Part shown: positions 1-64,000 of the stretch, in pieces | How the letters are laid out: every line of letters starts with the position of its first letter | How positions within the stretch are numbered: position 1 is the stretch's first letter | From: Candidatus Margulisiibacteriota bacterium | GTDB taxonomy: Bacteria > Margulisbacteria > WOR-1 > O2-12-FULL-45-9 > XYB2-FULL-48-7 | Reading direction: 5' to 3' | NCBI GenBank assembly: GCA_041661965.1 | Contig: JBAZTH010000001.1 | Span: 291,221-355,220 of the forward strand | Length of the DNA stretch: 64,000 nt | Translations under genes and position numbers: made by a program | The notes under the pieces: generated by a model | What the model saw: the letters and a program-made list of their open reading frames with translations, nothing else | The model's database searches: none | Told to the model about the DNA's origin: nothing

Positions 1-1
1 T

Positions 2-1075
2 ATTTTTTCAGCAGTATTTAGTTTCTTGTCCGTATTTGTAATTTGGTTATTGGGCTTTGTTTGTGATTTGGGCTTTGGAGCTTGGGATTTAGTCCCAAGA
101 TGGATCGCTTCGTTTAGCATTAGTTACTTGTCTCATCTGATCCTTGATATGTTCAATCTCCGTGGTTCCCAGATGTTTTGGCCCGATCCCGGGCGGGATG
201 TTATTCCCAAAAACCCGAAATTCCGGCTGGAGTCGGGGGCTAAAGCGGAAGTTCTGGTCTTTTTTATCCTGGTTATTCTAATGGTCCTGGCATTTCCTTT
301 GTCTAAATTCGGTTTGGCCAGCTCTCTGCGTTGGCTCCTGGCGACCCCCGGGTCAGCGATCCAGGAGTTTAAAACCCTCAAGACGCATGCTTACCTCGAT
401 TTCAAAGGAGTCTTGAATGAAACCAAAGAGCCGATCGCCGGGCGTGGGGAAGTTCTAGATGTTAACAACCAGCGGCTGGTTGTTCTCTTTGAAGGAAATA
501 TTTATACCTTAAGCGATGAACTTGCCGCCGATATCTTCGCTTCTCATGTCCGGGTCAAAAAGAGTGACCGGCCGATCAAGATTGAACGGCGGGAGTTTAG
601 AGATAAAAGCCGGGAAGCGCTTCTGGCCGGAATTCCTTCCGGCGGGCTGGTTTCCGGTGTTGTTCATTTGCCGGAAGAGATGTCTTTGAAGATCCCGGTT
701 AGCGAAGGGACCTATAAAGCCATGGAGCAAAAAGGGAACGATCTGGTCCTGACCTATGCTTCCCGGCGGCAGATCGAGAAGCTGGCACTGACACAGGAGT
801 ATGAAATGAAGAACAGGCGGAATCTGGCGGAGCTTTCCCGGTTAAACGCCCAGGCCAGAAAGGTTCGGGGAGAGATAGCGGCACTCGATGATAACGGGCT
901 GACCGCTCTTGGAAAGGAGGTTTTAGTCGATAGGGAAGAAGAGGAAAAGCAGGGAACGCGGCTAGCTGAATTAACCAGCCAGCTTGAGGAGCTAAATGTT
1001 CGGATCGATGAATTGAAGCTTAAACTTGCCGCCGGCCGACCGCTCTTTTCCGGCGAAGTTTATATTAGGCAATAG
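2..1075 (+). CDS. Membrane protein with hydrophobic N-terminus (DUF457/YdjM-like 'HLILD…FWP' motif) and a long coiled-coil C-terminus. 5'-partial: the reading frame is open to the window edge.
   Basis: Reading frame open from nt 2; TM-like N-terminus; heptad-rich, charged C-terminal half ([31 protein letters not shown]). Confidence 0.45.
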
Positions 1076-1077
1076 GC

Positions 1078-1305
1078 ATGATTGACAGTTTATTAATAAA
1101 AAAGGAGCTTCTTGTTTATTTATCCCCAAGGGAAAGGCAAATTATTGAAATGCGCTATGGATTATTAGATGGACGCGAAATGACATTGCAGGCGATCGGC
1201 GATGTTTTCGGCGTCTGCCGGGAAAGGATCAGGCAAATTGAAAGAAAAGCACTTAGAAAGTTAAAGCATCCAAGTCGATTGAAAAAGATTAATCGCTCTG
1301 TTTGA
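1078..1305 (+). CDS. Stand-alone sigma-70 region-4 (HTH) domain protein, 75 aa
   Basis: [54 protein letters not shown] closely matches the RpoD C-terminal region 4.2. ATG lies 3 nt after the upstream stop. Confidence 0.6.
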
Positions 1306-1418
1306 TTCTTGTTTTTTTGTTGTTTTGGTTGTTGAGTTTTGTTTGGTCCTTGTTTCTTGGTAATTGGTTATTGAGATTTATTTGGTAATTGTATCTTGGT
1401 GTTTGGTTATTAATTAAC
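1306..1418 (+). promoter_or_regulatory. Copy A of a repeated T/G-rich leader element (core TTGTTTGGTccTTGTTTCTTGGTAATTGGTTATT at 1339–1372), followed by an AGGAGG RBS.
   Basis: Same 34-nt core recurs at 1819–1852, 10440–10473, 10754–10787 and 33477–33510, each upstream of a gene start. Confidence 0.6.
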
Positions 1419-1430
1419 AGGAGGTGGAAC

Positions 1431-1772
1431 ATGGTTTTCGATCTTGAAGAAAGAACAACAACCTTTGCCAGAGCCGTAATAAGACTATGCAAAAGTCTAC
1501 CCAGAAATCCCATGAACGATCGCTTAACCGGGCAGGCCGTAGGCTCGGCTGGATCGGTTGGGGCAAATTATCGGGAAGCTAACGATGCTCTCGGCAAAAA
1601 AGATTTTCTTCAGCGAATGAAAATCTCACGGCGTGAAGCCAAAGAAATTCATCATTGGCTATGTTTAATTGAAGAAGCGAATGAGTATAAACGGCAGGAA
1701 ATAGCACCGTTGTTAAAGGAATCGAAAGAGTTGATCAAAATTCTTTCGGCAATTATCAATCGTTCAGAATAG
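1431..1772 (+). CDS. Four-helix-bundle protein (the TIGR02436 family often found in 23S rRNA intervening sequences)
   Basis: MVFDLEERTTTFARAVIRL…GANYREANDA…DFLQRMKISRREAKEIHHWLCL is the typical signature of that family. RBS AGGAGGTGG 6 nt upstream of the ATG at 1431. Confidence 0.7.
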   Translation: MVFDLEERTTTFARAVIRLCKSLPRNPMNDRLTGQAVGSAGSVGANYREANDALGKKDFLQRMKISRREAKEIHHWLCLIEEANEYKRQEIAPLLKESKELIKILSAIINRSE

Positions 1773-1775
1773 TTC

Positions 1776-1856
1776 CGGTGTTTGGTTTTTTTGGTTATTT
1801 TGTTTTGGTTATTGAGTTTTGTTTGGTTATTGTCTCTTGGTAATTGGTTATTGAAC
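1776..1856 (+). promoter_or_regulatory. Copy B of the repeated leader element (core 1819–1852)
   Basis: About 55 nt nearly identical to copy A (tgttttggttaTTGAGTTTTGTTTGGTTATTGTCTCTTGGTAATTGGTTATTGAAC), then an AGGAGG RBS and the ATG at 1875. Confidence 0.6.
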
Positions 1857-1874
1857 AATAGGAGGTTGTCAGTC

Positions 1875-2402
1875 ATGAAAAAGATCGTATCAGTGTCGTT
1901 AATAGTTATTAATTTGATTGTCCTTGGAAATTTGTCATTTGCCTCCGAATACCGTCTTGGCCCCTACGATACTCTTGAGCTTGAGGTAATCAATCACCCA
2001 GAACTAAAGACCAAGCAGACTGTTGCTCCCGATGGGCAGGTCTCTTTGCCGTTGTTAGGAGTTGTTTCGGTCGAGGGTCAGTCGCTAAAAGGCTTCCAAC
2101 GGTTTCTGACCAACAATTATTCCGCTTATCTTGATAAGCCGCAAGTTGTGATTGGCCTGACTCCAAAGCCGATTTATGTTGTACAATATGACTTGAAGAA
2201 GGATACTTGGGAAGTAAAGAAGGCCGGTTCGATTGATGAAGCGAAAGCCTATGCCAATCTCGATCCGACCTTGACGATTGAGCACGGCAATGTTTATAAG
2301 ATTACGATGGGGAGTAAGCCGGACTTCTGGGAAGAGAATTGGTACAAGGTTCTTACTGGCGCGGCGGTTGCAGTTGGGATATATGCGACGTTGAATAAAT
2401 AG
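1875..2402 (+). CDS. Small periplasmic polysaccharide-export protein (Wza-type Poly_export N-terminal domain)
   Basis: Signal peptide MKKIVSVSLIVINLIVLGNLSFA. YRLGPYDTLELEVINHPEL…VAPDGQVSLPLLGVVSVEGQSL…PQVVIGL matches the Poly_export motif (YRLGPGDVL…PDG…LP.G…G.T…P.V.V). Confidence 0.65.
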   Translation: MKKIVSVSLIVINLIVLGNLSFASEYRLGPYDTLELEVINHPELKTKQTVAPDGQVSLPLLGVVSVEGQSLKGFQRFLTNNYSAYLDKPQVVIGLTPKPIYVVQYDLKKDTWEVKKAGSIDEAKAYANLDPTLTIEHGNVYKITMGSKPDFWEENWYKVLTGAAVAVGIYATLNK

Positions 2403-2440
2403 GACCAAAACGATGAGGGCCTTAATTTAAGTGACCTAGT

Positions 2441-5125
2441 ATGAATATTGCCCAAATAGAAAAAAATATGCAAAAGCTTGTAAATTCCATACATAAGGAT
2501 AACTTTATCTATGAATTTCTCGAGGCATATGGGATACCAAAGGCATCTATCGCGAGACTTAAAAAAGGAGGATTAAACCTTTCGAAGGTTGAAGGCGAAA
2601 TATTATGGAAGAAGAAAGTATTCTTTAAACAATTGATAGGTGACCATCTCCACGAGACTATTGAAAGTATTAGAGAGAAAGAAAAAGCAACAAAACACAA
2701 TCCCCGCTTCATAATAGTAACCGACTTTATAACCTTACTTGCAATTGATACGAAAACCAACGATACACTTGATATCCCTATCCTTGAAATAGCAAGACAT
2801 TTTGACTTCTTTTTGCCCTGGGCTGGGATGGAAAAGGCTCGCCATCAAAACGAAAACCCCGCAGACGTAAAAGCAGCCGAAAGAATGGCAAAGCTATATG
2901 ATGAAATAAAACGAGAGAACCCAACTAAAACTCTGGGGGAGGCGCATAGCCTAAATGTCTTTCTTTCTCGACTCTTATTTTGCTTCTTTGCAGATGATAC
3001 TGATCTTTTCAAGAAAAATCAGTTTATTAACGCGATAAGTAGCCACACGCAGGTTGATGGTAGCGACCTACAAGCATATCTTGATAAATTGTTTGAGGTT
3101 CTTAATACAGAACCAGGAAAGCGGAAAAAGCTCCCTGCCTACCTTGAAGGGTTTCCTTTTGTTAATGGTGGTTTGTTTCGTAATAAATATGGTTTGCCTG
3201 TTTTTACAAGGCGAAGTCGACAAGAGATCATTAATTGTGGGCTGCTGGACTGGTCGGTTATTAATCCAGATATATTTGGTTCAATGATGCAGGCGGTTGT
3301 AACCCCAGAGCACCGTGGTGGGGTAGGAATGCACTACACCAGCGTTCCTAACATAATGAAGGTGCTTCGGCCTTTGTTCTTGGATGAGTTGAACGAAGTG
3401 CTTGACGTCAGCATGGGAAATCGCAAAAAACTTGAAGCATTATTGATTCGCGTCCAAAACATTAAGGTGTTTGACCCGGCCTGCGGCAGCGGGAATTTCT
3501 TGATTATCGCCTATAAGGAATTGCGAAGACTGGAAATGAAAATCTTTAGGGCTTTAAGTAGCCTGGCTTTTTCAGATATTCGATTGAGCAACTTTTATGG
3601 GATTGAACTGGATGATTTTGCCCACGAAGTGGCAATATTATCGCTATGGCTGGCAGAGCATCAGATGAATCAGGAATTCTTTAAATCTTTTGGAAGGGGA
3701 AAGCCTGCTTTGCCACTAAAGGAAATGGGGAATATTGTTCATGGCAATGCTGCCAAAATTGATTGGGAAGAAGTTTGCCCAAAAAGTACGGGGAAGGAAA
3801 TATACGTTTTAGGAAATCCGCCATATCAAGGCTCAAGGAAGCAAAATAAATCACAAAAAGACGACCTAGCATTGGTGTTTTCTGGTTTCTCAAAATATAA
3901 AGATCTTGATTATATTGCCATATGGTTTTATAAGGGAGCAAAGTATATACGAGAATCTGACGCTAAACTTGCGTTTGTTTCAACAAATTCTATTTGCCAG
4001 GGTGAACAGGTGTCTTTGATATGGCCCACGATATTCGGACTTGGTCTCCAGATATGTTTTGCTTATACATCTTTTAAATGGAAAAACAATGCAAGAGACA
4101 ATGCCGGGGTGACTGTGATTATTGTTGGCTTATCAACGGCAATAGCCCAAGATAAGTTCATATTTAGCGATTCTATCAAACATAAAGTGCATAACATTAA
4201 TGCATATTTAATTTCCGGAGAGAGCAACACATTTGTTTATTCCAGAACCACCCCCTTATCAGATATGCCAACAATGAATTTTGGAAACATGCCTGCTGAC
4301 GGCGGAAAGCTGTTGTTCACTACGGAGGAAATGAATGACTTTGTTTTAAAGGAACCTATTTCTAAAAAGTGGTTTAAGAAGCTAATTAACGCTCAGGAAT
4401 ATCTTAATGGTAGGGAGCGGTGGTGTCTTTGGTTGGAAGGAATAGCTAACAAGGAATTGCGTATGATGCCCAAAGTCTCGTCTGTTGTTAATTGTGTAAA
4501 GGAAATTAGAAAGAAATCATCCCGGCCACAACTGGCCAAAACCCCTCATTTGTTTGCTCAAATAACTCAGCCCCAAAATAAGAGTTGCATTATTGTTCCG
4601 AGGGTATCTTCGGAAAGCCGAAAGTATATTCCCATTGATTATCTTGATGGTGAAAACAAGGTTACAGATTCATTCTTTACTATTGTTACTGACCGGTTAG
4701 AAGTATTCTCTATTGTTACTTCTTACATGCATATGGTTTGGCTGGCCTACATTGGGGGTAAATTGGAAACAAGATATCAATACTCAAAGAATGTCGTTTA
4801 CAATACTTTTCCGATCCCCTTGATTTCCGTTAACCAAAAGAAGGAATTAGAGAAAAATGTTTACCGAATTCTAAAAGAAAGAGAAATGCATAGTGAAAAA
4901 ACACTCTCACAATTATATGATCCTGATAAGATGCCAGAAGGGTTGCGCGAAGCCCATCACCAGAACGATCTTGCAGTAGAAAGCTGCTATCGTAGCCAGC
5001 CCTTTGAAAGTGATGAAGAACGATTAGAATGTCTTTTCAAACTCTATGAGCAAATGATTGCAGATGAAAAGACCAAGGGGACTTTGTTTGAAGCAGAATC
5101 AAAAACCAAAAGAAAAAGGAAGTAA
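2441..5125 (+). CDS. MmeI-like gamma-class N6-adenine DNA methyltransferase with embedded target-recognition region, 894 aa (Type IIL/IIG-like)
   Basis: Motif I VFDPACGSGNFLI (about nt 3470–3510) and motif IV GNPPYQG (about nt 3815–3835). Size and N-terminus resemble the MmeI/PglX family. About 36 % GC. Confidence 0.75.
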   Translation: MNIAQIEKNMQKLVNSIHKDNFIYEFLEAYGIPKASIARLKKGGLNLSKVEGEILWKKKVFFKQLIGDHLHETIESIREKEKATKHNPRFIIVTDFITLLAIDTKTNDTLDIPILEIARHFDFFLPWAGMEKARHQNENPADVKAAERMAKLYDEIKRENPTKTLGEAHSLNVFLSRLLFCFFADDTDLFKKNQFINAISSHTQVDGSDLQAYLDKLFEVLNTEPGKRKKLPAYLEGFPFVNGGLFRNKYGLPVFTRRSRQEIINCGLLDWSVINPDIFGSMMQAVVTPEHRGGVGMHYTSVPNIMKVLRPLFLDELNEVLDVSMGNRKKLEALLIRVQNIKVFDPACGSGNFLIIAYKELRRLEMKIFRALSSLAFSDIRLSNFYGIELDDFAHEVAILSLWLAEHQMNQEFFKSFGRGKPALPLKEMGNIVHGNAAKIDWEEVCPKSTGKEIYVLGNPPYQGSRKQNKSQKDDLALVFSGFSKYKDLDYIAIWFYKGAKYIRESDAKLAFVSTNSICQGEQVSLIWPTIFGLGLQICFAYTSFKWKNNARDNAGVTVIIVGLSTAIAQDKFIFSDSIKHKVHNINAYLISGESNTFVYSRTTPLSDMPTMNFGNMPADGGKLLFTTEEMNDFVLKEPISKKWFKKLINAQEYLNGRERWCLWLEGIANKELRMMPKVSSVVNCVKEIRKKSSRPQLAKTPHLFAQITQPQNKSCIIVPRVSSESRKYIPIDYLDGENKVTDSFFTIVTDRLEVFSIVTSYMHMVWLAYIGGKLETRYQYSKNVVYNTFPIPLISVNQKKELEKNVYRILKEREMHSEKTLSQLYDPDKMPEGLREAHHQNDLAVESCYRSQPFESDEERLECLFKLYEQMIADEKTKGTLFEAESKTKRKRK

Positions 5126-5127
5126 TT

Positions 5128-7059
5128 ATGCCAGATATAGTTCATGTGACTTATTCACAAACAGGGCAAAGTTCTAAAACTAACGCTTTAGGCATGCGTG
5201 AAATGCAAGAGAAAGCATTCCAGTCAAGGGATGCTCAGTACTTGTTACTAAAAGCGCCTCCTGCCTCGGGTAAGTCGAGGGCATTAATGTTTATTGCCCT
5301 TGATAAGATTATGCATCAGGGGCTTAAAAAAGTGATTGTCGCGGTTCCAGAAAGGTCGATCGCGGGATCATTCAGTAAGACGAATTTAAAGGATTATGGA
5401 TACTTTGCCGATTGGGACCCAAATCCTAACTACAATCTTTGCACCCCCGGGCTCGATGGGAGCAAAACAAAAGTGCAAGCTTTTAAGAACTTTCTGGATA
5501 ATGATGAGAAGATTATGATCTGTACTCACGCAACGCTGCGTTTTGCCTATGAAGAAGTGGATGAATCAAGGTTCAACAATATTCTATTGGTTATAGATGA
5601 GTTCCATCATGTGTCGGCAGATTACGATAGCCGCTTGGGTGAGGTGTTGCGCTCAATTATGCAACATACAAGTGCTCATGTTTTTGCTATGACCGGCTCA
5701 TATTTTCGCGGAGACACTGTGCCTGTCCTCTTGCCAGAAGATGAGGCCAAATTTACTAAGGTAACTTATAACTATTATGAACAGCTAAATGGCTACATAT
5801 ATTTAAAATCGCTTGGTATTGGTTACCATTTTTATCAAGGCCAATATACTTCAGCCATAATGGATATATTAGACACAAACAAGAAAACTATTTTACACAT
5901 ACCAAACGTAAACTCTGGGGAATCGACTAAGGATAAGCATAATGAAGTCGATACTATATTAGATGCTATTGGGGAAGTTCAAAGAGTAGACCCCGACACA
6001 CAAGTTATATATGTGAAACGGCATGGAGACGGTAGAATACTTAAGGTTGCTGATCTGGTAAATGATAATCCAAGCGATCGAGACAAGATTATTACCTACC
6101 TCCGCAACATGAAAACACTTGAAGATATGGATCTAATAATTGCATTAGGCATGGCAAAAGAGGGTTTTGACTGGCCATTTTGCGAGCATGCATTAACTGT
6201 TGGCTATAGAGGTTCTTTGACAGAAATTATTCAGATAATTGGGCGTTGTACAAGAGATAGCAGCAATAAAAGCCATGCCCAGTTCACGAATTTAATCGCT
6301 CAGCCTGATGCCGCAGACGCTTTAGTAAAGCTATCTGTGAATAATATGCTGAAAGCTATAACGGCCTCTCTATTAATGGAGCAGGTATTGGCGCCAAACT
6401 TTAAGTTTAAAACCAAACTATCAGATGAGGACAAGTCCGCTCCTAGTGAAATCAAAATTAGAGGACTCAAGCTGCCAAGCTCAAAGAGAGTAAACGACAT
6501 AATTGAATCTGATTTGAATGATTTAAAAGCAACCATCTTGCAGGACGACACAATGTTGAAGGCAATGCCTGGTAATGTTGATCCTGAAGTAATCAATAAG
6601 GTGTTAATCCCCAAGATTATTAAGCTTAGGTATCCTGACTTGTCAGAAGAGGAGGCAGAAGAGGTTCGTCAGTATGTGGTTGTTGATTCCGCGATCAAAA
6701 CCAGCGAAATAAAGGATTCGGGGGGGAAAAGATTTGTCAGAATGGCTGGTCAATTTGTAAACATTGATGACCTTCATATAGATCTAATCGATAAGATCAA
6801 TCCTTTTCAAAAAGCGTTTGAAATACTATCAAAATCAGTAACGACAAGGGTTTTAAAGGTTATTCAAGATGCTATTGAGGCCACAAGAATTCAAATGACT
6901 ATGGAAGAAGCAGTAATACTCTGGCCGAAAATCAATGAATTTGTTAAAACATTCAATAGGCAGCCAGGTATCCAATCCTCGGACCCGTTAGAAAGAAGAA
7001 TGGCGGAAGGAATTATCTATTTAAAGGATCAAAAGCGAAGAAAGCAAAATGGACAATAA
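5128..7059 (+). CDS. SF2 (DEAD/DEAH-type) helicase/ATPase, 643 aa
   Basis: Walker A LLLKAPPASGKSRAL, motif II VIDEFHHV, motif III MTGSYFRGD, motif VI QIIGRCTRD. Starts 3 nt after the methyltransferase gene. Confidence 0.75.
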   Translation: MPDIVHVTYSQTGQSSKTNALGMREMQEKAFQSRDAQYLLLKAPPASGKSRALMFIALDKIMHQGLKKVIVAVPERSIAGSFSKTNLKDYGYFADWDPNPNYNLCTPGLDGSKTKVQAFKNFLDNDEKIMICTHATLRFAYEEVDESRFNNILLVIDEFHHVSADYDSRLGEVLRSIMQHTSAHVFAMTGSYFRGDTVPVLLPEDEAKFTKVTYNYYEQLNGYIYLKSLGIGYHFYQGQYTSAIMDILDTNKKTILHIPNVNSGESTKDKHNEVDTILDAIGEVQRVDPDTQVIYVKRHGDGRILKVADLVNDNPSDRDKIITYLRNMKTLEDMDLIIALGMAKEGFDWPFCEHALTVGYRGSLTEIIQIIGRCTRDSSNKSHAQFTNLIAQPDAADALVKLSVNNMLKAITASLLMEQVLAPNFKFKTKLSDEDKSAPSEIKIRGLKLPSSKRVNDIIESDLNDLKATILQDDTMLKAMPGNVDPEVINKVLIPKIIKLRYPDLSEEEAEEVRQYVVVDSAIKTSEIKDSGGKRFVRMAGQFVNIDDLHIDLIDKINPFQKAFEILSKSVTTRVLKVIQDAIEATRIQMTMEEAVILWPKINEFVKTFNRQPGIQSSDPLERRMAEGIIYLKDQKRRKQNGQ

Positions 7060-8242
7060 TAGGATACTGGAAGAAATATTCAACAATGACCCGTTGGGTT
7101 TATTAAATATTAAGCCAACGTCTTCGCCACAGCAGAGTAAGGATGAAAGACTCATTGCGACATTTTATAAAATTAATGAATTCTATGAAAAGAACAACCG
7201 TGAGCCCCAACAAGATGGGAGTATCCAAGAATATCAATTATATGCAAGATTAAAGGCCATTAGGGACGACCGGTCAAAAAGTAAAATGCTTGTTCCTTAC
7301 GATAACCATCTTCTGCTGAATGTCGAGCATAAACAAATTAATACATTGGAGGATGTTGTAAAAGATGATGTGTTAGGGCTGCTTGAAGATGATTCCGAAG
7401 GCTTATTTAATATTAAGCACATTGGGGTCCAGGATGAAAGAGCGAGCGCTGATTTTGTTGCCCAGCGGAAACCATGTAAAGACTTCGATAAATACGAGCC
7501 AATATTTAGGGCGGTCCAGGAGGATTTGGCGCAGGGTAAGAGAAAAATAATCATGTTTAAGGAAGATGTCCTTCGGGAGGGCGGCTTTTATGTCCACAAT
7601 GGCGTTTTGCTCCAATTGGAAAAAGTTGAATTTAAGCAAGGGGTGGCCCCGTTCAAAAGTGGGGATAGATTACGGAAGGATGGCAGGACAAGAGTAATAT
7701 TTGAAAATGGAACAGAGTCCAATATGCTCTATCGCTCCCTATATAAAGCTTTGCTTGCAAATGGAAGGGCAGTATCAGAAAACGTAGATCGTGTAAATGA
7801 GAGCTTTGTTGAGAGATTTAGTAATATTACTAATGAGGACGAAGCGGCCGGTTATATCTATATACTCAAGTCGAAAAGCGAAAAAAAGGAGATCAGGGAA
7901 ATAAAACATCTCTATAAGATAGGATATTCAAAGACAACAGTTGAGGATAGGATTATCAATGCTAATCAGGACCCAACATATTTAATGGCTGATGTGCAAG
8001 TTCTTATGGTCTTTAAGTGTTTCAACCTTAACCCCCAGAAGCTTGAAATGTTGCTACATAACTTTTTTGGTAAATCCTGTTTGAATATTGATGTGTTTGA
8101 TGCGGTTGGTATTCGGCATACTCCAAGAGAATGGTTTATTGCCCCTTTGTCAGCAATTGAACAAGCAATAAAACTTATAATAAGTGGTGAAATAGTTAAT
8201 TATAGATATGATGGGGACAACGAGATTATCATTAATCGGTAA
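7049..8242 (+). CDS. Protein with C-terminal T5orf172 (GIY-YIG-related) domain, 397 aa. Putative nuclease/effector subunit.
   Basis: C-terminal GYIYILKSKS…LYKIGYSKTTVEDRI…PREWFIAPLSAIEQAIKLI matches the T5orf172/MUG113 pattern (GyvYvl…KIGyT…R…EWF). Overlaps the helicase gene by 11 nt. Confidence 0.6.
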   Translation: MDNNRILEEIFNNDPLGLLNIKPTSSPQQSKDERLIATFYKINEFYEKNNREPQQDGSIQEYQLYARLKAIRDDRSKSKMLVPYDNHLLLNVEHKQINTLEDVVKDDVLGLLEDDSEGLFNIKHIGVQDERASADFVAQRKPCKDFDKYEPIFRAVQEDLAQGKRKIIMFKEDVLREGGFYVHNGVLLQLEKVEFKQGVAPFKSGDRLRKDGRTRVIFENGTESNMLYRSLYKALLANGRAVSENVDRVNESFVERFSNITNEDEAAGYIYILKSKSEKKEIREIKHLYKIGYSKTTVEDRIINANQDPTYLMADVQVLMVFKCFNLNPQKLEMLLHNFFGKSCLNIDVFDAVGIRHTPREWFIAPLSAIEQAIKLIISGEIVNYRYDGDNEIIINR

Positions 8243-8429
8243 TAAAAACGACCAAATTAGGTTTAATGTTGGATGTAGAAGAAGGTGCAGGGTTGAAAAT
8301 ACTTTTATTGTGCTGGCTTTGATGGAGAGTTCCCTGTTTTTATGGTGAAGACTACTCCGTCACTATCCTCATCACGTTCTTTACTAAGAATGTGAGCTGT
8401 TTTTGATCGCAAAATGACTAATTATTAAA

Positions 8430-9374
8430 TCAGCTGGAAAAGGGCAATGCAACCATATGTTTGCTTAAAGGAGTGCCTTCGTCGTGCAATGAAAATTGTT
8501 CATATTCCCATTTCCCATTTTTACATATACTACTTTTTGTTAAGCTGAATGATTTATGATGCCCGCTATTTCTAAAGAACCCTTTTCGCTTATTTTGCTT
8601 AAGTAATATCTGTCTAATAGGGGTTGCAATATTGTATTTAAATGAGCCTTTATCGCATTGGAAAACACAGGCCTTAAAAGCTCCTAGTAATAAATCGGTT
8701 ATTTGTAATAGATGTGCGCGATTTTGGTCGGAGCAATCCGGGCTTTTGTGATTGCTCAAAATTGGAATAATATCCATGCTATGATCGAAATCAATAAAAG
8801 CTTCTTTATCGGGATGTAAGCGACCAATAATTCGTTTCTTATCGAGAGGCCGGCTCCAGCCTATTCCATCCGTGTAAAAACCAGTCAGCTTAACTTTGTG
8901 ATCATCGCCGAACAAAAAATGAAGGCCGCTTTTTAGTCCAATTCGTAAAAGCGTTTCAACTTTCCTTGTATATATTTCTGTCTTATCAGCTGAGCCGTAA
9001 TAAAGCGAACTCATTGTTGATGTGTTCCTTTTAAAAAATAGAACAAATTTACAACATGGGGGAATAATACCCCAGAGATGCTTATTGTGTCTTTTACTGC
9101 GTAAAGCATCTTCCATTAGTATTAAAATATCTTTTGCCGTTTTATGCTTAATATTTTCTGTTGTTCCAGTTAAATCATTGTAATGCAGTTTGCTGTCATT
9201 GTTATACTTAGCTCTGATCTTGCCTATCTGTGAGAGGATTATAGGTTTTATTCTGGTTGGAATAAATAAAAAAGCATGTATTACGTGGTTATCTTTGCTT
9301 TCATCGTGATAAACCTCATATTCGTCCCACTCGGGGAAAATATTGTACGGTTTTATATTGAATAATGTGTCCAT
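8430..9374 (-). CDS. DUF3800-family protein
   Basis: N-terminal EVYHDESKDNHVIHAFLFIP resembles the DUF3800 'YIDESG…' start. ATG at 9374 preferred over the TTG at 9398. AT-rich, like the neighbouring restriction-like genes. Confidence 0.5.
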   Translation of the reverse strand: MDTLFNIKPYNIFPEWDEYEVYHDESKDNHVIHAFLFIPTRIKPIILSQIGKIRAKYNNDSKLHYNDLTGTTENIKHKTAKDILILMEDALRSKRHNKHLWGIIPPCCKFVLFFKRNTSTMSSLYYGSADKTEIYTRKVETLLRIGLKSGLHFLFGDDHKVKLTGFYTDGIGWSRPLDKKRIIGRLHPDKEAFIDFDHSMDIIPILSNHKSPDCSDQNRAHLLQITDLLLGAFKACVFQCDKGSFKYNIATPIRQILLKQNKRKGFFRNSGHHKSFSLTKSSICKNGKWEYEQFSLHDEGTPLSKHMVALPFSS

Positions 9375-9723
9375 AAAGATAAAGCCCCACTTTTTCAAGT
9401 CTTTCTTTGTGTAGCTAGAACTAGCTAGCAGGCATCATTTTCCCTTCTCCCAGCTTCTCCATTGTAGCATTTTTCCGCCTATACCCTGTCAAGGGGTCGC
9501 TCGCAGATATACATCAATAAAAATCTAATGTAGCTCGCGCCCCTCTGCTCCAGTCGTCCTCGACTCGCCCTCACATTAAATCAATGAAGCATTATAGTTC
9601 GGGCTTGCTCGTCCTCTTTTCGCGCCCTCCACCGATCCGCTCGTTATCCCTCGCGGATCGGCTCCGGGTGACAGGGGCGAAAAAATGCTATTGGCATGGC
9701 ATCTTTTTTGGGAGGTGTCGCTT

Positions 9724-10251
9724 ATGGTACGTGTCGTTGGCTTCATTGGTTCCCGCTCCTTGCCCGCTTCATTTTCTCCTCTTGTTTCCTCGTCCGTTTC
9801 CCTCTTTTTGTCCCGTGGCTTCCGGGTTGCTTCCGGTGGCGCTTTGGGGGCTGATTCATTCGCCCTCTCTGCCTTGCTCCGGCAGGGGGCCGCTTCTTCC
9901 GGGGTGCTATTCTCCGCTTGGCAGTCCGCTTCTGGGTTCCCTGCTTCGGTTCGTCCCCAGGTCAGCCGGTTCCTTGCTTCCGGCGGCCAGGTCGTTTGGG
10001 GTTCTGCTTCGCCCGGCGCGTCCCGCCAGCAGGCTGTCTCCGCGCTTTTGGGCCGCAACCGGCGGCTGGCCTCTTCCTGTTCGGTTCTGGTGGCTTTCCT
10101 CTTCGGTCCTTCCCGCGGCTCCCTTTTTACGGTGCGTCAGGCGGTTAGCCGTGGCGTTCCGGTGGTGGTTTTCCTTTGCGGGGGCGGGGCTGCTTTGCCC
10201 CCTGATCTAGCCAGGCACTGTTTTATTTTCAACAAAAAGGAGGTGCTTTAG
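9724..10251 (+). CDS. Minimal DprA/Smf-like Rossmann-fold protein, 175 aa
   Basis: VVGFIGSRSLP…RVASGGALGADSFALSAL…GRNRRLASSCSVLVAF…RGSLFTVRQAVSRGVPVVVF aligns with the DprA core (VGSR…SGxAxGID…RNRiisgLs…sGsLiTa). RBS GGGAGGTG 8 nt upstream. Coding strand strongly A-depleted. Confidence 0.5.
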   Translation: MVRVVGFIGSRSLPASFSPLVSSSVSLFLSRGFRVASGGALGADSFALSALLRQGAASSGVLFSAWQSASGFPASVRPQVSRFLASGGQVVWGSASPGASRQQAVSALLGRNRRLASSCSVLVAFLFGPSRGSLFTVRQAVSRGVPVVVFLCGGGAALPPDLARHCFIFNKKEVL

Positions 10252-10430
10252 TGGCTATTTCAGTTTTGTCCCCATGTCTGCAGTGCGGCAGCTTACTGCC
10301 AGGAGTTAGATGCCGTCCTCACAATCGGACCAGATGCGCCCGGTTTCTTAACTATGTTCAGTCTCTTAGCAAAAACCGCGCCCACCACATTCTGATCAAA
10401 GAATTGAAAGAATTAATTATCAAAAATTAA
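10251..10430 (+). CDS. Possible small Cys/His-rich (zinc-ribbon-like) protein, 59 aa, translationally coupled via TAGTG
   Basis: AGGAGG 8 nt upstream of the GTG; CLQCG…C…H…C. Weak support. Confidence 0.3.
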   Translation: MAISVLSPCLQCGSLLPGVRCRPHNRTRCARFLNYVQSLSKNRAHHILIKELKELIIKN

Positions 10431-10439
10431 GATTGATCA

Positions 10440-10473
10440 TTGTTTGGTTATTGCGTCTTGGTTATTGGTTATT
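10440..10473 (+). promoter_or_regulatory. Copy C of the repeated leader element
   Basis: TTGTTTGGTTATTGCGTCTTGGTTATTGGTTATT, followed by AAAAAAGGAGG and the ATG at 10494. Confidence 0.6.
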
Positions 10474-10493
10474 TAAAAAAGGAGGTGTTTCAG

Positions 10494-10667
10494 ATGAGAA
10501 GATGTTCTGTTTGCCGGGCATTGCTGACCCCTTGCAACGAGGGGCTTGATCATATCGGCTTCGAGCCGTACACGCTCAACCGGGTGGTCTTCATTTGCCA
10601 GGGTTGCTTGAACTCGATCCAAAATCAGATCGAATATGGCATATCTTATCAATATGCCGAGGTTTGA
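10494..10667 (+). CDS. Small cysteine-rich protein (CxxC…CxxC), 57 aa
   Basis: RBS AGGAGG then ATG; MRRCSVCRALLTPCNEGLDH…FICQGCLNSI; followed by a terminator. Confidence 0.5.
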   Translation: MRRCSVCRALLTPCNEGLDHIGFEPYTLNRVVFICQGCLNSIQNQIEYGISYQYAEV

Positions 10668-10678
10668 TCCCATCAGGC

Positions 10679-10717
10679 CCGCTTCCTTCCACCAAAGGGA
10701 AGCGGGTCATTTTTTTG
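10679..10717 (+). terminator. Rho-independent terminator
   Basis: Hairpin CCCGCTTCCcTTccaccAAAGGGAAGCGGG followed by TTTTTTT. Confidence 0.7.
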
Positions 10718-10753
10718 GTGATTATCTCTTGGTTATTTAGTGGTCATTGAATT

Positions 10754-10787
10754 TTGTTTGGTAATTGTTTCTTGGTAATTGGTTATT
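10754..10787 (+). promoter_or_regulatory. Copy D of the repeated leader element
   Basis: TTGTTTGGTAATTGTTTCTTGGTAATTGGTTATT, then AAAAAAGGGAG and the ATG at 10809. Confidence 0.6.
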
Positions 10788-10808
10788 TAAAAAAGGGAGT
10801 TGGTAAAA

Positions 10809-11207
10809 ATGGGTGAGTATATTAAAAACATTGCGACCGGGGAAGAGATAAAGATCGGGGTCATGGATAATTGCTTTTTTAGTCGGGCGGAGATCAAGGA
10901 GTGGCTGTTCGATCCCGATTGGGTCGGTTGGTATGCCGGCAAGGAAGAGGCCGGGACGCTTGAGTCGTTTTACGACAATCCCGGTACTTTATACGATGGG
11001 ATTCCGGGGTTGATCCGGAAAGATTTCGCGATCCTTGTCCCTTTGGGCGATTTGGAAGTTTGCGATCATCGCAAAGTTGATGTTTGGAAGAAAGGGAAGC
11101 GCGGGACTGGCTATCAATACACGGTTGAGTGCGAATTTAAGGGGAAGAACGAGCTGTGGGCGGCAGTTGGGCAATTTTTGCTTGCGATTGTTGCGACACT
11201 TTATTGA
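10809..11207 (+). CDS. Hypothetical protein, 132 aa
   Basis: ORF directly downstream of leader copy D with an RBS. No recognisable motif. Confidence 0.45.
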   Translation: MGEYIKNIATGEEIKIGVMDNCFFSRAEIKEWLFDPDWVGWYAGKEEAGTLESFYDNPGTLYDGIPGLIRKDFAILVPLGDLEVCDHRKVDVWKKGKRGTGYQYTVECEFKGKNELWAAVGQFLLAIVATLY

Positions 11208-11307
11208 GTCTTCCCCAGGAGTTGATTAATAAAGCCTTAGAGCAAATGAGTCCGGACCAGCGAGAGTATCTTACGCCGTTGCTAAAAGGGAGATCCTGAT
11301 CCATAAA

Positions 11308-11331
11308 GGGGGCGGAAGCGCCCCCTTTTTT
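11308..11331 (+). terminator. Rho-independent terminator
   Basis: GGGGGCGgaaGCGCCCCC followed by TTTTTT. Confidence 0.7.
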
Positions 11332-11347
11332 GTGGTCGCCGGTATAT

Positions 11348-11376
11348 TTGACAACTCAAGCGATGAGTTGTATCAT
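11348..11376 (+). promoter_or_regulatory. Sigma-70-like promoter (TTGACA-17-TATCAT) with a perfect palindromic operator in the spacer
   Basis: TTGACA at 11348–11353; palindrome ACAACTCAagcgaTGAGTTGT at 11351–11371; -10 TATCAT at 11371–11376, about 40 nt before the HTH gene. Confidence 0.5.
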
Positions 11377-11415
11377 ATGGTAACAAGTAGTAATAAGTAG
11401 TAGGAGGCGGTAGCA

Positions 11416-12237
11416 ATGAGTAGCCTGGTTGTTGGTAAATCGTGGCTGACATTGGAAGAGCTTTCCCAGTATCTTTGTTTCAGCAAAGAGAAGATATATT
11501 TACTGCTAAAAGCCAGACAAATTCCAGCGGTGAAAGTCGGACGGCACTGGCGCTTTAACCGGCAACATATCGATGAATGGTTAATAAGTTTAACCCCATC
11601 CGTAGAACAAAAACCGGAGAACACGGAAAAACAACAATATTCAGCTTCGTTGGGGATTGTCGGGCCTGCTGGGTCGATCAAAGTTGTCTTGCAAAAAGAA
11701 GTTGTTGATCCAAAACTCCAAAACGATTTATGGGCAACCTATCACGATACTTTTGAAAGAAACAAGGAAAAGGCGGCCCAAGATCAGCGTTCTTACGATC
11801 GATCGACTTTTATTGACGCGTTAACCGATCCGGATTATCTTAAATTCGTTCTGGTCAAAGACGATTCGATCAAGGGCTTAAGTTTGGCGACCAATAATTT
11901 AGATAAGGCCCGTATTGTTTACATGAATCCGGAATACTTCAAAACCCGATACCCCAATTTTGCTCAAGCCGGAAAAATCTTTTATGTTACCGCTCTAAGC
12001 GTGATCTCCGGCTTTCATGAATTAAAGGGAATCAATGAGCTTTTGACGACCATGATCCATTTTATCGACCAAAACGAAGCGGTCGTCGCCTTTGATTATT
12101 CGGAAAATAAAAATCATTTTCTCCCTGATCTGATCCAACTGCTGGCCAGGCGGAATAATATCCCGGTGATCGGCAATAAACTGGATGCACAGGTCTATTT
12201 TGAAATATATGGTGAAAAAAACCGTCAGCCGGAGTAA
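11416..12237 (+). CDS. Excisionase-family HTH DNA-binding domain protein with an uncharacterised ~200-aa C-terminal domain
   Basis: N-terminal LTLEELSQYLCFSKEKIYLLLKARQIPAVKVGRHWRFNRQHIDEWL matches the HTH_17/excisionase signature (…TIYRLIKRGELPAYKIGRRWRI…DLDEWL). Confidence 0.55.
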   Translation: MSSLVVGKSWLTLEELSQYLCFSKEKIYLLLKARQIPAVKVGRHWRFNRQHIDEWLISLTPSVEQKPENTEKQQYSASLGIVGPAGSIKVVLQKEVVDPKLQNDLWATYHDTFERNKEKAAQDQRSYDRSTFIDALTDPDYLKFVLVKDDSIKGLSLATNNLDKARIVYMNPEYFKTRYPNFAQAGKIFYVTALSVISGFHELKGINELLTTMIHFIDQNEAVVAFDYSENKNHFLPDLIQLLARRNNIPVIGNKLDAQVYFEIYGEKNRQPE

Positions 12238-12249
12238 AATTAGTCGTAG

Positions 12250-14187
12250 ATGCACCAGAACTATCTCATTTATACACCAATCTTAGCGGCTTCTTTAGTT
12301 TTAAGCCTGTACATTCTATTCCGTGATTCAAAAAACGGCCCTCATCGGGTCTTAAGCGCCCTGATCTTCTCTCTTTTTGTTTGGGTCTTTTGCCTGCTGA
12401 TAACTGACACGACGCAGGACCTATCGACCGCTCTATTTTGGGGGAGAATGGCGATCATTGGTCCCTCTTTTATTCCGGCCTTGTTCCTTTGCTTTACGTT
12501 AGTATTTCCAAAAGTAAATCTGACCGTTTTCCGGTTAATAACGATATTGTTGCCGGCCTTAGCCTTTACTGTTTTATCGCCGACGGCGCTTAATGTCGAA
12601 GCGGTGGCGATCCATGGTTGGGGGACGGAGATATTTCCTGGGGTTCTCTACCGCTATCTGTTGGCATATTTTTTGGTTTATTTTGGTTTGGCTTTTATTC
12701 TCTTATTCCAAAATTATCAAAACGGTCCAATCTCGACCAAAAACCAGATCAGGTATGTATTTTTTGGCGCGCTTATCGCGGTGCTTTTAGGTTTATGCAC
12801 CAATTTGATCTTAATTGAATTTGGCCTTTCGCAATTCAGTGTTTTAGGGCCTTTTTCCACGTTAATCTTTTCCGCTGTTACCGCTTACGCGATTATTAAA
12901 CACCGCCTGATCGATATTTCGGTCGTTATTAGTCGGTGGGTCGCGGAGTTGGCGGCCGCTTCCATTTTTAGCGTGATCTATCTCGCTTTAGCCTGGGGAT
13001 ATAAAGCTTTTTTTGCCAACGCTCTTAATTTGCCGTTTATTATTTTGACTTTAATTTATGGTTTTATGGTCGCCCAATATCATCTACGGGTCAGGCTGTT
13101 TATCCAAACTACCTCCGACAAGCTGATCCTGCGCGGTAAATATGACTACTATCAATCATTGGCGAATGTCGGCCTTGAGATCAATAAAAGCCTTTCCCTG
13201 GAGAATATTAAGGCGACTTTGCGCCGGGTCTTTTTTGAGGTGATGGAGGTTTCCAATCCCAGGCTGTTTCTCCCGGCCGATTTTTCCCGTCCGGAAGTTA
13301 AAGCGCTTATCGCGGAGGAGATCGTTTTCAAAGGAAATGATCTGGTCATTCCCTGCCGGATCGAGAACCGGCTTGTTGCCCTGATCGCGCTGGGGAAAAA
13401 ATTATCGGAGGATGCCTATACTGACGAGGATTTGCGCCTCCTTAACTCTTTGTCCAGCCAGGTGGCGGTGGCGATCGATCATACCAGGACCTACGATGAG
13501 ATCAAGAAAGAGCTGGAAACAGCCCAAGTTCAACTCGACCGCGCCCAGCGGCTGGCCGCGCTGGGAACGATTGCCGCCGGCGTGGCCCACGAGATTCGCA
13601 ACCCTTTGACCGTTATCCAGACGGAAACTGATATATTGGTGAAAGCCCCGAAGGGGGTGGAAGAGTTAAAGACTTTCCAGGAAAAAGTTACTTCTCATAT
13701 CAAAAGAGCGACCGCTATTATCAGGAACATGCTTAACCTGACAAAAAGCGAAAAAAGAGTGGAATTACCGGTCGACCTCAATGCGCTTATTGAGGCGACG
13801 ATCGGCTTCTTTTCTTTGGACCGGATAGTTTTGCGGAAGGAATTGAAGCCGCTTTCCGTGATCAAAGGCAATCCTGATGAGCTTCGGCAGGTCTTGGTCA
13901 ATCTTATTGATAATGCCCTGGCTGTAATGCCGGAAGGGGGCGCTCTGGGGATAAAAACGTATCAAACAGAAGGGCATGTTTTTATTGAGGTTTCCGATAC
14001 CGGACCGGGGATCGCTAAAGAAAATCTTTCCAGGATATTTGACCCATTCTTTTCGACCCGGCATGATGGGGCTGGCTTGGGGTTGTCGATAGTTTACCGA
14101 ATTGTCAGGGAGCATGGGGGCAAGATTGAAGTGAAAAGTCCCTCCGCCGATCCGGAGTTCAAGACAACTTTTATTCTTTCTTTTTAA
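12250..14187 (+). CDS. Sensor histidine kinase with N-terminal multi-TM sensor domain
   Basis: About 230-aa polytopic N-terminus; H-box GVAHEIRNPLTVI; N/G boxes LIDNALAV…DTGPGI…GAGLGLSIV. Confidence 0.8.
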   Translation: MHQNYLIYTPILAASLVLSLYILFRDSKNGPHRVLSALIFSLFVWVFCLLITDTTQDLSTALFWGRMAIIGPSFIPALFLCFTLVFPKVNLTVFRLITILLPALAFTVLSPTALNVEAVAIHGWGTEIFPGVLYRYLLAYFLVYFGLAFILLFQNYQNGPISTKNQIRYVFFGALIAVLLGLCTNLILIEFGLSQFSVLGPFSTLIFSAVTAYAIIKHRLIDISVVISRWVAELAAASIFSVIYLALAWGYKAFFANALNLPFIILTLIYGFMVAQYHLRVRLFIQTTSDKLILRGKYDYYQSLANVGLEINKSLSLENIKATLRRVFFEVMEVSNPRLFLPADFSRPEVKALIAEEIVFKGNDLVIPCRIENRLVALIALGKKLSEDAYTDEDLRLLNSLSSQVAVAIDHTRTYDEIKKELETAQVQLDRAQRLAALGTIAAGVAHEIRNPLTVIQTETDILVKAPKGVEELKTFQEKVTSHIKRATAIIRNMLNLTKSEKRVELPVDLNALIEATIGFFSLDRIVLRKELKPLSVIKGNPDELRQVLVNLIDNALAVMPEGGALGIKTYQTEGHVFIEVSDTGPGIAKENLSRIFDPFFSTRHDGAGLGLSIVYRIVREHGGKIEVKSPSADPEFKTTFILSF

Positions 14188-14647
14188 GTTCTTCTCTTTT
14201 ATCGATATGTCGGCCGAAGGTTTCCAGTACCATCGATGTTTCCGCGTCCGATTTAGAAAAGAACCGTTTGATCGTTCCAATCAGTTCGTCTTCTACGAAA
14301 GGCTTGGTGATATACCCGGCGACATAGCCTCCCGTTGCCTTTTCCCATTTTTCCTCGTCTTCATAAGCAGTGACCATTATGATCCCAATTTGGTCTTCAT
14401 ATTCTTTTCTGATCTTTTGGAGAAATTGCAGGCCGTCCATCTCCGGCATTTTAATGTCTAAAAGTATCAGCCTGACGCGATTGCTGGAAGGGAGCAGCTT
14501 GCGATTGTGCTTATGGAGTATTTCCAAGGCTTCTTTGGCTGAATTGGCGGTCAGTGCGTCAAATTCATCCGTTTCTTTAATTAATCGGGCGGTTCCTTCC
14601 GCGATTTCCACCTCATCGTCGACGACTAAAACTAATGGCTTTTTCAT
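14171..14647 (-). CDS. Single-domain response regulator (CheY-like receiver), 158 aa
   Basis: MKKPLVLVVDDEVEIAE…LILLDIKMPEMDGLQFL…IIMVTAY…GYITKPF. RBS GGAGGTG upstream of the ATG at 14647. 3' end overlaps the kinase gene by 17 nt (convergent). Confidence 0.75.
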   Translation of the reverse strand: MKKPLVLVVDDEVEIAEGTARLIKETDEFDALTANSAKEALEILHKHNRKLLPSSNRVRLILLDIKMPEMDGLQFLQKIRKEYEDQIGIIMVTAYEDEEKWEKATGGYVAGYITKPFVEDELIGTIKRFFSKSDAETSMVLETFGRHIDKREELKKKE

Positions 14648-14738
14648 GGTGACACCTCCAAAATGATTTTGATTGTCCCATGGTTGTGGGAAAGAAGTCA
14701 ACTTGTAATTAAGAAAGAGGATATAATTAAAAACAAAT

Positions 14739-15659
14739 ATGCGCATCTATCTTAAAGATTCCCATTGGTTGGAATACTTGAGATATCGACGACTTTCCCG
14801 GTTGTCTCGATCGACTCACGAGAAAATCCGGATCGAGATTGGTTTGTATTTCAGTTATTTAAAGAAAGTCGGCATAAAGTCAATAAATGAAGCAAACGAG
14901 GAAATGGTCAGTGATTATTTGCTCGATTGTAAAAACAGTAAATATTGGCTGACTGGACGGAAAAGAAGCGTTTTTACCATTGCTTATAAGCGGATGCTTC
15001 TTTGGAATTATTACGAATTCCTGCAAAAAAATGGCTACTACCCGGTTAATCCCTTTAGGAATATCCCCCCTTTATTGTTACCGAAGAAAATCCCTCCTTA
15101 TTTATCAACGCGGCAGATAATCAAGCTCTTTAAGGTGGCGGTTAGAAACAAAAAGCGGCCGACCCAATTTCAAATAAGATTGCGGGCTTATATGGCTTTA
15201 TTGTTTTTCTACGGACTGACAAACCACGAAGTGTTCAGGATAAGAATTAAAGACCTAGATTTCCTTAATGGGGTTATTCTTATTCGCCGGACAAGAACTC
15301 ATGATAGACGTGCTTTGCCCTTATTCTCCCCGATTACAAGCTGGTTGCAGGATTATATTGAAATCCGACCCAAAAGAAGATCTCCCAACTTATTTCAATG
15401 TGTAAAAAGAAAAAGTCATTACAGCTATTTTAGTTCAAGGGGCGATTTACTGCATATATCAAGGAAACTTCATTTTCCGGTGAGTGCCTCAATTATTCGA
15501 AACACCTTTTTTGTAATTATGAGCAATAACCGGGTCGAGCACCGGGTTATTCAGGCGATCGTCGGTTCCCACACGATAAGAACAATAAAAAAACGAGCAA
15601 GCAAGAGTCTCGCCGGCAAAAGAGAAACGGTTGAGAAATATTTGCAGGGCATTACATGA
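14739..15659 (+). CDS. Tyrosine recombinase (phage-integrase family), first of a trio. C-terminal motifs atypical.
   Basis: Integrase-like core (…LFFYGLTNHEVFRIRIKDLD…, LHISRKLHFPVSASIIRNTF) but no canonical LGH…T..Y box. Stop overlaps the next start (ATGA). Confidence 0.55.
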   Translation: MRIYLKDSHWLEYLRYRRLSRLSRSTHEKIRIEIGLYFSYLKKVGIKSINEANEEMVSDYLLDCKNSKYWLTGRKRSVFTIAYKRMLLWNYYEFLQKNGYYPVNPFRNIPPLLLPKKIPPYLSTRQIIKLFKVAVRNKKRPTQFQIRLRAYMALLFFYGLTNHEVFRIRIKDLDFLNGVILIRRTRTHDRRALPLFSPITSWLQDYIEIRPKRRSPNLFQCVKRKSHYSYFSSRGDLLHISRKLHFPVSASIIRNTFFVIMSNNRVEHRVIQAIVGSHTIRTIKKRASKSLAGKRETVEKYLQGIT

Positions 15660-16549
15660 GGTTAAATAAATGCGTAAGGTCCTATATGTCGGGGAACAAG
15701 CATATTAAAAGGCTATCGATAAACACCATGGTTTTTCAAAAACGAGTTCTTGCTAAATATCTTCCCGATGTTCTGACTGTCGAAGACATTACGGTCAAAA
15801 TGATTCAAACGATATTTGATTTGATGAAAAAGGAAAGGGTTTCGCCGGCGACCATTCGATCTCGCTATGCGATAATAATGGCGTTTCTTAATCATTGCTA
15901 TCGCCACAAACACCTGAAATTCAACCCTTCTTTTACTATTAAAAAAATCAGGAAATATCGAGCCCAAAAAATCCCTTTGAATGGGCTGGCATTGCGCAAG
16001 ATGTTGGACGTTAATATTAACTATCGTTATTGCCATGATTTTCAATATTATCGGAATAAAGCAATTATTGGCCTGCTGATTTATACTGGCTTGAGAGTCG
16101 GAGAGGTTGATCGTCTGCGGAAAGACGATGTTCATGACGACTATGTAAATATAATTGCCGGGAAAGGGCGGTTTGATCGGGTCGTGCCTATTCAAGAGCC
16201 GCTGATTTCCTGGCTAGCCAATTACTTAAAAAGCCGTAAACACTTTCATTCAAACCGTCTCTTTATCGGTCTGTTCAAAAAATCGCAATTCAATCGCAAT
16301 ACCGTAAACATAATTGTTAAAAATGTGGCGCGCGCGGCTAAAATTCGAAAGAAAGTATATGCCCATTTGTTGCGGCATTCGTTTGCCAGCCAAATGTTAA
16401 AAGGCCGGGTCGATCTGGAAGACTTACGGCAAATAATGGGGCATCAGAACCTTGAAATGACCGCGATGTACGCAAAACCAGATTTTGAAATGGTGAAGGA
16501 AGCGTTATTATCAAACCCAATGGTAAAGATATTAGGAGGTGAAAAATGA
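15656..16549 (+). CDS. Tyrosine recombinase (XerC/D-like), second of the trio
   Basis: GLRVGEVDRL…AHLLRHSFASQMLKGRVDLEDLRQIMGHQNLEMTAMYAK (R…HxxR…GH…Y). Confidence 0.75.
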   Translation: MRLNKCVRSYMSGNKHIKRLSINTMVFQKRVLAKYLPDVLTVEDITVKMIQTIFDLMKKERVSPATIRSRYAIIMAFLNHCYRHKHLKFNPSFTIKKIRKYRAQKIPLNGLALRKMLDVNINYRYCHDFQYYRNKAIIGLLIYTGLRVGEVDRLRKDDVHDDYVNIIAGKGRFDRVVPIQEPLISWLANYLKSRKHFHSNRLFIGLFKKSQFNRNTVNIIVKNVARAAKIRKKVYAHLLRHSFASQMLKGRVDLEDLRQIMGHQNLEMTAMYAKPDFEMVKEALLSNPMVKILGGEK

Positions 16550-17940
16550 TTGCGATCAAACAGGTGTGGTCGAAAAGGAAAATCATTGAAGGGATAAGGC
16601 TTTTATTTGTTGAACATGGGACGATAACTCCCCGTGAAATACGAAGAGATTATGCTCGTTTATATAATGCCACCCAGAAGCGTATTTATTTTGGCGGCTG
16701 GCTGAAAGCGGTTGAAGCTGCGGGCTACGCGGATAAATACGAAAGGATCCTGGATAAAGCACGCAGGCAAGCTTTAAATCGGCGGAAAAATACTAGGGAC
16801 AAGTGGAGTAAGGAAATAATTCAGGAGAAAATCCGCGAGATTCATGCTACCGGACAGTCATTGTATGGCAAATACATCAAAAAGTCTCATTATAATTTAT
16901 TGCATGCGGCTCACAGTAAGTTGTACTTTGGAAGTTGGAAAGCGGCGGTTGAATCAATAGGAGTTAATTACAGCAAATATGAGCGAGGATATCGCAAAAA
17001 GAAAAAAAGATTTGTCTATGTTATCAATGACCGAAAATACCGCGAGTTTCTTAAGGCTTGGCAGAAACAACTTGTTTTACATAATTATCATCGGGTCACG
17101 ATAATTAAAAAGCTGAGAGACGCGCAGAAATTTATTGGATTCTTTGTGAATAAACGTCAAATAAAGTCGTTGGCCGAACCCGATGTTAGAAAGTATTTAT
17201 GCTCAAAAGAGATCAAGCGATTGTCGGCTAATACTGTGGGGGGTACCATTCTTTCTCTCCGTCAATTTATGGAATTTTGCGTCAAAAACGGAGTGGCCAA
17301 AAACAATCCGTTTGATGAGATCGAACGCCCCCAATATAAACTTAGTGGCTCTGCAGCGTTAAGTGAACAGGAATTGGCGCGTTTTGTCGGTGCAATTGAA
17401 GAATTGCCTTTTAATGAATTGCTGAGAATACGGGGACGATTAATGATTGAGTTGATCGTATATTGTGGTTTAAGACAGCAGGAAGTGACCTCGCTAAAAC
17501 GGCAAGACATTGATCTGGTTGAAATGACTTTGAAAGTGGAGCAGGGGAAGCGAAAAAAGGACCGGCTTATTCCAATAAACGAGGCGTTATCTGGAACAAT
17601 AACAAAATATCTGAAATTGAGAGGCCATAACTATGGTCGCTATTTGATAACCAATCGAATGAACAATCGACAGATTAATTCGATTGTGTTTTATAATCTA
17701 TTTCGTTTGCTTTCAATAAAAGCGGGGTTAAAGATTGTTGTTACCCCTCATCTTTTACGGACCACCTTTGCTACGATCTTATTCGATCGGGGGGCGCCCA
17801 TCAGGGCGATACAAGAGCTTATGGGGCATACATTTGTCAACACAACTGCAAGATATATTCAGGTCTCAATTGGTTACTTGAGAAAGGAGATGAGTAAGCA
17901 CCCTTTATTGGCCGCGAGCCTCGATAATAAGAAGTCATAA
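16546..17940 (+). CDS. Tyrosine recombinase, third of the trio, with a ~170-aa N-terminal extension carrying an internal duplicated motif
   Basis: C-terminal GLRQQEVTSL…PHLLRTTFATILFDRGAPIRAIQELMGHTFVNTTARYIQ. N-terminal repeats LYNATQKRIYFGGWLKAVEAAGY and LLHAAHSKLYFGSWKAAVESIGV. Confidence 0.75.
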   Translation: MIAIKQVWSKRKIIEGIRLLFVEHGTITPREIRRDYARLYNATQKRIYFGGWLKAVEAAGYADKYERILDKARRQALNRRKNTRDKWSKEIIQEKIREIHATGQSLYGKYIKKSHYNLLHAAHSKLYFGSWKAAVESIGVNYSKYERGYRKKKKRFVYVINDRKYREFLKAWQKQLVLHNYHRVTIIKKLRDAQKFIGFFVNKRQIKSLAEPDVRKYLCSKEIKRLSANTVGGTILSLRQFMEFCVKNGVAKNNPFDEIERPQYKLSGSAALSEQELARFVGAIEELPFNELLRIRGRLMIELIVYCGLRQQEVTSLKRQDIDLVEMTLKVEQGKRKKDRLIPINEALSGTITKYLKLRGHNYGRYLITNRMNNRQINSIVFYNLFRLLSIKAGLKIVVTPHLLRTTFATILFDRGAPIRAIQELMGHTFVNTTARYIQVSIGYLRKEMSKHPLLAASLDNKKS

Positions 17941-18052
17941 TGACGAAAAATCGCCACCTTACAAGAAAAATCGATTGCAATTATTGACAGAGATGGGCGA
18001 TAATACAGAGTAGTCGTTAAGTTGCTTTAAGAAATGAAAGGGAGGAAAAAAG

Positions 18053-18691
18053 ATGAAGAGAATAATTGTTGGACTTGTTATGTTTTTAGGTTTTGTTGGA
18101 GTTGCTTTCGCGGGGCCATTTTCAGGTGTTGGCGGTGACGCCGACTATTTTCCTAAAAATGGACCGATCGGTTCTTTTTTTCTGGTCCCAATGTTAAATC
18201 TTGAAAGCACCTCTGCCAGCTCTATTTATGGGCTTGAGGGGGTAATTGGTTGGAGCGATCTTTCATTCTCCATTAAATATGGAAAACAAGGCGATTCCAA
18301 CTTTACTGGCTTGGGAATAAGAAAAAAGATATTAGGTGAAGATAATATGCCATTTTCTTGTGCTTTAATTTATGATGTAGATGGAATTTTAGCGCAAAAT
18401 AGTAGTGTTAATGGTTCGTATCTTGGTGCGATTTTTAGTAAAAAAATTGATAACTTATTCCCTTATATTGCGATCCTTTCAACTACTTATTACACCTCGG
18501 CTAACGTTGGTGGGACAACTGTTTGGAATTATATTTATGGAACTGGGTTAGCTGGTGGGGTGCGTTATGACTACAGTGATAACTGGGCAATTAAGGGGGA
18601 GCTTAATTATAATATCCTCTCGACTACGGCATCGATGCCGTCGCCAAAATCAGTTATGAGTCTAATTGTAGCCGCAAGCTTTAGAAGATAA
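18053..18691 (+). CDS. Secreted β-strand-rich protein (possible small outer-membrane β-barrel), 212 aa
   Basis: Signal peptide MKRIIVGLVMFLGFVGVAFA. Alternating hydrophobic pattern. Strong RBS GGGAGGAAAAAAG upstream of the ATG. Confidence 0.5.
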   Translation: MKRIIVGLVMFLGFVGVAFAGPFSGVGGDADYFPKNGPIGSFFLVPMLNLESTSASSIYGLEGVIGWSDLSFSIKYGKQGDSNFTGLGIRKKILGEDNMPFSCALIYDVDGILAQNSSVNGSYLGAIFSKKIDNLFPYIAILSTTYYTSANVGGTTVWNYIYGTGLAGGVRYDYSDNWAIKGELNYNILSTTASMPSPKSVMSLIVAASFRR

Positions 18692-18761
18692 TATTTTGAA
18701 GGCCAGATTGTAATTTGAGATGGCTCAATTGCTTAAAGCAATGAAAGGGAACGATAATTTG

Positions 18762-19664
18762 ATGACAAAAATATTTAGTAAAGGATTGCTTTTGACGGCG
18801 ATATTGATTGGGGGTGTGCTTTTTGGGGGAATGGCGATGGGAGGATGTGGAAGCTCATTAAGTTCAAGTACGAGAAGTGTTTACTGTTTTCCTGATTGGA
18901 CACCTGATGGGAAGATCCTTTGTGTAAAAGCTAAGGTTTCTACTTCTACGGGTGCGGGGTCGAATCCAAGTGTTGATTCCAGCGCGGAATATTTTATAAC
19001 AATTATGGATATCAATGGAAGTAATGAGGCGGATTTGAGGCGAATTAACTCTTATGGAGTTGCTGTTATGTCGCCATTAGGGAATTATATCGCTTATTCT
19101 GAAGGATCGAAAATAAAAGTTATAAAAGCAAATGGGGATGATTTGCATACTATTGGTCTTAATGATGGGTTTGAAGTAATTGGTCTTGATTGGGGTTCCG
19201 ATGAATCAAGTATTATTTATTATGCGGGGAAATCGCCGAATTTTGAACAAGCTGTTGTCGGCATTGATGGAGCAGGTAAGGCAATTATTTCAACAAACGG
19301 CGGATCGATTGCTTGGAGATATGGAGACAGGATTGTTATGCAAAAGCCGATTTCAACGGAAGTCAATAGAGTTGTTGCCATTGATAGGAGAACTTTAAAT
19401 GAAATATCATCTTACCCTAATGTTGTTGGAGGCAATTTCAACGTTAACAGAACAAGCACAAACGAGGTAGTGTTTTTTGGGGAAAAAATAGAAAAGTTTG
19501 ATTTAACCGCGCCAAGTATGCCCCCTGTGGTGATAATAAACAGAAGCGATATTTATGATATTAAACTATCTCCCGATGGTCAGAAAATTGTTGGAGATAA
19601 TGTTAACAAAATCGGTATTTATTTAATAAATATAGATGGCACGGGGTTTGAACAATTGAGATGA
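18762..19664 (+). CDS. Lipoprotein with PD40/TolB-like β-propeller repeats
   Basis: Lipobox AMGGC. Repeats FPDWTPDGKILCV and IKLSPDGQKIVGD. Stop overlaps the start of the giant gene (ATGA). Confidence 0.6.
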   Translation: MTKIFSKGLLLTAILIGGVLFGGMAMGGCGSSLSSSTRSVYCFPDWTPDGKILCVKAKVSTSTGAGSNPSVDSSAEYFITIMDINGSNEADLRRINSYGVAVMSPLGNYIAYSEGSKIKVIKANGDDLHTIGLNDGFEVIGLDWGSDESSIIYYAGKSPNFEQAVVGIDGAGKAIISTNGGSIAWRYGDRIVMQKPISTEVNRVVAIDRRTLNEISSYPNVVGGNFNVNRTSTNEVVFFGEKIEKFDLTAPSMPPVVIINRSDIYDIKLSPDGQKIVGDNVNKIGIYLINIDGTGFEQLR

Positions 19665-22600
19665 AAAAGCTTCTGTTAATGGTTTTTTTCTGTGTATTAA
19701 CTTTAGTGCAAGCTGCAATCTCTGACGATGCGGCTTGGATAAATCTTAATAGTAGAACAGAAGGGACCGCTACATATAAGGATTATCTTTTTATCCTTGT
19801 CCATGGCATTAATGGAAGTAGCCAACATTTTAATGGCCAGGATGATCGAGATAAGGGTTTGCGGCTTTTGCAGCAGTTGCGAGACGACCTTCATTTGGAC
19901 GGGCATATCTTTGCCTATTCATTCAGCGAGAAAAGCGGAAGCAACTTTACCAGAGTGCGCGAGTTTGCGGATAGGACTTATAATAACTCAGCTTCATATG
20001 TTGATGAGAATGGCAAGCCTGTTTCTATGGGTGGAAAATGTTGGTTGGACAAAGCAAGAGAGGATTATAAGAGATGGTATGCACGAACCCACCCCGAATA
20101 TTCAAGAGATGAAAATAAGTGGGAATCTGTTCCCGATTCAATTGTTCCCAAAAAATATATTATCCTCACTCACTCGATGGGAAACATGGCGGCAAGATTA
20201 TATATTTACTCAAAAGATTTATTGGGCGAGGATTTGTATAAGAATGACGTCGCGAAAGTTGTGTACATCGCTCCGCCATTTACGGGCAGTGATTTGGCAT
20301 ATTTAGGGATGGTGCCGCAGGGCATATTTTGGGATCTTCAATTGTGGTCTAAAGCCAATGAATATAATGTTCTGTGGGAAGCGTTGTTGAAAAACCCGAC
20401 TAATTTTGCCCTTGATCCCCGAAAGACCTACAAGATCGCCAAGGAATATGCTTATTGGACGTTGAATGGGCCAGTCATGCTGGATAATGTGACTGCTCAA
20501 ATTGGAATTAAAGGAGCTAGCTTTCAATTAAATATTAATGAGCTAATTCATACGGAAGAGAGACCAGGTGGTGCGTCATTAGTTAAAGGGTCGGGAGCTT
20601 GTTATCAGGATCCAGGATTATACGAATTAATGCCGGAGATGATGATGGGGGTCTTTTTCCCAAAACTCCTTGACGCGAAACTGGCTGACGATGGCAACGA
20701 ACCCCTCTATAGTGTGGTCTACGGACAGGGGTCCCCGCTACCTAATGTAAGAGATTCGGCAATTGGGGGGATCGTTACGCAGGGGATAAAATATTCTTTG
20801 AGTGATGTTAACCGCTCGAACCTGATTGCCGGTGTCAAAAATCTTTCCGGGACGATAACAACTACTCCTGGTGAGTGGGGAAAGGTCTTTGGCGCAGGAA
20901 AAAATGTATTTGATGAGATTTCCGACTCCGCAGAGAATGGGAAATTAAGCTTTTATAATGGGTTTATGGGTGAGCTGTTGACTGTATTTGGCTCGGGGAA
21001 TTTTGCTAAATTACCAACCGAACAGGCGAAATTCTTGGCCTTAATCCAAAGCAATCCGGCTTTTGTCTTTTCCGATGATGGGGATAGCGCGGTGCCGGTT
21101 GATAGCGCAAAGGGGCTATATCAGGGGAAATCAACACGGGCCTTGCGAAACGCCAACTTTTATCCCGTTTTACTTAAAAGTGGATTTGATGATTATTTGA
21201 AAACGCAATTCCCAGGTCAATTTGAAGTGGTTGTCGCGGCCTATTACTTAAGCACGCAATTTGTTCCGGAGCCCGCGAAGACACCGATTGCAATTGGTTG
21301 CCAATATGGGCTGTTATTGTCTTTTATGGAAAGGGTAAATGCTTTTACGCCTGAACTGCAGGCCACAACTTGGTCGCATACTAATACCATGTTAAGACAG
21401 TACGATGTAATCGAAAAAGCAATTTTAGATACAGAAGCTATTTTTACTGTTAATGATTTGCAAACGACTGCTACTAATGACGCTAACACTTTAGAGGCGA
21501 AAACGGTTAAAGTTTTTACCACAAGCGTAGTGGTGCCGAGCGGTTACCACTCTGTTCAAGTTAAAAGCGCGGTAGAAAACCGAAATCCAACCGGACTGAC
21601 TAATCTGCCGATTCCAATGACTCTCGATGGCCAACGAATGTATGTAACGCAGATGACTGTGACTAAGCCGCCAAAGCGAATCGCTGGGAAGCTTAATTAC
21701 CTCATTCCCAGGTTGATGAAACAATTCGAATATTCATTTAATTTTGCCGCCTGGAAGCCGATAACTGGTGTCGACCAAGAAACGGGAGAATTTGAATTAG
21801 ATGATCTGCCCTTTGCCGAAGGGCAAAATATACTTGCTATCCGTTCCGAGAACGGGGTTGGGATTAAATCCCACCAACTCCTTAAGATCATCCTCAATAC
21901 CATTCCGATGCAGCCGAGCCAGTTTAAGCCTCTGCCGGAATATTACGTTGCCACTGCCAATCCCGAGATCTCGGTTGAGTTCAATAAATCGGAATATACC
22001 GGGGATTACGATTCGGAGAAAATTACGATCAAAGGGATGACCTTTGACGGAGAAGAAGTAGCCCCGCAGGTTGAATCGAGCATGGAAGCCTACCACCCCT
22101 GGGCTAAAGCAAGTTATAAAGCCAATGGCTTAAGTGATGGGGAGCATAATGTTGCCGTCAGAGCGGAATCAAATGTCGGGGTTGCCCAGGGGCTCTGGAC
22201 ATTTTATGTCGATACTACCGCTCCGACGATCTCGATCGAACCCTTAGCCCCATATAGCCCGCGCGGACCAACGACGATTCGCTATACCGTTTCCGATGAA
22301 GTTTCTCCCAACCTCCGCTTTGTCCGCTGTGATCTCTACGATAAGAATGATACCCTGGTAACTACCATTGCGACCGCTGACTCTCTCTCTAAAGGCGAAA
22401 ACTATTTTACTCTTGATCCTCGATCCCTTGATGTCTCTCTTCTCGATGGCAGTTACAAAATTAAGATTAAAGCTTTTGATCTGGCCGGTAACGTTGCCGT
22501 TGCCGAAACGCCGTTAATTATTGACGCTACGCCGCCAAAGGTTGGGCCAGTCGCTTTGACCCCAAACCCCATGACCTCAAATACCAACGAATTAAAAATG

Positions 22601-25600
22601 AACGCCGAAGTTAGTGAGAAAGCGTTAGTCGTAATCAAACTTAATAACTTATCGAATAAGACGACCACAGCGTATTTGGCTCAAGCGGGAACCTCTTCCT
22701 CAACACTTACAACTTATAGCTTTCTTGCTTCTTATGCCTGGCCCTATAACAATTCTTTTGCTCCTGGGCCTGAAGATGGGATCTATCGGGTCGAAGTGAT
22801 TGCTCGTGACGAGGCCGGGAACGAAAGTGCGCCCCGTACCCTTGAAGCGGTCCGGATCGATCGTACTCCGCCAACCATTTTGGGGCAGATCGCTAATCCA
22901 TATGTTCTTACCAATATTGGCGCTAATGCTTATAAAACGACACTGACGTACAATTTAAGGGAGAATGGATTGGGAGATAAGGGGGAGGGGGTAGGGGTTA
23001 AAGTTAAGATATTTAATGCTAGTACTGGCCTGCTGGCCGATGCCTATGAAGAGGCTCCGGCATCGTTAACAGAAGAAAATAAGATCGTTTGGCATTCTGT
23101 TTCTGATCTACCGAAAGGAGCCTATAAATTCCAAATCACCGCGACCGATGATGTCGGTAATACCGCGACCGCGTATTCTTCCTGTGTCAAAGACGGGATC
23201 GCCCCTAGCCTCTCTTTCCCGGCGGAAGATGGGGCTGAAATTTCCGGGTTGGTCGCTATCCGCGGCACCGCCATGGACCCCGACTGGTCAAACGATAAAC
23301 CGTTCAAGCAGTACCGGGTTTATTTAGCCAGGGGCGATAAGTCAAAAATGGAAGCCGCGACGATCTTGTCGCAGGCTTCCGAGCTTGTTTTTTCCGCCAT
23401 CGAAGTTCCCTTGATCAATAGAGGCGGCGGCGCCTCAAACATCTCTCTCCGGCCATTGCAGAATGATGCCACTCTGGCTTATCTCAATACCAATGGGCTG
23501 GAAAATGGTGACTATACCATCCTAGTTGTAGTTGATGAAGAAAACGGCGACTCTTTAGCGGTCACACGACTAATAAAGGTTAATAATGGTTCATTTCGCG
23601 CATCAGCCATGACTGCTCCTTATGTTAAGCTCAAGCCGCTGGCTTCTACTGTAGACTTTAAAGCCGACGATTCGGTAAAACTTCAGATCGGCTTCATTAA
23701 TAGCGTCAAGTCGGCCAATGTCTATGTGGAGATTCTCAAATCGCAGGACGAAAAGCTTGTTTATTTTAAATATTTCCCCAATATTCTTGGCGCCCCCTTT
23801 ATCGGAAAACCTGATTATAAGGCGGGGACCGACCTTGGTTATTTTATCTGGAGCGACGAATCTGGCTACCATATTCGCTGGTCGGCCGATGGTTCAAGTC
23901 ATAAGTTCAGCGGTAATTTGATCGCGATGGGAGGAACAGTTAACATAACTGGTGGCAACTCTTCTGTTTCCAGTGGGAGCATGATCAGTTGGAATAAGAC
24001 ACTTTCCGGTGGTGAAGGAGGCTTCGATTTTACCGCTGATGGCGGCCAGCTGATGATCACCCCCAAGCTTGATGAGGACCCAAGTTCCCCTTCGATCTAC
24101 GCTGATAATGTTTACCTTGGGATAACCAAACAAACCCAGCAATACCTGCCGTTGGTGATTGATGTCGCCGGCCAGCGACTGGTTAGCCTTGCTGGAATGG
24201 GGCAGACTTCTTCTTCGATTGCTGGTCAGCCTCCTTCCGGGATTGACTGGGATGGTCGTTTGGATACAGGAGCTTATGTTGATAACGGGAGCTACATTGT
24301 CAAAGTGATTGCCGAAGGGGTGGATGGACAGGGACTGGCCTCTGCCGAAGCGGTGGTTAATGTGACCACGCCGTTTGAATTGAAGATTAAAGAGGCGACC
24401 AATAAAGAGTTTAGTTCTCTTTCAGTTCCTGACCGGGTTTCCATTTTTTACAATGTTTCCAAAGATGCTCTTATAACCGCGCAGGTTCAGAAAGAGAATG
24501 GCGATTTTGTTGCCAGCTTGGCCGCCGGGAAAGAGAGCCTAGGGACTCTCCCAACTAATCCCCTTTCCTTGGTTTGGACCGGGAATTATCCCGATAACGA
24601 CTCGACCCAGGTAGTGACCGGCGGCACTTATAAACTTATTCTGACTGCCGCTGCGAAAGACGGGTCCGGAAACCGCACCGAAACGATTAGTGGAATTAAA
24701 GTTGTCTCTTTTGCCAGAAATGAAGCCTTGGTTAAACTTGAACCGATTGGCGAGGAGGTTGATTATAACGATGGACTTGGCTTGAAAAAGATCCGTTTAG
24801 CAGACGGAGAATCACCGTTATATTTTGAAGCTAAGGGTTATGGCAATTACCATCCAGTAAAAGATCTTACATATACTCTGTCCGCTCAAGGGAAGCAAAA
24901 GCTGACCGCTTATCCGTATGTGTCGTTCGCCGGCCTGATGCATCGAGGGTTTAATGAAGTTGATACGAAAATAAAAGTTATATTCAAGATTCATGCTTGG
25001 AATCATTATTTGGGGGCTGAAGATTATTGGGCATTAGGTAGGTTTTGGAATCCTATGAAGTGGCGAAGGGAAACCAAGGAATGGGTTGAGGAAAAATGGA
25101 TTGCTGTTGATAGCCTTCCTAGTGGGGCTGGAGTAGGGACCGTTTTTAAAGTAGGGGATCAGGTAAAAAATTATACATTCAATTTTGACAGTTATAATTG
25201 GTGGCCCCAAAATGAAAATGATCATTATTACAATAAAGATAAATTTGGTTGCGGGATCGACGCTGTTGATGTCCAGGTTGAAGTCTACACAAAAAATTCA
25301 GGATTTATCTTGGATAAAAATGTTGATTGGCTTCTTGTAAGTCAAGAAAAGCCAACTAGCAAAGGCATATTTAGAACGGCCTATAGCGGAAGCAATGGAG
25401 AATCTCATTATGGAACCTTAGTGTCTGGCGGAAATCGATATGATAAAACATACGGCACTTATCAGGTAAATTTAACCATTAAACTTGAGGCTCCTATTGC
25501 CTATTCCCGCCTGACCAACCGTTTTGTCCCTTGGTTTGGGTTTGTCAGGGCCAATGAAGCGAAACAAAAAGATTTTTCGGAGTATTTAACCGACATCAAT

Positions 25601-28600
25601 CGTGGCTTAGGTTTTCCAGGGAAATTGTTTTTTGATGATCCTAGTGCCAAGCCTGATGTCGCTTATAAACCGAAAACCGAGATCGAAGCGGAATTGGCAG
25701 GGTTAACTTGGGAAAAACGAAGCCAAAAATTAAAAGAAATGAGCGAACAAGCCAATCTGCTTGGCTACAAAGACGCACTTGCTTCTTCAGTCGGTTATGA
25801 TAGCTATCTTTCTGACGGATACTATGAATTTGTCCCGATTACTTATCCGGATCAGGCGAATATAAGCAAATCCGGCTTTGATTATACCAATGATTCGAGC
25901 TTAGTTAAGGTCCACACCGATCTTACCTATCACGGGGACGGCAACCCCCAATCGCCTTTTGAATTCAGTTGGCCGTGGCGGGAGAGTGAATATACAGCCT
26001 TTCTGGCCACTCAGGAAACGCAGCGAAAAAGATTGGACAAGGATTACGGCGGTGAACCTCAGAATTATACTGCGCCAACGATTGATGGGACATTCTGGAC
26101 GCTTGATCCATCACAAGTCAACCAACGGAAAATCGACCAAAATAATAGCAAGGTTTCCGGCGGCCAGATTCATTACAACAAAGCGACCAGAAGAGGGGAA
26201 TGGAGCTCAACCCAGAACCCGGTAACTAGCCGGAGCGTCGATCAGATTATGCCTTTGCCCAGCTATGTTTACGATAAATCCTTCAAAGTCGAAAGCAATA
26301 CTCCAGGGATCAAGCTTATGCTCTCTTCTTCAGCTCTCAGCGCGGTAGTTAAGGCCGAAGATCAGGATATCAACGGCTTTCCTTGGACGACCGCAGATGA
26401 TACCAATCTGGCCGCTAACCGCGGCTACGTCAAGAGCCCTGCGCTGATCTTGAATCCCGATGCTTTTCGGTCCAAGCGGTTGATTAAACTTTCTTCCGCT
26501 TACCAGATTGTTGATGATTATAAATCGACTGGAGCGGCAAGATTCACTTTCCTGAAAAAACACCCGTGGGAACCGGACAACCAGGATAGCCCGGTCGATA
26601 ACCCCAATCTTGAGATCGACCGCTGGGAAGTCATAGTTAAAGATAAAAGCGGCGCGGTCAATAAAGATGTCGCCCTCGAAAATGTTACGACTGGCGCAAA
26701 GCGGTTAGACGATGCCCTTTCTCTTAAGCTGAAAATTGACGCTTCAGAAGCCCGTTATGTCGAGATTAAAGGTTCGGCTCCCGGCCCGTACGAACTCCTC
26801 TATTATGATGGTAAGAGCTGGCAGTCGATCACCCAATCGTTTGATGAGACTCCGACCAGCGGGCGCCTCGCCTGGTGGAACGTCTCTCGCTTGAACGGCG
26901 AATACACGGTTATGCTCCGTGCCGGCAGTTACATTTCAACTCAAAACGTTTCGATCGGGACCCTGATCAAAAAAGACGATGGGGGAGACGCCTGGAGCAC
27001 ATATAAACGGGCCCAGCTGAAATTCCCGCCCCATGCTTTTGGCAACCGTGATCAGCTGGCGACGGTCACTCCGGTGACCATGAAAGAGATCAAGCTCCGT
27101 AACAAGCCGATCATCCTAACCTCCGGGCCGATCGTTGAGATCAAGCCTTCCTGGAAATTTACGGTTAGCTCCCTCGAAGGGGTTGATCTGCGGCCGACTC
27201 TCCGTTTCGTTTACACTTTTGACGAATTGAAAGAACTGGGGGCTTGGAATGGCGAAGGAGAGCCTAAAAACCTCCCCTGGAACATCCATCAAGTGACCGA
27301 AGCGGGAGACCTGCAGATCGTTTCCGATAACCAGCAGACGATCGAAGAAAATAACGGTGAAAAGCATTACGTTTTCTACGCCGCGCTTGACCATTTTTCA
27401 ACTTACGCGCTTCTGCCTGGTAAATTTAAACTTTCCGCGCCGATCGTTCTGGCTGATCGTTATATTACCAATAAAAATAGCGTCACTATTTATGGTACGG
27501 CGGAACCGGGTTCGGTTTTAGGTCTTAAGGTTTCGAAAGAGCCAATCTCGGACACTTCAAAAATTAATAGCCTTGATGAGATAACGGCTGACGAGAAAGG
27601 GAATTTCCGGATTGAAAATGTTCCTCTGATTCAAGAAGGAGCCAGCTACATTTATGTGACCGCGCACCCTCAAGGGAATTCAGAGATCTTAACTTGCGGC
27701 GACGTTATGGTAACGAAAGACACAATCCCGCCAACGGTTGGCATTGCTCCAAATCTTTACGCCTTTTCGCCTAACGGCGACGGCAAATATGACAGTGTCG
27801 ATTACCTTTTGACGATGAATGAAAAAGGGAAGATATACTTAGGAGTTAAGAGCGATTCGAACGACCTAATCAATATTGACGCGCCGCTTTTGGCTGGAAA
27901 AGAGCTCAAGGTCAATTGGTCGAAAGAAGGCTTTAAACTATATCGTCGGGATAACGCGACCGGCCTTTGGACTCTTTATTCCCAGGTCCCGAATCCTTCT
28001 AATCCAATAGACGGAGGATATTCTGTGGTTGGTTACGCGATCGATGAGGCGGGGAATATTTCCGATAACATCATGGTTAAAACTATAATTGATCTCACCC
28101 CGCCAAAGGTTTTGGGCTTAACCGCCGATCCCAATCCATTCACCCCCAATGACGATGGGGTAAAGGATGCAACTAGTTTCTGGTATAAGTTTAGCGAGCC
28201 GGTGACGGTAAGCCTGGGGATATACCGCGAAGATGGCGGTCTCTTTAAGAATACTGAAGGGGAAACGGAGAAGTTTACTTATCCAACAACAGATAGGAAC
28301 CGCGACGTTCAGTCGCAGGTTCCGTCGGTTGGGCAGTGGTCCTGGGATGGCCGGGGGAATCGCAATGAACTCCTTGGCGGAAACTATTCATATTTTATTT
28401 ACGCGGAAGATTGGGTTGGCAATACTGTTTCATCGGAGGTCAAACAGATCGTTGTTGATCGGGCGCCGACCCTTATCCCGTACGTTTTTTTCGAGCCCGA
28501 TCCATTTTCCTCGGCAAAGGGGACGATCATTAAATACTATCTTGCCCAGGACGACTTGAAAGTTACTGCGGCGATTGTTGGGGAAAGGGGCAAGGTTATT

Positions 28601-31600
28601 AAAAACCTGCTCAATGAGTCTGTTCAGGGGAAGGGCGAACATCAGCTGTTCTGGAGTGGCGATCTTGATGGCGCCAGCAAAGCGGTTGATGGCTCATACA
28701 CCATTAAGATAAAAGCGGTTGGTGACGGCTTGTCGGCGGAAGCGACTAATACTGTGCGGATCGATAACACCAGCCCAACGGTGATTCTCCAACCACTGCA
28801 AATCGACTATACCAGCAAACAAGGAACAATAATCTTTTCGATCCCGGAAGAGGCCAAAGTCGATGTTTCAGTCGTTAAGGCTGATGGTAGTATCGTTGTT
28901 TTAATGTCCAGCGAAGCTAATGCGGCCGGAGAACACCAATTGTCATTTAGTGCGGCAATAGTTGGCAGCGATGGGCAAGTAATGGTTTCAGCGGTTGACC
29001 GGGCGCAAAACGAAGCGGCCGCGACGGTCCCATTCTCTTTCCTGCCGCCGAAACTGCAGATCACCGATCACCTGGCCGATCCGGCGATCTTTACCCCCAA
29101 CGGCGACGGTCATACCGATACCACCCGGATTGCCTATAAGCTTAGCGGTGGCAGGGCTCCTTACATAGTTAACGTGAACATTGCTAACTCCTCCGGGACC
29201 AGTGTAAAGCGCTTGGCGGATAATGACGAGCAATCCGCCGGTAGCAATTCATTCTATTGGGATGGGAAATCAACGGTCCTTTCATCCGTTGAAACGTATG
29301 TTTCCGACGGCGATTATCAATACCAGGTTTCTGCGGTTGATGCTGATGGTGTTAAGCAGGAGGTTGCTGGCAAGCTCGAAGTCGCGGGAGGGAAGATCAC
29401 TTCCAACTTCAATTTGAGTGCCCAGTCGTTTTCTCCTAATGGCGATGGGGTTAATGAAACTCTGGGGATAACTTATTCAATCAATTACCCGCCGTTTTAT
29501 AACGTGCCGGGAGAGCCCCAGGTCCTACTAGCGATCCTGGCGGCGAATGGTGACCTTCTCTATCAAACCGGTTTAGAGCGCGCTCCCGGTACCTATACGT
29601 ATGTTTTTGACGGGAAGAGTAATTTTGACGCGCCGGGCTTGCCTATCGGTTCATCTTTAACAACCGGTAAATATTACGCCCGGATCACTATTCAAGACTC
29701 GCTGGGGACGGTTACTTCGTTGACCAAAGACTTTGCGGTTGACGTCACCAACCCGGAAGTTGTTATCTCCAGCGAGGCGGGGATGATCGCCAATCCGTCA
29801 AGCTTTTCGACCAATGCTAATCCAGATGGGAGCGACCGGCCGCGCAGCACAACTCTATATTACAAGCTGACCGAAGATACACTGGTTTCGGTCAAAGTCT
29901 ATAAGATTGACGGCAAGAAAGATTACCAGCGAACTGACTTCACGGCTGACAATCTAATTGCTACGCTGGTTAATGGCCAGTGGCAGAGTGGTGGCCAGCA
30001 GTACCAGGTTAATTGGGACGGAAAGATGGCTAGCGGAGTTTATGCCGATCCCGGTAAATACGCTTTCATTGTCGAAGGAGCAGATACCTTGGGAAATACT
30101 ACCCTCCGGAAGTGGGGCGGAACGGTCTGGATCCAGAACAATGTTTTGACTCTCCGTACTCCAGAACAGCTTGAACTGGCGACACTTGCGGTGACCAACA
30201 ATCCCGATCCCCGCGCCATCTCGCCGAACGGCAACAGTCAAGAGCTGGCCCAAAAACGGGCTCGTTTCTACTTTATGATTGATCTTTCGTTGGCACCGGC
30301 GACGGTTGAAGCGGCGGAGCGGATCGAGGCGATGGGGGTAACCGTTAATACCAAACCAGTTGGCAAGTATTCCGTGAAGGTTTATAGCGACAGTGCTATG
30401 GCTAACCTGGTTCGGACTATTACACCTGACGCTGTTGCTCAATCGGGGACACTCTCCTGGGAAGATTGGGACGGGAAAGCTGATGGCGGCGCCTACTCTC
30501 CAAATGGCAATTACTGGCTGGCGGTTGAGCTTCAGGATTATGCGGGGAATAAGCAACCACTGCTGATCGGCCAGGTAACTGTTGATAACACTTTGCCCGA
30601 GGTTAAGAATGTTTTGGCTGCTCCATATTTCTTTGCTCCGGGCGGGACGAATTCGAGCCTTAAAACGACCACTTGTAGCTATGAGGTTGCCGATAATTCC
30701 GGCAAAGTTAAAGTTGTGATTGGAGCTTATAGTGGGAGTGCGTTGGTAAAAACTTTAACGGCTGATGCCTGGCAGGTAAATGGTAATTATTCGATTGATT
30801 GGGATGGGTCCAGCGTGACCGGCTATGTTGGCAGTGCCAATGGAAGCGGCTTTATTGATGGAGAATATACCTTGAAAATTATGGCCTATGATGAGGCCGG
30901 CAATAGTTCGGTTCTCCAGTCGGCAAATGTAAAAGTTGATACTTTGCCTCCCGATGGAGTAGTCGTTATTGGCAGCGGGAATCCGCAATTTACTAGTTCG
31001 CCAACTGTTGAGCTGTTTGCTTCTGCTAGTGAGCCAACTTCCGGGGTCAATAAAATGAGCTTTAGCAACGACGGCGCAAGCTGGTCCTCCTGGGAAGATT
31101 ATTCAACGCTGGGTAAGGCCTGGCTCCTTCCCGCTGTGGATGGGACCAAAACGGTGCGGGTAAGATTAATGGATAACGCTGGGAACTATTCGACCGCTGT
31201 TTTTGCCGATCAGATTGTCTTAGATTCTGCCGCGCCGGTTATTAAGTCGGTAGTCCAGCCTCAACCGGTTACTATCAATAGCCCTACAACCAGTTTGCTT
31301 GGGGGCATGGCTGATTTCAATGGCGGAGCCGATACAATTTCCGGCATAAACAATTGGCAGATAAAGATCGTGAATTCCGGCGGCAGTGTTGTTAAAACCT
31401 TTGGCGCGACGGTTACTCCCGCGCAAACCGGTGATCTTGTTATTAATCAGGAATGGGTGCCGACAGGACTTGATGGTTATTATTACTATTATTTTACCGC
31501 GACCGACGCGGCCGGCAATGCTTTTGATTCCAGAAAAACCGGCTATGGCGCTTATAAGCCACTAGGTGGGAACGATACTTATTATCGGGTCTTTGTTGAT

Positions 31601-33364
31601 AAAACCCCTCCAGCGGTCGATATAACTAGCCCGACGCCAAGCCAATGGTATAAAGGGACAATAAATATCAGCGGCAGTGCCTCTGACAGCAATCCCGGAC
31701 CTTACAAGCTTGAATACGCCATTGCCAATACCAATAATTGGACTTTGATTTCCAATGGGAATTGTCCAGTCAGCGGGGTCTTGGCAGCCTGGAACACGAC
31801 TGCTTTAAACGGTGATTATGATTTAAGGTTGTCCGCGACCGATGAAGTTGGCAATTACGCGGAGAAGAAGATAACCATTAGGCTTGATAATACTCAACCG
31901 GTTATTACGATTATTCCGGTTTCACCGATCACCTTTAACCCTTATGTCGACGGCAGCGGCAGAATTGATTTTACCGCGACCGATCCGGCGCCAAGCGGTG
32001 GTTTTTCGATTGGGAACATTTCTTCGGTGGTTAGATATAACGGACAGATTGTGAAATATCTGCCTATTTACAGTAGTGGCGGCAACAGTTATTACGTCTT
32101 GTGGGATGGGACCAATATTAGTGGTGATTACGAAAATGAAGGGAGTTATTCGATCGAGATCGGCGCTGTAGATGTGGTTGGCAATAACGCGGCAACGGCT
32201 AGCCTCGGCATAAATTTGCAAGACAATCAACGACTGCTTTACAACCTTAATAATACCGAATTAACAGGTTTTGATATTGTACAGATTGATATAGTTTTGC
32301 AATGGCAGCAAGGGCCTTCATATTACGAGAAAAATTGTGGCAAAGAGTATCAAATTAATCTTCCTAATGCGCCAGTTCAGCCAAGGACGGTAGCAAGATC
32401 GAAATATACTAATTATGCGGTTGGAAATTACCAACATGTTGTTTCTGTAACAAATGGGAATGTTTATTATAAAAGAATCATTGGCAACGATACATATGGC
32501 CCAATAAAAGTGTATAGTGGTGGGAACGCGATCTCTGCCGCTATCTGTGCTGAAAACACGAATGACTCATATATTGCTTGGTTAATTAATGTTGGACAAT
32601 TTTATGAAATCTATTTCCAGAAAATCCCGGTTAATTTTGCCCCCAGTACTGGAACGAAATTAGGAGCAAGCGCGATTAAAAAAGGAATAATGGCGATTGC
32701 GACCCTCGAATCTCCATCCCTCCTTGCGCCCGCTAAAGATCGCCAGGATGTCCAAAACATCCGCCCTGCGTTTGAATGGCAACACCATAAGGCGGATACC
32801 ACCGAATATCGGGTCGAGGTTGCGAAGAACGATAGCTTTACGATCGACCACCAGACTTTCAGCAAAGCGGCCGGGACAGGGACACAAGATAAGTCTGATA
32901 GTAATCTCTACGCCTTTAACTACGCCATCCATGAGTTTGATCCTGGCTTAGAGCGGAATACCGACTACTTCTGGAAGGTTACGGCACTTTCTCCAACCAA
33001 TTCGGCGACCTCGGAGACCTGGGGCTTCCGTATCCAACCGGAGCTGACCTTGGTAGGGGTGACCAATTATCCAAACCCATTCAATCCGAACCGGGAGCAG
33101 ACCAAGATCCGCTACCGGCTCTCGGCTGACGCCGATGAAGTGCGGATTAGGATTTACGATATAACCGGTTCTTTGGTGACCGAACTTGACGGAACGACCA
33201 ATGGCGAAGGGATGAGCGTCTGGCAGAAGTATAACGATGTTTCCTGGGATGGGCGGAATGGGCGAGGGGATCTGGTCGTCAACGGGATCTATCCGTTCGA
33301 AATCATGGCGCGGATAGGTGATAAGACCGTGAGCGGGAGAGGGAAAATAGCGGTGCTCAAATGA
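19661..33364 (+). CDS. Giant (4,567 aa) secreted surface protein: signal peptide, N-terminal α/β-hydrolase (lipase/PGAP1-like) domain, many Ig-like and FlgD-Ig-like repeats, and a C-terminal T9SS/FlgD-Ig-type sorting domain
   Basis: Signal peptide MKKLLLMVFFCVLTLVQA; lipase nucleophile elbow ILTHSMGNMAARLY. Repeated F(S/T)PNGDGxxD modules (about nt 27775, 28145, 29095, 29435, 30225). C-terminal …NYPNPFNPNREQTKIRYRL…VRIRIYDITGSLVTEL…SWDGRNGRGDLVVNGIYPFEIMARIGDKTVSGRGKIAVLK is the classic Por-secretion-tail/FlgD_ig pattern. Uninterrupted 13.7-kb ORF. Confidence 0.8.
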   Translation: MKKLLLMVFFCVLTLVQAAISDDAAWINLNSRTEGTATYKDYLFILVHGINGSSQHFNGQDDRDKGLRLLQQLRDDLHLDGHIFAYSFSEKSGSNFTRVREFADRTYNNSASYVDENGKPVSMGGKCWLDKAREDYKRWYARTHPEYSRDENKWESVPDSIVPKKYIILTHSMGNMAARLYIYSKDLLGEDLYKNDVAKVVYIAPPFTGSDLAYLGMVPQGIFWDLQLWSKANEYNVLWEALLKNPTNFALDPRKTYKIAKEYAYWTLNGPVMLDNVTAQIGIKGASFQLNINELIHTEERPGGASLVKGSGACYQDPGLYELMPEMMMGVFFPKLLDAKLADDGNEPLYSVVYGQGSPLPNVRDSAIGGIVTQGIKYSLSDVNRSNLIAGVKNLSGTITTTPGEWGKVFGAGKNVFDEISDSAENGKLSFYNGFMGELLTVFGSGNFAKLPTEQAKFLALIQSNPAFVFSDDGDSAVPVDSAKGLYQGKSTRALRNANFYPVLLKSGFDDYLKTQFPGQFEVVVAAYYLSTQFVPEPAKTPIAIGCQYGLLLSFMERVNAFTPELQATTWSHTNTMLRQYDVIEKAILDTEAIFTVNDLQTTATNDANTLEAKTVKVFTTSVVVPSGYHSVQVKSAVENRNPTGLTNLPIPMTLDGQRMYVTQMTVTKPPKRIAGKLNYLIPRLMKQFEYSFNFAAWKPITGVDQETGEFELDDLPFAEGQNILAIRSENGVGIKSHQLLKIILNTIPMQPSQFKPLPEYYVATANPEISVEFNKSEYTGDYDSEKITIKGMTFDGEEVAPQVESSMEAYHPWAKASYKANGLSDGEHNVAVRAESNVGVAQGLWTFYVDTTAPTISIEPLAPYSPRGPTTIRYTVSDEVSPNLRFVRCDLYDKNDTLVTTIATADSLSKGENYFTLDPRSLDVSLLDGSYKIKIKAFDLAGNVAVAETPLIIDATPPKVGPVALTPNPMTSNTNELKMNAEVSEKALVVIKLNNLSNKTTTAYLAQAGTSSSTLTTYSFLASYAWPYNNSFAPGPEDGIYRVEVIARDEAGNESAPRTLEAVRIDRTPPTILGQIANPYVLTNIGANAYKTTLTYNLRENGLGDKGEGVGVKVKIFNASTGLLADAYEEAPASLTEENKIVWHSVSDLPKGAYKFQITATDDVGNTATAYSSCVKDGIAPSLSFPAEDGAEISGLVAIRGTAMDPDWSNDKPFKQYRVYLARGDKSKMEAATILSQASELVFSAIEVPLINRGGGASNISLRPLQNDATLAYLNTNGLENGDYTILVVVDEENGDSLAVTRLIKVNNGSFRASAMTAPYVKLKPLASTVDFKADDSVKLQIGFINSVKSANVYVEILKSQDEKLVYFKYFPNILGAPFIGKPDYKAGTDLGYFIWSDESGYHIRWSADGSSHKFSGNLIAMGGTVNITGGNSSVSSGSMISWNKTLSGGEGGFDFTADGGQLMITPKLDEDPSSPSIYADNVYLGITKQTQQYLPLVIDVAGQRLVSLAGMGQTSSSIAGQPPSGIDWDGRLDTGAYVDNGSYIVKVIAEGVDGQGLASAEAVVNVTTPFELKIKEATNKEFSSLSVPDRVSIFYNVSKDALITAQVQKENGDFVASLAAGKESLGTLPTNPLSLVWTGNYPDNDSTQVVTGGTYKLILTAAAKDGSGNRTETISGIKVVSFARNEALVKLEPIGEEVDYNDGLGLKKIRLADGESPLYFEAKGYGNYHPVKDLTYTLSAQGKQKLTAYPYVSFAGLMHRGFNEVDTKIKVIFKIHAWNHYLGAEDYWALGRFWNPMKWRRETKEWVEEKWIAVDSLPSGAGVGTVFKVGDQVKNYTFNFDSYNWWPQNENDHYYNKDKFGCGIDAVDVQVEVYTKNSGFILDKNVDWLLVSQEKPTSKGIFRTAYSGSNGESHYGTLVSGGNRYDKTYGTYQVNLTIKLEAPIAYSRLTNRFVPWFGFVRANEAKQKDFSEYLTDINRGLGFPGKLFFDDPSAKPDVAYKPKTEIEAELAGLTWEKRSQKLKEMSEQANLLGYKDALASSVGYDSYLSDGYYEFVPITYPDQANISKSGFDYTNDSSLVKVHTDLTYHGDGNPQSPFEFSWPWRESEYTAFLATQETQRKRLDKDYGGEPQNYTAPTIDGTFWTLDPSQVNQRKIDQNNSKVSGGQIHYNKATRRGEWSSTQNPVTSRSVDQIMPLPSYVYDKSFKVESNTPGIKLMLSSSALSAVVKAEDQDINGFPWTTADDTNLAANRGYVKSPALILNPDAFRSKRLIKLSSAYQIVDDYKSTGAARFTFLKKHPWEPDNQDSPVDNPNLEIDRWEVIVKDKSGAVNKDVALENVTTGAKRLDDALSLKLKIDASEARYVEIKGSAPGPYELLYYDGKSWQSITQSFDETPTSGRLAWWNVSRLNGEYTVMLRAGSYISTQNVSIGTLIKKDDGGDAWSTYKRAQLKFPPHAFGNRDQLATVTPVTMKEIKLRNKPIILTSGPIVEIKPSWKFTVSSLEGVDLRPTLRFVYTFDELKELGAWNGEGEPKNLPWNIHQVTEAGDLQIVSDNQQTIEENNGEKHYVFYAALDHFSTYALLPGKFKLSAPIVLADRYITNKNSVTIYGTAEPGSVLGLKVSKEPISDTSKINSLDEITADEKGNFRIENVPLIQEGASYIYVTAHPQGNSEILTCGDVMVTKDTIPPTVGIAPNLYAFSPNGDGKYDSVDYLLTMNEKGKIYLGVKSDSNDLINIDAPLLAGKELKVNWSKEGFKLYRRDNATGLWTLYSQVPNPSNPIDGGYSVVGYAIDEAGNISDNIMVKTIIDLTPPKVLGLTADPNPFTPNDDGVKDATSFWYKFSEPVTVSLGIYREDGGLFKNTEGETEKFTYPTTDRNRDVQSQVPSVGQWSWDGRGNRNELLGGNYSYFIYAEDWVGNTVSSEVKQIVVDRAPTLIPYVFFEPDPFSSAKGTIIKYYLAQDDLKVTAAIVGERGKVIKNLLNESVQGKGEHQLFWSGDLDGASKAVDGSYTIKIKAVGDGLSAEATNTVRIDNTSPTVILQPLQIDYTSKQGTIIFSIPEEAKVDVSVVKADGSIVVLMSSEANAAGEHQLSFSAAIVGSDGQVMVSAVDRAQNEAAATVPFSFLPPKLQITDHLADPAIFTPNGDGHTDTTRIAYKLSGGRAPYIVNVNIANSSGTSVKRLADNDEQSAGSNSFYWDGKSTVLSSVETYVSDGDYQYQVSAVDADGVKQEVAGKLEVAGGKITSNFNLSAQSFSPNGDGVNETLGITYSINYPPFYNVPGEPQVLLAILAANGDLLYQTGLERAPGTYTYVFDGKSNFDAPGLPIGSSLTTGKYYARITIQDSLGTVTSLTKDFAVDVTNPEVVISSEAGMIANPSSFSTNANPDGSDRPRSTTLYYKLTEDTLVSVKVYKIDGKKDYQRTDFTADNLIATLVNGQWQSGGQQYQVNWDGKMASGVYADPGKYAFIVEGADTLGNTTLRKWGGTVWIQNNVLTLRTPEQLELATLAVTNNPDPRAISPNGNSQELAQKRARFYFMIDLSLAPATVEAAERIEAMGVTVNTKPVGKYSVKVYSDSAMANLVRTITPDAVAQSGTLSWEDWDGKADGGAYSPNGNYWLAVELQDYAGNKQPLLIGQVTVDNTLPEVKNVLAAPYFFAPGGTNSSLKTTTCSYEVADNSGKVKVVIGAYSGSALVKTLTADAWQVNGNYSIDWDGSSVTGYVGSANGSGFIDGEYTLKIMAYDEAGNSSVLQSANVKVDTLPPDGVVVIGSGNPQFTSSPTVELFASASEPTSGVNKMSFSNDGASWSSWEDYSTLGKAWLLPAVDGTKTVRVRLMDNAGNYSTAVFADQIVLDSAAPVIKSVVQPQPVTINSPTTSLLGGMADFNGGADTISGINNWQIKIVNSGGSVVKTFGATVTPAQTGDLVINQEWVPTGLDGYYYYYFTATDAAGNAFDSRKTGYGAYKPLGGNDTYYRVFVDKTPPAVDITSPTPSQWYKGTINISGSASDSNPGPYKLEYAIANTNNWTLISNGNCPVSGVLAAWNTTALNGDYDLRLSATDEVGNYAEKKITIRLDNTQPVITIIPVSPITFNPYVDGSGRIDFTATDPAPSGGFSIGNISSVVRYNGQIVKYLPIYSSGGNSYYVLWDGTNISGDYENEGSYSIEIGAVDVVGNNAATASLGINLQDNQRLLYNLNNTELTGFDIVQIDIVLQWQQGPSYYEKNCGKEYQINLPNAPVQPRTVARSKYTNYAVGNYQHVVSVTNGNVYYKRIIGNDTYGPIKVYSGGNAISAAICAENTNDSYIAWLINVGQFYEIYFQKIPVNFAPSTGTKLGASAIKKGIMAIATLESPSLLAPAKDRQDVQNIRPAFEWQHHKADTTEYRVEVAKNDSFTIDHQTFSKAAGTGTQDKSDSNLYAFNYAIHEFDPGLERNTDYFWKVTALSPTNSATSETWGFRIQPELTLVGVTNYPNPFNPNREQTKIRYRLSADADEVRIRIYDITGSLVTELDGTTNGEGMSVWQKYNDVSWDGRNGRGDLVVNGIYPFEIMARIGDKTVSGRGKIAVLK

Positions 33365-33462
33365 ATTGCCAAGATACATGCCGCAATAACCAAGGTACAA
33401 GATACAATGACCAATCAATAACCAATAATCAAATTTCAATCTCTAAACTATTTTCTTGGTTA

Positions 33463-34377
33463 TTGAGATTTAGAATTTGTTTGGTTATTGTTTCTTGGTT
33501 ATTGATTATTACATCCGCTAATGCGATTGGTCAATCTGGTGCCGACATCGCCGTCCTCAATGCCGGTGTCGGCGCTCGTCCGCTGGCCATGGGGGGCGCT
33601 TTCACTGCGGTTGCCGATAATGCCGACGCCCCATATTGGAATCCTGCTGGTTTGGGTTTTATTAGTAGCCAGGAGATAACCAGCAGTCAAACCAGACTTT
33701 CGACCGACGCCGATCATTATTACCTAAGTTACGTGACTCCGGCTCTGGGTGGAACGATCGGTCTTTCCTGGATTCAGGTTGGGCTGGGAAATATCGCCCA
33801 GACCTCTAGCGAGGTTGATATTCACAATGAAGTTCAGAATATTAGCTTGTTCAGCTACTTTTCTAGCGCCTACCTTCTTTCCTACGGAAAAAAACTGAAC
33901 GACCATATTGCCTTTGGTCTAACTGCCAAGTATCTAAGTTCCGAGATGTTTGGGATCAGTGGTGGGAGCGGCTGGGGCTACTCATTAACCCCCGGGATAA
34001 TGCTCCGCCTTGACCCTTGTCACTTGACCCTTGGTCTCAAGATCGACGAACTGATCAATACCCAGCAGTGGGGGACCGGGACGGTCGAAAACGTTCCGCC
34101 CAAGGCGCGGCTGGGCTTGAGCTGGCTTCCTTGGTCCGAAAGCCGGGTGGCGGTTGATATCAGCCAAACTGTTAAATCAGGTTATTCTCCGGAGGTTGTG
34201 ACCGGCTTTGAGTGGGCGCAAGGGGGAATTGCTTATCGAGCCGGATATAATTCCAGCGGCCTGACCGCTGGCGTTGGCTTTACCGTTGGCCACGCCAGGC
34301 TCGATTATGGCTATGTTCAAGACGCAAATTTTTCCTCGAACAATGTTCACCGGATCTCTTTAAGCGGGATTTGGTAA
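33463..34377 (+). CDS. Outer-membrane β-barrel of the PorV/FadL-like family. Start uncertain: TTG at 33463 gives a clean signal peptide, with the alternative an ATG at 33361.
   Basis: Mature N-terminus IGQSGADIAVLNAGVGARPLAMGGAFTAVADNADAPYWNPAGLGF matches the FadL/PorV N-terminal signature. Predicted cleavage after …LLIITSANA. Lies directly downstream of the T9SS-CTD cargo gene. Confidence 0.5.
   Translation: MRFRICLVIVSWLLIITSANAIGQSGADIAVLNAGVGARPLAMGGAFTAVADNADAPYWNPAGLGFISSQEITSSQTRLSTDADHYYLSYVTPALGGTIGLSWIQVGLGNIAQTSSEVDIHNEVQNISLFSYFSSAYLLSYGKKLNDHIAFGLTAKYLSSEMFGISGGSGWGYSLTPGIMLRLDPCHLTLGLKIDELINTQQWGTGTVENVPPKARLGLSWLPWSESRVAVDISQTVKSGYSPEVVTGFEWAQGGIAYRAGYNSSGLTAGVGFTVGHARLDYGYVQDANFSSNNVHRISLSGIW
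33477..33510 (+). promoter_or_regulatory. Copy E of the repeated leader element (here apparently overlapping the signal-peptide codons of the PorV-like gene)
   Basis: TTGTTTGGTTATTGTTTCTTGGTTATTGATTATT preceded by ggttattgagatttagaa, as in copy A. Confidence 0.5.
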
Positions 34378-35053
34378 CGCCCTCTAGCCTCTTCCCGCCA
34401 GAAGCCGCCATAGGCGGGCCTTGGCGGAATATTACCTCTACCTCTCTTTTGCTGGGTCATTATCCCGAGTTACCACCCCTTTTTTTTCAAAGCGGAGGGA
34501 AAGGGAGGGGGTAGCAAATGGTTCGTGGCTTGAAAGGTGACGGAGCGGGTTGCGGTTAGCGGGGAAAATGACCAGCTAAGCCCGCCAAACAGCTCTGGCT
34601 GGTTATTGGCCGCTGGAAGGCAGGCAATGCCTCGAAGAGGCGGCGGGCGGGAGTTCTCCCGACGGTAAAAGGCCAACTATGGGAAGGACGGTTTTGATAA
34701 AATCAATTAACGACCGCTATTTTTTACCTCCTGCTTAATATGAGCGTTAAATAAAACTGAAGGGGCAGGAACGCTGATCATTAATCATGGCGCAAAGAGC
34801 TTGAGACTTCTTCTCAAAGGCTGAATAAATGAGCTGTACGCTGGTTTTGTTTGCTAAGGAAGGAGAACGGATGCTGTTCAGCAAATAAAAGCAATAATGA
34901 GTTATTAGCGCTTTATAGCAGGCAGCAGCAGCGCGCAAGGTAAAAATATATAGGGATGTTGCGATCTTAGCCGGTAGCTTGGTCAATTAATGAGAGCTTA
35001 AAAATTAATTCCAGGGCGGCTTTTAGCTTATGGTAAACTTCAGGCCAAGTGGC

Positions 35054-35202
35054 CATCCATAGGTCTTGATATAATATCGGCGCGAATTTTCCTTTTCTGT
35101 TGCCATTTATTGCACTTCCTTCTTCTAAATTCAGCTTGTTGAACGGGGAATAAAAAAAAGGGACAATTCGGGACGCGGCGGCGGCGCTTTTTGCGGCATT
35201 TA
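35054..35202 (-). repeat. Left arm of a perfect ~149-bp inverted repeat (inverted copy of the miaB upstream region plus its first 18 codons)
   Basis: The reverse complement of 35054–35202 is identical to 36988–37136. Reading outward from this arm gives MATEKENSRRYYIKTYGW followed by an early stop. Confidence 0.85.
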
Positions 35203-35322
35203 TTGTACGGCCTGCCCGCGGCTCGCTTTTTACTCCTGCTCATCCTTTGGCTCGCCGCACTGCAGGCCTCATTCAGAATTGTATTGACAACAACTGTAAA
35301 CACAATTAAACTATTATTGCGT

Positions 35323-35508
35323 ATGGCAAAAGAGCAAATTATTTACAATATGACTGAGTTGGCGAAAGAGCTTAAGGTTACGCGGCAAGCAATTTATAAG
35401 TGGATAAAGAAGGGTTGGGTTAAACCAAAAAGGGATTATCGTGATTATCCGGTATTTACCGAAGCTGATGTTAAGAAAATTATGAAATGGAAATCAGCAA
35501 TAAAATGA
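35323..35508 (+). CDS. Small HTH DNA-binding protein (excisionase/MerR-like; possible recombination directionality factor), 61 aa
   Basis: MAKEQIIYNMTELAKELKVTRQAIYKWIKKGWVKP; stop overlaps the recombinase start (ATGA). Putative TTGACA promoter at 35284. Confidence 0.55.
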   Translation: MAKEQIIYNMTELAKELKVTRQAIYKWIKKGWVKPKRDYRDYPVFTEADVKKIMKWKSAIK

Positions 35509-37295
35509 AAACAGCCATCTACACCCGAGTTAGCACCGAAGATCAAGTTCGCGAGGGGTATTCTCTTGAAGTTCAGAGGGAATATCTTCTTAACTACGCT
35601 AAACAGCAGGATTGCGAAGTGTTCGAGGTCTATTCGGACGAGGGGATTAGTGCCGGCACTACCGATCGCCCCGCTTTGCAAAAACTTCTCAAAGATGCCA
35701 AGGCGAAGAAATTCGAGCTGGTTATCGTTTATAAAATTGATCGTTTCAGCCGCCGACTCAAGGACCTAATTGGGCTTGTTGATCAGTTGGAGTCGTATGA
35801 GGTAGGGTTTAAGTCTGCTACCGAACCTTTTGATACCACCACCTCTGCTGGAAAGTTGATGTTTCAACAGCTTGGCAGTTTTGCTGAATTTGAACGGAAT
35901 CGTTTGGCCGAGAGAGTTTTCCCTGGTATGGTTAAAAGTATTCAAGGCGGGAACTGGCATGGTTCCCGAAATTGTCCGACCGGTTACGCTTACAACAAAG
36001 AAAAGAAGCTATTAGAGATCAATAAGCGGGAAGCCAACCTTGTTCGCTTGATTTACAGATTATATCTGGAAGGGAAAAGTACGACCGATATCGCTGAATA
36101 TCTGAATAAAAGTAAGCATGAAACAAGGGTGGGTCGGTATTTTTACCAAAAATATATAAGAGACATATTAAGAAATCGTATTTATATCGGTGAGATTGTT
36201 TGGAATAAGTACCATTACGATAAAAAGCAGAAAGTTGGCAAAGGGCATAAATATGTTAAGAACGATTCTTCAAAATGGATAGTTGCCAAGGGAAAACATC
36301 AACCGATTATTTCAGTAGAAGATTTCGAGAAGGTCCAGAAACTATTAAACGAAAACAACCTTGCGCCTGTTCGCAGGGTGCAAAAAAGTAAATTTGCCTT
36401 TAGTCGATTACTTTATTGCGAAAAGTGCAATTATCGTTTCTTCGGGGTTTCAAATATAGCTAATCATCGGACGGGTGAACGCAAAACCTGGTATCGTTGC
36501 GGTGGCCATCAACAGCGACATGTAAGATGTGGGACTGGAGCGATCAGAGAAGAAGTTTTAGAAATGGTGATTCTATCGGCTATTAATAATATGCTTGATT
36601 CCGATAGGTTAAAAGGGAGCCGATGGACGAGTATGACCGACCTCCAAAACCAATCAGAAACAAGCATTTCTAATGCTGACCTTGCCAGCATTAGAAATGC
36701 CCTAAAAGAGAACCGGGAAAAGCAGTTAAAATTAACCGATCTTTATCTCGGCCGGCACCTTTCCGAAGATACTTTTAAATTGAAAAATGAAGCTTTGCGA
36801 CAAGAGGAAGAGGTGCTCCGCTCAAAACTGGCCGGCCTCGAAATATTGTTGCTGGAAAAGGAAAATTCCTCCGACTATTTGGATAGGGTCAAGTCGTATC
36901 TTGCTTCCTACGACCCTCAAAAAAAGGCATTGAGCGCCGCCGATAAAAAACAAATTCTTGGTCTCTTTTTGAAGAAGATTGTTATTAAAAATGCCGCAAA
37001 AAGCGCCGCCGCCGCGTCCCGAATTGTCCCTTTTTTTTATTCCCCGTTCAACAAGCTGAATTTAGAAGAAGGAAGTGCAATAAATGGCAACAGAAAAGGA
37101 AAATTCGCGCCGATATTATATCAAGACCTATGGATGCCAGATGAACGTCGCCGACTCTTCAAAATTGGCGGAGGTCCTCGAAGAATATGGCTACCAGAGG
37201 GGAGAGAGCGAAGAGACAGCCGACATTCTTCTGATCAATACCTGCGTTGTCCGCCAGGGGGCGGAAGACCGGGCCGCCTGGTATGTGATGTCTAG
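35505..37295 (+). CDS. Large serine recombinase (resolvase catalytic domain, recombinase domain, zinc ribbon, coiled coil). The ORF reads through the right inverted repeat into miaB.
   Basis: MKTAIYTRVSTEDQVREGYSLEVQ…VIVYKIDRFSRRLKD (catalytic Ser motif). Cys cluster CEKCNYRF…YRCGG. Coiled-coil tail. No stop until 37295, so the last ~70 codons are encoded by the repeat and miaB 5' sequence and are probably not functional. Confidence 0.75.
   Translation: MKTAIYTRVSTEDQVREGYSLEVQREYLLNYAKQQDCEVFEVYSDEGISAGTTDRPALQKLLKDAKAKKFELVIVYKIDRFSRRLKDLIGLVDQLESYEVGFKSATEPFDTTTSAGKLMFQQLGSFAEFERNRLAERVFPGMVKSIQGGNWHGSRNCPTGYAYNKEKKLLEINKREANLVRLIYRLYLEGKSTTDIAEYLNKSKHETRVGRYFYQKYIRDILRNRIYIGEIVWNKYHYDKKQKVGKGHKYVKNDSSKWIVAKGKHQPIISVEDFEKVQKLLNENNLAPVRRVQKSKFAFSRLLYCEKCNYRFFGVSNIANHRTGERKTWYRCGGHQQRHVRCGTGAIREEVLEMVILSAINNMLDSDRLKGSRWTSMTDLQNQSETSISNADLASIRNALKENREKQLKLTDLYLGRHLSEDTFKLKNEALRQEEEVLRSKLAGLEILLLEKENSSDYLDRVKSYLASYDPQKKALSAADKKQILGLFLKKIVIKNAAKSAAAASRIVPFFYSPFNKLNLEEGSAINGNRKGKFAPILYQDLWMPDERRRLFKIGGGPRRIWLPEGRERRDSRHSSDQYLRCPPGGGRPGRLVCDV
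36988..37136 (+). repeat. Right arm of the ~149-bp inverted repeat, containing the miaB RBS, start codon and first 18 codons
   Basis: Identical to the reverse complement of 35054–35202. Confidence 0.85.
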
Positions 37296-38232
37296 CAAGG
37301 GATTGAAGGAGAAACATCCCGGGGTGATGATTGGGTTATGCGGTTGTATTGTTAATGAACCGGGGCGAGATATTAAAAAAGACTTTCCTCACATTGATTT
37401 TTTTATTCCACCTCATAGTCCTAATAAATTAAAAGAGTTTTTATCCTCTTTATCCCACTTTCCCCCTTCCCCCTTAATAAGGGGGAAGGGGACAGGGGAT
37501 AGGGGTGGAGTGGTGGGTGAGGGGCGCCATGAAGACGTTACATACATTACTGTAATGACCGGTTGTAACAACTACTGTTCGTATTGTGTCGTTCCTTATG
37601 TTCGGGGGCCGGAAGTTAGCCGGCCGATGGCCGAGGTCCTGGCCGAAATTGAACAGGTGATGAATGGGGGAGCAAAAAATATTATTCTTCTAGGCCAGAA
37701 CGTCAACGCTTATCAATACGGATTAGCTAATCTATTAGAAAATATTGCTTTCGCGACTAAACGTCGCGGTTCCGAGTCCTTACGAGTTGGCTTTTTAACT
37801 TCCCATCCCAAAGATATGTCCGATGAGATCATTGAGTCTGCCGCTCGCTTCCCTTTTATTGCCCGGGAGTTTATTATGCCGCTCCAATCCGGGGATGACG
37901 CGATCTTGGAAAAGATGAGACGCGGTTATACTCTCGATTATTTCCGGGGCCGGGTTAATAAGCTCCGGGAATTGATGCCGGACGTGCGGCTGGTCTCTGA
38001 TCTGATTGTCGGTTTTCCCGGTGAAACTGACGCCCAGTTTGAAGCGACCCTGCGGGCGGTCGAAGAGTTCCGGTTCTCGGCGGTCAATATGTTTGCTTAT
38101 TCTCCCCGACCGGAGACCGACGCGGCCAAGTTCCCCGGCCAGTTGTCGGAAGAAGTTCGGCAGAAGCGGCTCAAGCGCCTGATAACCCTGGTCCGCTCCA
38201 CAGTAAAACCCCGGCAATCCCTTGTCAACTAA
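37084..38232 (+). CDS. miaB: MiaB-family radical-SAM methylthiotransferase (MTTase N-domain and CxxxCxxC core). The C-terminal TRAM domain appears to lie in the +1 frame (frameshift or pseudogene-like 3' end).
   Basis: YYIKTYGCQMNVADS…; radical-SAM box CNNYCSYCVVPY. The ORF stops at 382 aa, but a TRAM-like continuation (GVLTIDSRSKSDKITIV…FGFREYVRLVD) lies in the +1 frame at 38206–38394. Confidence 0.7.
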   Translation: MATEKENSRRYYIKTYGCQMNVADSSKLAEVLEEYGYQRGESEETADILLINTCVVRQGAEDRAAWYVMSSKGLKEKHPGVMIGLCGCIVNEPGRDIKKDFPHIDFFIPPHSPNKLKEFLSSLSHFPPSPLIRGKGTGDRGGVVGEGRHEDVTYITVMTGCNNYCSYCVVPYVRGPEVSRPMAEVLAEIEQVMNGGAKNIILLGQNVNAYQYGLANLLENIAFATKRRGSESLRVGFLTSHPKDMSDEIIESAARFPFIAREFIMPLQSGDDAILEKMRRGYTLDYFRGRVNKLRELMPDVRLVSDLIVGFPGETDAQFEATLRAVEEFRFSAVNMFAYSPRPETDAAKFPGQLSEEVRQKRLKRLITLVRSTVKPRQSLVN

Positions 38233-38461
38233 GGGGGTATTGACTATTGACAGCCGGTCGAAATCAGATAAAATTACCATCGTTAAAGAGAATTTCACGG
38301 TCAGCGGCGGTTTGAACGTTATCGAAACGAAATTCTTCGGTTTCCGGGAATACGTCCGGCTCGTTGATAATGATAAAAAAATAAATTGGGGGTGAATAGA
38401 AGATAGCTGTTGGATCAAAGATCGCGTACTATTAAAAAAGTTGATTAAGGAGGAAAAGAAG

Positions 38462-39985
38462 ATGAGAAAAGTCATCGCGGTGATAATTGGTTTATGTCTT
38501 ATTGGGTCGCTTGGGGTTTTAATAACGGGGTGCGGGCAATCGACCCCGACCATTAATACCTCTAATTCCCAGCCTAATGGTTTGAAGATCAAAGGAGTGG
38601 TTCGGGGCTACACTATATCCGGGTCGGTTGGCGATCCGGTGGCCAACGCCGTGGTCGCCCTTTCCGGCGACAGCGTCAATAAAACGGTTGTGACCAACGC
38701 GGTTGGGGAATATTTAATTGAGGGGATCCCCGACGGAGTTTACAATTTGATCACTACCGCGGAGGGCTATTCTCGAGATCGAAATAATGGCGTCACCATC
38801 AAACCGACCAGCGGGGTTCCGGCCGATAATACTATTACCGTCTCCGACATTTTATTAAATTCGAATCCGATCGTGACCGCTTATTTGCCCCTGCCGAACA
38901 CGATCATTGCCAGTGACCAGGCTTTTACCGTCACCTTCAACGAACCGATGGACACCTCGACCGTGACCTTTACGCTTGCTCCTTCCGGTGTCAGGACCTT
39001 TGTCGCGACCAGCGGCGCGGTGCCGATCAACGTTGCCTGGAACGCGACCAATTCTATCGCGACCATTACTCCGGTCAGCAATTTGATCGTTAATAATACG
39101 TATACTTTAACCGCTTCTCCGAGCGCTAAGGACCTCTCCGGGTTTACGATTGGCACTTCGGCCGATCAGGCGCTGGCCTTGAGCCAGCTCTACCGCGTTT
39201 CAACGGGCGGCGTGCCGGCGGGAGCGGGGGATATCAGCTTTTCAATTGGCGGGACGACGCTTGAAGCGGCGACTTTCGCTAATGTTTTCGGTGCCGGGGC
39301 TTTGAACATATATTGGAACCCGGCGTCAGGTGTTGTGACCGGTTATCGGATCTACGTGGCCAACAGCGCGACCGGCAACTATACTCTGTTGACGACCTCG
39401 ACTGTCAACTATGCTACCCCCTCAATGAACAGCGTCTTAACCGCTCTTTATGGCACTACCAATATCGATCCAATCTCGACCGGCGCTAATTATCCTCTGA
39501 TCAATACCCCTTTATATCTTAAGATCATTGCTTACAACGGTGACGGGGAATCGGGAGCGGTCGCGAGCGGCGCTCTGCAGTATAAGAAAGGCCCGGCGGT
39601 TATCGAAGGACACGGCTGGAACAACGCCAATTTTACCACTGCCCACGCTAACGCCAACAATTATGTGCTGGGCGACTCAACCAATCGACTGGCCTCAACT
39701 AACGAGGCCTATATAGGCTTTGATACGCCGCTTGTTTCTTCGACCGTGACCGCCGCGAACTTTACGATCGCCGGCGGCTCGGTAACGGCGGCGACGCTTC
39801 TTACCAATCATACGGCCGATCTTGATCCGGCTGCGTATTGGACAGGAGCGAATCTTCGTTCGATCGTTAAAATAACGGCTGACGTGACCGTTTACGGCAA
39901 CACGATCGAAGCTGGGACGGCGGTTAAAGATTTAGCCGGGAACAGCGTTCGGTCCGGATCAACTTCGACGATCGTTACAAACTAA
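38462..39985 (+). CDS. Surface lipoprotein with carboxypeptidase-regulatory-like and Ig-like (SbsA/Big-type) domains
   Basis: Lipobox LITGC. Repetitive Thr/Ala/Asn-rich β-sandwich-like sequence. RBS AGGAGG upstream of the ATG at 38462. Confidence 0.6.
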   Translation: MRKVIAVIIGLCLIGSLGVLITGCGQSTPTINTSNSQPNGLKIKGVVRGYTISGSVGDPVANAVVALSGDSVNKTVVTNAVGEYLIEGIPDGVYNLITTAEGYSRDRNNGVTIKPTSGVPADNTITVSDILLNSNPIVTAYLPLPNTIIASDQAFTVTFNEPMDTSTVTFTLAPSGVRTFVATSGAVPINVAWNATNSIATITPVSNLIVNNTYTLTASPSAKDLSGFTIGTSADQALALSQLYRVSTGGVPAGAGDISFSIGGTTLEAATFANVFGAGALNIYWNPASGVVTGYRIYVANSATGNYTLLTTSTVNYATPSMNSVLTALYGTTNIDPISTGANYPLINTPLYLKIIAYNGDGESGAVASGALQYKKGPAVIEGHGWNNANFTTAHANANNYVLGDSTNRLASTNEAYIGFDTPLVSSTVTAANFTIAGGSVTAATLLTNHTADLDPAAYWTGANLRSIVKITADVTVYGNTIEAGTAVKDLAGNSVRSGSTSTIVTN

Positions 39986-39992
39986 GTTCAAA

Positions 39993-40034
39993 CCCTCCCA
40001 CCCTGAATCAGCTTAGGGTGGGAGGGCGTTTCAT
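39993..40034 (+). terminator. Putative rho-independent terminator
   Basis: CCCTCCCACCCTgaatcagcttAGGGTGGGAGGG followed by a T-rich tract. Confidence 0.55.
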
Positions 40035-40051
40035 TAATAAAAGGAAATGCG

Positions 40052-41572
40052 ATGATAAAAAAACTTGCCGTAATATTTTCAGTTGTTTTCCTGACTGCTT
40101 CCTTGGCTTATGGAGCGGAAAAAACGGCGGTGAAAAAGGCCCCGGTCAAAACTACTGTAAAGAAAGCTGCGGCCTTGCCTCCAGTTGCGGTTGTTTCAAC
40201 TTCGGAAGCGCCGGTCAAAAAGCTAATTACTTTCAAAGACCTGAAGAAGGGCCCGGCTTACGACTTTGTCATGAAAATGGTCAATGATTATCAGGTGATC
40301 TCCGGTTATCCGGACGGGACCTTCAAAGGGACCAAGACGATCAACCGGGCGGAGTTTGCCAAGATCGTGACCAACGCCCTCGATTATGTGGAAAAGAAAT
40401 ATGAGATATCTTTAGCCGATGAGCCGGCCGATTCAAATGTGACTTTTAAGGATTTTAAGGCCAAACACTGGGCCTATCCTTTCGCTTCAAAACTTATTGC
40501 CAAATACAAGCTCTTCTCCGGTTATCCGGATGGAACTTTTAAGCCCGGCAAGACGATCAACCGTTTTGAGATGGCGACGGTCCTCTCCAAAACCTTGAGG
40601 TTGATCTATGATCGTTGCGAAGTGACCATGCCCCAGCCGTCGAGCAAAGAGGTGGTCGCGCTCAAAGACGTAAAAAAGAACCACTGGGCGATGAAAGATA
40701 TTCAGCTGATGCTTTATACCAAGATCATGACGGCGACCTCCGCGAACAAACTGAAATATTTCAAGGGGAACGCCAATGTCAATCGCTATGATGTGGCGAT
40801 CGCCGGCGTTAAACTAATCAAGCTATCCGACTCGGCAATCGCTTCTCTTTCGGCCGAAAAGCTGGCCGCCCTCCGCAAGAAGAGCGCCGGTCCGGCGGCT
40901 GCCGCGCTCCCGGACGAAAAGGACTTGATCGCGAAATCGGTTGTTATTCCAAGTAAACCGCAAACATCGCTGGCCGGCGGCTACGGCGGGGTATACGAGA
41001 AGGGCTCGGCAACCGATAATTGGCGCGGCTTAAGCCTGGCTGGAACTTACGCCGACAAGTTTTCAGTTTTAGGGCTTTCCGGTAACTACGAGATGACCGG
41101 CAAATATGGTTATAATCAGGTTGTTTACACCGTGCCTAATAGCAACGGGGGGGGCGGCCTATCCGCTTCGATCAATAACGAACACCGCCTGGAGCTGGAA
41201 GCGAATACCACCTATCCAGTGCTTGATTTCTACGGAATTAAAGGGAAGGTTCTGCTTGGAGCTAAGCATTTTTACTTGCGGAACGAATCGGCTCCGTCCA
41301 GTTTTACCGGCTTTAACGCCGGGGTGGTCAGTAGCGCCAAGATTTGGGATCGCGATCTGCTGGTCAAAGCTTTCTATTCGTTGCCGCTGATCAGGACCCA
41401 GCTGACCCCGTCAGTTCAGGGCCAGCCGATCCAGCTTTTCGATTACGAAGCTTCGGTTAACGCCACGGTCTTTGACTTGCCGATGCTAGTCGGCCTGACC
41501 GGCGAGACGATGCTCTTCTCCGGCGGCGATAATCGCTACTATAATATGCTCTTTGCCAGATATTTCTTGTAG
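40052..41572 (+). CDS. OmpM-like outer-membrane protein: signal peptide, three S-layer-homology (SLH) domains, C-terminal β-barrel
   Basis: Three SLH motifs (FKDLKKGPAYDFVMKMVNDYQVISGYPDGTFKGTKTINRAEFAKIV; FKDFKAKHWAYPFASKLIAKYKLFSGYPDGTFKPGKTINRFEMATVL; a third at about aa 205). C-terminal half rich in Gly/Tyr/aromatic residues and ends …FARYFL. Confidence 0.6.
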   Translation: MIKKLAVIFSVVFLTASLAYGAEKTAVKKAPVKTTVKKAAALPPVAVVSTSEAPVKKLITFKDLKKGPAYDFVMKMVNDYQVISGYPDGTFKGTKTINRAEFAKIVTNALDYVEKKYEISLADEPADSNVTFKDFKAKHWAYPFASKLIAKYKLFSGYPDGTFKPGKTINRFEMATVLSKTLRLIYDRCEVTMPQPSSKEVVALKDVKKNHWAMKDIQLMLYTKIMTATSANKLKYFKGNANVNRYDVAIAGVKLIKLSDSAIASLSAEKLAALRKKSAGPAAAALPDEKDLIAKSVVIPSKPQTSLAGGYGGVYEKGSATDNWRGLSLAGTYADKFSVLGLSGNYEMTGKYGYNQVVYTVPNSNGGGGLSASINNEHRLELEANTTYPVLDFYGIKGKVLLGAKHFYLRNESAPSSFTGFNAGVVSSAKIWDRDLLVKAFYSLPLIRTQLTPSVQGQPIQLFDYEASVNATVFDLPMLVGLTGETMLFSGGDNRYYNMLFARYFL

Positions 41573-41584
41573 GGTTAAGAGGAA

Positions 41585-41620
41585 TAATTTATTGCTTAAA
41601 GCTGTAAGCTTACAGCTTTA
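41585..41620 (+). terminator. Rho-independent terminator
   Basis: TTAAAGCTGTAAGCTTACAGCTTTAA followed by GCTTTTTTA. Confidence 0.65.
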
Positions 41621-41682
41621 AGCTTTTTTATTATATTGCTCCGTATCTTCTTTATTGCTATAATCAAATCGGAGGGAAATTA

Positions 41683-42624
41683 ATGATACAAAACTCAAAT
41701 CTTTGTGTTTTTTCCGGTACTTCCCATCCCGTTCTCGGCGATAAGATTGTTGAATATCTCGGTCTTAAAAAGGGGGAGATTAAGATTTCCCGCTTTGCCG
41801 GCGGCGAGATCTACGCCCGCCTGCTCGATAACGTCCGCGGCCATTCCGCGGTTATCATCCAGACCTGCACGGAAGAGGTAAACGAGAACCTGATGGAGCT
41901 ATTCATTATAATAGACGCGATGAAGAGAGCGTCGGCCAAGTCGATTACCGCGGTGATCCCGCATTTCGGTTATGCCCGCCAGGACCGCAAAGCCGCCTCC
42001 CGTGAGCCGATCTCGGCCAGGCTGGTCGCCAATCTTTTGGAGACCGCCGGCGCCGACCGGATCATTGCCATGGACCTTCATTCCGACCAAATCCAGGGTT
42101 TTTTCAACATCCCGGTCGATACCTTGACCGCGTTGCCGCTCTTTACTACATATATTAAGGAAAAGAAGCTCAAGGACCCGGTTGTTGTCGCGCCGGACAC
42201 CGGCCGGGCCAAGGTCGCCAAGAAAATGGCCGATCGGATCGGCGCCAGCTTGGCGATCCTGCACAAGGTCCGTTCCGGCCACCACCAGTCCGAAGTCACC
42301 CACGTTGTCGGTGAGGTCAAAGGGAAGACCGTTATTATTACCGACGACATGATCGATACCGCCGGGACGGTGACGAGCGGGGTCGACGTTCTGCGCAAAG
42401 AAGGGTGCAACGATGAGATCTACATTGCCGCCACGCACGGGATCTTTTCCGGGCCGGCGGTTGACCGGATGAACAAAGCCGGTTTTGCCGAGGTGATCAT
42501 CAGCGATTCCCTGCCGATCAATAAACCGATCAAAAACCTGAAGATCCTTTCGACCGCGGGCTTGCTCGGTGAAGCGATCAAGCGTAATTACGCCAATCAG
42601 TCGATCAGTTCGCTTTTTGATTAA
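41683..42624 (+). CDS. prs: Ribose-phosphate pyrophosphokinase (PRPP synthetase)
   Basis: Conserved PRS sequence throughout (…HFGYARQDRK…, DLHSDQIQGFF, VVGEVKGKTVIITDDMIDTAGT). Putative promoter TTGCTC-17-TATAAT upstream. Confidence 0.9.
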   Translation: MIQNSNLCVFSGTSHPVLGDKIVEYLGLKKGEIKISRFAGGEIYARLLDNVRGHSAVIIQTCTEEVNENLMELFIIIDAMKRASAKSITAVIPHFGYARQDRKAASREPISARLVANLLETAGADRIIAMDLHSDQIQGFFNIPVDTLTALPLFTTYIKEKKLKDPVVVAPDTGRAKVAKKMADRIGASLAILHKVRSGHHQSEVTHVVGEVKGKTVIITDDMIDTAGTVTSGVDVLRKEGCNDEIYIAATHGIFSGPAVDRMNKAGFAEVIISDSLPINKPIKNLKILSTAGLLGEAIKRNYANQSISSLFD

Positions 42625-42627
42625 ATT

Positions 42628-43872
42628 ATGAAGCAAATCAATATCGGGATAATTGGTTTAGGGGTCGTTGGAGCGGCGGTCGCGGAAGTTCTTCATAAGA
42701 ACGCGTCGGCTATTGCCGCGCAGTCCGGCCTCCAACTAAAAGTTAAGAAGGGGTGCGATCTCCGTAAAGTCAAAGTTCCTTGCCCGGTGACGACCGACGC
42801 TTATGCTCTGATCAATGACCCGGAGATCTCCATTATCGTCGAGACAATGGGGGGCGTCAATCCGGCCAAGAAATTTATCCTTGACGCGATTGCCGCCGGA
42901 AAACATATTGTTACCTCCAATAAAGAATTGATCGCCCTCCACCAAGACGAAATCATTGCCGCTGCCCGAGAGCGTAACGTTTCCGTGCTATATGAAGCGT
43001 CGGTTGGCGGAGGCGTGCCAATCCTAGCCGCTTTACGCCGTAATCTGGCCGGCAACGTCCTGTCGGAAGTCTACGGTATCGTTAACGGAACGACCAATTA
43101 TATTCTCTCAACTATGTCGGAAGAAGGGAAAGAATTTTCCGATGCCTTAAAAGAGGCGCAGGCCAAAGGCTTTGCCGAAGCCAATCCGAAAAAAGATATC
43201 GAGGGCTACGATGCCGCTTATAAAACGGTCATTTTGGCGGCCGAGGCTTTTGGCGCCCGGGTGAAAATGGATGCCGTTTTCCGTGAAGGGATCGAAAAGA
43301 TCACGATCGAAGATATTTGCTATGCCAGGGAGATCGGCTACGCGATCAAGCTCCTGGCGATCGCTAAAGAGAGCGCCGGTTCAGTCGATGTCCGGGTCCA
43401 TCCGGCGCTGGTTCCTTTGGCTCATCCGCTGGCCGGGATCAGGCAGAATTTCAACGCGATCTACGTGAAGGGTTTCCCGATCGGCGAGCTGATGTTTTAT
43501 GGGCCGGGGGCGGGGGGGAATCCGACCGCCTCGGCGGTCATTGCCGATATCATAGAATTAGGGCAGACCGGACGGGTTTTTCGCCGTGAGATCAAGGCGG
43601 CGACGGTCAAAAAGATCGACGACATTAAGGCCCGATATTACCTGCGGCTCCAGGTCTCCGATAAGGTCGGGGTTCTGGCCTCTATTGCCAAGGTTTTCGC
43701 GGAGAAAAGCGTCAGTATTGCCGCGGTTATCCAAAAGGAGACCGCCCAGAATACCACCACGCTCGTCATTATGCTTGATGAATCGAGCGAAAAGAACATC
43801 CAATCGGCCTTAAATTCGATCAAAAAACTGTCAGTGGTCCACCGCCTCGGCAATCTGATTCGGATTTTGTAA
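42628..43872 (+). CDS. hom: Homoserine dehydrogenase with C-terminal ACT domain
   Basis: NAD-binding GIIGLGVVGAAV; catalytic core; ACT-like C-terminus (YYLRLQVSDKVGVLASIAKVFAEKSVSIAAV). Confidence 0.85.
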   Translation: MKQINIGIIGLGVVGAAVAEVLHKNASAIAAQSGLQLKVKKGCDLRKVKVPCPVTTDAYALINDPEISIIVETMGGVNPAKKFILDAIAAGKHIVTSNKELIALHQDEIIAAARERNVSVLYEASVGGGVPILAALRRNLAGNVLSEVYGIVNGTTNYILSTMSEEGKEFSDALKEAQAKGFAEANPKKDIEGYDAAYKTVILAAEAFGARVKMDAVFREGIEKITIEDICYAREIGYAIKLLAIAKESAGSVDVRVHPALVPLAHPLAGIRQNFNAIYVKGFPIGELMFYGPGAGGNPTASAVIADIIELGQTGRVFRREIKAATVKKIDDIKARYYLRLQVSDKVGVLASIAKVFAEKSVSIAAVIQKETAQNTTTLVIMLDESSEKNIQSALNSIKKLSVVHRLGNLIRIL

Positions 43873-43879
43873 CCCTCTC

Positions 43880-43985
43880 CCACCGTTCCGAGAATCGGAA
43901 CGGTCCCCCCTCTCCATCGAAGATGGAGAGGGGCGGAAAAGGCTTTTAATTTGGCCTTCTCCACGAAGTGGAGAAGGGGGACCGT
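43880..43985 (+). terminator. Three consecutive stem-loops after hom (terminator/insulator-like)
   Basis: CCGTTCCGAgaatCGGAACGG; CCTCTCCATCgaaGATGGAGAGG; CTTCTCCACgaaGTGGAGAAG. Confidence 0.5.
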
Positions 43986-44023
43986 CGCCGAAGGCGATGG
44001 TGGATGAGGTGGCAAATTCCGTA

Positions 44024-44051
44024 TTGACAAGTTTTCCCGTTTGCAGTAGAA
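44024..44051 (+). promoter_or_regulatory. Sigma-70-like promoter (TTGACA, 16-nt spacer, TAGAAT) for the rpmG–tRNA-Trp–secE–nusG… cluster
   Basis: Near-consensus hexamers about 135 nt upstream of rpmG. Confidence 0.55.
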
Positions 44052-44186
44052 TAATAAGGTTGTTGTGCCGTTTGGGATAGCGAGCCAAACCTTCCAAAGA
44101 TGCTGGAAGGGTCACAAATCTCCCTATTTTTTCCCGATGAAATCGGGGAGCGGGGGAGTTTGTGTTTTTTTATTGGGAGAAATAAA

Positions 44187-44336
44187 ATGAGAGAAATAAT
44201 TACCATGGTTTGCGGTGAATGTAAACGGAAGAATTACACAACCACCAAGAACAGAAAAACGACCAAAGAAAGAATTGAACTGACGAAGTTTTGCAAGTGG
44301 GACCGGAAACATACGGCGCATAAAGAGGAAAAGTAA
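44187..44336 (+). CDS. rpmG: 50S ribosomal protein L33
   Basis: [47 protein letters not shown] (C4 zinc-ribbon L33). Confidence 0.85.
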
Positions 44337-44361
44337 AGGGCTAAAGCTCGCGGGTTCTTCT

Positions 44362-44433
44362 GGGAGTGTCGGTTAATGGCAAACCACTGGTCTCCAAAAC
44401 CAGGACTGGGGGTTCAAGTCCCTCCACTCCCGG
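44362..44433 (+). tRNA. tRNA-Trp (anticodon CCA)
   Basis: GGGAGTG…CACTCCC acceptor stem; anticodon loop CTCCAAAAC; T-arm GGTTCAAGTCC. Canonical position between rpmG and secE. Confidence 0.85.
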
Positions 44434-44451
44434 TTTTAAATTTGGCAAGTT

Positions 44452-44637
44452 ATGAAAAATAAGATCGTTACATACTTTAATGAGACTCTGGCCGAGATGA
44501 AAAAGGTTGCCTGGCCGGACAGACAGTATGTGGTTGCGGCGACCGGGATAATTTTAGTGATCGTGCTCATGACCGGTTTCTTTGTTTTGTTCGTCGATTA
44601 CGTGCTCGGCGCGATATTTAAAATGCTGTTAGGTTGA
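44452..44637 (+). CDS. secE: Preprotein translocase subunit SecE
   Basis: 61-aa single-TM protein in the conserved position before nusG. Confidence 0.75.
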   Translation: MKNKIVTYFNETLAEMKKVAWPDRQYVVAATGIILVIVLMTGFFVLFVDYVLGAIFKMLLG

Positions 44638-44644
44638 TTATTTA

Positions 44645-45304
44645 ATGAACGATAACCAAGAACATTTGAAAAACGAGTCTCCAGAAGTTGCCGCTCCGGA
44701 ACCCTCCGTAGCGACAAACGAAGCGGCTCAACCTGTTCCAGCGGAAGCGGCGCCGGTCGAGGTCAATGTCCAGCCGGTCGGCGAGAAGCGCTGGTACGTT
44801 ATCCAAACCCTGACCGGCCAGGAAGATCGGGCCAAGCTGGCCATTGAGCAGGCAATCGAATCGGAAGGGTTAAAAGAGCGGATTTTTCAGGTTTTGGTCC
44901 CGATTGAGGAAACGATAGAAATTAAAGGCGGCAAGCGATTCGAGCGGATCCGCAAAATGTTCCCCGGTTATGTTTTCCTCGAGATGATCCTGGACGAAAA
45001 GACCTGGTATGTGATCCGGCAGACCACCGGGGTCGCCAGATTCATCGGGACCAAAATTCAACCGACCCCGGTTTCCGATCGGGAGATGGCCCGGGTCTTG
45101 AAACAGTTGGGTAAAGAAGAGAAGTTCGAGGTCTCTTTCGAAAAAGGCGAAGCGGTCAGGATCATTTCCGGTCCGTTCCGCGGTTACACCGGCAACGTCG
45201 ACGAACTTAACGCGGAAAAAGGGAAGCTCAAGGTCTTGATCAACATTTTTGGTCGGGATACGCCGGTCGAAGTTAATTTTGAGCACGCCCAGAAATTAGT
45301 GTAA
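44645..45304 (+). CDS. nusG: Transcription termination/antitermination factor NusG (with ~45-aa Ala/Pro/Glu-rich N-terminal extension)
   Basis: NGN domain [17 protein letters not shown]…; KOW motif [18 protein letters not shown]. Confidence 0.85.
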
Positions 45305-45314
45305 AGGAAAAACA

Positions 45315-45743
45315 ATGGCAGCGAAAAAAGAAATTTTAACCAAAGTCAAATTGCAGATCAAAGCCGGGGCGGCCAACCCGGCCCCGCCGATCGGTCCGGC
45401 CCTCGGTCAGCACGGCTTGAATATCATGGAGTTTTGCAAACAGTACAATGCCGCGACCAAGGACAAAGGGGATATGGTCATTCCGGTCGAGATCTCGATC
45501 TACAAAGACCGTTCCTTCACCTTTATTCTGAAAACTCCCCCGGTTGCCGACCTGCTCCGCAAAGCGGCCGGAGTGGAAAAAGGTTCCGGTGTCCCCAACA
45601 AGAACAAGGTTGGGACCGTGACCAAGGCCAAGGTCAAAGAGATCGCCGAACTTAAACTGCCGGACCTCAACGCCAATGATGTTAATGCCGGAATGAAAAT
45701 CGTTGAAGGGACCGCGCGAAGCATGGGGATAAACGTACAATGA
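45315..45743 (+). CDS. rplK: 50S ribosomal protein L11
   Basis: [31 protein letters not shown]. Confidence 0.9.
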
Positions 45744-46435
45744 GCGGAAAAAAATTCACTGAAAAGAAAAAAATAGTTGACAGCAACAAAAAGTATACTT
45801 TGCAGGAAGCGGTCGGTTTGGTCAAGCAGGCGGCTTGGGCCAAGTTTGACGAGACCGTCGACCTGGCGATCAAGCTCGGGGTCAACACGACCAAGAACCC
45901 GTCGATCCGCGGCGCGGTTTCTCTCCCTTCCGGGAGCGGCAAGAGCAAGAAGATCGCGGTTATTACCAGTCCTGGCGGAGTTAACGAGGCCGAAAAGGCC
46001 GGCGCCGCCGTGGTCGGGTCCGAAGACCTGGTGGAAAAAATTAAAGGCGGGTTCCTCGATTTTGATGTCTTGATTGCTTCCCCCGATATGATGGGTTCGG
46101 TCGGTAAGCTTGGTCGGGTACTCGGGCCGAAGGGTTTGATGCCTAATCCGAAGACCGGGACCGTGACCGAAGATGTCGCCAAAGCGGTCGCCGAGTTCAA
46201 AGGCGGCAAGGTTGAGTTCAAGATGGACAAGGGTGGAGCGGTCCACATGGTGATCGGTAAAGTTTCTTTCGCTCCCGAAGCTTTGGCCAAGAATTTCCGG
46301 ACCGCGCTTGAAGCGATCAACCGCCAAAAGCCGTCCGGTCTCAAGGGAATTTACATTAAGTCGATCACGCTCTCTTCGACCATGGGGCCGGGAGTAAAGC
46401 TTGATTTACGCAAGACTTTGGAAGAGGTTGAATAA
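45740..46435 (+). CDS. rplA: 50S ribosomal protein L1
   Basis: Conserved L1 sequence throughout; overlaps rplK (ATGA). Confidence 0.9.
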
Positions 46436-46965
46436 TGAGCGAAAAAGCGATCGCGCAAAAGAAAATAGTTGTTGATGACCTGAAGGATCGGATAACGCGG
46501 GCCTCGCTCGTGGTTATTACCGATTACGTTGGTTTTACCGTGAAAGATCTGACCGGTCTGCGCAAGAAACTGCGGCCGTCCGGCGGCGAGCTTAAGGTTC
46601 TAAAAAATACCCTGATCCACCGGGCCGCCAGTGAATGCGGCTATGATGGGCTTGAGGGCAATCTTAAGGGTTCAACCGCGCTGCTCTTGGGCTATGACGA
46701 TCCAATCATTCCGCTCAAGGTCATGGTTGATTATTTCAAGGAGATCGAAAAGGGTTCGATGCGGGCCGGGATCGTCAGCAAAACCGTATTCGACGAAAAA
46801 CAGCTTAAAGAAATTGCGAAACTGCCGCCGCGCGAAGTCTTACTGGCTAAGGTGGTTGGCGGATTGCAGTCGCCGATAAGTGGCTTGGTTAACGTCTTGC
46901 AGGGTCCGATCAGGAAACTGGTCTACGCGCTGCAGGCGATCAAGGACAAGAAAGGGGGGGAATAA
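46435..46965 (+). CDS. rplJ: 50S ribosomal protein L10
   Basis: L10 family; position before rplL. Confidence 0.85.
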   Translation: MSEKAIAQKKIVVDDLKDRITRASLVVITDYVGFTVKDLTGLRKKLRPSGGELKVLKNTLIHRAASECGYDGLEGNLKGSTALLLGYDDPIIPLKVMVDYFKEIEKGSMRAGIVSKTVFDEKQLKEIAKLPPREVLLAKVVGGLQSPISGLVNVLQGPIRKLVYALQAIKDKKGGE

Positions 46966-46968
46966 GTT

Positions 46969-47345
46969 ATGTCTAAAGTACAGGAATTGATTACGTCCGT
47001 TGAGTCGATGACCGTTCTGGAGTTGTCTGAATTGGTGAAGGCCCTGGAGGAAAAGTTCGGGGTTACCGCCGCCGCTCCGGTCATGATGGGTGGAATGATG
47101 CCTGGCGCCGGCGCCGCCGCCGCGGAAGCGCCTAAGGATGAATTCGACGTCGTGCTCACCGCTGCCGGTGACAAGAAGATCCAGGTGCTCAAGGTTCTCC
47201 GCGAGCTGACTGGTCTTGGTCTGAAGGAAGCGAAAGATCTCGTTGACGGAGCGCCCAAAACCGTTAAAGAGAAGCTGAAGAAAGCAGAAGCTGAAGAGAT
47301 GAAAAAGAAACTCGAAGCTGAAGGGGCAAAGGTAGAAATTAAGTA

Positions 47346-47346
<1 letters not shown>
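46969..47346 (+). CDS. rplL: 50S ribosomal protein L7/L12
   Basis: Ala-rich hinge; C-terminal domain [23 protein letters not shown]. Confidence 0.9.
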
Positions 47347-50607
<3,261 letters not shown>

Positions 50608-50618
<11 letters not shown>

Positions 50619-53600
50619 AAAACCAGAAGATAAAGAATTCGATTTTATTAAGATCGGGTTGGCTTCCCCGGAGCAGATCCTTTCCTGGTCGCACGGTGAA
50701 GTCGAAAAACCGGAAACGATTAACTACCGGACTTTTAAGCCGGAGCGCCGCGGTCTGTTTTGTGAAAAGATCTTCGGGCCGGCCAAAGACTGGGAATGCC
50801 ATTGCGGCAAATACCGCCGGGTCCGCTATCGCGGGATCGTCTGCGAACGCTGCGGCGTCGAAGTTACAACTTCCCGTGTCCGCCGCGAGCGGATGGGGCA
50901 TATCAAGCTGGTTGAGCCGGTCGCTCACATCTGGTTCCTGCGCGGCATCCCGAGCTATATCAGTCTCCTGCTCGACATTTCGACCCGCGCGCTGGAAGAG
51001 GTCATTTATTACGATGCCTTTATCATTACTGAAGTTGACGAAGACGTTAAAGGCTTGCGGGTTGGGACCGTCCTCCGCGAAGCCGATTATCAGGAAGCGG
51101 TGGAGAAATACGGCGACAGCCTCAAGGCCGAGACCGGCGCCCGCGCCATCAAGGAGCTTTTAGGCCGGATCGACATGAGCGCCCTGGTTGCCAAGCTGCG
51201 CCGCGAACTGAAAGGTTCCGTCGGCCAGAAGCGGATGAAGATCATCAAACGGCTCCGGATCGCCGAAGCTTTCCTCAAATCAAACAATCGCCCGGAATGG
51301 ATGATCCTGACCAATGTCCCGGTCATTCCGCCGGATTTGCGTCCGATGGTCCAGCTTGAAGGGGGACGTTTTGCCACTTCCGATCTGAACGATCTTTATC
51401 GCCGCGTTCTTAACCGGAACAACCGCTTGAAGAAGATGATCAACATGGGCGCGCCCGAAATGATCATCCGGAACGAAAAGCGGATGCTCCAGGAAGCGGT
51501 TGATGTTCTCATCGACAATGGCCGCCGCAAACGGGCCGTGACCGGTTCCACCGGCCGCCCGCTCAAATCGCTGACTGACGGGATCGAAGGAAAACAGGGT
51601 CGTTTCCGGCAGAACCTGCTCGGTAAGCGGACCGATTATTCCGGCCGTTCAGTTATCGTCGTCGGCCCGAGTTTGAAACTTCACCAGTGCGGTCTGCCGA
51701 AAGAAATGGCGCTGGAGCTCTTCAAGCCTTTCGTGATCCGTAAGCTGGTTGAGCGGGGGATTTCCCAGAACGTTAAATCGGCCAAGCGGATGATCGAACG
51801 GCAGGAAGTCATTGTTTGGGATATTCTCGAAGAGATCATCAAGGGGCACCCGGTCATGCTGAACCGCGCCCCAACGCTCCATCGCTTAAGCGTTCAGGCC
51901 TTCGAACCGATCCTGGTCGAAGGAAAAGCGATCCAGCTTCATCCGCTCGTTTGTCCGGCGTTCAACGCCGACTTCGACGGCGACCAAATGGCGGTCCACG
52001 TGCCGCTGACGCCCGAAGCCCAGGTGGAATGCCGCATTCTGATGCTTTCTTCCAACAACGTCATGTCGGCCGCTTCCGGCCGGCCGGTCATTACCCCGAC
52101 CCAGGACATGGTCCTCGGCACCTATTACCTGACGGTCGACAACGAAAAAGAACTGCTTGGCAAAGACATCATTTTTGCCAACGATCAAGAAGCGATGGTC
52201 GCCAACGATCTCGACGAACTTCACCTGCACGCCAAGATCAAGGTCCGCCGCGGCGGTCAGCTGGTTGAAACGACCGTTGGCCGGGTCAAATTCAATTACA
52301 CCCTGAACCGGGTTCTTCGGAACCGGGGAATAAAGGAAGCTTATCCGTATCTTAATAATGTTCTGACCAAGAAAGAACTGGAGAAGCTGATTACCGATTG
52401 TTATGCCCGCTACGGCGCCGCGGTCACCGCGGAGATCGCCGACGAGATCAAACGGCTTGGTTTCAAGTACGCGACCCTGGCCGGCGTTTCCATCTCCATT
52501 GAAGATCTGAACGTGCCGAAGCGCAAAAAAGAGATCGTGGAAAAAGCCAACTCCCAGGTCGAAAGCCTGGAAAACATGTTCCGCAACGGCCAGCTGACCG
52601 ACAAAGAAAAATTCATCCGCTCGCTCGATATCTGGAGCACCGTGACCGAAGAAGTGACCGAATTGATGCTGGCCAATCTCGATAAGCTGAATTCAGTTTA
52701 CATGATGGCCTTCTCCGGCGCCCGCGGTAACGTCCAACAGGTTCGTCAGCTCTCCGGTATCCGCGGTTTGATGGCCGATCCGTTCGGGAACATCATTAAC
52801 ATCCCGATCAAATCGAACTTTAAAGAAGGTTTGAGCATTACCGAATATTTCATCTCTTCTTACGGCGCGCGTAAAGGCCTCGTTGATACCGCGCTCCGCA
52901 CCGCCGATTCCGGTTACCTGACCCGTCGTTTGGTCGACGTGGCCCAAGACGTTATCGTCACCGAAGTTGATTGCGGGACCAAGGAAGGCGTTGAACTGGT
53001 CGCGATCCGCGAAGGCTACGACATCGTTGTGCCGATCTCGCAGCGGTTGATCCATCGCACTCCGACCAAGAATATCAATGACCCGCTGACCGGCAAGGCG
53101 CTGGCCAAAGCGGATGAAATGATCGATAAAGAAACCGCTGAAAAGATCGAAGCGGCCGGCGTGGAAAAAGCCGAGGTTCGCTCGGCCTTGACCTGCCACA
53201 CGAAGAAAGGTCTCTGCCAGAAATGTTACGGGCTTGATCTCTCGACCATGAACGTGATCAATGTCGGCGAAGCGGTCGGGATCATTGCCGCCCAGTCGAT
53301 CGGTGAGCCCGGCACCCAGCTGACTATGAGAACCTTCCATATCGGCGGCGTCGCGCTCCATAAAACGACCAAGACCGCGATCAAGGTCAAGCACACCGGG
53401 ACCATCCATTTCGGCGAAGGGTTCGAACTCCGGGCCATCGTCGATGAATTCGGCGCCAAACGGAAAATGGTCACCCGCAGCGCTTCGGCCTTCGTTAAGG
53501 TCAAAGACAAAAAGGAAGAGTACTTACTGCCGGTTGGTTCCCTCCTGATGGTTGGCGACGGCGACAAGGTTGATGCCAACCAGACGATCGCCGAATTCGA

Positions 53601-54759
53601 TCCCTCTTTCGAGTACGTGATCGCCAGTACCCAAGGCAAGGTCAAGTTTATTAAGCTGGAAGTCAGCAGCAAGCGCGGCGAAAAGACGACCAAGCGTGAC
53701 GGCGAGATCTTCACCTATAATCCGAAGGGGAGCAAAGAATATTCCATCCCGAAAGACGCCCAGTCTTTTGTTAATGTCGGGGACAAGGTCAAAATCGGCG
53801 ATGAGATCGCGACCGGCGTGATCTGTAAGACCAACGGCGTTGTCCTCGAAGCGAAGAAAGAATATCTGATCGTCGCCCCCGGCGAACTTTATCTGATCAT
53901 CGCCGGTTCCAATGTTTACGTGGAAGACGGCGACAACGTTGAAAGTCATGACGTGATCGCTAAAGTTGAGGCGATCCGCCGCGATCCGAGCAAGACCCGC
54001 GACATCATTCAGGGTCTGCCGCGCGTCGAAGAATTGTTTGAAGGACGCCGCCCGAAAGACCCGGCTATTCTCTCCGAGATCGAAGGGGTTGTTGAGATCT
54101 CCGAAAAGGAAGGGGAGCGCTCCGTTCGGGTCCGCGGCAAAGAAGATTCCAGGGAATATTTCGTGCCTTACGAAACCCGCCTGCGCGTCGCCACCGGCGA
54201 CAAGGTCCATGTCGGCATGCAGCTGACCGAAGGGACCGTCAATCCGCACGACGTTTTGAGCATTCTCGGTTCCCGGGCGGCCCAAAGTTTCATGGTCGCC
54301 GAGATCCAGAAGATCTATCGCTCGCAAGGGGTAACGATCGCCGACAAGCACATTGAAGTGATCGTGCGCCAGATGACCAAGAAGGTCCGCGTCGTTCAAT
54401 CGGGCGACACGACCTTGCTCCCGGGCGAATTGATCGATGCCAATGCGATGGCTCGGATCAACGACGCTTCCAAGGGTGAAAAGGCCGAAGCCAATGAAGT
54501 GCTTCTCGGTATTACCAAGGCGTCGCTTAGCACCGACAGTTTTCTCTCCGCCGCTTCCTTCCAGGAGACGGCCAGAGTGCTGACTGAAGCCGCCGTTCAG
54601 GGGAAGATCGACGAAATGTACGGGCTCAAAGAGAACGTCATTATCGGCAAGCTGATCCCTGCCGGGACCGGCTTCGAAGATTACCGCTATATTGAATTAG
54701 TTCCGACGGCCGGGACCGTTTCCGAACTCGAGGAAGAAGTTAAGCAGGAGGAAGAATAA
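50608..54759 (+). CDS. rpoC: DNA-directed RNA polymerase subunit beta' (TTG start overlapping the rpoB 3' end)
   Basis: Zn finger [23 protein letters not shown]; catalytic [25 protein letters not shown] precedes TTG 50608; the longer ORF from 50536 is unlikely. Confidence 0.92.
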
Positions 54760-55151
54760 TGCCGACAATCAATCAATTGATCAGAAAAGGGCGGGGCTTT
54801 AAGAAGACAAGGAGCAAAGCTCCGGCGCTCAAGTCTTGCCCTTTGAAGAGAGGGGTCTGTACCAGGGTCTATACAACCACTCCTAAAAAACCGAACTCGG
54901 CTCTTCGTAAAGTCGCTCGCGTTAAGCTGGCCGGCGGGATCGAGGTCAGCGCTTACATTCCGGGGGTCGGGCACAACCTGCAGGAGCACTCCGTGGTCCT
55001 CGTTCGCGGCGGCCGCGTTAAGGATCTCCCCGGGGTTCGCTATCACATTGTGCGCGGCGCGTACGATACGGCCGGAGTCGAAAAACGGATGCAAAGCCGT
55101 TCCAAATATGGGGCGAAGAAACCGAAGTCTGGAGGTGGCGCCAGTGCCTAG
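54759..55151 (+). CDS. rpsL: 30S ribosomal protein S12
   Basis: [11 protein letters not shown]…[11 protein letters not shown]. Confidence 0.93.
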
Positions 55152-55614
55152 ATACGGAAGGGTCCCTAAAAGAAAAATATCGCCGGACTCCGTTTACAAT
55201 AGCGTGACGGTCTCCCGCTTTATCAACAAGATGATCCAGGACGGAAAAAAGAGCAAAGTTGAAAAGATCTTTTACGAAACCATGGAAATCGTCGAGAGTA
55301 AGTTGAAGAAACCGGCCCTGGAGGTCTTCACCAAAGCGCTCGAGCACTTGATTCCGCTGGTCGAAGTCAAGCCCCGGCGCGTCGGCGGCGCGACCTATCA
55401 GGTCCCGGTTGAAGTTTCCAAGCTGCGCGGCGAAGCCTTGGCGATGCAGTGGCTTAGGGAATCGGCGCGGCAACGGAGCGGTCGTTCGATGGCCGAAAAT
55501 CTGGCCGGCGAAATGATCGATGCTTACAACGGCGGCGGCAACGCGATGAAGAACAAAGAGACATTACATAAAACAGCCGAAGCCAACAAGGCTTTCGCGC
55601 ACTTTAGGTGGTAA
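55144..55614 (+). CDS. rpsG: 30S ribosomal protein S7 (GTG start)
   Basis: [20 protein letters not shown]…; the in-frame upstream extension overlapping rpsL is rejected. Confidence 0.88.
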
Positions 55615-55617
55615 AAA

Positions 55618-57696
55618 ATGGCAAGAGAATGTCCGATCGATAAATATCGAAATATGGGTTTTGCGGCGCACATCGACGCCGGCAAAACCACGACCACGGA
55701 ACGGGTGCTGTTCTACAGCGGCCGGCTCCACCGCATCGGCAACGTCGATGAGGGAAATACCGCCATGGACTGGATGGTCCAGGAAAAAGAGCGCGGGATT
55801 ACCATTACCTCGGCCGCGACCACGACTTTTTGGCGCGATCACCGGATCAATATCATTGACACGCCGGGACACGTTGATTTTACCGTCGAAGTCGAACGCT
55901 CGATGCGCGTTCTGGACGGCGTCGTCGTTATTTTCTGCGCGGTCGGCGGCGTCCAGCCCCAATCGGAAACCGTTTGGCGGCAGGCGATGCGCTACAAAGT
56001 TCCCCGGATGGCTTTCGTCAACAAAATGGACCGCCTGGGCGCGGACTTTTTCCGGGTCGTCGGTCAGATCAAGGATCGTTTGCTTGTTAAACCGGTCGTG
56101 ATGCAGCTCCCGGTCGGTTCTGAAGAGAACTTAAAAGGGATCGTTGATCTGGTTGAGATGGAAGCGGTCATTTATGACGACGAGCAGGGGATGAAGTTCC
56201 ACAAAGAGCCGATCCCGGCCGACCTGCAGGAAACAGCGAAAAAATACCGCGACCAGTTGGTCGAAGCGGCGGCGGAAGCCGACGACGCGACCCTGGAAAG
56301 ATATCTCTCCGGGACCCCGCTGACCAAAGAAGAGATCAAAGCGGGGATCCGCAAGCTGACCGTCGATGCCGAGATCGTTCCGGTTTTCTGCGGTTCGTCG
56401 TTTAAGAACAAAGGGGTCCAGCCGCTCCTTGACGGTATCGTCGATTATCTTCCATCTCCGGCCGATAAGAAGGCGGTGGTTGGAATAAATCCCGCGAATG
56501 GCGAAGAGAGCACCCGTGACCCCAAAGACGAAGCCCCGTTCTCGGCGCTGGCTTTTAAGATCATGACCGATCCTTTTGTCGGGCGCCTGACCTTCTTCCG
56601 GGTTTATTCCGGGGTCTTGAGCACCGGCTCCTATACGTTTAACTCGTCGAAGGACCGGAAAGAGCGGATCGGCCGCTTGCTGCAGATGCACGCCAACAAG
56701 CGGGAAGAGATCGGCGAGATCCGGGCCGGAGACATCGGCGCGATCGTTGGTTTGAAAGAGACGATGACCGGCGACACGCTCTGCGACGGCGACAAACAGA
56801 TCATCCTGGAATCGATCCAATTCCCGGAACCGGTTATCTTCGTGGCGATCGAACCGAAGACCTCGGCCGATCAGGAGAAGCTGGGGATGTCACTGTCGAA
56901 GCTGGCGGAAGAAGATCCGACCTTTAGGATCAAGACCGATCCCGAGACCGGCCAGACCATTATTTCCGGTATGGGCGAGCTCCACTTGGAGATCATCGTC
57001 GACCGGTTGCTGCGCGAATTCAAAGTTGAAGCCAACGTCGGTAAGCCGCAGGTCGCCTATAAAGAAACGATCCTCGGTTCGACCGAAGTCGAAGGGAAGT
57101 TCATCCGCCAGACCGGCGGCCGCGGTCAATACGGCCACGTTTGGCTGAAGATCGAGCCGCTCGAGGCCGGCAAAGGTTATGAGTTCGTCAATAAGATCGT
57201 CGGCGGATCGATCCCTAAGGAGTACATTCCCGCGGTCGACGCCGGTATTAAGGAAGCGATGGTGACGGGGGTTTTGGCCGGTTATCCGGTGATCGACGTT
57301 CGAGTGATCCTGTTCGATGGTTCTTATCACGACGTCGACTCTTCGGAAATCGCCTTTAAGATTGCCGGTTCCATGGCCTTCAAGAGCGGGTTTATGAAGA
57401 GCAAACCGATCCTCCTTGAACCGCTCATGAAAGTTGAGGTCGTCGTTCCCGAACAGTACATGGGGGATGTGATCGGCAACTTGAGCAGCCGCCGCGGCCA
57501 TGTTGAAGAGATGAGTCCGGCCCTCGGCATGCAGACGATCAAGGCCAAAGTGCCGCTGGCGCAGATGTTCGGTTATTCGACCGATCTGCGATCGCTGACC
57601 CAGGGACGCGGCAACTACACTATGGAATTCTCTGAATACCGCGAAGTTCCAAACAACATCGCGACTCAAATAATTGAAAAGGCACAAGGAAAGTAA
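55618..57696 (+). CDS. fusA: Elongation factor G
   Basis: G1 [13 protein letters not shown]; domain organisation and length (692 aa) typical. Confidence 0.93.
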
Positions 57697-57698
57697 AG

Positions 57699-58019
57699 AT
57701 GAACAAACAGAAGAGACAAAAAATTCGAATCAAGTTAAAAGCCTACGATCATCGGGTTTTGGACAAGTCGGCCGAGAAGATCGTTGATACGGCAAAACGC
57801 GCCGGAGCGCTGGTTTCCGGACCGATCCCGCTGCCGACCGATATTCAAAAGTGGTGCGTGCTCCGTTCGCCGCACGTCGATAAAAAGTCGCGCGAACATT
57901 TCGAAATGCGGACCCACAAACGTTTGATCGATATCCTTGAGCCGCCGCCGCAAACGGTCGACGCGCTCATGCAACTCGACCTGCCGGCAGGCGTCGATAT
58001 CGAAATAAAAATGGATTAA
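57699..58019 (+). CDS. rpsJ: 30S ribosomal protein S10
   Basis: [22 protein letters not shown]. Confidence 0.92.
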
Positions 58020-58031
58020 GGACAGATAGAT

Positions 58032-58571
58032 ATGTTAGGTAAAAAAATAGGCATGACCCAGGTTTATGATGAAAGCGGCAACATGATCGGCGTGACCGTC
58101 GTCGAAGCCGGTCCGTGCGTCGTCTCCCAGGTTAAGACCGTGGCCAAAGAAGGTTACGACGCGATTCAGATCACGTTCGGCAAGAAAAAATGCGAGATCA
58201 GGGTCGACAATCCGGCTGATTTCAAAGTTGGCCAGGAAATGAAGGCTGACGCTTTCAAGTCGGGCGACATGATCGAAGTTTCCGGCACTACCGTCGGCAA
58301 GGGCTTTGCCGGACGCATTAAGCGCTGGCATCAACACCGCGGGCCGATGTCCCACGGTTCCAAGTTTCACCGCATCCCCGGTTCCATCGGTTCCGGTACC
58401 ACTCCGGGCCGCGTCTGGAAGGGGAAGCAAATGCCCGGCCGGATGGGTAACTGCCAAGCGACGAACAAAGGTTTGACCGTGATCCAAGTCATCCCGGAAA
58501 AGAACCTGATCCTGCTCAAAGGATCGGTCCCGGGCAAACGCGGAAATACAGTTTTTATAAGGAAGGCATAA
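58032..58571 (+). CDS. rplC: 50S ribosomal protein L3 (short form, 179 aa)
   Basis: MLGKKIGMTQVYDESG…; conserved W-x-G-x-M-x-R near the C-terminus. Confidence 0.88.
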   Translation: MLGKKIGMTQVYDESGNMIGVTVVEAGPCVVSQVKTVAKEGYDAIQITFGKKKCEIRVDNPADFKVGQEMKADAFKSGDMIEVSGTTVGKGFAGRIKRWHQHRGPMSHGSKFHRIPGSIGSGTTPGRVWKGKQMPGRMGNCQATNKGLTVIQVIPEKNLILLKGSVPGKRGNTVFIRKA

Positions 58572-58572
58572 C

Positions 58573-59142
58573 GTGGAAAAGAGCAAGATATTCAACGAGA
58601 AAAAAAATATGGCGGTCGTGCACGAGACTGTGCGCTGGCTGCAAGCCTCGGCTCGCCGCGGGACCCATTCGGCCAAAACCCGCAGTGAAGTCCGCGGCGG
58701 CGGCATCAAGCCGTGGAAGCAAAAAGGGACCGGCCGGGCCCGTGCCGGCAGTACCCGTTCACCTTTGTGGCGCCATGGTGGGGTTATTTTCCCCCCGAAG
58801 CCGAGGGATTATTCATATCCTCTGCCGAAGAAAGTCCGTAGCCTGGCTCTTCGGGTTGCGCTTTCCGAATTCAACCGGGCCGATAAATTGAAAGTTATCG
58901 ACGGGTATAAGTTGGCCGCGCCGAAGACCAAAGAAGGGGTGAAGTTCCTCAAGGAACTCGGCGTCAGCGGCAAGGTCACTTTGATCTACGCTGAAAAGGA
59001 CGATTTCGAAAAAGGCCTGCGCAACATTGCCGGGGTGACGATGGCTAAAGCGATCGAAGTCACGGTGATAGATTTGCTGAAATCCAAGTGGCTGGTTGTC
59101 GATAAGAAATCCGTGCAGGTATTAGAGGAGAGATTAAGTTAA
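58573..59142 (+). CDS. rplD: 50S ribosomal protein L4 (GTG start; an ATG start at about 58609 is possible)
   Basis: KPWKQKGTGRARAGS. Confidence 0.85.
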   Translation: MEKSKIFNEKKNMAVVHETVRWLQASARRGTHSAKTRSEVRGGGIKPWKQKGTGRARAGSTRSPLWRHGGVIFPPKPRDYSYPLPKKVRSLALRVALSEFNRADKLKVIDGYKLAAPKTKEGVKFLKELGVSGKVTLIYAEKDDFEKGLRNIAGVTMAKAIEVTVIDLLKSKWLVVDKKSVQVLEERLS

Positions 59143-59143
59143 A

Positions 59144-59425
59144 ATGGAAGTTGAAAACGTAATTTTAGGCGTCGTCGTGACCGAAAAATCGCTGGGCAAC
59201 CGTCCGCAGGGCGGTTACTCGTTCCGCGTCCATCTGGACGCGACAAAAATCATGGTCAAGCAGGCGGTCGAAAAGCTGTTCAAGGTGAAGGTCAAGTCGG
59301 TCAACATGCTCAATGTCCGGGGGAAACGCCGGGTCATTGGCAAAACTGCCGGCGAAACTTCCCGCTGGAAAAAGGCTTACGTCGCTTTGCGAGCCGGACA
59401 AACAATAAAGGAGCTAGAGGCGTAA
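59144..59425 (+). CDS. rplW: 50S ribosomal protein L23
   Basis: Position between L4 and L2; ILGVVVTEKS family motif. Confidence 0.85.
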   Translation: MEVENVILGVVVTEKSLGNRPQGGYSFRVHLDATKIMVKQAVEKLFKVKVKSVNMLNVRGKRRVIGKTAGETSRWKKAYVALRAGQTIKELEA

Positions 59426-59426
59426 C

Positions 59427-60257
59427 ATGGGTTTGAAGAGAAATAGACCAACAAGTCCGGGCACAAGGTTTAGGATTGCCGACGACTACTCCGATATTAC
59501 AAAAAATTATCCGGAGAAGAGTTTGCTGGCCGGCAAAAAACAGAAGTCGGGCCGCGATTGGCGCGGTTTTGTTTCGATGCGCCATCGGGGCGGCGGGAAC
59601 AAAAAGCATTATCGGATCATCGATTTTGTCCGGAACAAGGACAATGTCGCGGCCAAGGTCGTGGCGATCGAATACGATCCGAACCGGAACTGCCGCATCG
59701 CGCTGATCGAATATACCGACAACGTCAGAAATTATATTCTGGCGCCGCTCGGGGTTGGGGTCGGCGACGCGATTATGTCCGGGGTCGAAGCCGATATCAA
59801 GCCGGGGAATGCTTTGCCTCTGTCGGCGATTCCGGTCGGGACCACCGTCCATAATGTTGAGATCGATCCGGGCCGCGGCGGCAAACTGGCCCGCTCCGCC
59901 GGCGCCGGATTATCGCTGTTGGCAAAAGAAGGAAATTATGCTATTGTAAAGATGCCATCCGGCGAGCAGCGGATGATCCTGATTACCTGCCGGGCCACGG
60001 TCGGGCAGGTCGGGAACCTTGATCACAAAAATCTCATTATGGGTAAGGCCGGTAAGAAACGGCATCTTGGTCGTCGTCCGGAAGTCCGCGGTGTCGTGAT
60101 GAATCCTTGTGATCATCCCCACGGCGGCGGTGAGGGTAAGTCTGGCATCGGGAGAGAACATCCTGTTACCCCTTGGGGCAAACCTACTTTGGGTAAGAAG
60201 ACAAGAAAACCTCGTCTGCGCAGCAATCGCTTTATTTTGTCTAGGAGGAAAAAGTAG
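59427..60257 (+). CDS. rplB: 50S ribosomal protein L2
   Basis: GRNxxGxITxRHRGGG and [13 protein letters not shown] motifs present. Confidence 0.93.
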
Positions 60258-60259
60258 AC

Positions 60260-60544
60260 ATGGCACGTTCTTTGCATAAAGGGCCGTTCGTTGAAGAGAA
60301 GCTGCTCCGAAAAGTGCAGAAAGCTCAAGCGACTAACGACAAAAAAGTTATTAAAACCTGGTCCCGCAGTTCAACGGTCATTCCCGACATGGTCGGCCTG
60401 ACCCTGGCGGTCCATAACGGGAACAAGCATATTCCGATCTATATAACCGAAAATTATGTCGGCCACAAGCTCGGGGAATTTGCCCAGACCAGATCTTTCC
60501 GCGGCCACAGTTCGCCGGCGGATAAAGGGACGGCGCCAGCCTAA
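60260..60544 (+). CDS. rpsS: 30S ribosomal protein S19
   Basis: [11 protein letters not shown]…[11 protein letters not shown]. Confidence 0.92.
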
Positions 60545-60882
60545 TGGTTAACGTAAAAGCAAAATCAAAATGGGTGCGCAGTTCCCCCCGCAAGATCATG
60601 CGGGTGATGAATGAAGTTCGCGGCAAGTCGGTGGCCGAAGCGTTGGCTCTCCTCAAGTTCATGCCGCAGAAAGCGGCCCGGATCATTGAGAAGACCATGA
60701 AGTCGGCGATCGCTAACGCCACGAATAACTATAAATTGAACGAAGCGAAGTTGGTGCTCGGAGAAGTGTTCGTGACCAAAGGCTTCGTGATGAAGCGGTT
60801 CCAACCGCGCGCTCGGGGCCGGGCTTTTCCGATCAAGAAACGCACCAGCCACGTGACAGTATCAGTACAGGAGGCAAAGTAA
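60544..60882 (+). CDS. rplV: 50S ribosomal protein L22
   Basis: S10 operon order; L22 family sequence. Confidence 0.88.
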
Positions 60883-61559
60883 TGGGTCAAAAGGTCCACC
60901 CAAAAGGTTTAAGGCTCGGAATTATTGAAGAATGGGATAGTTATTGGTATGCCGACGACCAGAACTTCAAGAAATTATTGCAAGAAGACGTGGAGCTGCG
61001 CAGTTATCTGAAGAACACGCTTTATAAAGCGGGGGTTTCCAGGATCAAGATCAGCCGTAAAGCGAATCAGATCGAAGTTGATCTTAATACTGCCAAGCCT
61101 GGTTTGATCATCGGTAAAGGCGGCAAAGAGGTCGCGGCCCTGCGCGAACAGTTGATCAAGAAACTTGGCAAGACGGTCCAGCTCAATATTCATGAAGAAC
61201 CGAATCCTGATTCCTGCGCCATTCTGATGGCGGAGAATATCGCCCAACAGTTAGAGAAGCGCATTTCTTTCCGCCGGGCGATGAAGCAAGGTGTTTCCCG
61301 CTCCCTGCGCGCCGGCTCCAAAGGGATCAAGATCATGTGCGGCGGCCGCTTGGACGGCGCCGAAATCGCCCGCAGCGAATGGTACCGGAGCGGCCGGGTG
61401 CCGCTGCAGACCTTGCGCGCCAGGATCGATTATGGCTTTGCCGAAGCGATGACCCTTTACGGGAAGATCGGCATAAAAGTTTGGATCTACAAGGGCGAAG
61501 TCTTGCCTGAAGTAAAGGAGACGAAGAGTGGCACTAATACCATCGAAAACAAAGTTTAG
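60882..61559 (+). CDS. rpsC: 30S ribosomal protein S3
   Basis: [13 protein letters not shown]; KH domain. Confidence 0.92.
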
Positions 61560-61938
61560 GAAGCACCAGCGCCGCCGGCTCAACGGCGAGGCTTCCCGGG
61601 GGAATACTCTCCACTTCGGTGAGTTTGGCTTGCAGTCGGAAGAATGCGTTTATCTGACGACCAATCAGATCGAATCGGCCAGAAAAGCGATGACCCATTT
61701 TTTTAAACGCGGCGGCAAGATCTGGCTCCGGGTCTGCGCCGACAAGGTCGTGACGGCGAAGCCGGCCGAGACCCGCATGGGGAGCGGTAAAGGGGCGCCG
61801 GCCAAGTTTGTCGTTCCGATTAAGCGCGGTCATATCATATTCGAGATCGCCGGCGTCAGCCTGGAAGACGCCCAGCGGGCTTTCGAACTGGCCAGTTATA
61901 AATTACCGATGGCGGTCCGGCTGGTGGTGAAACAATGA
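61528..61938 (+). CDS. rplP: 50S ribosomal protein L16 (GTG start overlapping the rpsC end; RBS AGGAG upstream)
   Basis: [16 protein letters not shown]…; operon position. Confidence 0.85.
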
Positions 61939-62153
61939 AGATCAGCGAATTAAGAGAATTATCGGTCGGCGAATTAACTAAAAAAGCGTCGGAGCTTAGA
62001 AAAGAACTTTTTACGCTCCGGATCCAAAAATCCGGACAGCAGGTCAAGAACCCTCTGAAACAGCGGGAGCTGCGCCGGGGGATCGCCAGAGTTTTGACGA
62101 TCGTTAACGAAAAGGCGGCTAAAAAGCCGGTTCCTGCCAAGGAGGGCAAATAG
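61935..62153 (+). CDS. rpmC: 50S ribosomal protein L29
   Basis: 72 aa; [25 protein letters not shown]. Confidence 0.88.
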
Positions 62154-62413
62154 TGGAAAGAGGTAATCCAAAAGTCAGACAGGGTGTGGTAGTCAGCGAT
62201 AAGATGCAGAAAACCATCGTTGTTAGAGTCGAGAGGGTTTTTCGGCACCCGAAATATCATAAGGTGGTCCGGATGGCGAAGAAATTCAAAGCTCATGACG
62301 AGCAGAACCAGTACAAGATCGGGGACTTAGTCGAGATCATGGAGACGAAACCGATCTCGAAAGACAAACATTGGCGCGTAGTGAGGAGGGTTAACGTTGA
62401 TTCAGCCGCGTAG
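62153..62413 (+). CDS. rpsQ: 30S ribosomal protein S17 (GTG start)
   Basis: [17 protein letters not shown]. Confidence 0.88.
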
Positions 62414-62765
62414 TATCTTAAAAGTTGCCGATAATAGTGGCGCTCGGACCCTGATGGTCATTCGCTGCCTCGGCGGGTCGAACCGCAAGTTTTCCGGGGT
62501 GGGCGATATGATCGTTGGCGTGGTCAAAGAAGTAATGCCGAACATGACCGTTAAAGACGGCGAAGTTGTTTTCGCGGTGGTTGTTCGGACCAAAAAGAAG
62601 CTCCGTCGGAGCGACGGTTCCTACGTTTGTTTCGACGATAACGCGGTCGTGATTGTCGCCAAAGACAAGAACCCGCGCGGGACCCGCGTTTTCGGGCCGA
62701 TTGCCCGGGAATTGCGCGAACAAGATTACATGAAGATTATTTCACTGGCCCCGGAAGTAGTGTAA
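62397..62765 (+). CDS. rplN: 50S ribosomal protein L14 (TTG start)
   Basis: [16 protein letters not shown]; RBS GAGGAGGG upstream. Confidence 0.9.
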
Positions 62766-62780
62766 AAGGTAGAAGGAAAA

Positions 62781-63104
62781 ATGGAAAATACAACAAGAAT
62801 TAAAAAAGGCGACACGGTGCTGATGCTTTCCGGCAAAAACAAAGGGAAGAAAGGGAAAGTTGTCAAAGTCAATCCGGAAAAAGGGACCTTGATCGCTGAA
62901 GGGATCAACGTTGCCAAGCGCCACCAGAAGCCGATGAACAAGATGCCGGGCGGTATTATTGACAAGGCCCTGCCGTTCCTGGCTTCGAAGGCGATCCTTG
63001 TTTGTCCGCGCTGCGGCAAGCCGACCCGCGTCGGCATTACAAAAGTCGAAGGAAAAAATCGGCGCACTTGCAAAAAGTGCAAAGAAATAATGGATAAGGT
63101 ATAA
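62781..63104 (+). CDS. rplX: 50S ribosomal protein L24 (variant with Cys4 zinc-ribbon motif in the C-terminal part)
   Basis: KOW motif IKKGDTVLMLSGKNKGKKGKV; C-terminal CPRCGKPTRVGITKVEGKNRRTCKKC. Confidence 0.88.
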   Translation: MENTTRIKKGDTVLMLSGKNKGKKGKVVKVNPEKGTLIAEGINVAKRHQKPMNKMPGGIIDKALPFLASKAILVCPRCGKPTRVGITKVEGKNRRTCKKCKEIMDKV

Positions 63105-63106
63105 CC

Positions 63107-63655
63107 ATGAAAGATCTACGACAGGATTATCATAAAATTATCGTCAAAAAGCTGCAGGATAAGCATAACTACAAGAACGCGATGTCGGTTCCGCGACTGG
63201 AAAAGCTGGTGATCAACCGGGGGGTCGGCGAGGCGAGGGAAAATCCCAAAGCGATCGAGGTTTCCGCGGCCGAACTGGCCGGCATTGTCGGGCAGAAGCC
63301 GCTGGTGATCAATAGTAAAAAAGCGATCGCCAACTTTAAGCTCAAAGGGAACACCCCGATCGGCTTGAAGGTCACCCTCCGCGGGAAGCGGATGTGGCAA
63401 TTCGTCAATAAATTGATCGGTATTTGTTTGCCGAAGATCCGCGACTTCAGAGGGGTCAATCCCAAGTCGTTCGATGGTCGGGGGAATTACTCCATGGGGA
63501 TCAAAGAACAGTTGATCTTCCCGGAAGTCGATTACAACAAGGTTGACGCGGTTAGAGGGATGGACATCACGTTCGTGACCTCGGCCCGGACCGACGCCGA
63601 AGCCAGAGATCTTTTGGAGGCGCTCGGCATCCCGTTCCGGACCCACGATGTATAA
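63107..63655 (+). CDS. rplE: 50S ribosomal protein L5
   Basis: L5 family sequence; spc operon order. Confidence 0.9.
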   Translation: MKDLRQDYHKIIVKKLQDKHNYKNAMSVPRLEKLVINRGVGEARENPKAIEVSAAELAGIVGQKPLVINSKKAIANFKLKGNTPIGLKVTLRGKRMWQFVNKLIGICLPKIRDFRGVNPKSFDGRGNYSMGIKEQLIFPEVDYNKVDAVRGMDITFVTSARTDAEARDLLEALGIPFRTHDV

Positions 63656-63664
63656 GAGGAGAAA

Positions 63665-63853
63665 ATGATGGCGAAAAAGTGTTGGTTGGAAAAATTAAAA
63701 CGTGAGCCGAAGTTTTCGACCCGGCTGGTCCACCGCTGTTTTGTCTGCGGCCGCCGGCGCGCTTATATTAGAAAATTCGGGCTTTGTCGTCTTTGCTTTC
63801 GGAAGATGGCGCACCAAGGTCAAATCCCAGGCGTGGTCAAATCCAGCTGGTAA
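63665..63853 (+). CDS. rpsN: 30S ribosomal protein S14, type Z (zinc-binding short form)
   Basis: 61–62 aa; [22 protein letters not shown]. Confidence 0.9.
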
Positions 63854-63871
63854 ATTTAAGGAGATAGAAGA

Positions 63872-64000
63872 ATGGATCCAATAGCAGATTTGTTGGTTAG
63901 AGTAAACAACGCGATCAAGGTCAGAAAGGATACGGTTGATATTCCTCATTCCAAAATGAAGGAAGGGATCCTCAAGATCCTGCTGGAAGAAGGGTTTATC
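63872..64000 (+). CDS. rpsH: 30S ribosomal protein S8 (3'-truncated at the window end)
   Basis: [37 protein letters not shown]…; ORF runs off the window. Confidence 0.85.

Follow-up and report, generated by a model that had tools for sequence, protein, structure and literature searches.

Serine integrases such as those of TP901-1, A118/LI, SPbeta (SprA with SprB), phiC31 and Bxb1, together with CcrB/CcrC and XisF, share one domain architecture, a small, directionality-factor-like DNA-binding partner gene and a fixed crossover dinucleotide within a conserved host gene. The locus analysed here, at the start of a miaB gene of Candidatus Margulisiibacteriota, carries a large serine recombinase (LSR) of the same architecture, a 61-aa HTH gene in the place of the partner and, as we infer, a TG dinucleotide as crossover. 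Unlike in the serine integrases, its putative sites are inverted around the recombinase gene and lie within 148-nt perfect repeats, and the element itself supplies the start of its target gene; since both sites share one half, recombination would also regenerate its own substrates.

Other known systems resemble single aspects of this arrangement. The genes of the invertases Hin, Gin, Cin and Pin lie within or next to a segment that has inverted repeats at its ends, and the G inversion of Mu and the C inversion of P1 swap alternative C-terminal coding ends of tail-fibre genes; those enzymes are recombinases of about 190 aa that act on 26-bp sites with a Fis-dependent enhancer, whereas the present enzyme is an LSR, its arms measure 150–180 nt, and it is the C-terminus of the recombinase itself that would be exchanged. 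In phages with integration-dependent immunity, the crossover reportedly falls in the 3' end of an open reading frame and yields state-dependent C-termini, the switch being integration versus excision and the tail a degradation tag; at the present locus, in contrast, both sites reside in the chromosome. The Bxb1 "RAD" module is said to hold a segment between inverted attB and attP that the integrase flips and the directionality factor resets. Compared with such synthetic memory devices, the cassette here is natural, its recombinase lies inside the segment, and its sites would be regenerated at each event. Elements at dusA are reported to restore the end of that gene; they use tyrosine integrases and direct attL/attR repeats and are not known to carry an inverted-repeat cassette or an alternative integrase tail. 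An entire family of integrases is dedicated to the 5' end of this one conserved tRNA-modification gene (Farrugia et al. 2015; PMC4482086). A full-text literature search found no report of serine recombinases at miaB and no described counterpart to inverted, self-regenerating sites combined with a state-dependent recombinase C-terminus.

Architecture of the cassette

Within the window, by which we mean the whole 64,000-nt stretch of DNA that was analysed, a repeat search with a base-by-base check delimited two inverted arms (X and X') of 148 nt, 100% complementary and spaced 1787 nt apart (Table 1). The preliminary description had rightly called them perfect; its length of about 149 bp is one nucleotide too many, because complementarity fails between positions 35202 and 36988. 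One 42-nt piece taken from the arm has exactly two occurrences in the window and 0 in 100 shuffles, and the 64 kb contain no extra copy of the arm or of its left flank.

The arm sequence plays three roles: it codes for the final ~50 residues of the LSR, it provides the ribosome-binding site, ATG and first 17 codons of miaB, and its edge is the TG of the Cys codon in the invariant MiaB motif GCQMN. Read along the right arm, GAAGGAAG is followed by the miaB ATG at 37084, 17 codons and the TG of codon 18 (Cys), so that the module does regenerate the miaB 5' end, as had been suggested. The earlier view of this arm as the native ribosome-binding site, ATG and codons 1–18 needs two amendments, as codon 18 is present only as TG and the word native fits less well: a better reading than a native sequence and its copy is that both arms are element-borne copies of a surrogate miaB start in which the last part of the recombinase is encoded as well. 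The second copy of X lies inverted 1.8 kb upstream and is joined at the same TG to a segment Y, then to a region U. Read outward from the module, it opens a decoy reading frame (MATEKENSRRYYIKTYGWPLGLKFTIS and a stop) that ends, as first described, after 28 codons including the stop. In most other lineages Y begins with A, so this decoy frame ends at a TGA on the junction. The inner arm edge lies at most ~8 codons from LSR residue 494 in all lineages.

Table 1. Coordinates of features at the miaB locus in the window
Feature	Start	End	Strand	Content or basis
U, conserved non-coding DNA to the left of the cassette	34378	34966		No open reading frame; cross-locus conservation
Y, outer half-site and alternative recombinase C-terminal exon	34967	35053	−	ATWPEVYHKLKAALELIFKLSLIDQATG and a stop; translation in the LSR frame
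Decoy open reading frame from the duplicated miaB start	35023	35106	−	27 aa and stop
Left arm X'	35054	35201	−	Inverted copy of miaB 5' end and LSR 3' end; 100% complementary
Promoter-like site TTGACA-17-TAAACT	35284	35312	+	Upstream of HTH gene; 10 of 12 consensus matches, consensus match only
61-aa MerR/excisionase-like HTH protein	35323	35508	+	Candidate directionality factor or regulator
Large serine recombinase (LSR)	35505	37295	+	Pfam, PHROG, alignment to SprA/YokA
Perfect 15-bp palindrome/hairpin, 7-nt loop	36664	36700		Inside the recombinase gene
Right arm X	36989	37136	+	LSR C-terminal coding, miaB ribosome-binding site, ATG and codons 1–17, inner half-site
miaB-type methylthiotransferase	37084	38232	+	UPF0004 and radical SAM domains (Pfam), no TRAM domain seen
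TG of the Cys codon in GCQMN	37135	37136	+	Candidate crossover dinucleotide

The putative promoter, the excisionase-like HTH gene and the LSR gene all lie between the arms, as had been noted, the promoter-like site being the top-scoring one across 34300–37400. The HTH protein matches Pfam MerR_1 (3.5e-6) and HTH_17, with PHROG 66, "excisionase and transcriptional regulator", as its best PHROG (2.3e-7), and a partner gene occupies the same position at loci L004, L015, L087, L088 and L036. The LSR gene probably starts at the ATG at 35505 (MKTAIYTRVSTEDQ); there is an in-frame ATG upstream at 35487. Its product is a large serine recombinase, with the catalytic (PF00239, Resolvase, 1.5e-39), recombinase (PF07508, Recombinase, 2.8e-25) and zinc ribbon (PF13408, Zn_ribbon_recom, 2.4e-9) domains, a match to the PHROG 95 integrase at 5e-124, and residues 14–493 alignable to SPbeta SprA/YokA; YTRVSTEDQ, the serine-nucleophile motif of the catalytic domain, is invariant in 31 homologues, and the enzyme looks intact. 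At 494 residues or more and with LSR domains it falls outside the Hin/Gin size class, and the PHROG "DNA invertase" match covers only residues 1–284. An IS607-type serine transposase was also considered and rejected, as the HTH is a separate 61-aa gene and the NCBIfam IS607 match is partial (41.7 bits against a cut-off of 110). The stem inside the recombinase gene is retained as a perfect 14–15 bp in L004, L005, L008, L087, L089 and L009 through compensatory double changes.

The last 102 codons of the LSR cross the right arm and enter miaB. The frame is stop-free before the arm and ends at 37295, overlapping miaB by ~70 codons, in agreement with the preliminary description of a recombinase without a stop of its own. 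The 53 LSR codons inside miaB in the window are unconserved. The miaB product scores 353.4 bits against the NCBIfam MiaB model TIGR01574 (cut-off 355.3), a match that spans only model positions 1–370 of 437, and a TRAM domain is therefore not seen.

Recurrence at the first codons of miaB

The same architecture, with long and near-perfect inverted repeats, was found at 15 independent miaB-linked loci from WOR-1/Margulisbacteria, Omnitrophota and Elusimicrobia: the window locus (WIN), L004, L005, L008, L010, L012, L013, L017, L020, L021, L022, L023, L026, L028 and L030. One of them belongs to a curated complete WOR-1 genome (arms of 169 nt, 99.4% identical). More widely, at ~40 loci with LSR identities of 40–83%, the LSR stop is a TGA within the CAG-ATG-AAC of the miaB GCQMN motif, so that in many genomes an integrase gene abuts the 5' end of this one conserved gene. 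The module is thus one member of a large, apparently undescribed family of LSR elements at the first codons of miaB. A phage origin was considered and rejected, as only one close relative appeared in the IMG/VR viral contigs.

This recurrence bears on the trivial explanation offered in the preliminary description, an inverted chimera from MDA or assembly. A 148-nt arm is near read length and longer than common k-mer sizes, and several assemblies do break at the arms, but independent groups and assemblers (MEGAHIT, SPAdes, the curated complete genome and a contig with a hifiasm-style name) agree on the arrangement. Copies with diverged arms also exist, in L005 (82%, or 77–82%) and in L088, a copy away from miaB (91%), and there the threading of the repeat is unambiguous. 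The JGI contig Ga0172379_10115835 is identical in sequence to window positions 35079–37111 and comprises the interior with exactly 123 nt from either arm; an assembly graph leaves this signature when it collapses a true inverted repeat, the two ends of the interior running into one repeat node at k=123. The ENA contig k141_144291, likewise identical in sequence, has its first base exactly at 36989. As the repeat recurs beyond any one assembly or sample, we regard an artefact as refuted and its residual probability as negligible.

The point at which the arms end is as widespread as the architecture. In 11 of the 12 loci scored, from three phyla, the arms stay identical up to and including the TG of the Cys codon and no further; the dinucleotide ahead of the final G is TT or CT, non-palindromic, in other lineages, and the TG is invariant. 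These comparisons suggest that this TG is the crossover dinucleotide. The preliminary description had pointed instead to a near-palindrome abutting the left arm and reminiscent of an att core; the palindrome, GGCCAAGTGGCC at 35043–35054, is there, but it belongs to half-site Y, and a crossover at the arm edge within the Cys codon is more likely than one at the palindrome. The arms themselves evolve in concert: identity is 57–64% between the syntenic genomes WIN, L004 and L008, and within them it is 100%, 99.3% and 100%, respectively.

Left flank, tail forms and orientation

Across the junction with the left arm, the LSR frame runs on through Y for 9–28 codons without a stop at every one of the 12 inverted-repeat loci scored, and the translations of Y share a hydrophobic and aromatic-rich pattern as judged by eye; read in the miaB frame, Y meets an immediate stop in most scored loci. 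Related tails terminate ~29 of 120 homologue clusters. Between WIN and L004 the LSR phase at the junction is shifted by one nucleotide and the length of Y before TAC is 18 versus 17 nt, so that the one-nucleotide changes in arm and Y compensate and the tail stays in frame. Y is thus coding sequence for the recombinase, a conserved alternative tail. Beyond it, long stretches of U are 95–100% identical across WIN, L005, L008/L091, L089 and L090, and regions at the position of U are common to the elements within each of the other lineages, which suggests that the left flank travels with the element; U is probably element-borne in the WIN lineage. The left flank thus consists of a conserved recombinase tail and then ~600 nt of conserved non-coding DNA and is not inert host DNA. 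The 677-nt non-coding left region has no Rfam match at E<=1, and a search for tRNA and tmRNA there was negative. An assembly break at 34894 was considered as an element boundary and rejected; it is better attributed to the conservation of U across strains, because conservation carries on at both sides.

The properties of Y weigh against a serine-recombinase transposon with 148-nt terminal inverted repeats, which would have a circle with the palindromic joint X-AT-X' and a target Y'-AT-miaB. By their nature, LSR elements have ends that are inverted repeats, and both window junctions can accommodate an AT dinucleotide. However, Y accompanies the element type across unrelated hosts and encodes the recombinase tail, the reconstructed "empty site" would lack the MiaB N-terminus (by hand translation), the dinucleotide before the final G is non-palindromic elsewhere, and some copies have Y-type flanks on both sides. 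The transposable unit of the preliminary description is thus a poor fit, as is a palindromic attP, and we consider it very improbable.

Both tail forms occur, on sequence comparison, for identical enzymes: P0038, which ends in the tail, and P0037, which stops in miaB, are identical over their first 490 residues, with 0 mismatches in ~1300 nt. The tail-form loci with enough context (L006, L015, L016 and L088) have Y-type flanks on both sides. They do not represent flipped copies, and insertion of another family element between the cassette and miaB can account for them. If this insertion reading holds, selection on the tail could act in tail-form states or in an excised circle rather than in a flipped state. 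L087 has the order LSR-X-Y-U with 91–96% identity to the oppositely arranged L008, on a short contig in which short-read mis-threading through the 170-nt repeat is possible. The L092 arm matches the left arm of L088, not the right, at 100% identity, which shows exchange between arms.

In all 15 miaB-linked copies the LSR reads toward miaB. No flipped copy adjoins miaB among ~45 loci, and no opposite-strand GCQMN lies upstream of any HTH gene. The DNA-inversion module of the preliminary description is accordingly what the geometry predicts, while the uniform orientation leaves inversion as an expectation from that geometry. Searches for an empty site or for alternative junctions likewise returned none: exact-protein look-ups of the flanking genes led only to contigs breaking at the repeat or in the conserved left region, a JGI scan with the outer 38 nt of the arm gave no match, and a scan with a conserved U motif gave three further loci, all U-Y'-X'-HTH and none of them empty. 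Nor do direct attL/attR boundaries fit, as the second copy is inverted in the window and at 14 other loci. The window has no direct second copy of X or Y upstream, as in a conventional attL, and none lies within 6 kb at 22 loci without the inverted repeat. The one attL-like junction in direct orientation (native IFIRTLGCQM with a Y-type flank) belongs to another element, in L130. We could construct no single site-specific event that derives the inverted arrangement from a conventional integrated element.

Proposed inverted recombinase sites at miaB

To the following reading we give about even weight: X-TG-Y and X-TG-miaB are LSR sites, attP-like and attB-like respectively, in mutually inverted orientation, and recombination between the two would flip the interior along with the arms. 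Because the miaB start is present on both arms, miaB would remain intact in either orientation. Inversion would switch the recombinase end between the one inside miaB and the conserved Y tail, and would redirect the sole strong promoter-like site into miaB or into U; the HTH protein would be a likely directionality or regulatory partner. The resting state would be that with the LSR reading toward miaB, flipping being rare, transient or self-limiting. Against this stand the 15:0 orientation count and the fact that RecA-dependent gene conversion alone could keep the arms identical, and since the two sites share their left half they do not form a canonical attP x attB pair. The first origin of the inverted-repeat form and its transfer between genomes lie outside the model.

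The same orientation count also suits a resident element that has become locked, with its attP-type end fixed in the inverted orientation, the cassette static and the arms kept alike by homologous gene conversion; inverted sites cannot support excision, so the cassette would be trapped, and the Y tail would be kept for the excised or tandem states of relatives and not for the cassette in the window. Such an element would accord with the conventional relatives, which have mobile-element cargo and lack a second X copy within 6 kb, with the L130 junction, with a cassette that keeps its synteny in WIN, L005, L008, L089 and L090 and has apparently been inherited vertically there, and with decayed copies (in L005 the diverged arms come with a tail out of frame, and in L092 the left end is eroded). 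It fits less well with the compensating one-nucleotide changes, which arose within the vertically inherited lineage of WIN and preserve the Y frame, with an architecture kept over three phyla despite variable cargo and with a conserved inner arm boundary, with recombinase genes that look intact, or with the sharp arm boundary at TG. On balance we see a locked element as possible, if on the unlikely side.

Inversion might instead come about by host homologous recombination between the arms, the recombinase serving only integration and excision in the wider family. Arms of 148–182 nt of perfect identity are enough of a RecA substrate, and L088 and L092 show arm exchange or mosaicism; this explanation, however, leaves unaccounted for both an identity that ends at the same TG across phyla and a recombinase tail encoded by Y, and we think it improbable.

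An extension of the inverted-site reading, speculative and in our judgement rather unlikely as a whole, would make the cassette a reversible natural flip-flop and landing pad, gated by the tail, accreting cassettes and switching a promoter between miaB and U. With X mimicking the host half of the site, each recombination would regenerate one attP-like and one attB-like site. If the tailed LSR were active and the LSR that ends in miaB inactive, the one-sided orientation would follow. As a landing pad, X-TG-miaB would stay open to successive insertions in an integron-like accretion (compare the arrays at L015 and L006/L130), and U could be a new structured RNA.

For the family as a whole, the crossover can be placed on one dinucleotide within the universally conserved GCQMN motif, which would make these elements ready-made and phylogenetically broad recombinase/site pairs; the LSR/TG-site pairs are material for testing and for engineering. 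If the cassette flips, nature would have its own version of the synthetic integrase memory switch, and in phyla that are uncultivated and little studied a recombinational switch would act on a tRNA-modification gene. Even if it is static, the element would be hard to delete without losing the start of an important gene, because it supplies that start itself.

Arms and gene content of the miaB-start module

The large serine recombinase (LSR) gene of the window (35505-37295, + strand) lies between two inverted-repeat arms whose complementarity was verified base by base. The preliminary description of perfect repeats of about 149 bp holds for the pairing, but the length is one nucleotide too great because 35202 and 36988 are unpaired. 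A 42-nt segment from the arm has exactly two occurrences in the window and none in 100 shuffles; the inverted repeat cannot be attributed to chance, and no further copy of arm or left flank was found within the 64 kb. The right arm (X) contains GAAGGAAG, the miaB ATG at 37084, 17 codons and the TG of Cys-18; of the codons 1-18 originally assigned to it, codon 18 is present only as that TG. As first noticed, the left-arm copy points outward and soon terminates, reading as a 27-aa decoy ORF.

The reading of the interior genes has also been borne out. The 61-aa protein matches MerR_1/HTH_17, with 'excisionase and transcriptional regulator' as its best phage-family match, and the LSR is complete, with Resolvase, Recombinase and Zn_ribbon_recom domains, resembling SPbeta SprA in being alignable with it along its length. 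Its ORF has no stop of its own before the right arm and runs through it to a first stop beyond, at 37295.

A palindrome within the recombinase gene remains perfect in six related loci via compensatory double substitutions, whereas L012, a relative of Omnitrophota type, lacks it; it could serve the HTH dimer as an operator or form an RNA hairpin. Variable cargo separates the HTH and recombinase genes in several other loci, so the cassette's evolution resembles that of a small mobile element with cargo.

Positions of features in the window and in homologous loci (L numbers)
Feature	Locus	Positions	Remarks
Left arm	window	35054-35201	148 nt, 100% complementary to 36989-37136
Right arm	window	36989-37136	148 nt; 1787 nt separate the arms
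Promoter-like site TTGACA-17-TAAACT	window	35284-35312	interior
Region U, no ORF	window	34378-34966	
Region U, no ORF	L005	7963-8651	
Region U, no ORF	L008	4897-5537	
Region U, no ORF	L089, L090		
Palindrome in recombinase gene	window	36664-36700	perfect, 15 bp, 7-nt loop; peptide ISNADLASIRN
Palindrome in miaB coding region	window	37463-37491	perfect, 14+14 nt, CCCCTTCCCCCTTA A TAAGGGGGAAGGGG
miaB-type ORF	window	37084-38232	382 aa
Long upstream ORF	window	19661-33364	4567 aa
HTH-recombinase cargo	L015	615-1658	347-aa protein
HTH-recombinase cargo	L088	7876-9997	RES + DUF4238
HTH-recombinase cargo	L005	9183-10004	unannotated ORFs
HTH-recombinase cargo	L087	197-1347	unannotated ORFs
Junction copies	L006/L130	6538-6687, 11162-11310	direct, 4.6 kb apart
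Retroelement and transposase	L088	981-4034, 5954-6973	
Hairpin-containing repeat	L006	24-144, 2996-3112	TGTTTGGCGAATTTTG...CAAAATTCGCCAAACA
Hairpin-containing repeat	L088	7251-7340	

Independent assemblies and recurrence

An inverted chimera from assembly or MDA, the trivial explanation raised at the outset, is ruled out by JGI and ENA contigs and, more decisively, by recurrence of the architecture. JGI contig L001 is identical to 35079-37111, which takes in the interior and precisely 123 nt of either arm, as expected of a k=123 graph where the two ends of a unique segment enter one repeat node in opposite orientations; an ENA MEGAHIT contig has its first base exactly at 36989. At the syntenic position, the NCBI MAG locus L004 encodes an LSR of 83% identity between 164-nt arms at 99.4%, and L005 (an ENA contig with a name resembling hifiasm output) one of 77% identity with arms diverged to about 82%. 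About 45 relatives came out of a scan of species-representative genomes, and in 15 loci the miaB-adjoining module is flanked by long inverted repeats (119-182 nt, mostly 99-100% identical). Their hosts are WOR-1/Margulisbacteria, Omnitrophota, Elusimicrobia and bins labelled Planctomycetia, and they include the curated complete genome WOR-1 RIFOXYB2_FULL_45_9. Synteny over 4.6 kb, at 72% nucleotide identity, places the window in a WOR-1-type bacterium.

The miaB target site and the left flank

LSRs of 40-83% identity at about 40 loci stop at the TGA within CAG-ATG-AAC of GCQMN in the downstream miaB-type gene, and the common C-terminus '...SLKLTAAR*' is an alternate frame of 'YFIKTYGCQMN'. In 11 of the 12 loci scored, the repeat's outer edge directly follows the Cys-codon TG, with CCARATGAAC of the miaB body (Z) to the right and a distinct conserved flank (Y) on the other side; in one subgroup the junction lies after the next TG, seven bases further (CAGATG|G). 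These junctions suggest that TG is the crossover dinucleotide, and we consider it very probable that the window holds a site-specific miaB-start element with its crossover there.

The target gene is MiaB-like by NCBIfam and its ORF shows no TRAM domain, since the match covers only model positions 1-370 of 437. Since L004 and L005 have orthologues of only 362 and 365 aa, respectively, the short form looks like a lineage trait, not a frameshift. The palindrome in its coding region lies in a segment aligning poorly with L004 and may represent a small palindromic repeat inserted in frame.

In the LSR frame, each of the 12 loci scored has 9-28 codons of Y before a stop, encoding tails with a common hydrophobic/aromatic-rich pattern (judged by eye; ATWPEVYHKLKAALELIFKLSLIDQATG* in the window), and in the miaB frame Y stops immediately in most loci. 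Among the 120 best homologue clusters, about 29 LSRs end in Y-type tails and about 70 at the miaB stop. Between the window and L004, LSR phase at the junction differs by one nucleotide and the length of Y before a conserved TAC is 18 nt in one versus 17 nt in the other; these changes cancel and keep the tail in frame, evidence pointing to selection on the LSR-X-Y product in this lineage. The window's phase misses the canonical miaB-frame stop, hence its 53 unconserved extra LSR codons.

Beyond Y lies about 600 nt of non-coding DNA (U), which in WOR-1-type loci has long stretches 95-100% identical, exceeding the conservation of neighbouring genes and probably accounting for the breaks of other assemblies near 34894. 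Elements within each of the other lineages share regions at U's position, and six loci checked for it all have about 500-700 nt without coding sequence to the left of the arm. Rfam, tRNA and tmRNA matches were absent from U, a candidate new structured RNA or dense set of the element's binding sites. Directly upstream, the single 4567-aa ORF, with faint Ig-like/FlgD_ig matches, overlaps at its 3' end the start of a 338-aa ORF without clear family, and both ORFs have syntenic counterparts in L005 and L008.

Arm-to-arm exchange, and the wider family

Within genomes the arms are 100% (window), 99.3% (L004) and 100% (L008) identical, and only 57-64% when compared across these syntenic genomes, a pattern of concerted evolution; those of L005 have drifted to 77%. 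The LSR-to-miaB orientation is found in 15 of 15 miaB-linked copies, none having miaB diverge from the HTH side. A serious rival is a locked element that stays static and is maintained by gene conversion, though we hold it the less probable account. The favoured reading starts from the geometry, X-TG-Y and X-TG-Z in inverted orientation around a recombinase gene. Large serine recombinases invert DNA between sites in inverted orientation; recombination of the two junctions would invert the cassette, exchanging the recombinase tail and reversing the sole strong promoter-like site, and miaB would stay intact either way because both arms carry its start. We put the chance that the arms act as inversion sites at about even.

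The Y-tailed LSR of L088 (P0038) and the miaB-stop form of L092 (P0037) share their first 490 residues, with zero mismatches in about 1300 nt of the gene and cargo differing by about 13%, and the L092 arm matches the left, not the right, arm of L088 at 100%. L087 has the order LSR-X-Y-U at 91-96% identity to the oppositely arranged L008, in a short contig where mis-threading through the repeat is possible. Of the tail-form loci, the four whose surroundings could be used (L006, L015, L016, L088) all have Y-type flanks on both sides, most simply read as another family element inserted at X-TG-Z, which acts as a restored attB, X being a mimic of the host half-site. The orientation and tail-form evidence point to LSR-to-miaB as the resting state; any flipping would be rare or self-limiting.

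In L006/L130, two copies of the 'miaB-start plus Y-type flank' junction enclose ABC-transporter genes; after them comes a block of HTH_17, Ymh and type I restriction HsdR genes, as though element after element had been added at the miaB start. The doubly Y-flanked copy of L088 has as neighbours a diversity-generating retroelement (RVT_1, bAvd, Lcl_C target) and an IS110 transposase, and a hairpin-containing repeat lies outside element ends in L006 and L088.

More distant relatives lack a second copy of X within 6 kb. Mobile-element cargo occurs in those examined, including an NrS-1-type primase-polymerase (L036) and AbiEii-like and Ymh genes (L011), and one locus has a conventional, direct attL-like junction of native miaB start and Y-type flank. 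The wider family therefore resembles integrative elements that insert at the start of miaB and substitute their own copy of it; we found no single site-specific event that would turn a conventional integrated element into the inverted form. The nearest published logic is that of dusA-specific tyrosine integrases (PMC4482086), and no report of serine recombinases at miaB was found in the literature. The miaB-start LSR feature is real, recurrent and apparently undescribed, a novel LSR-element variant whose enzyme belongs to a known class.
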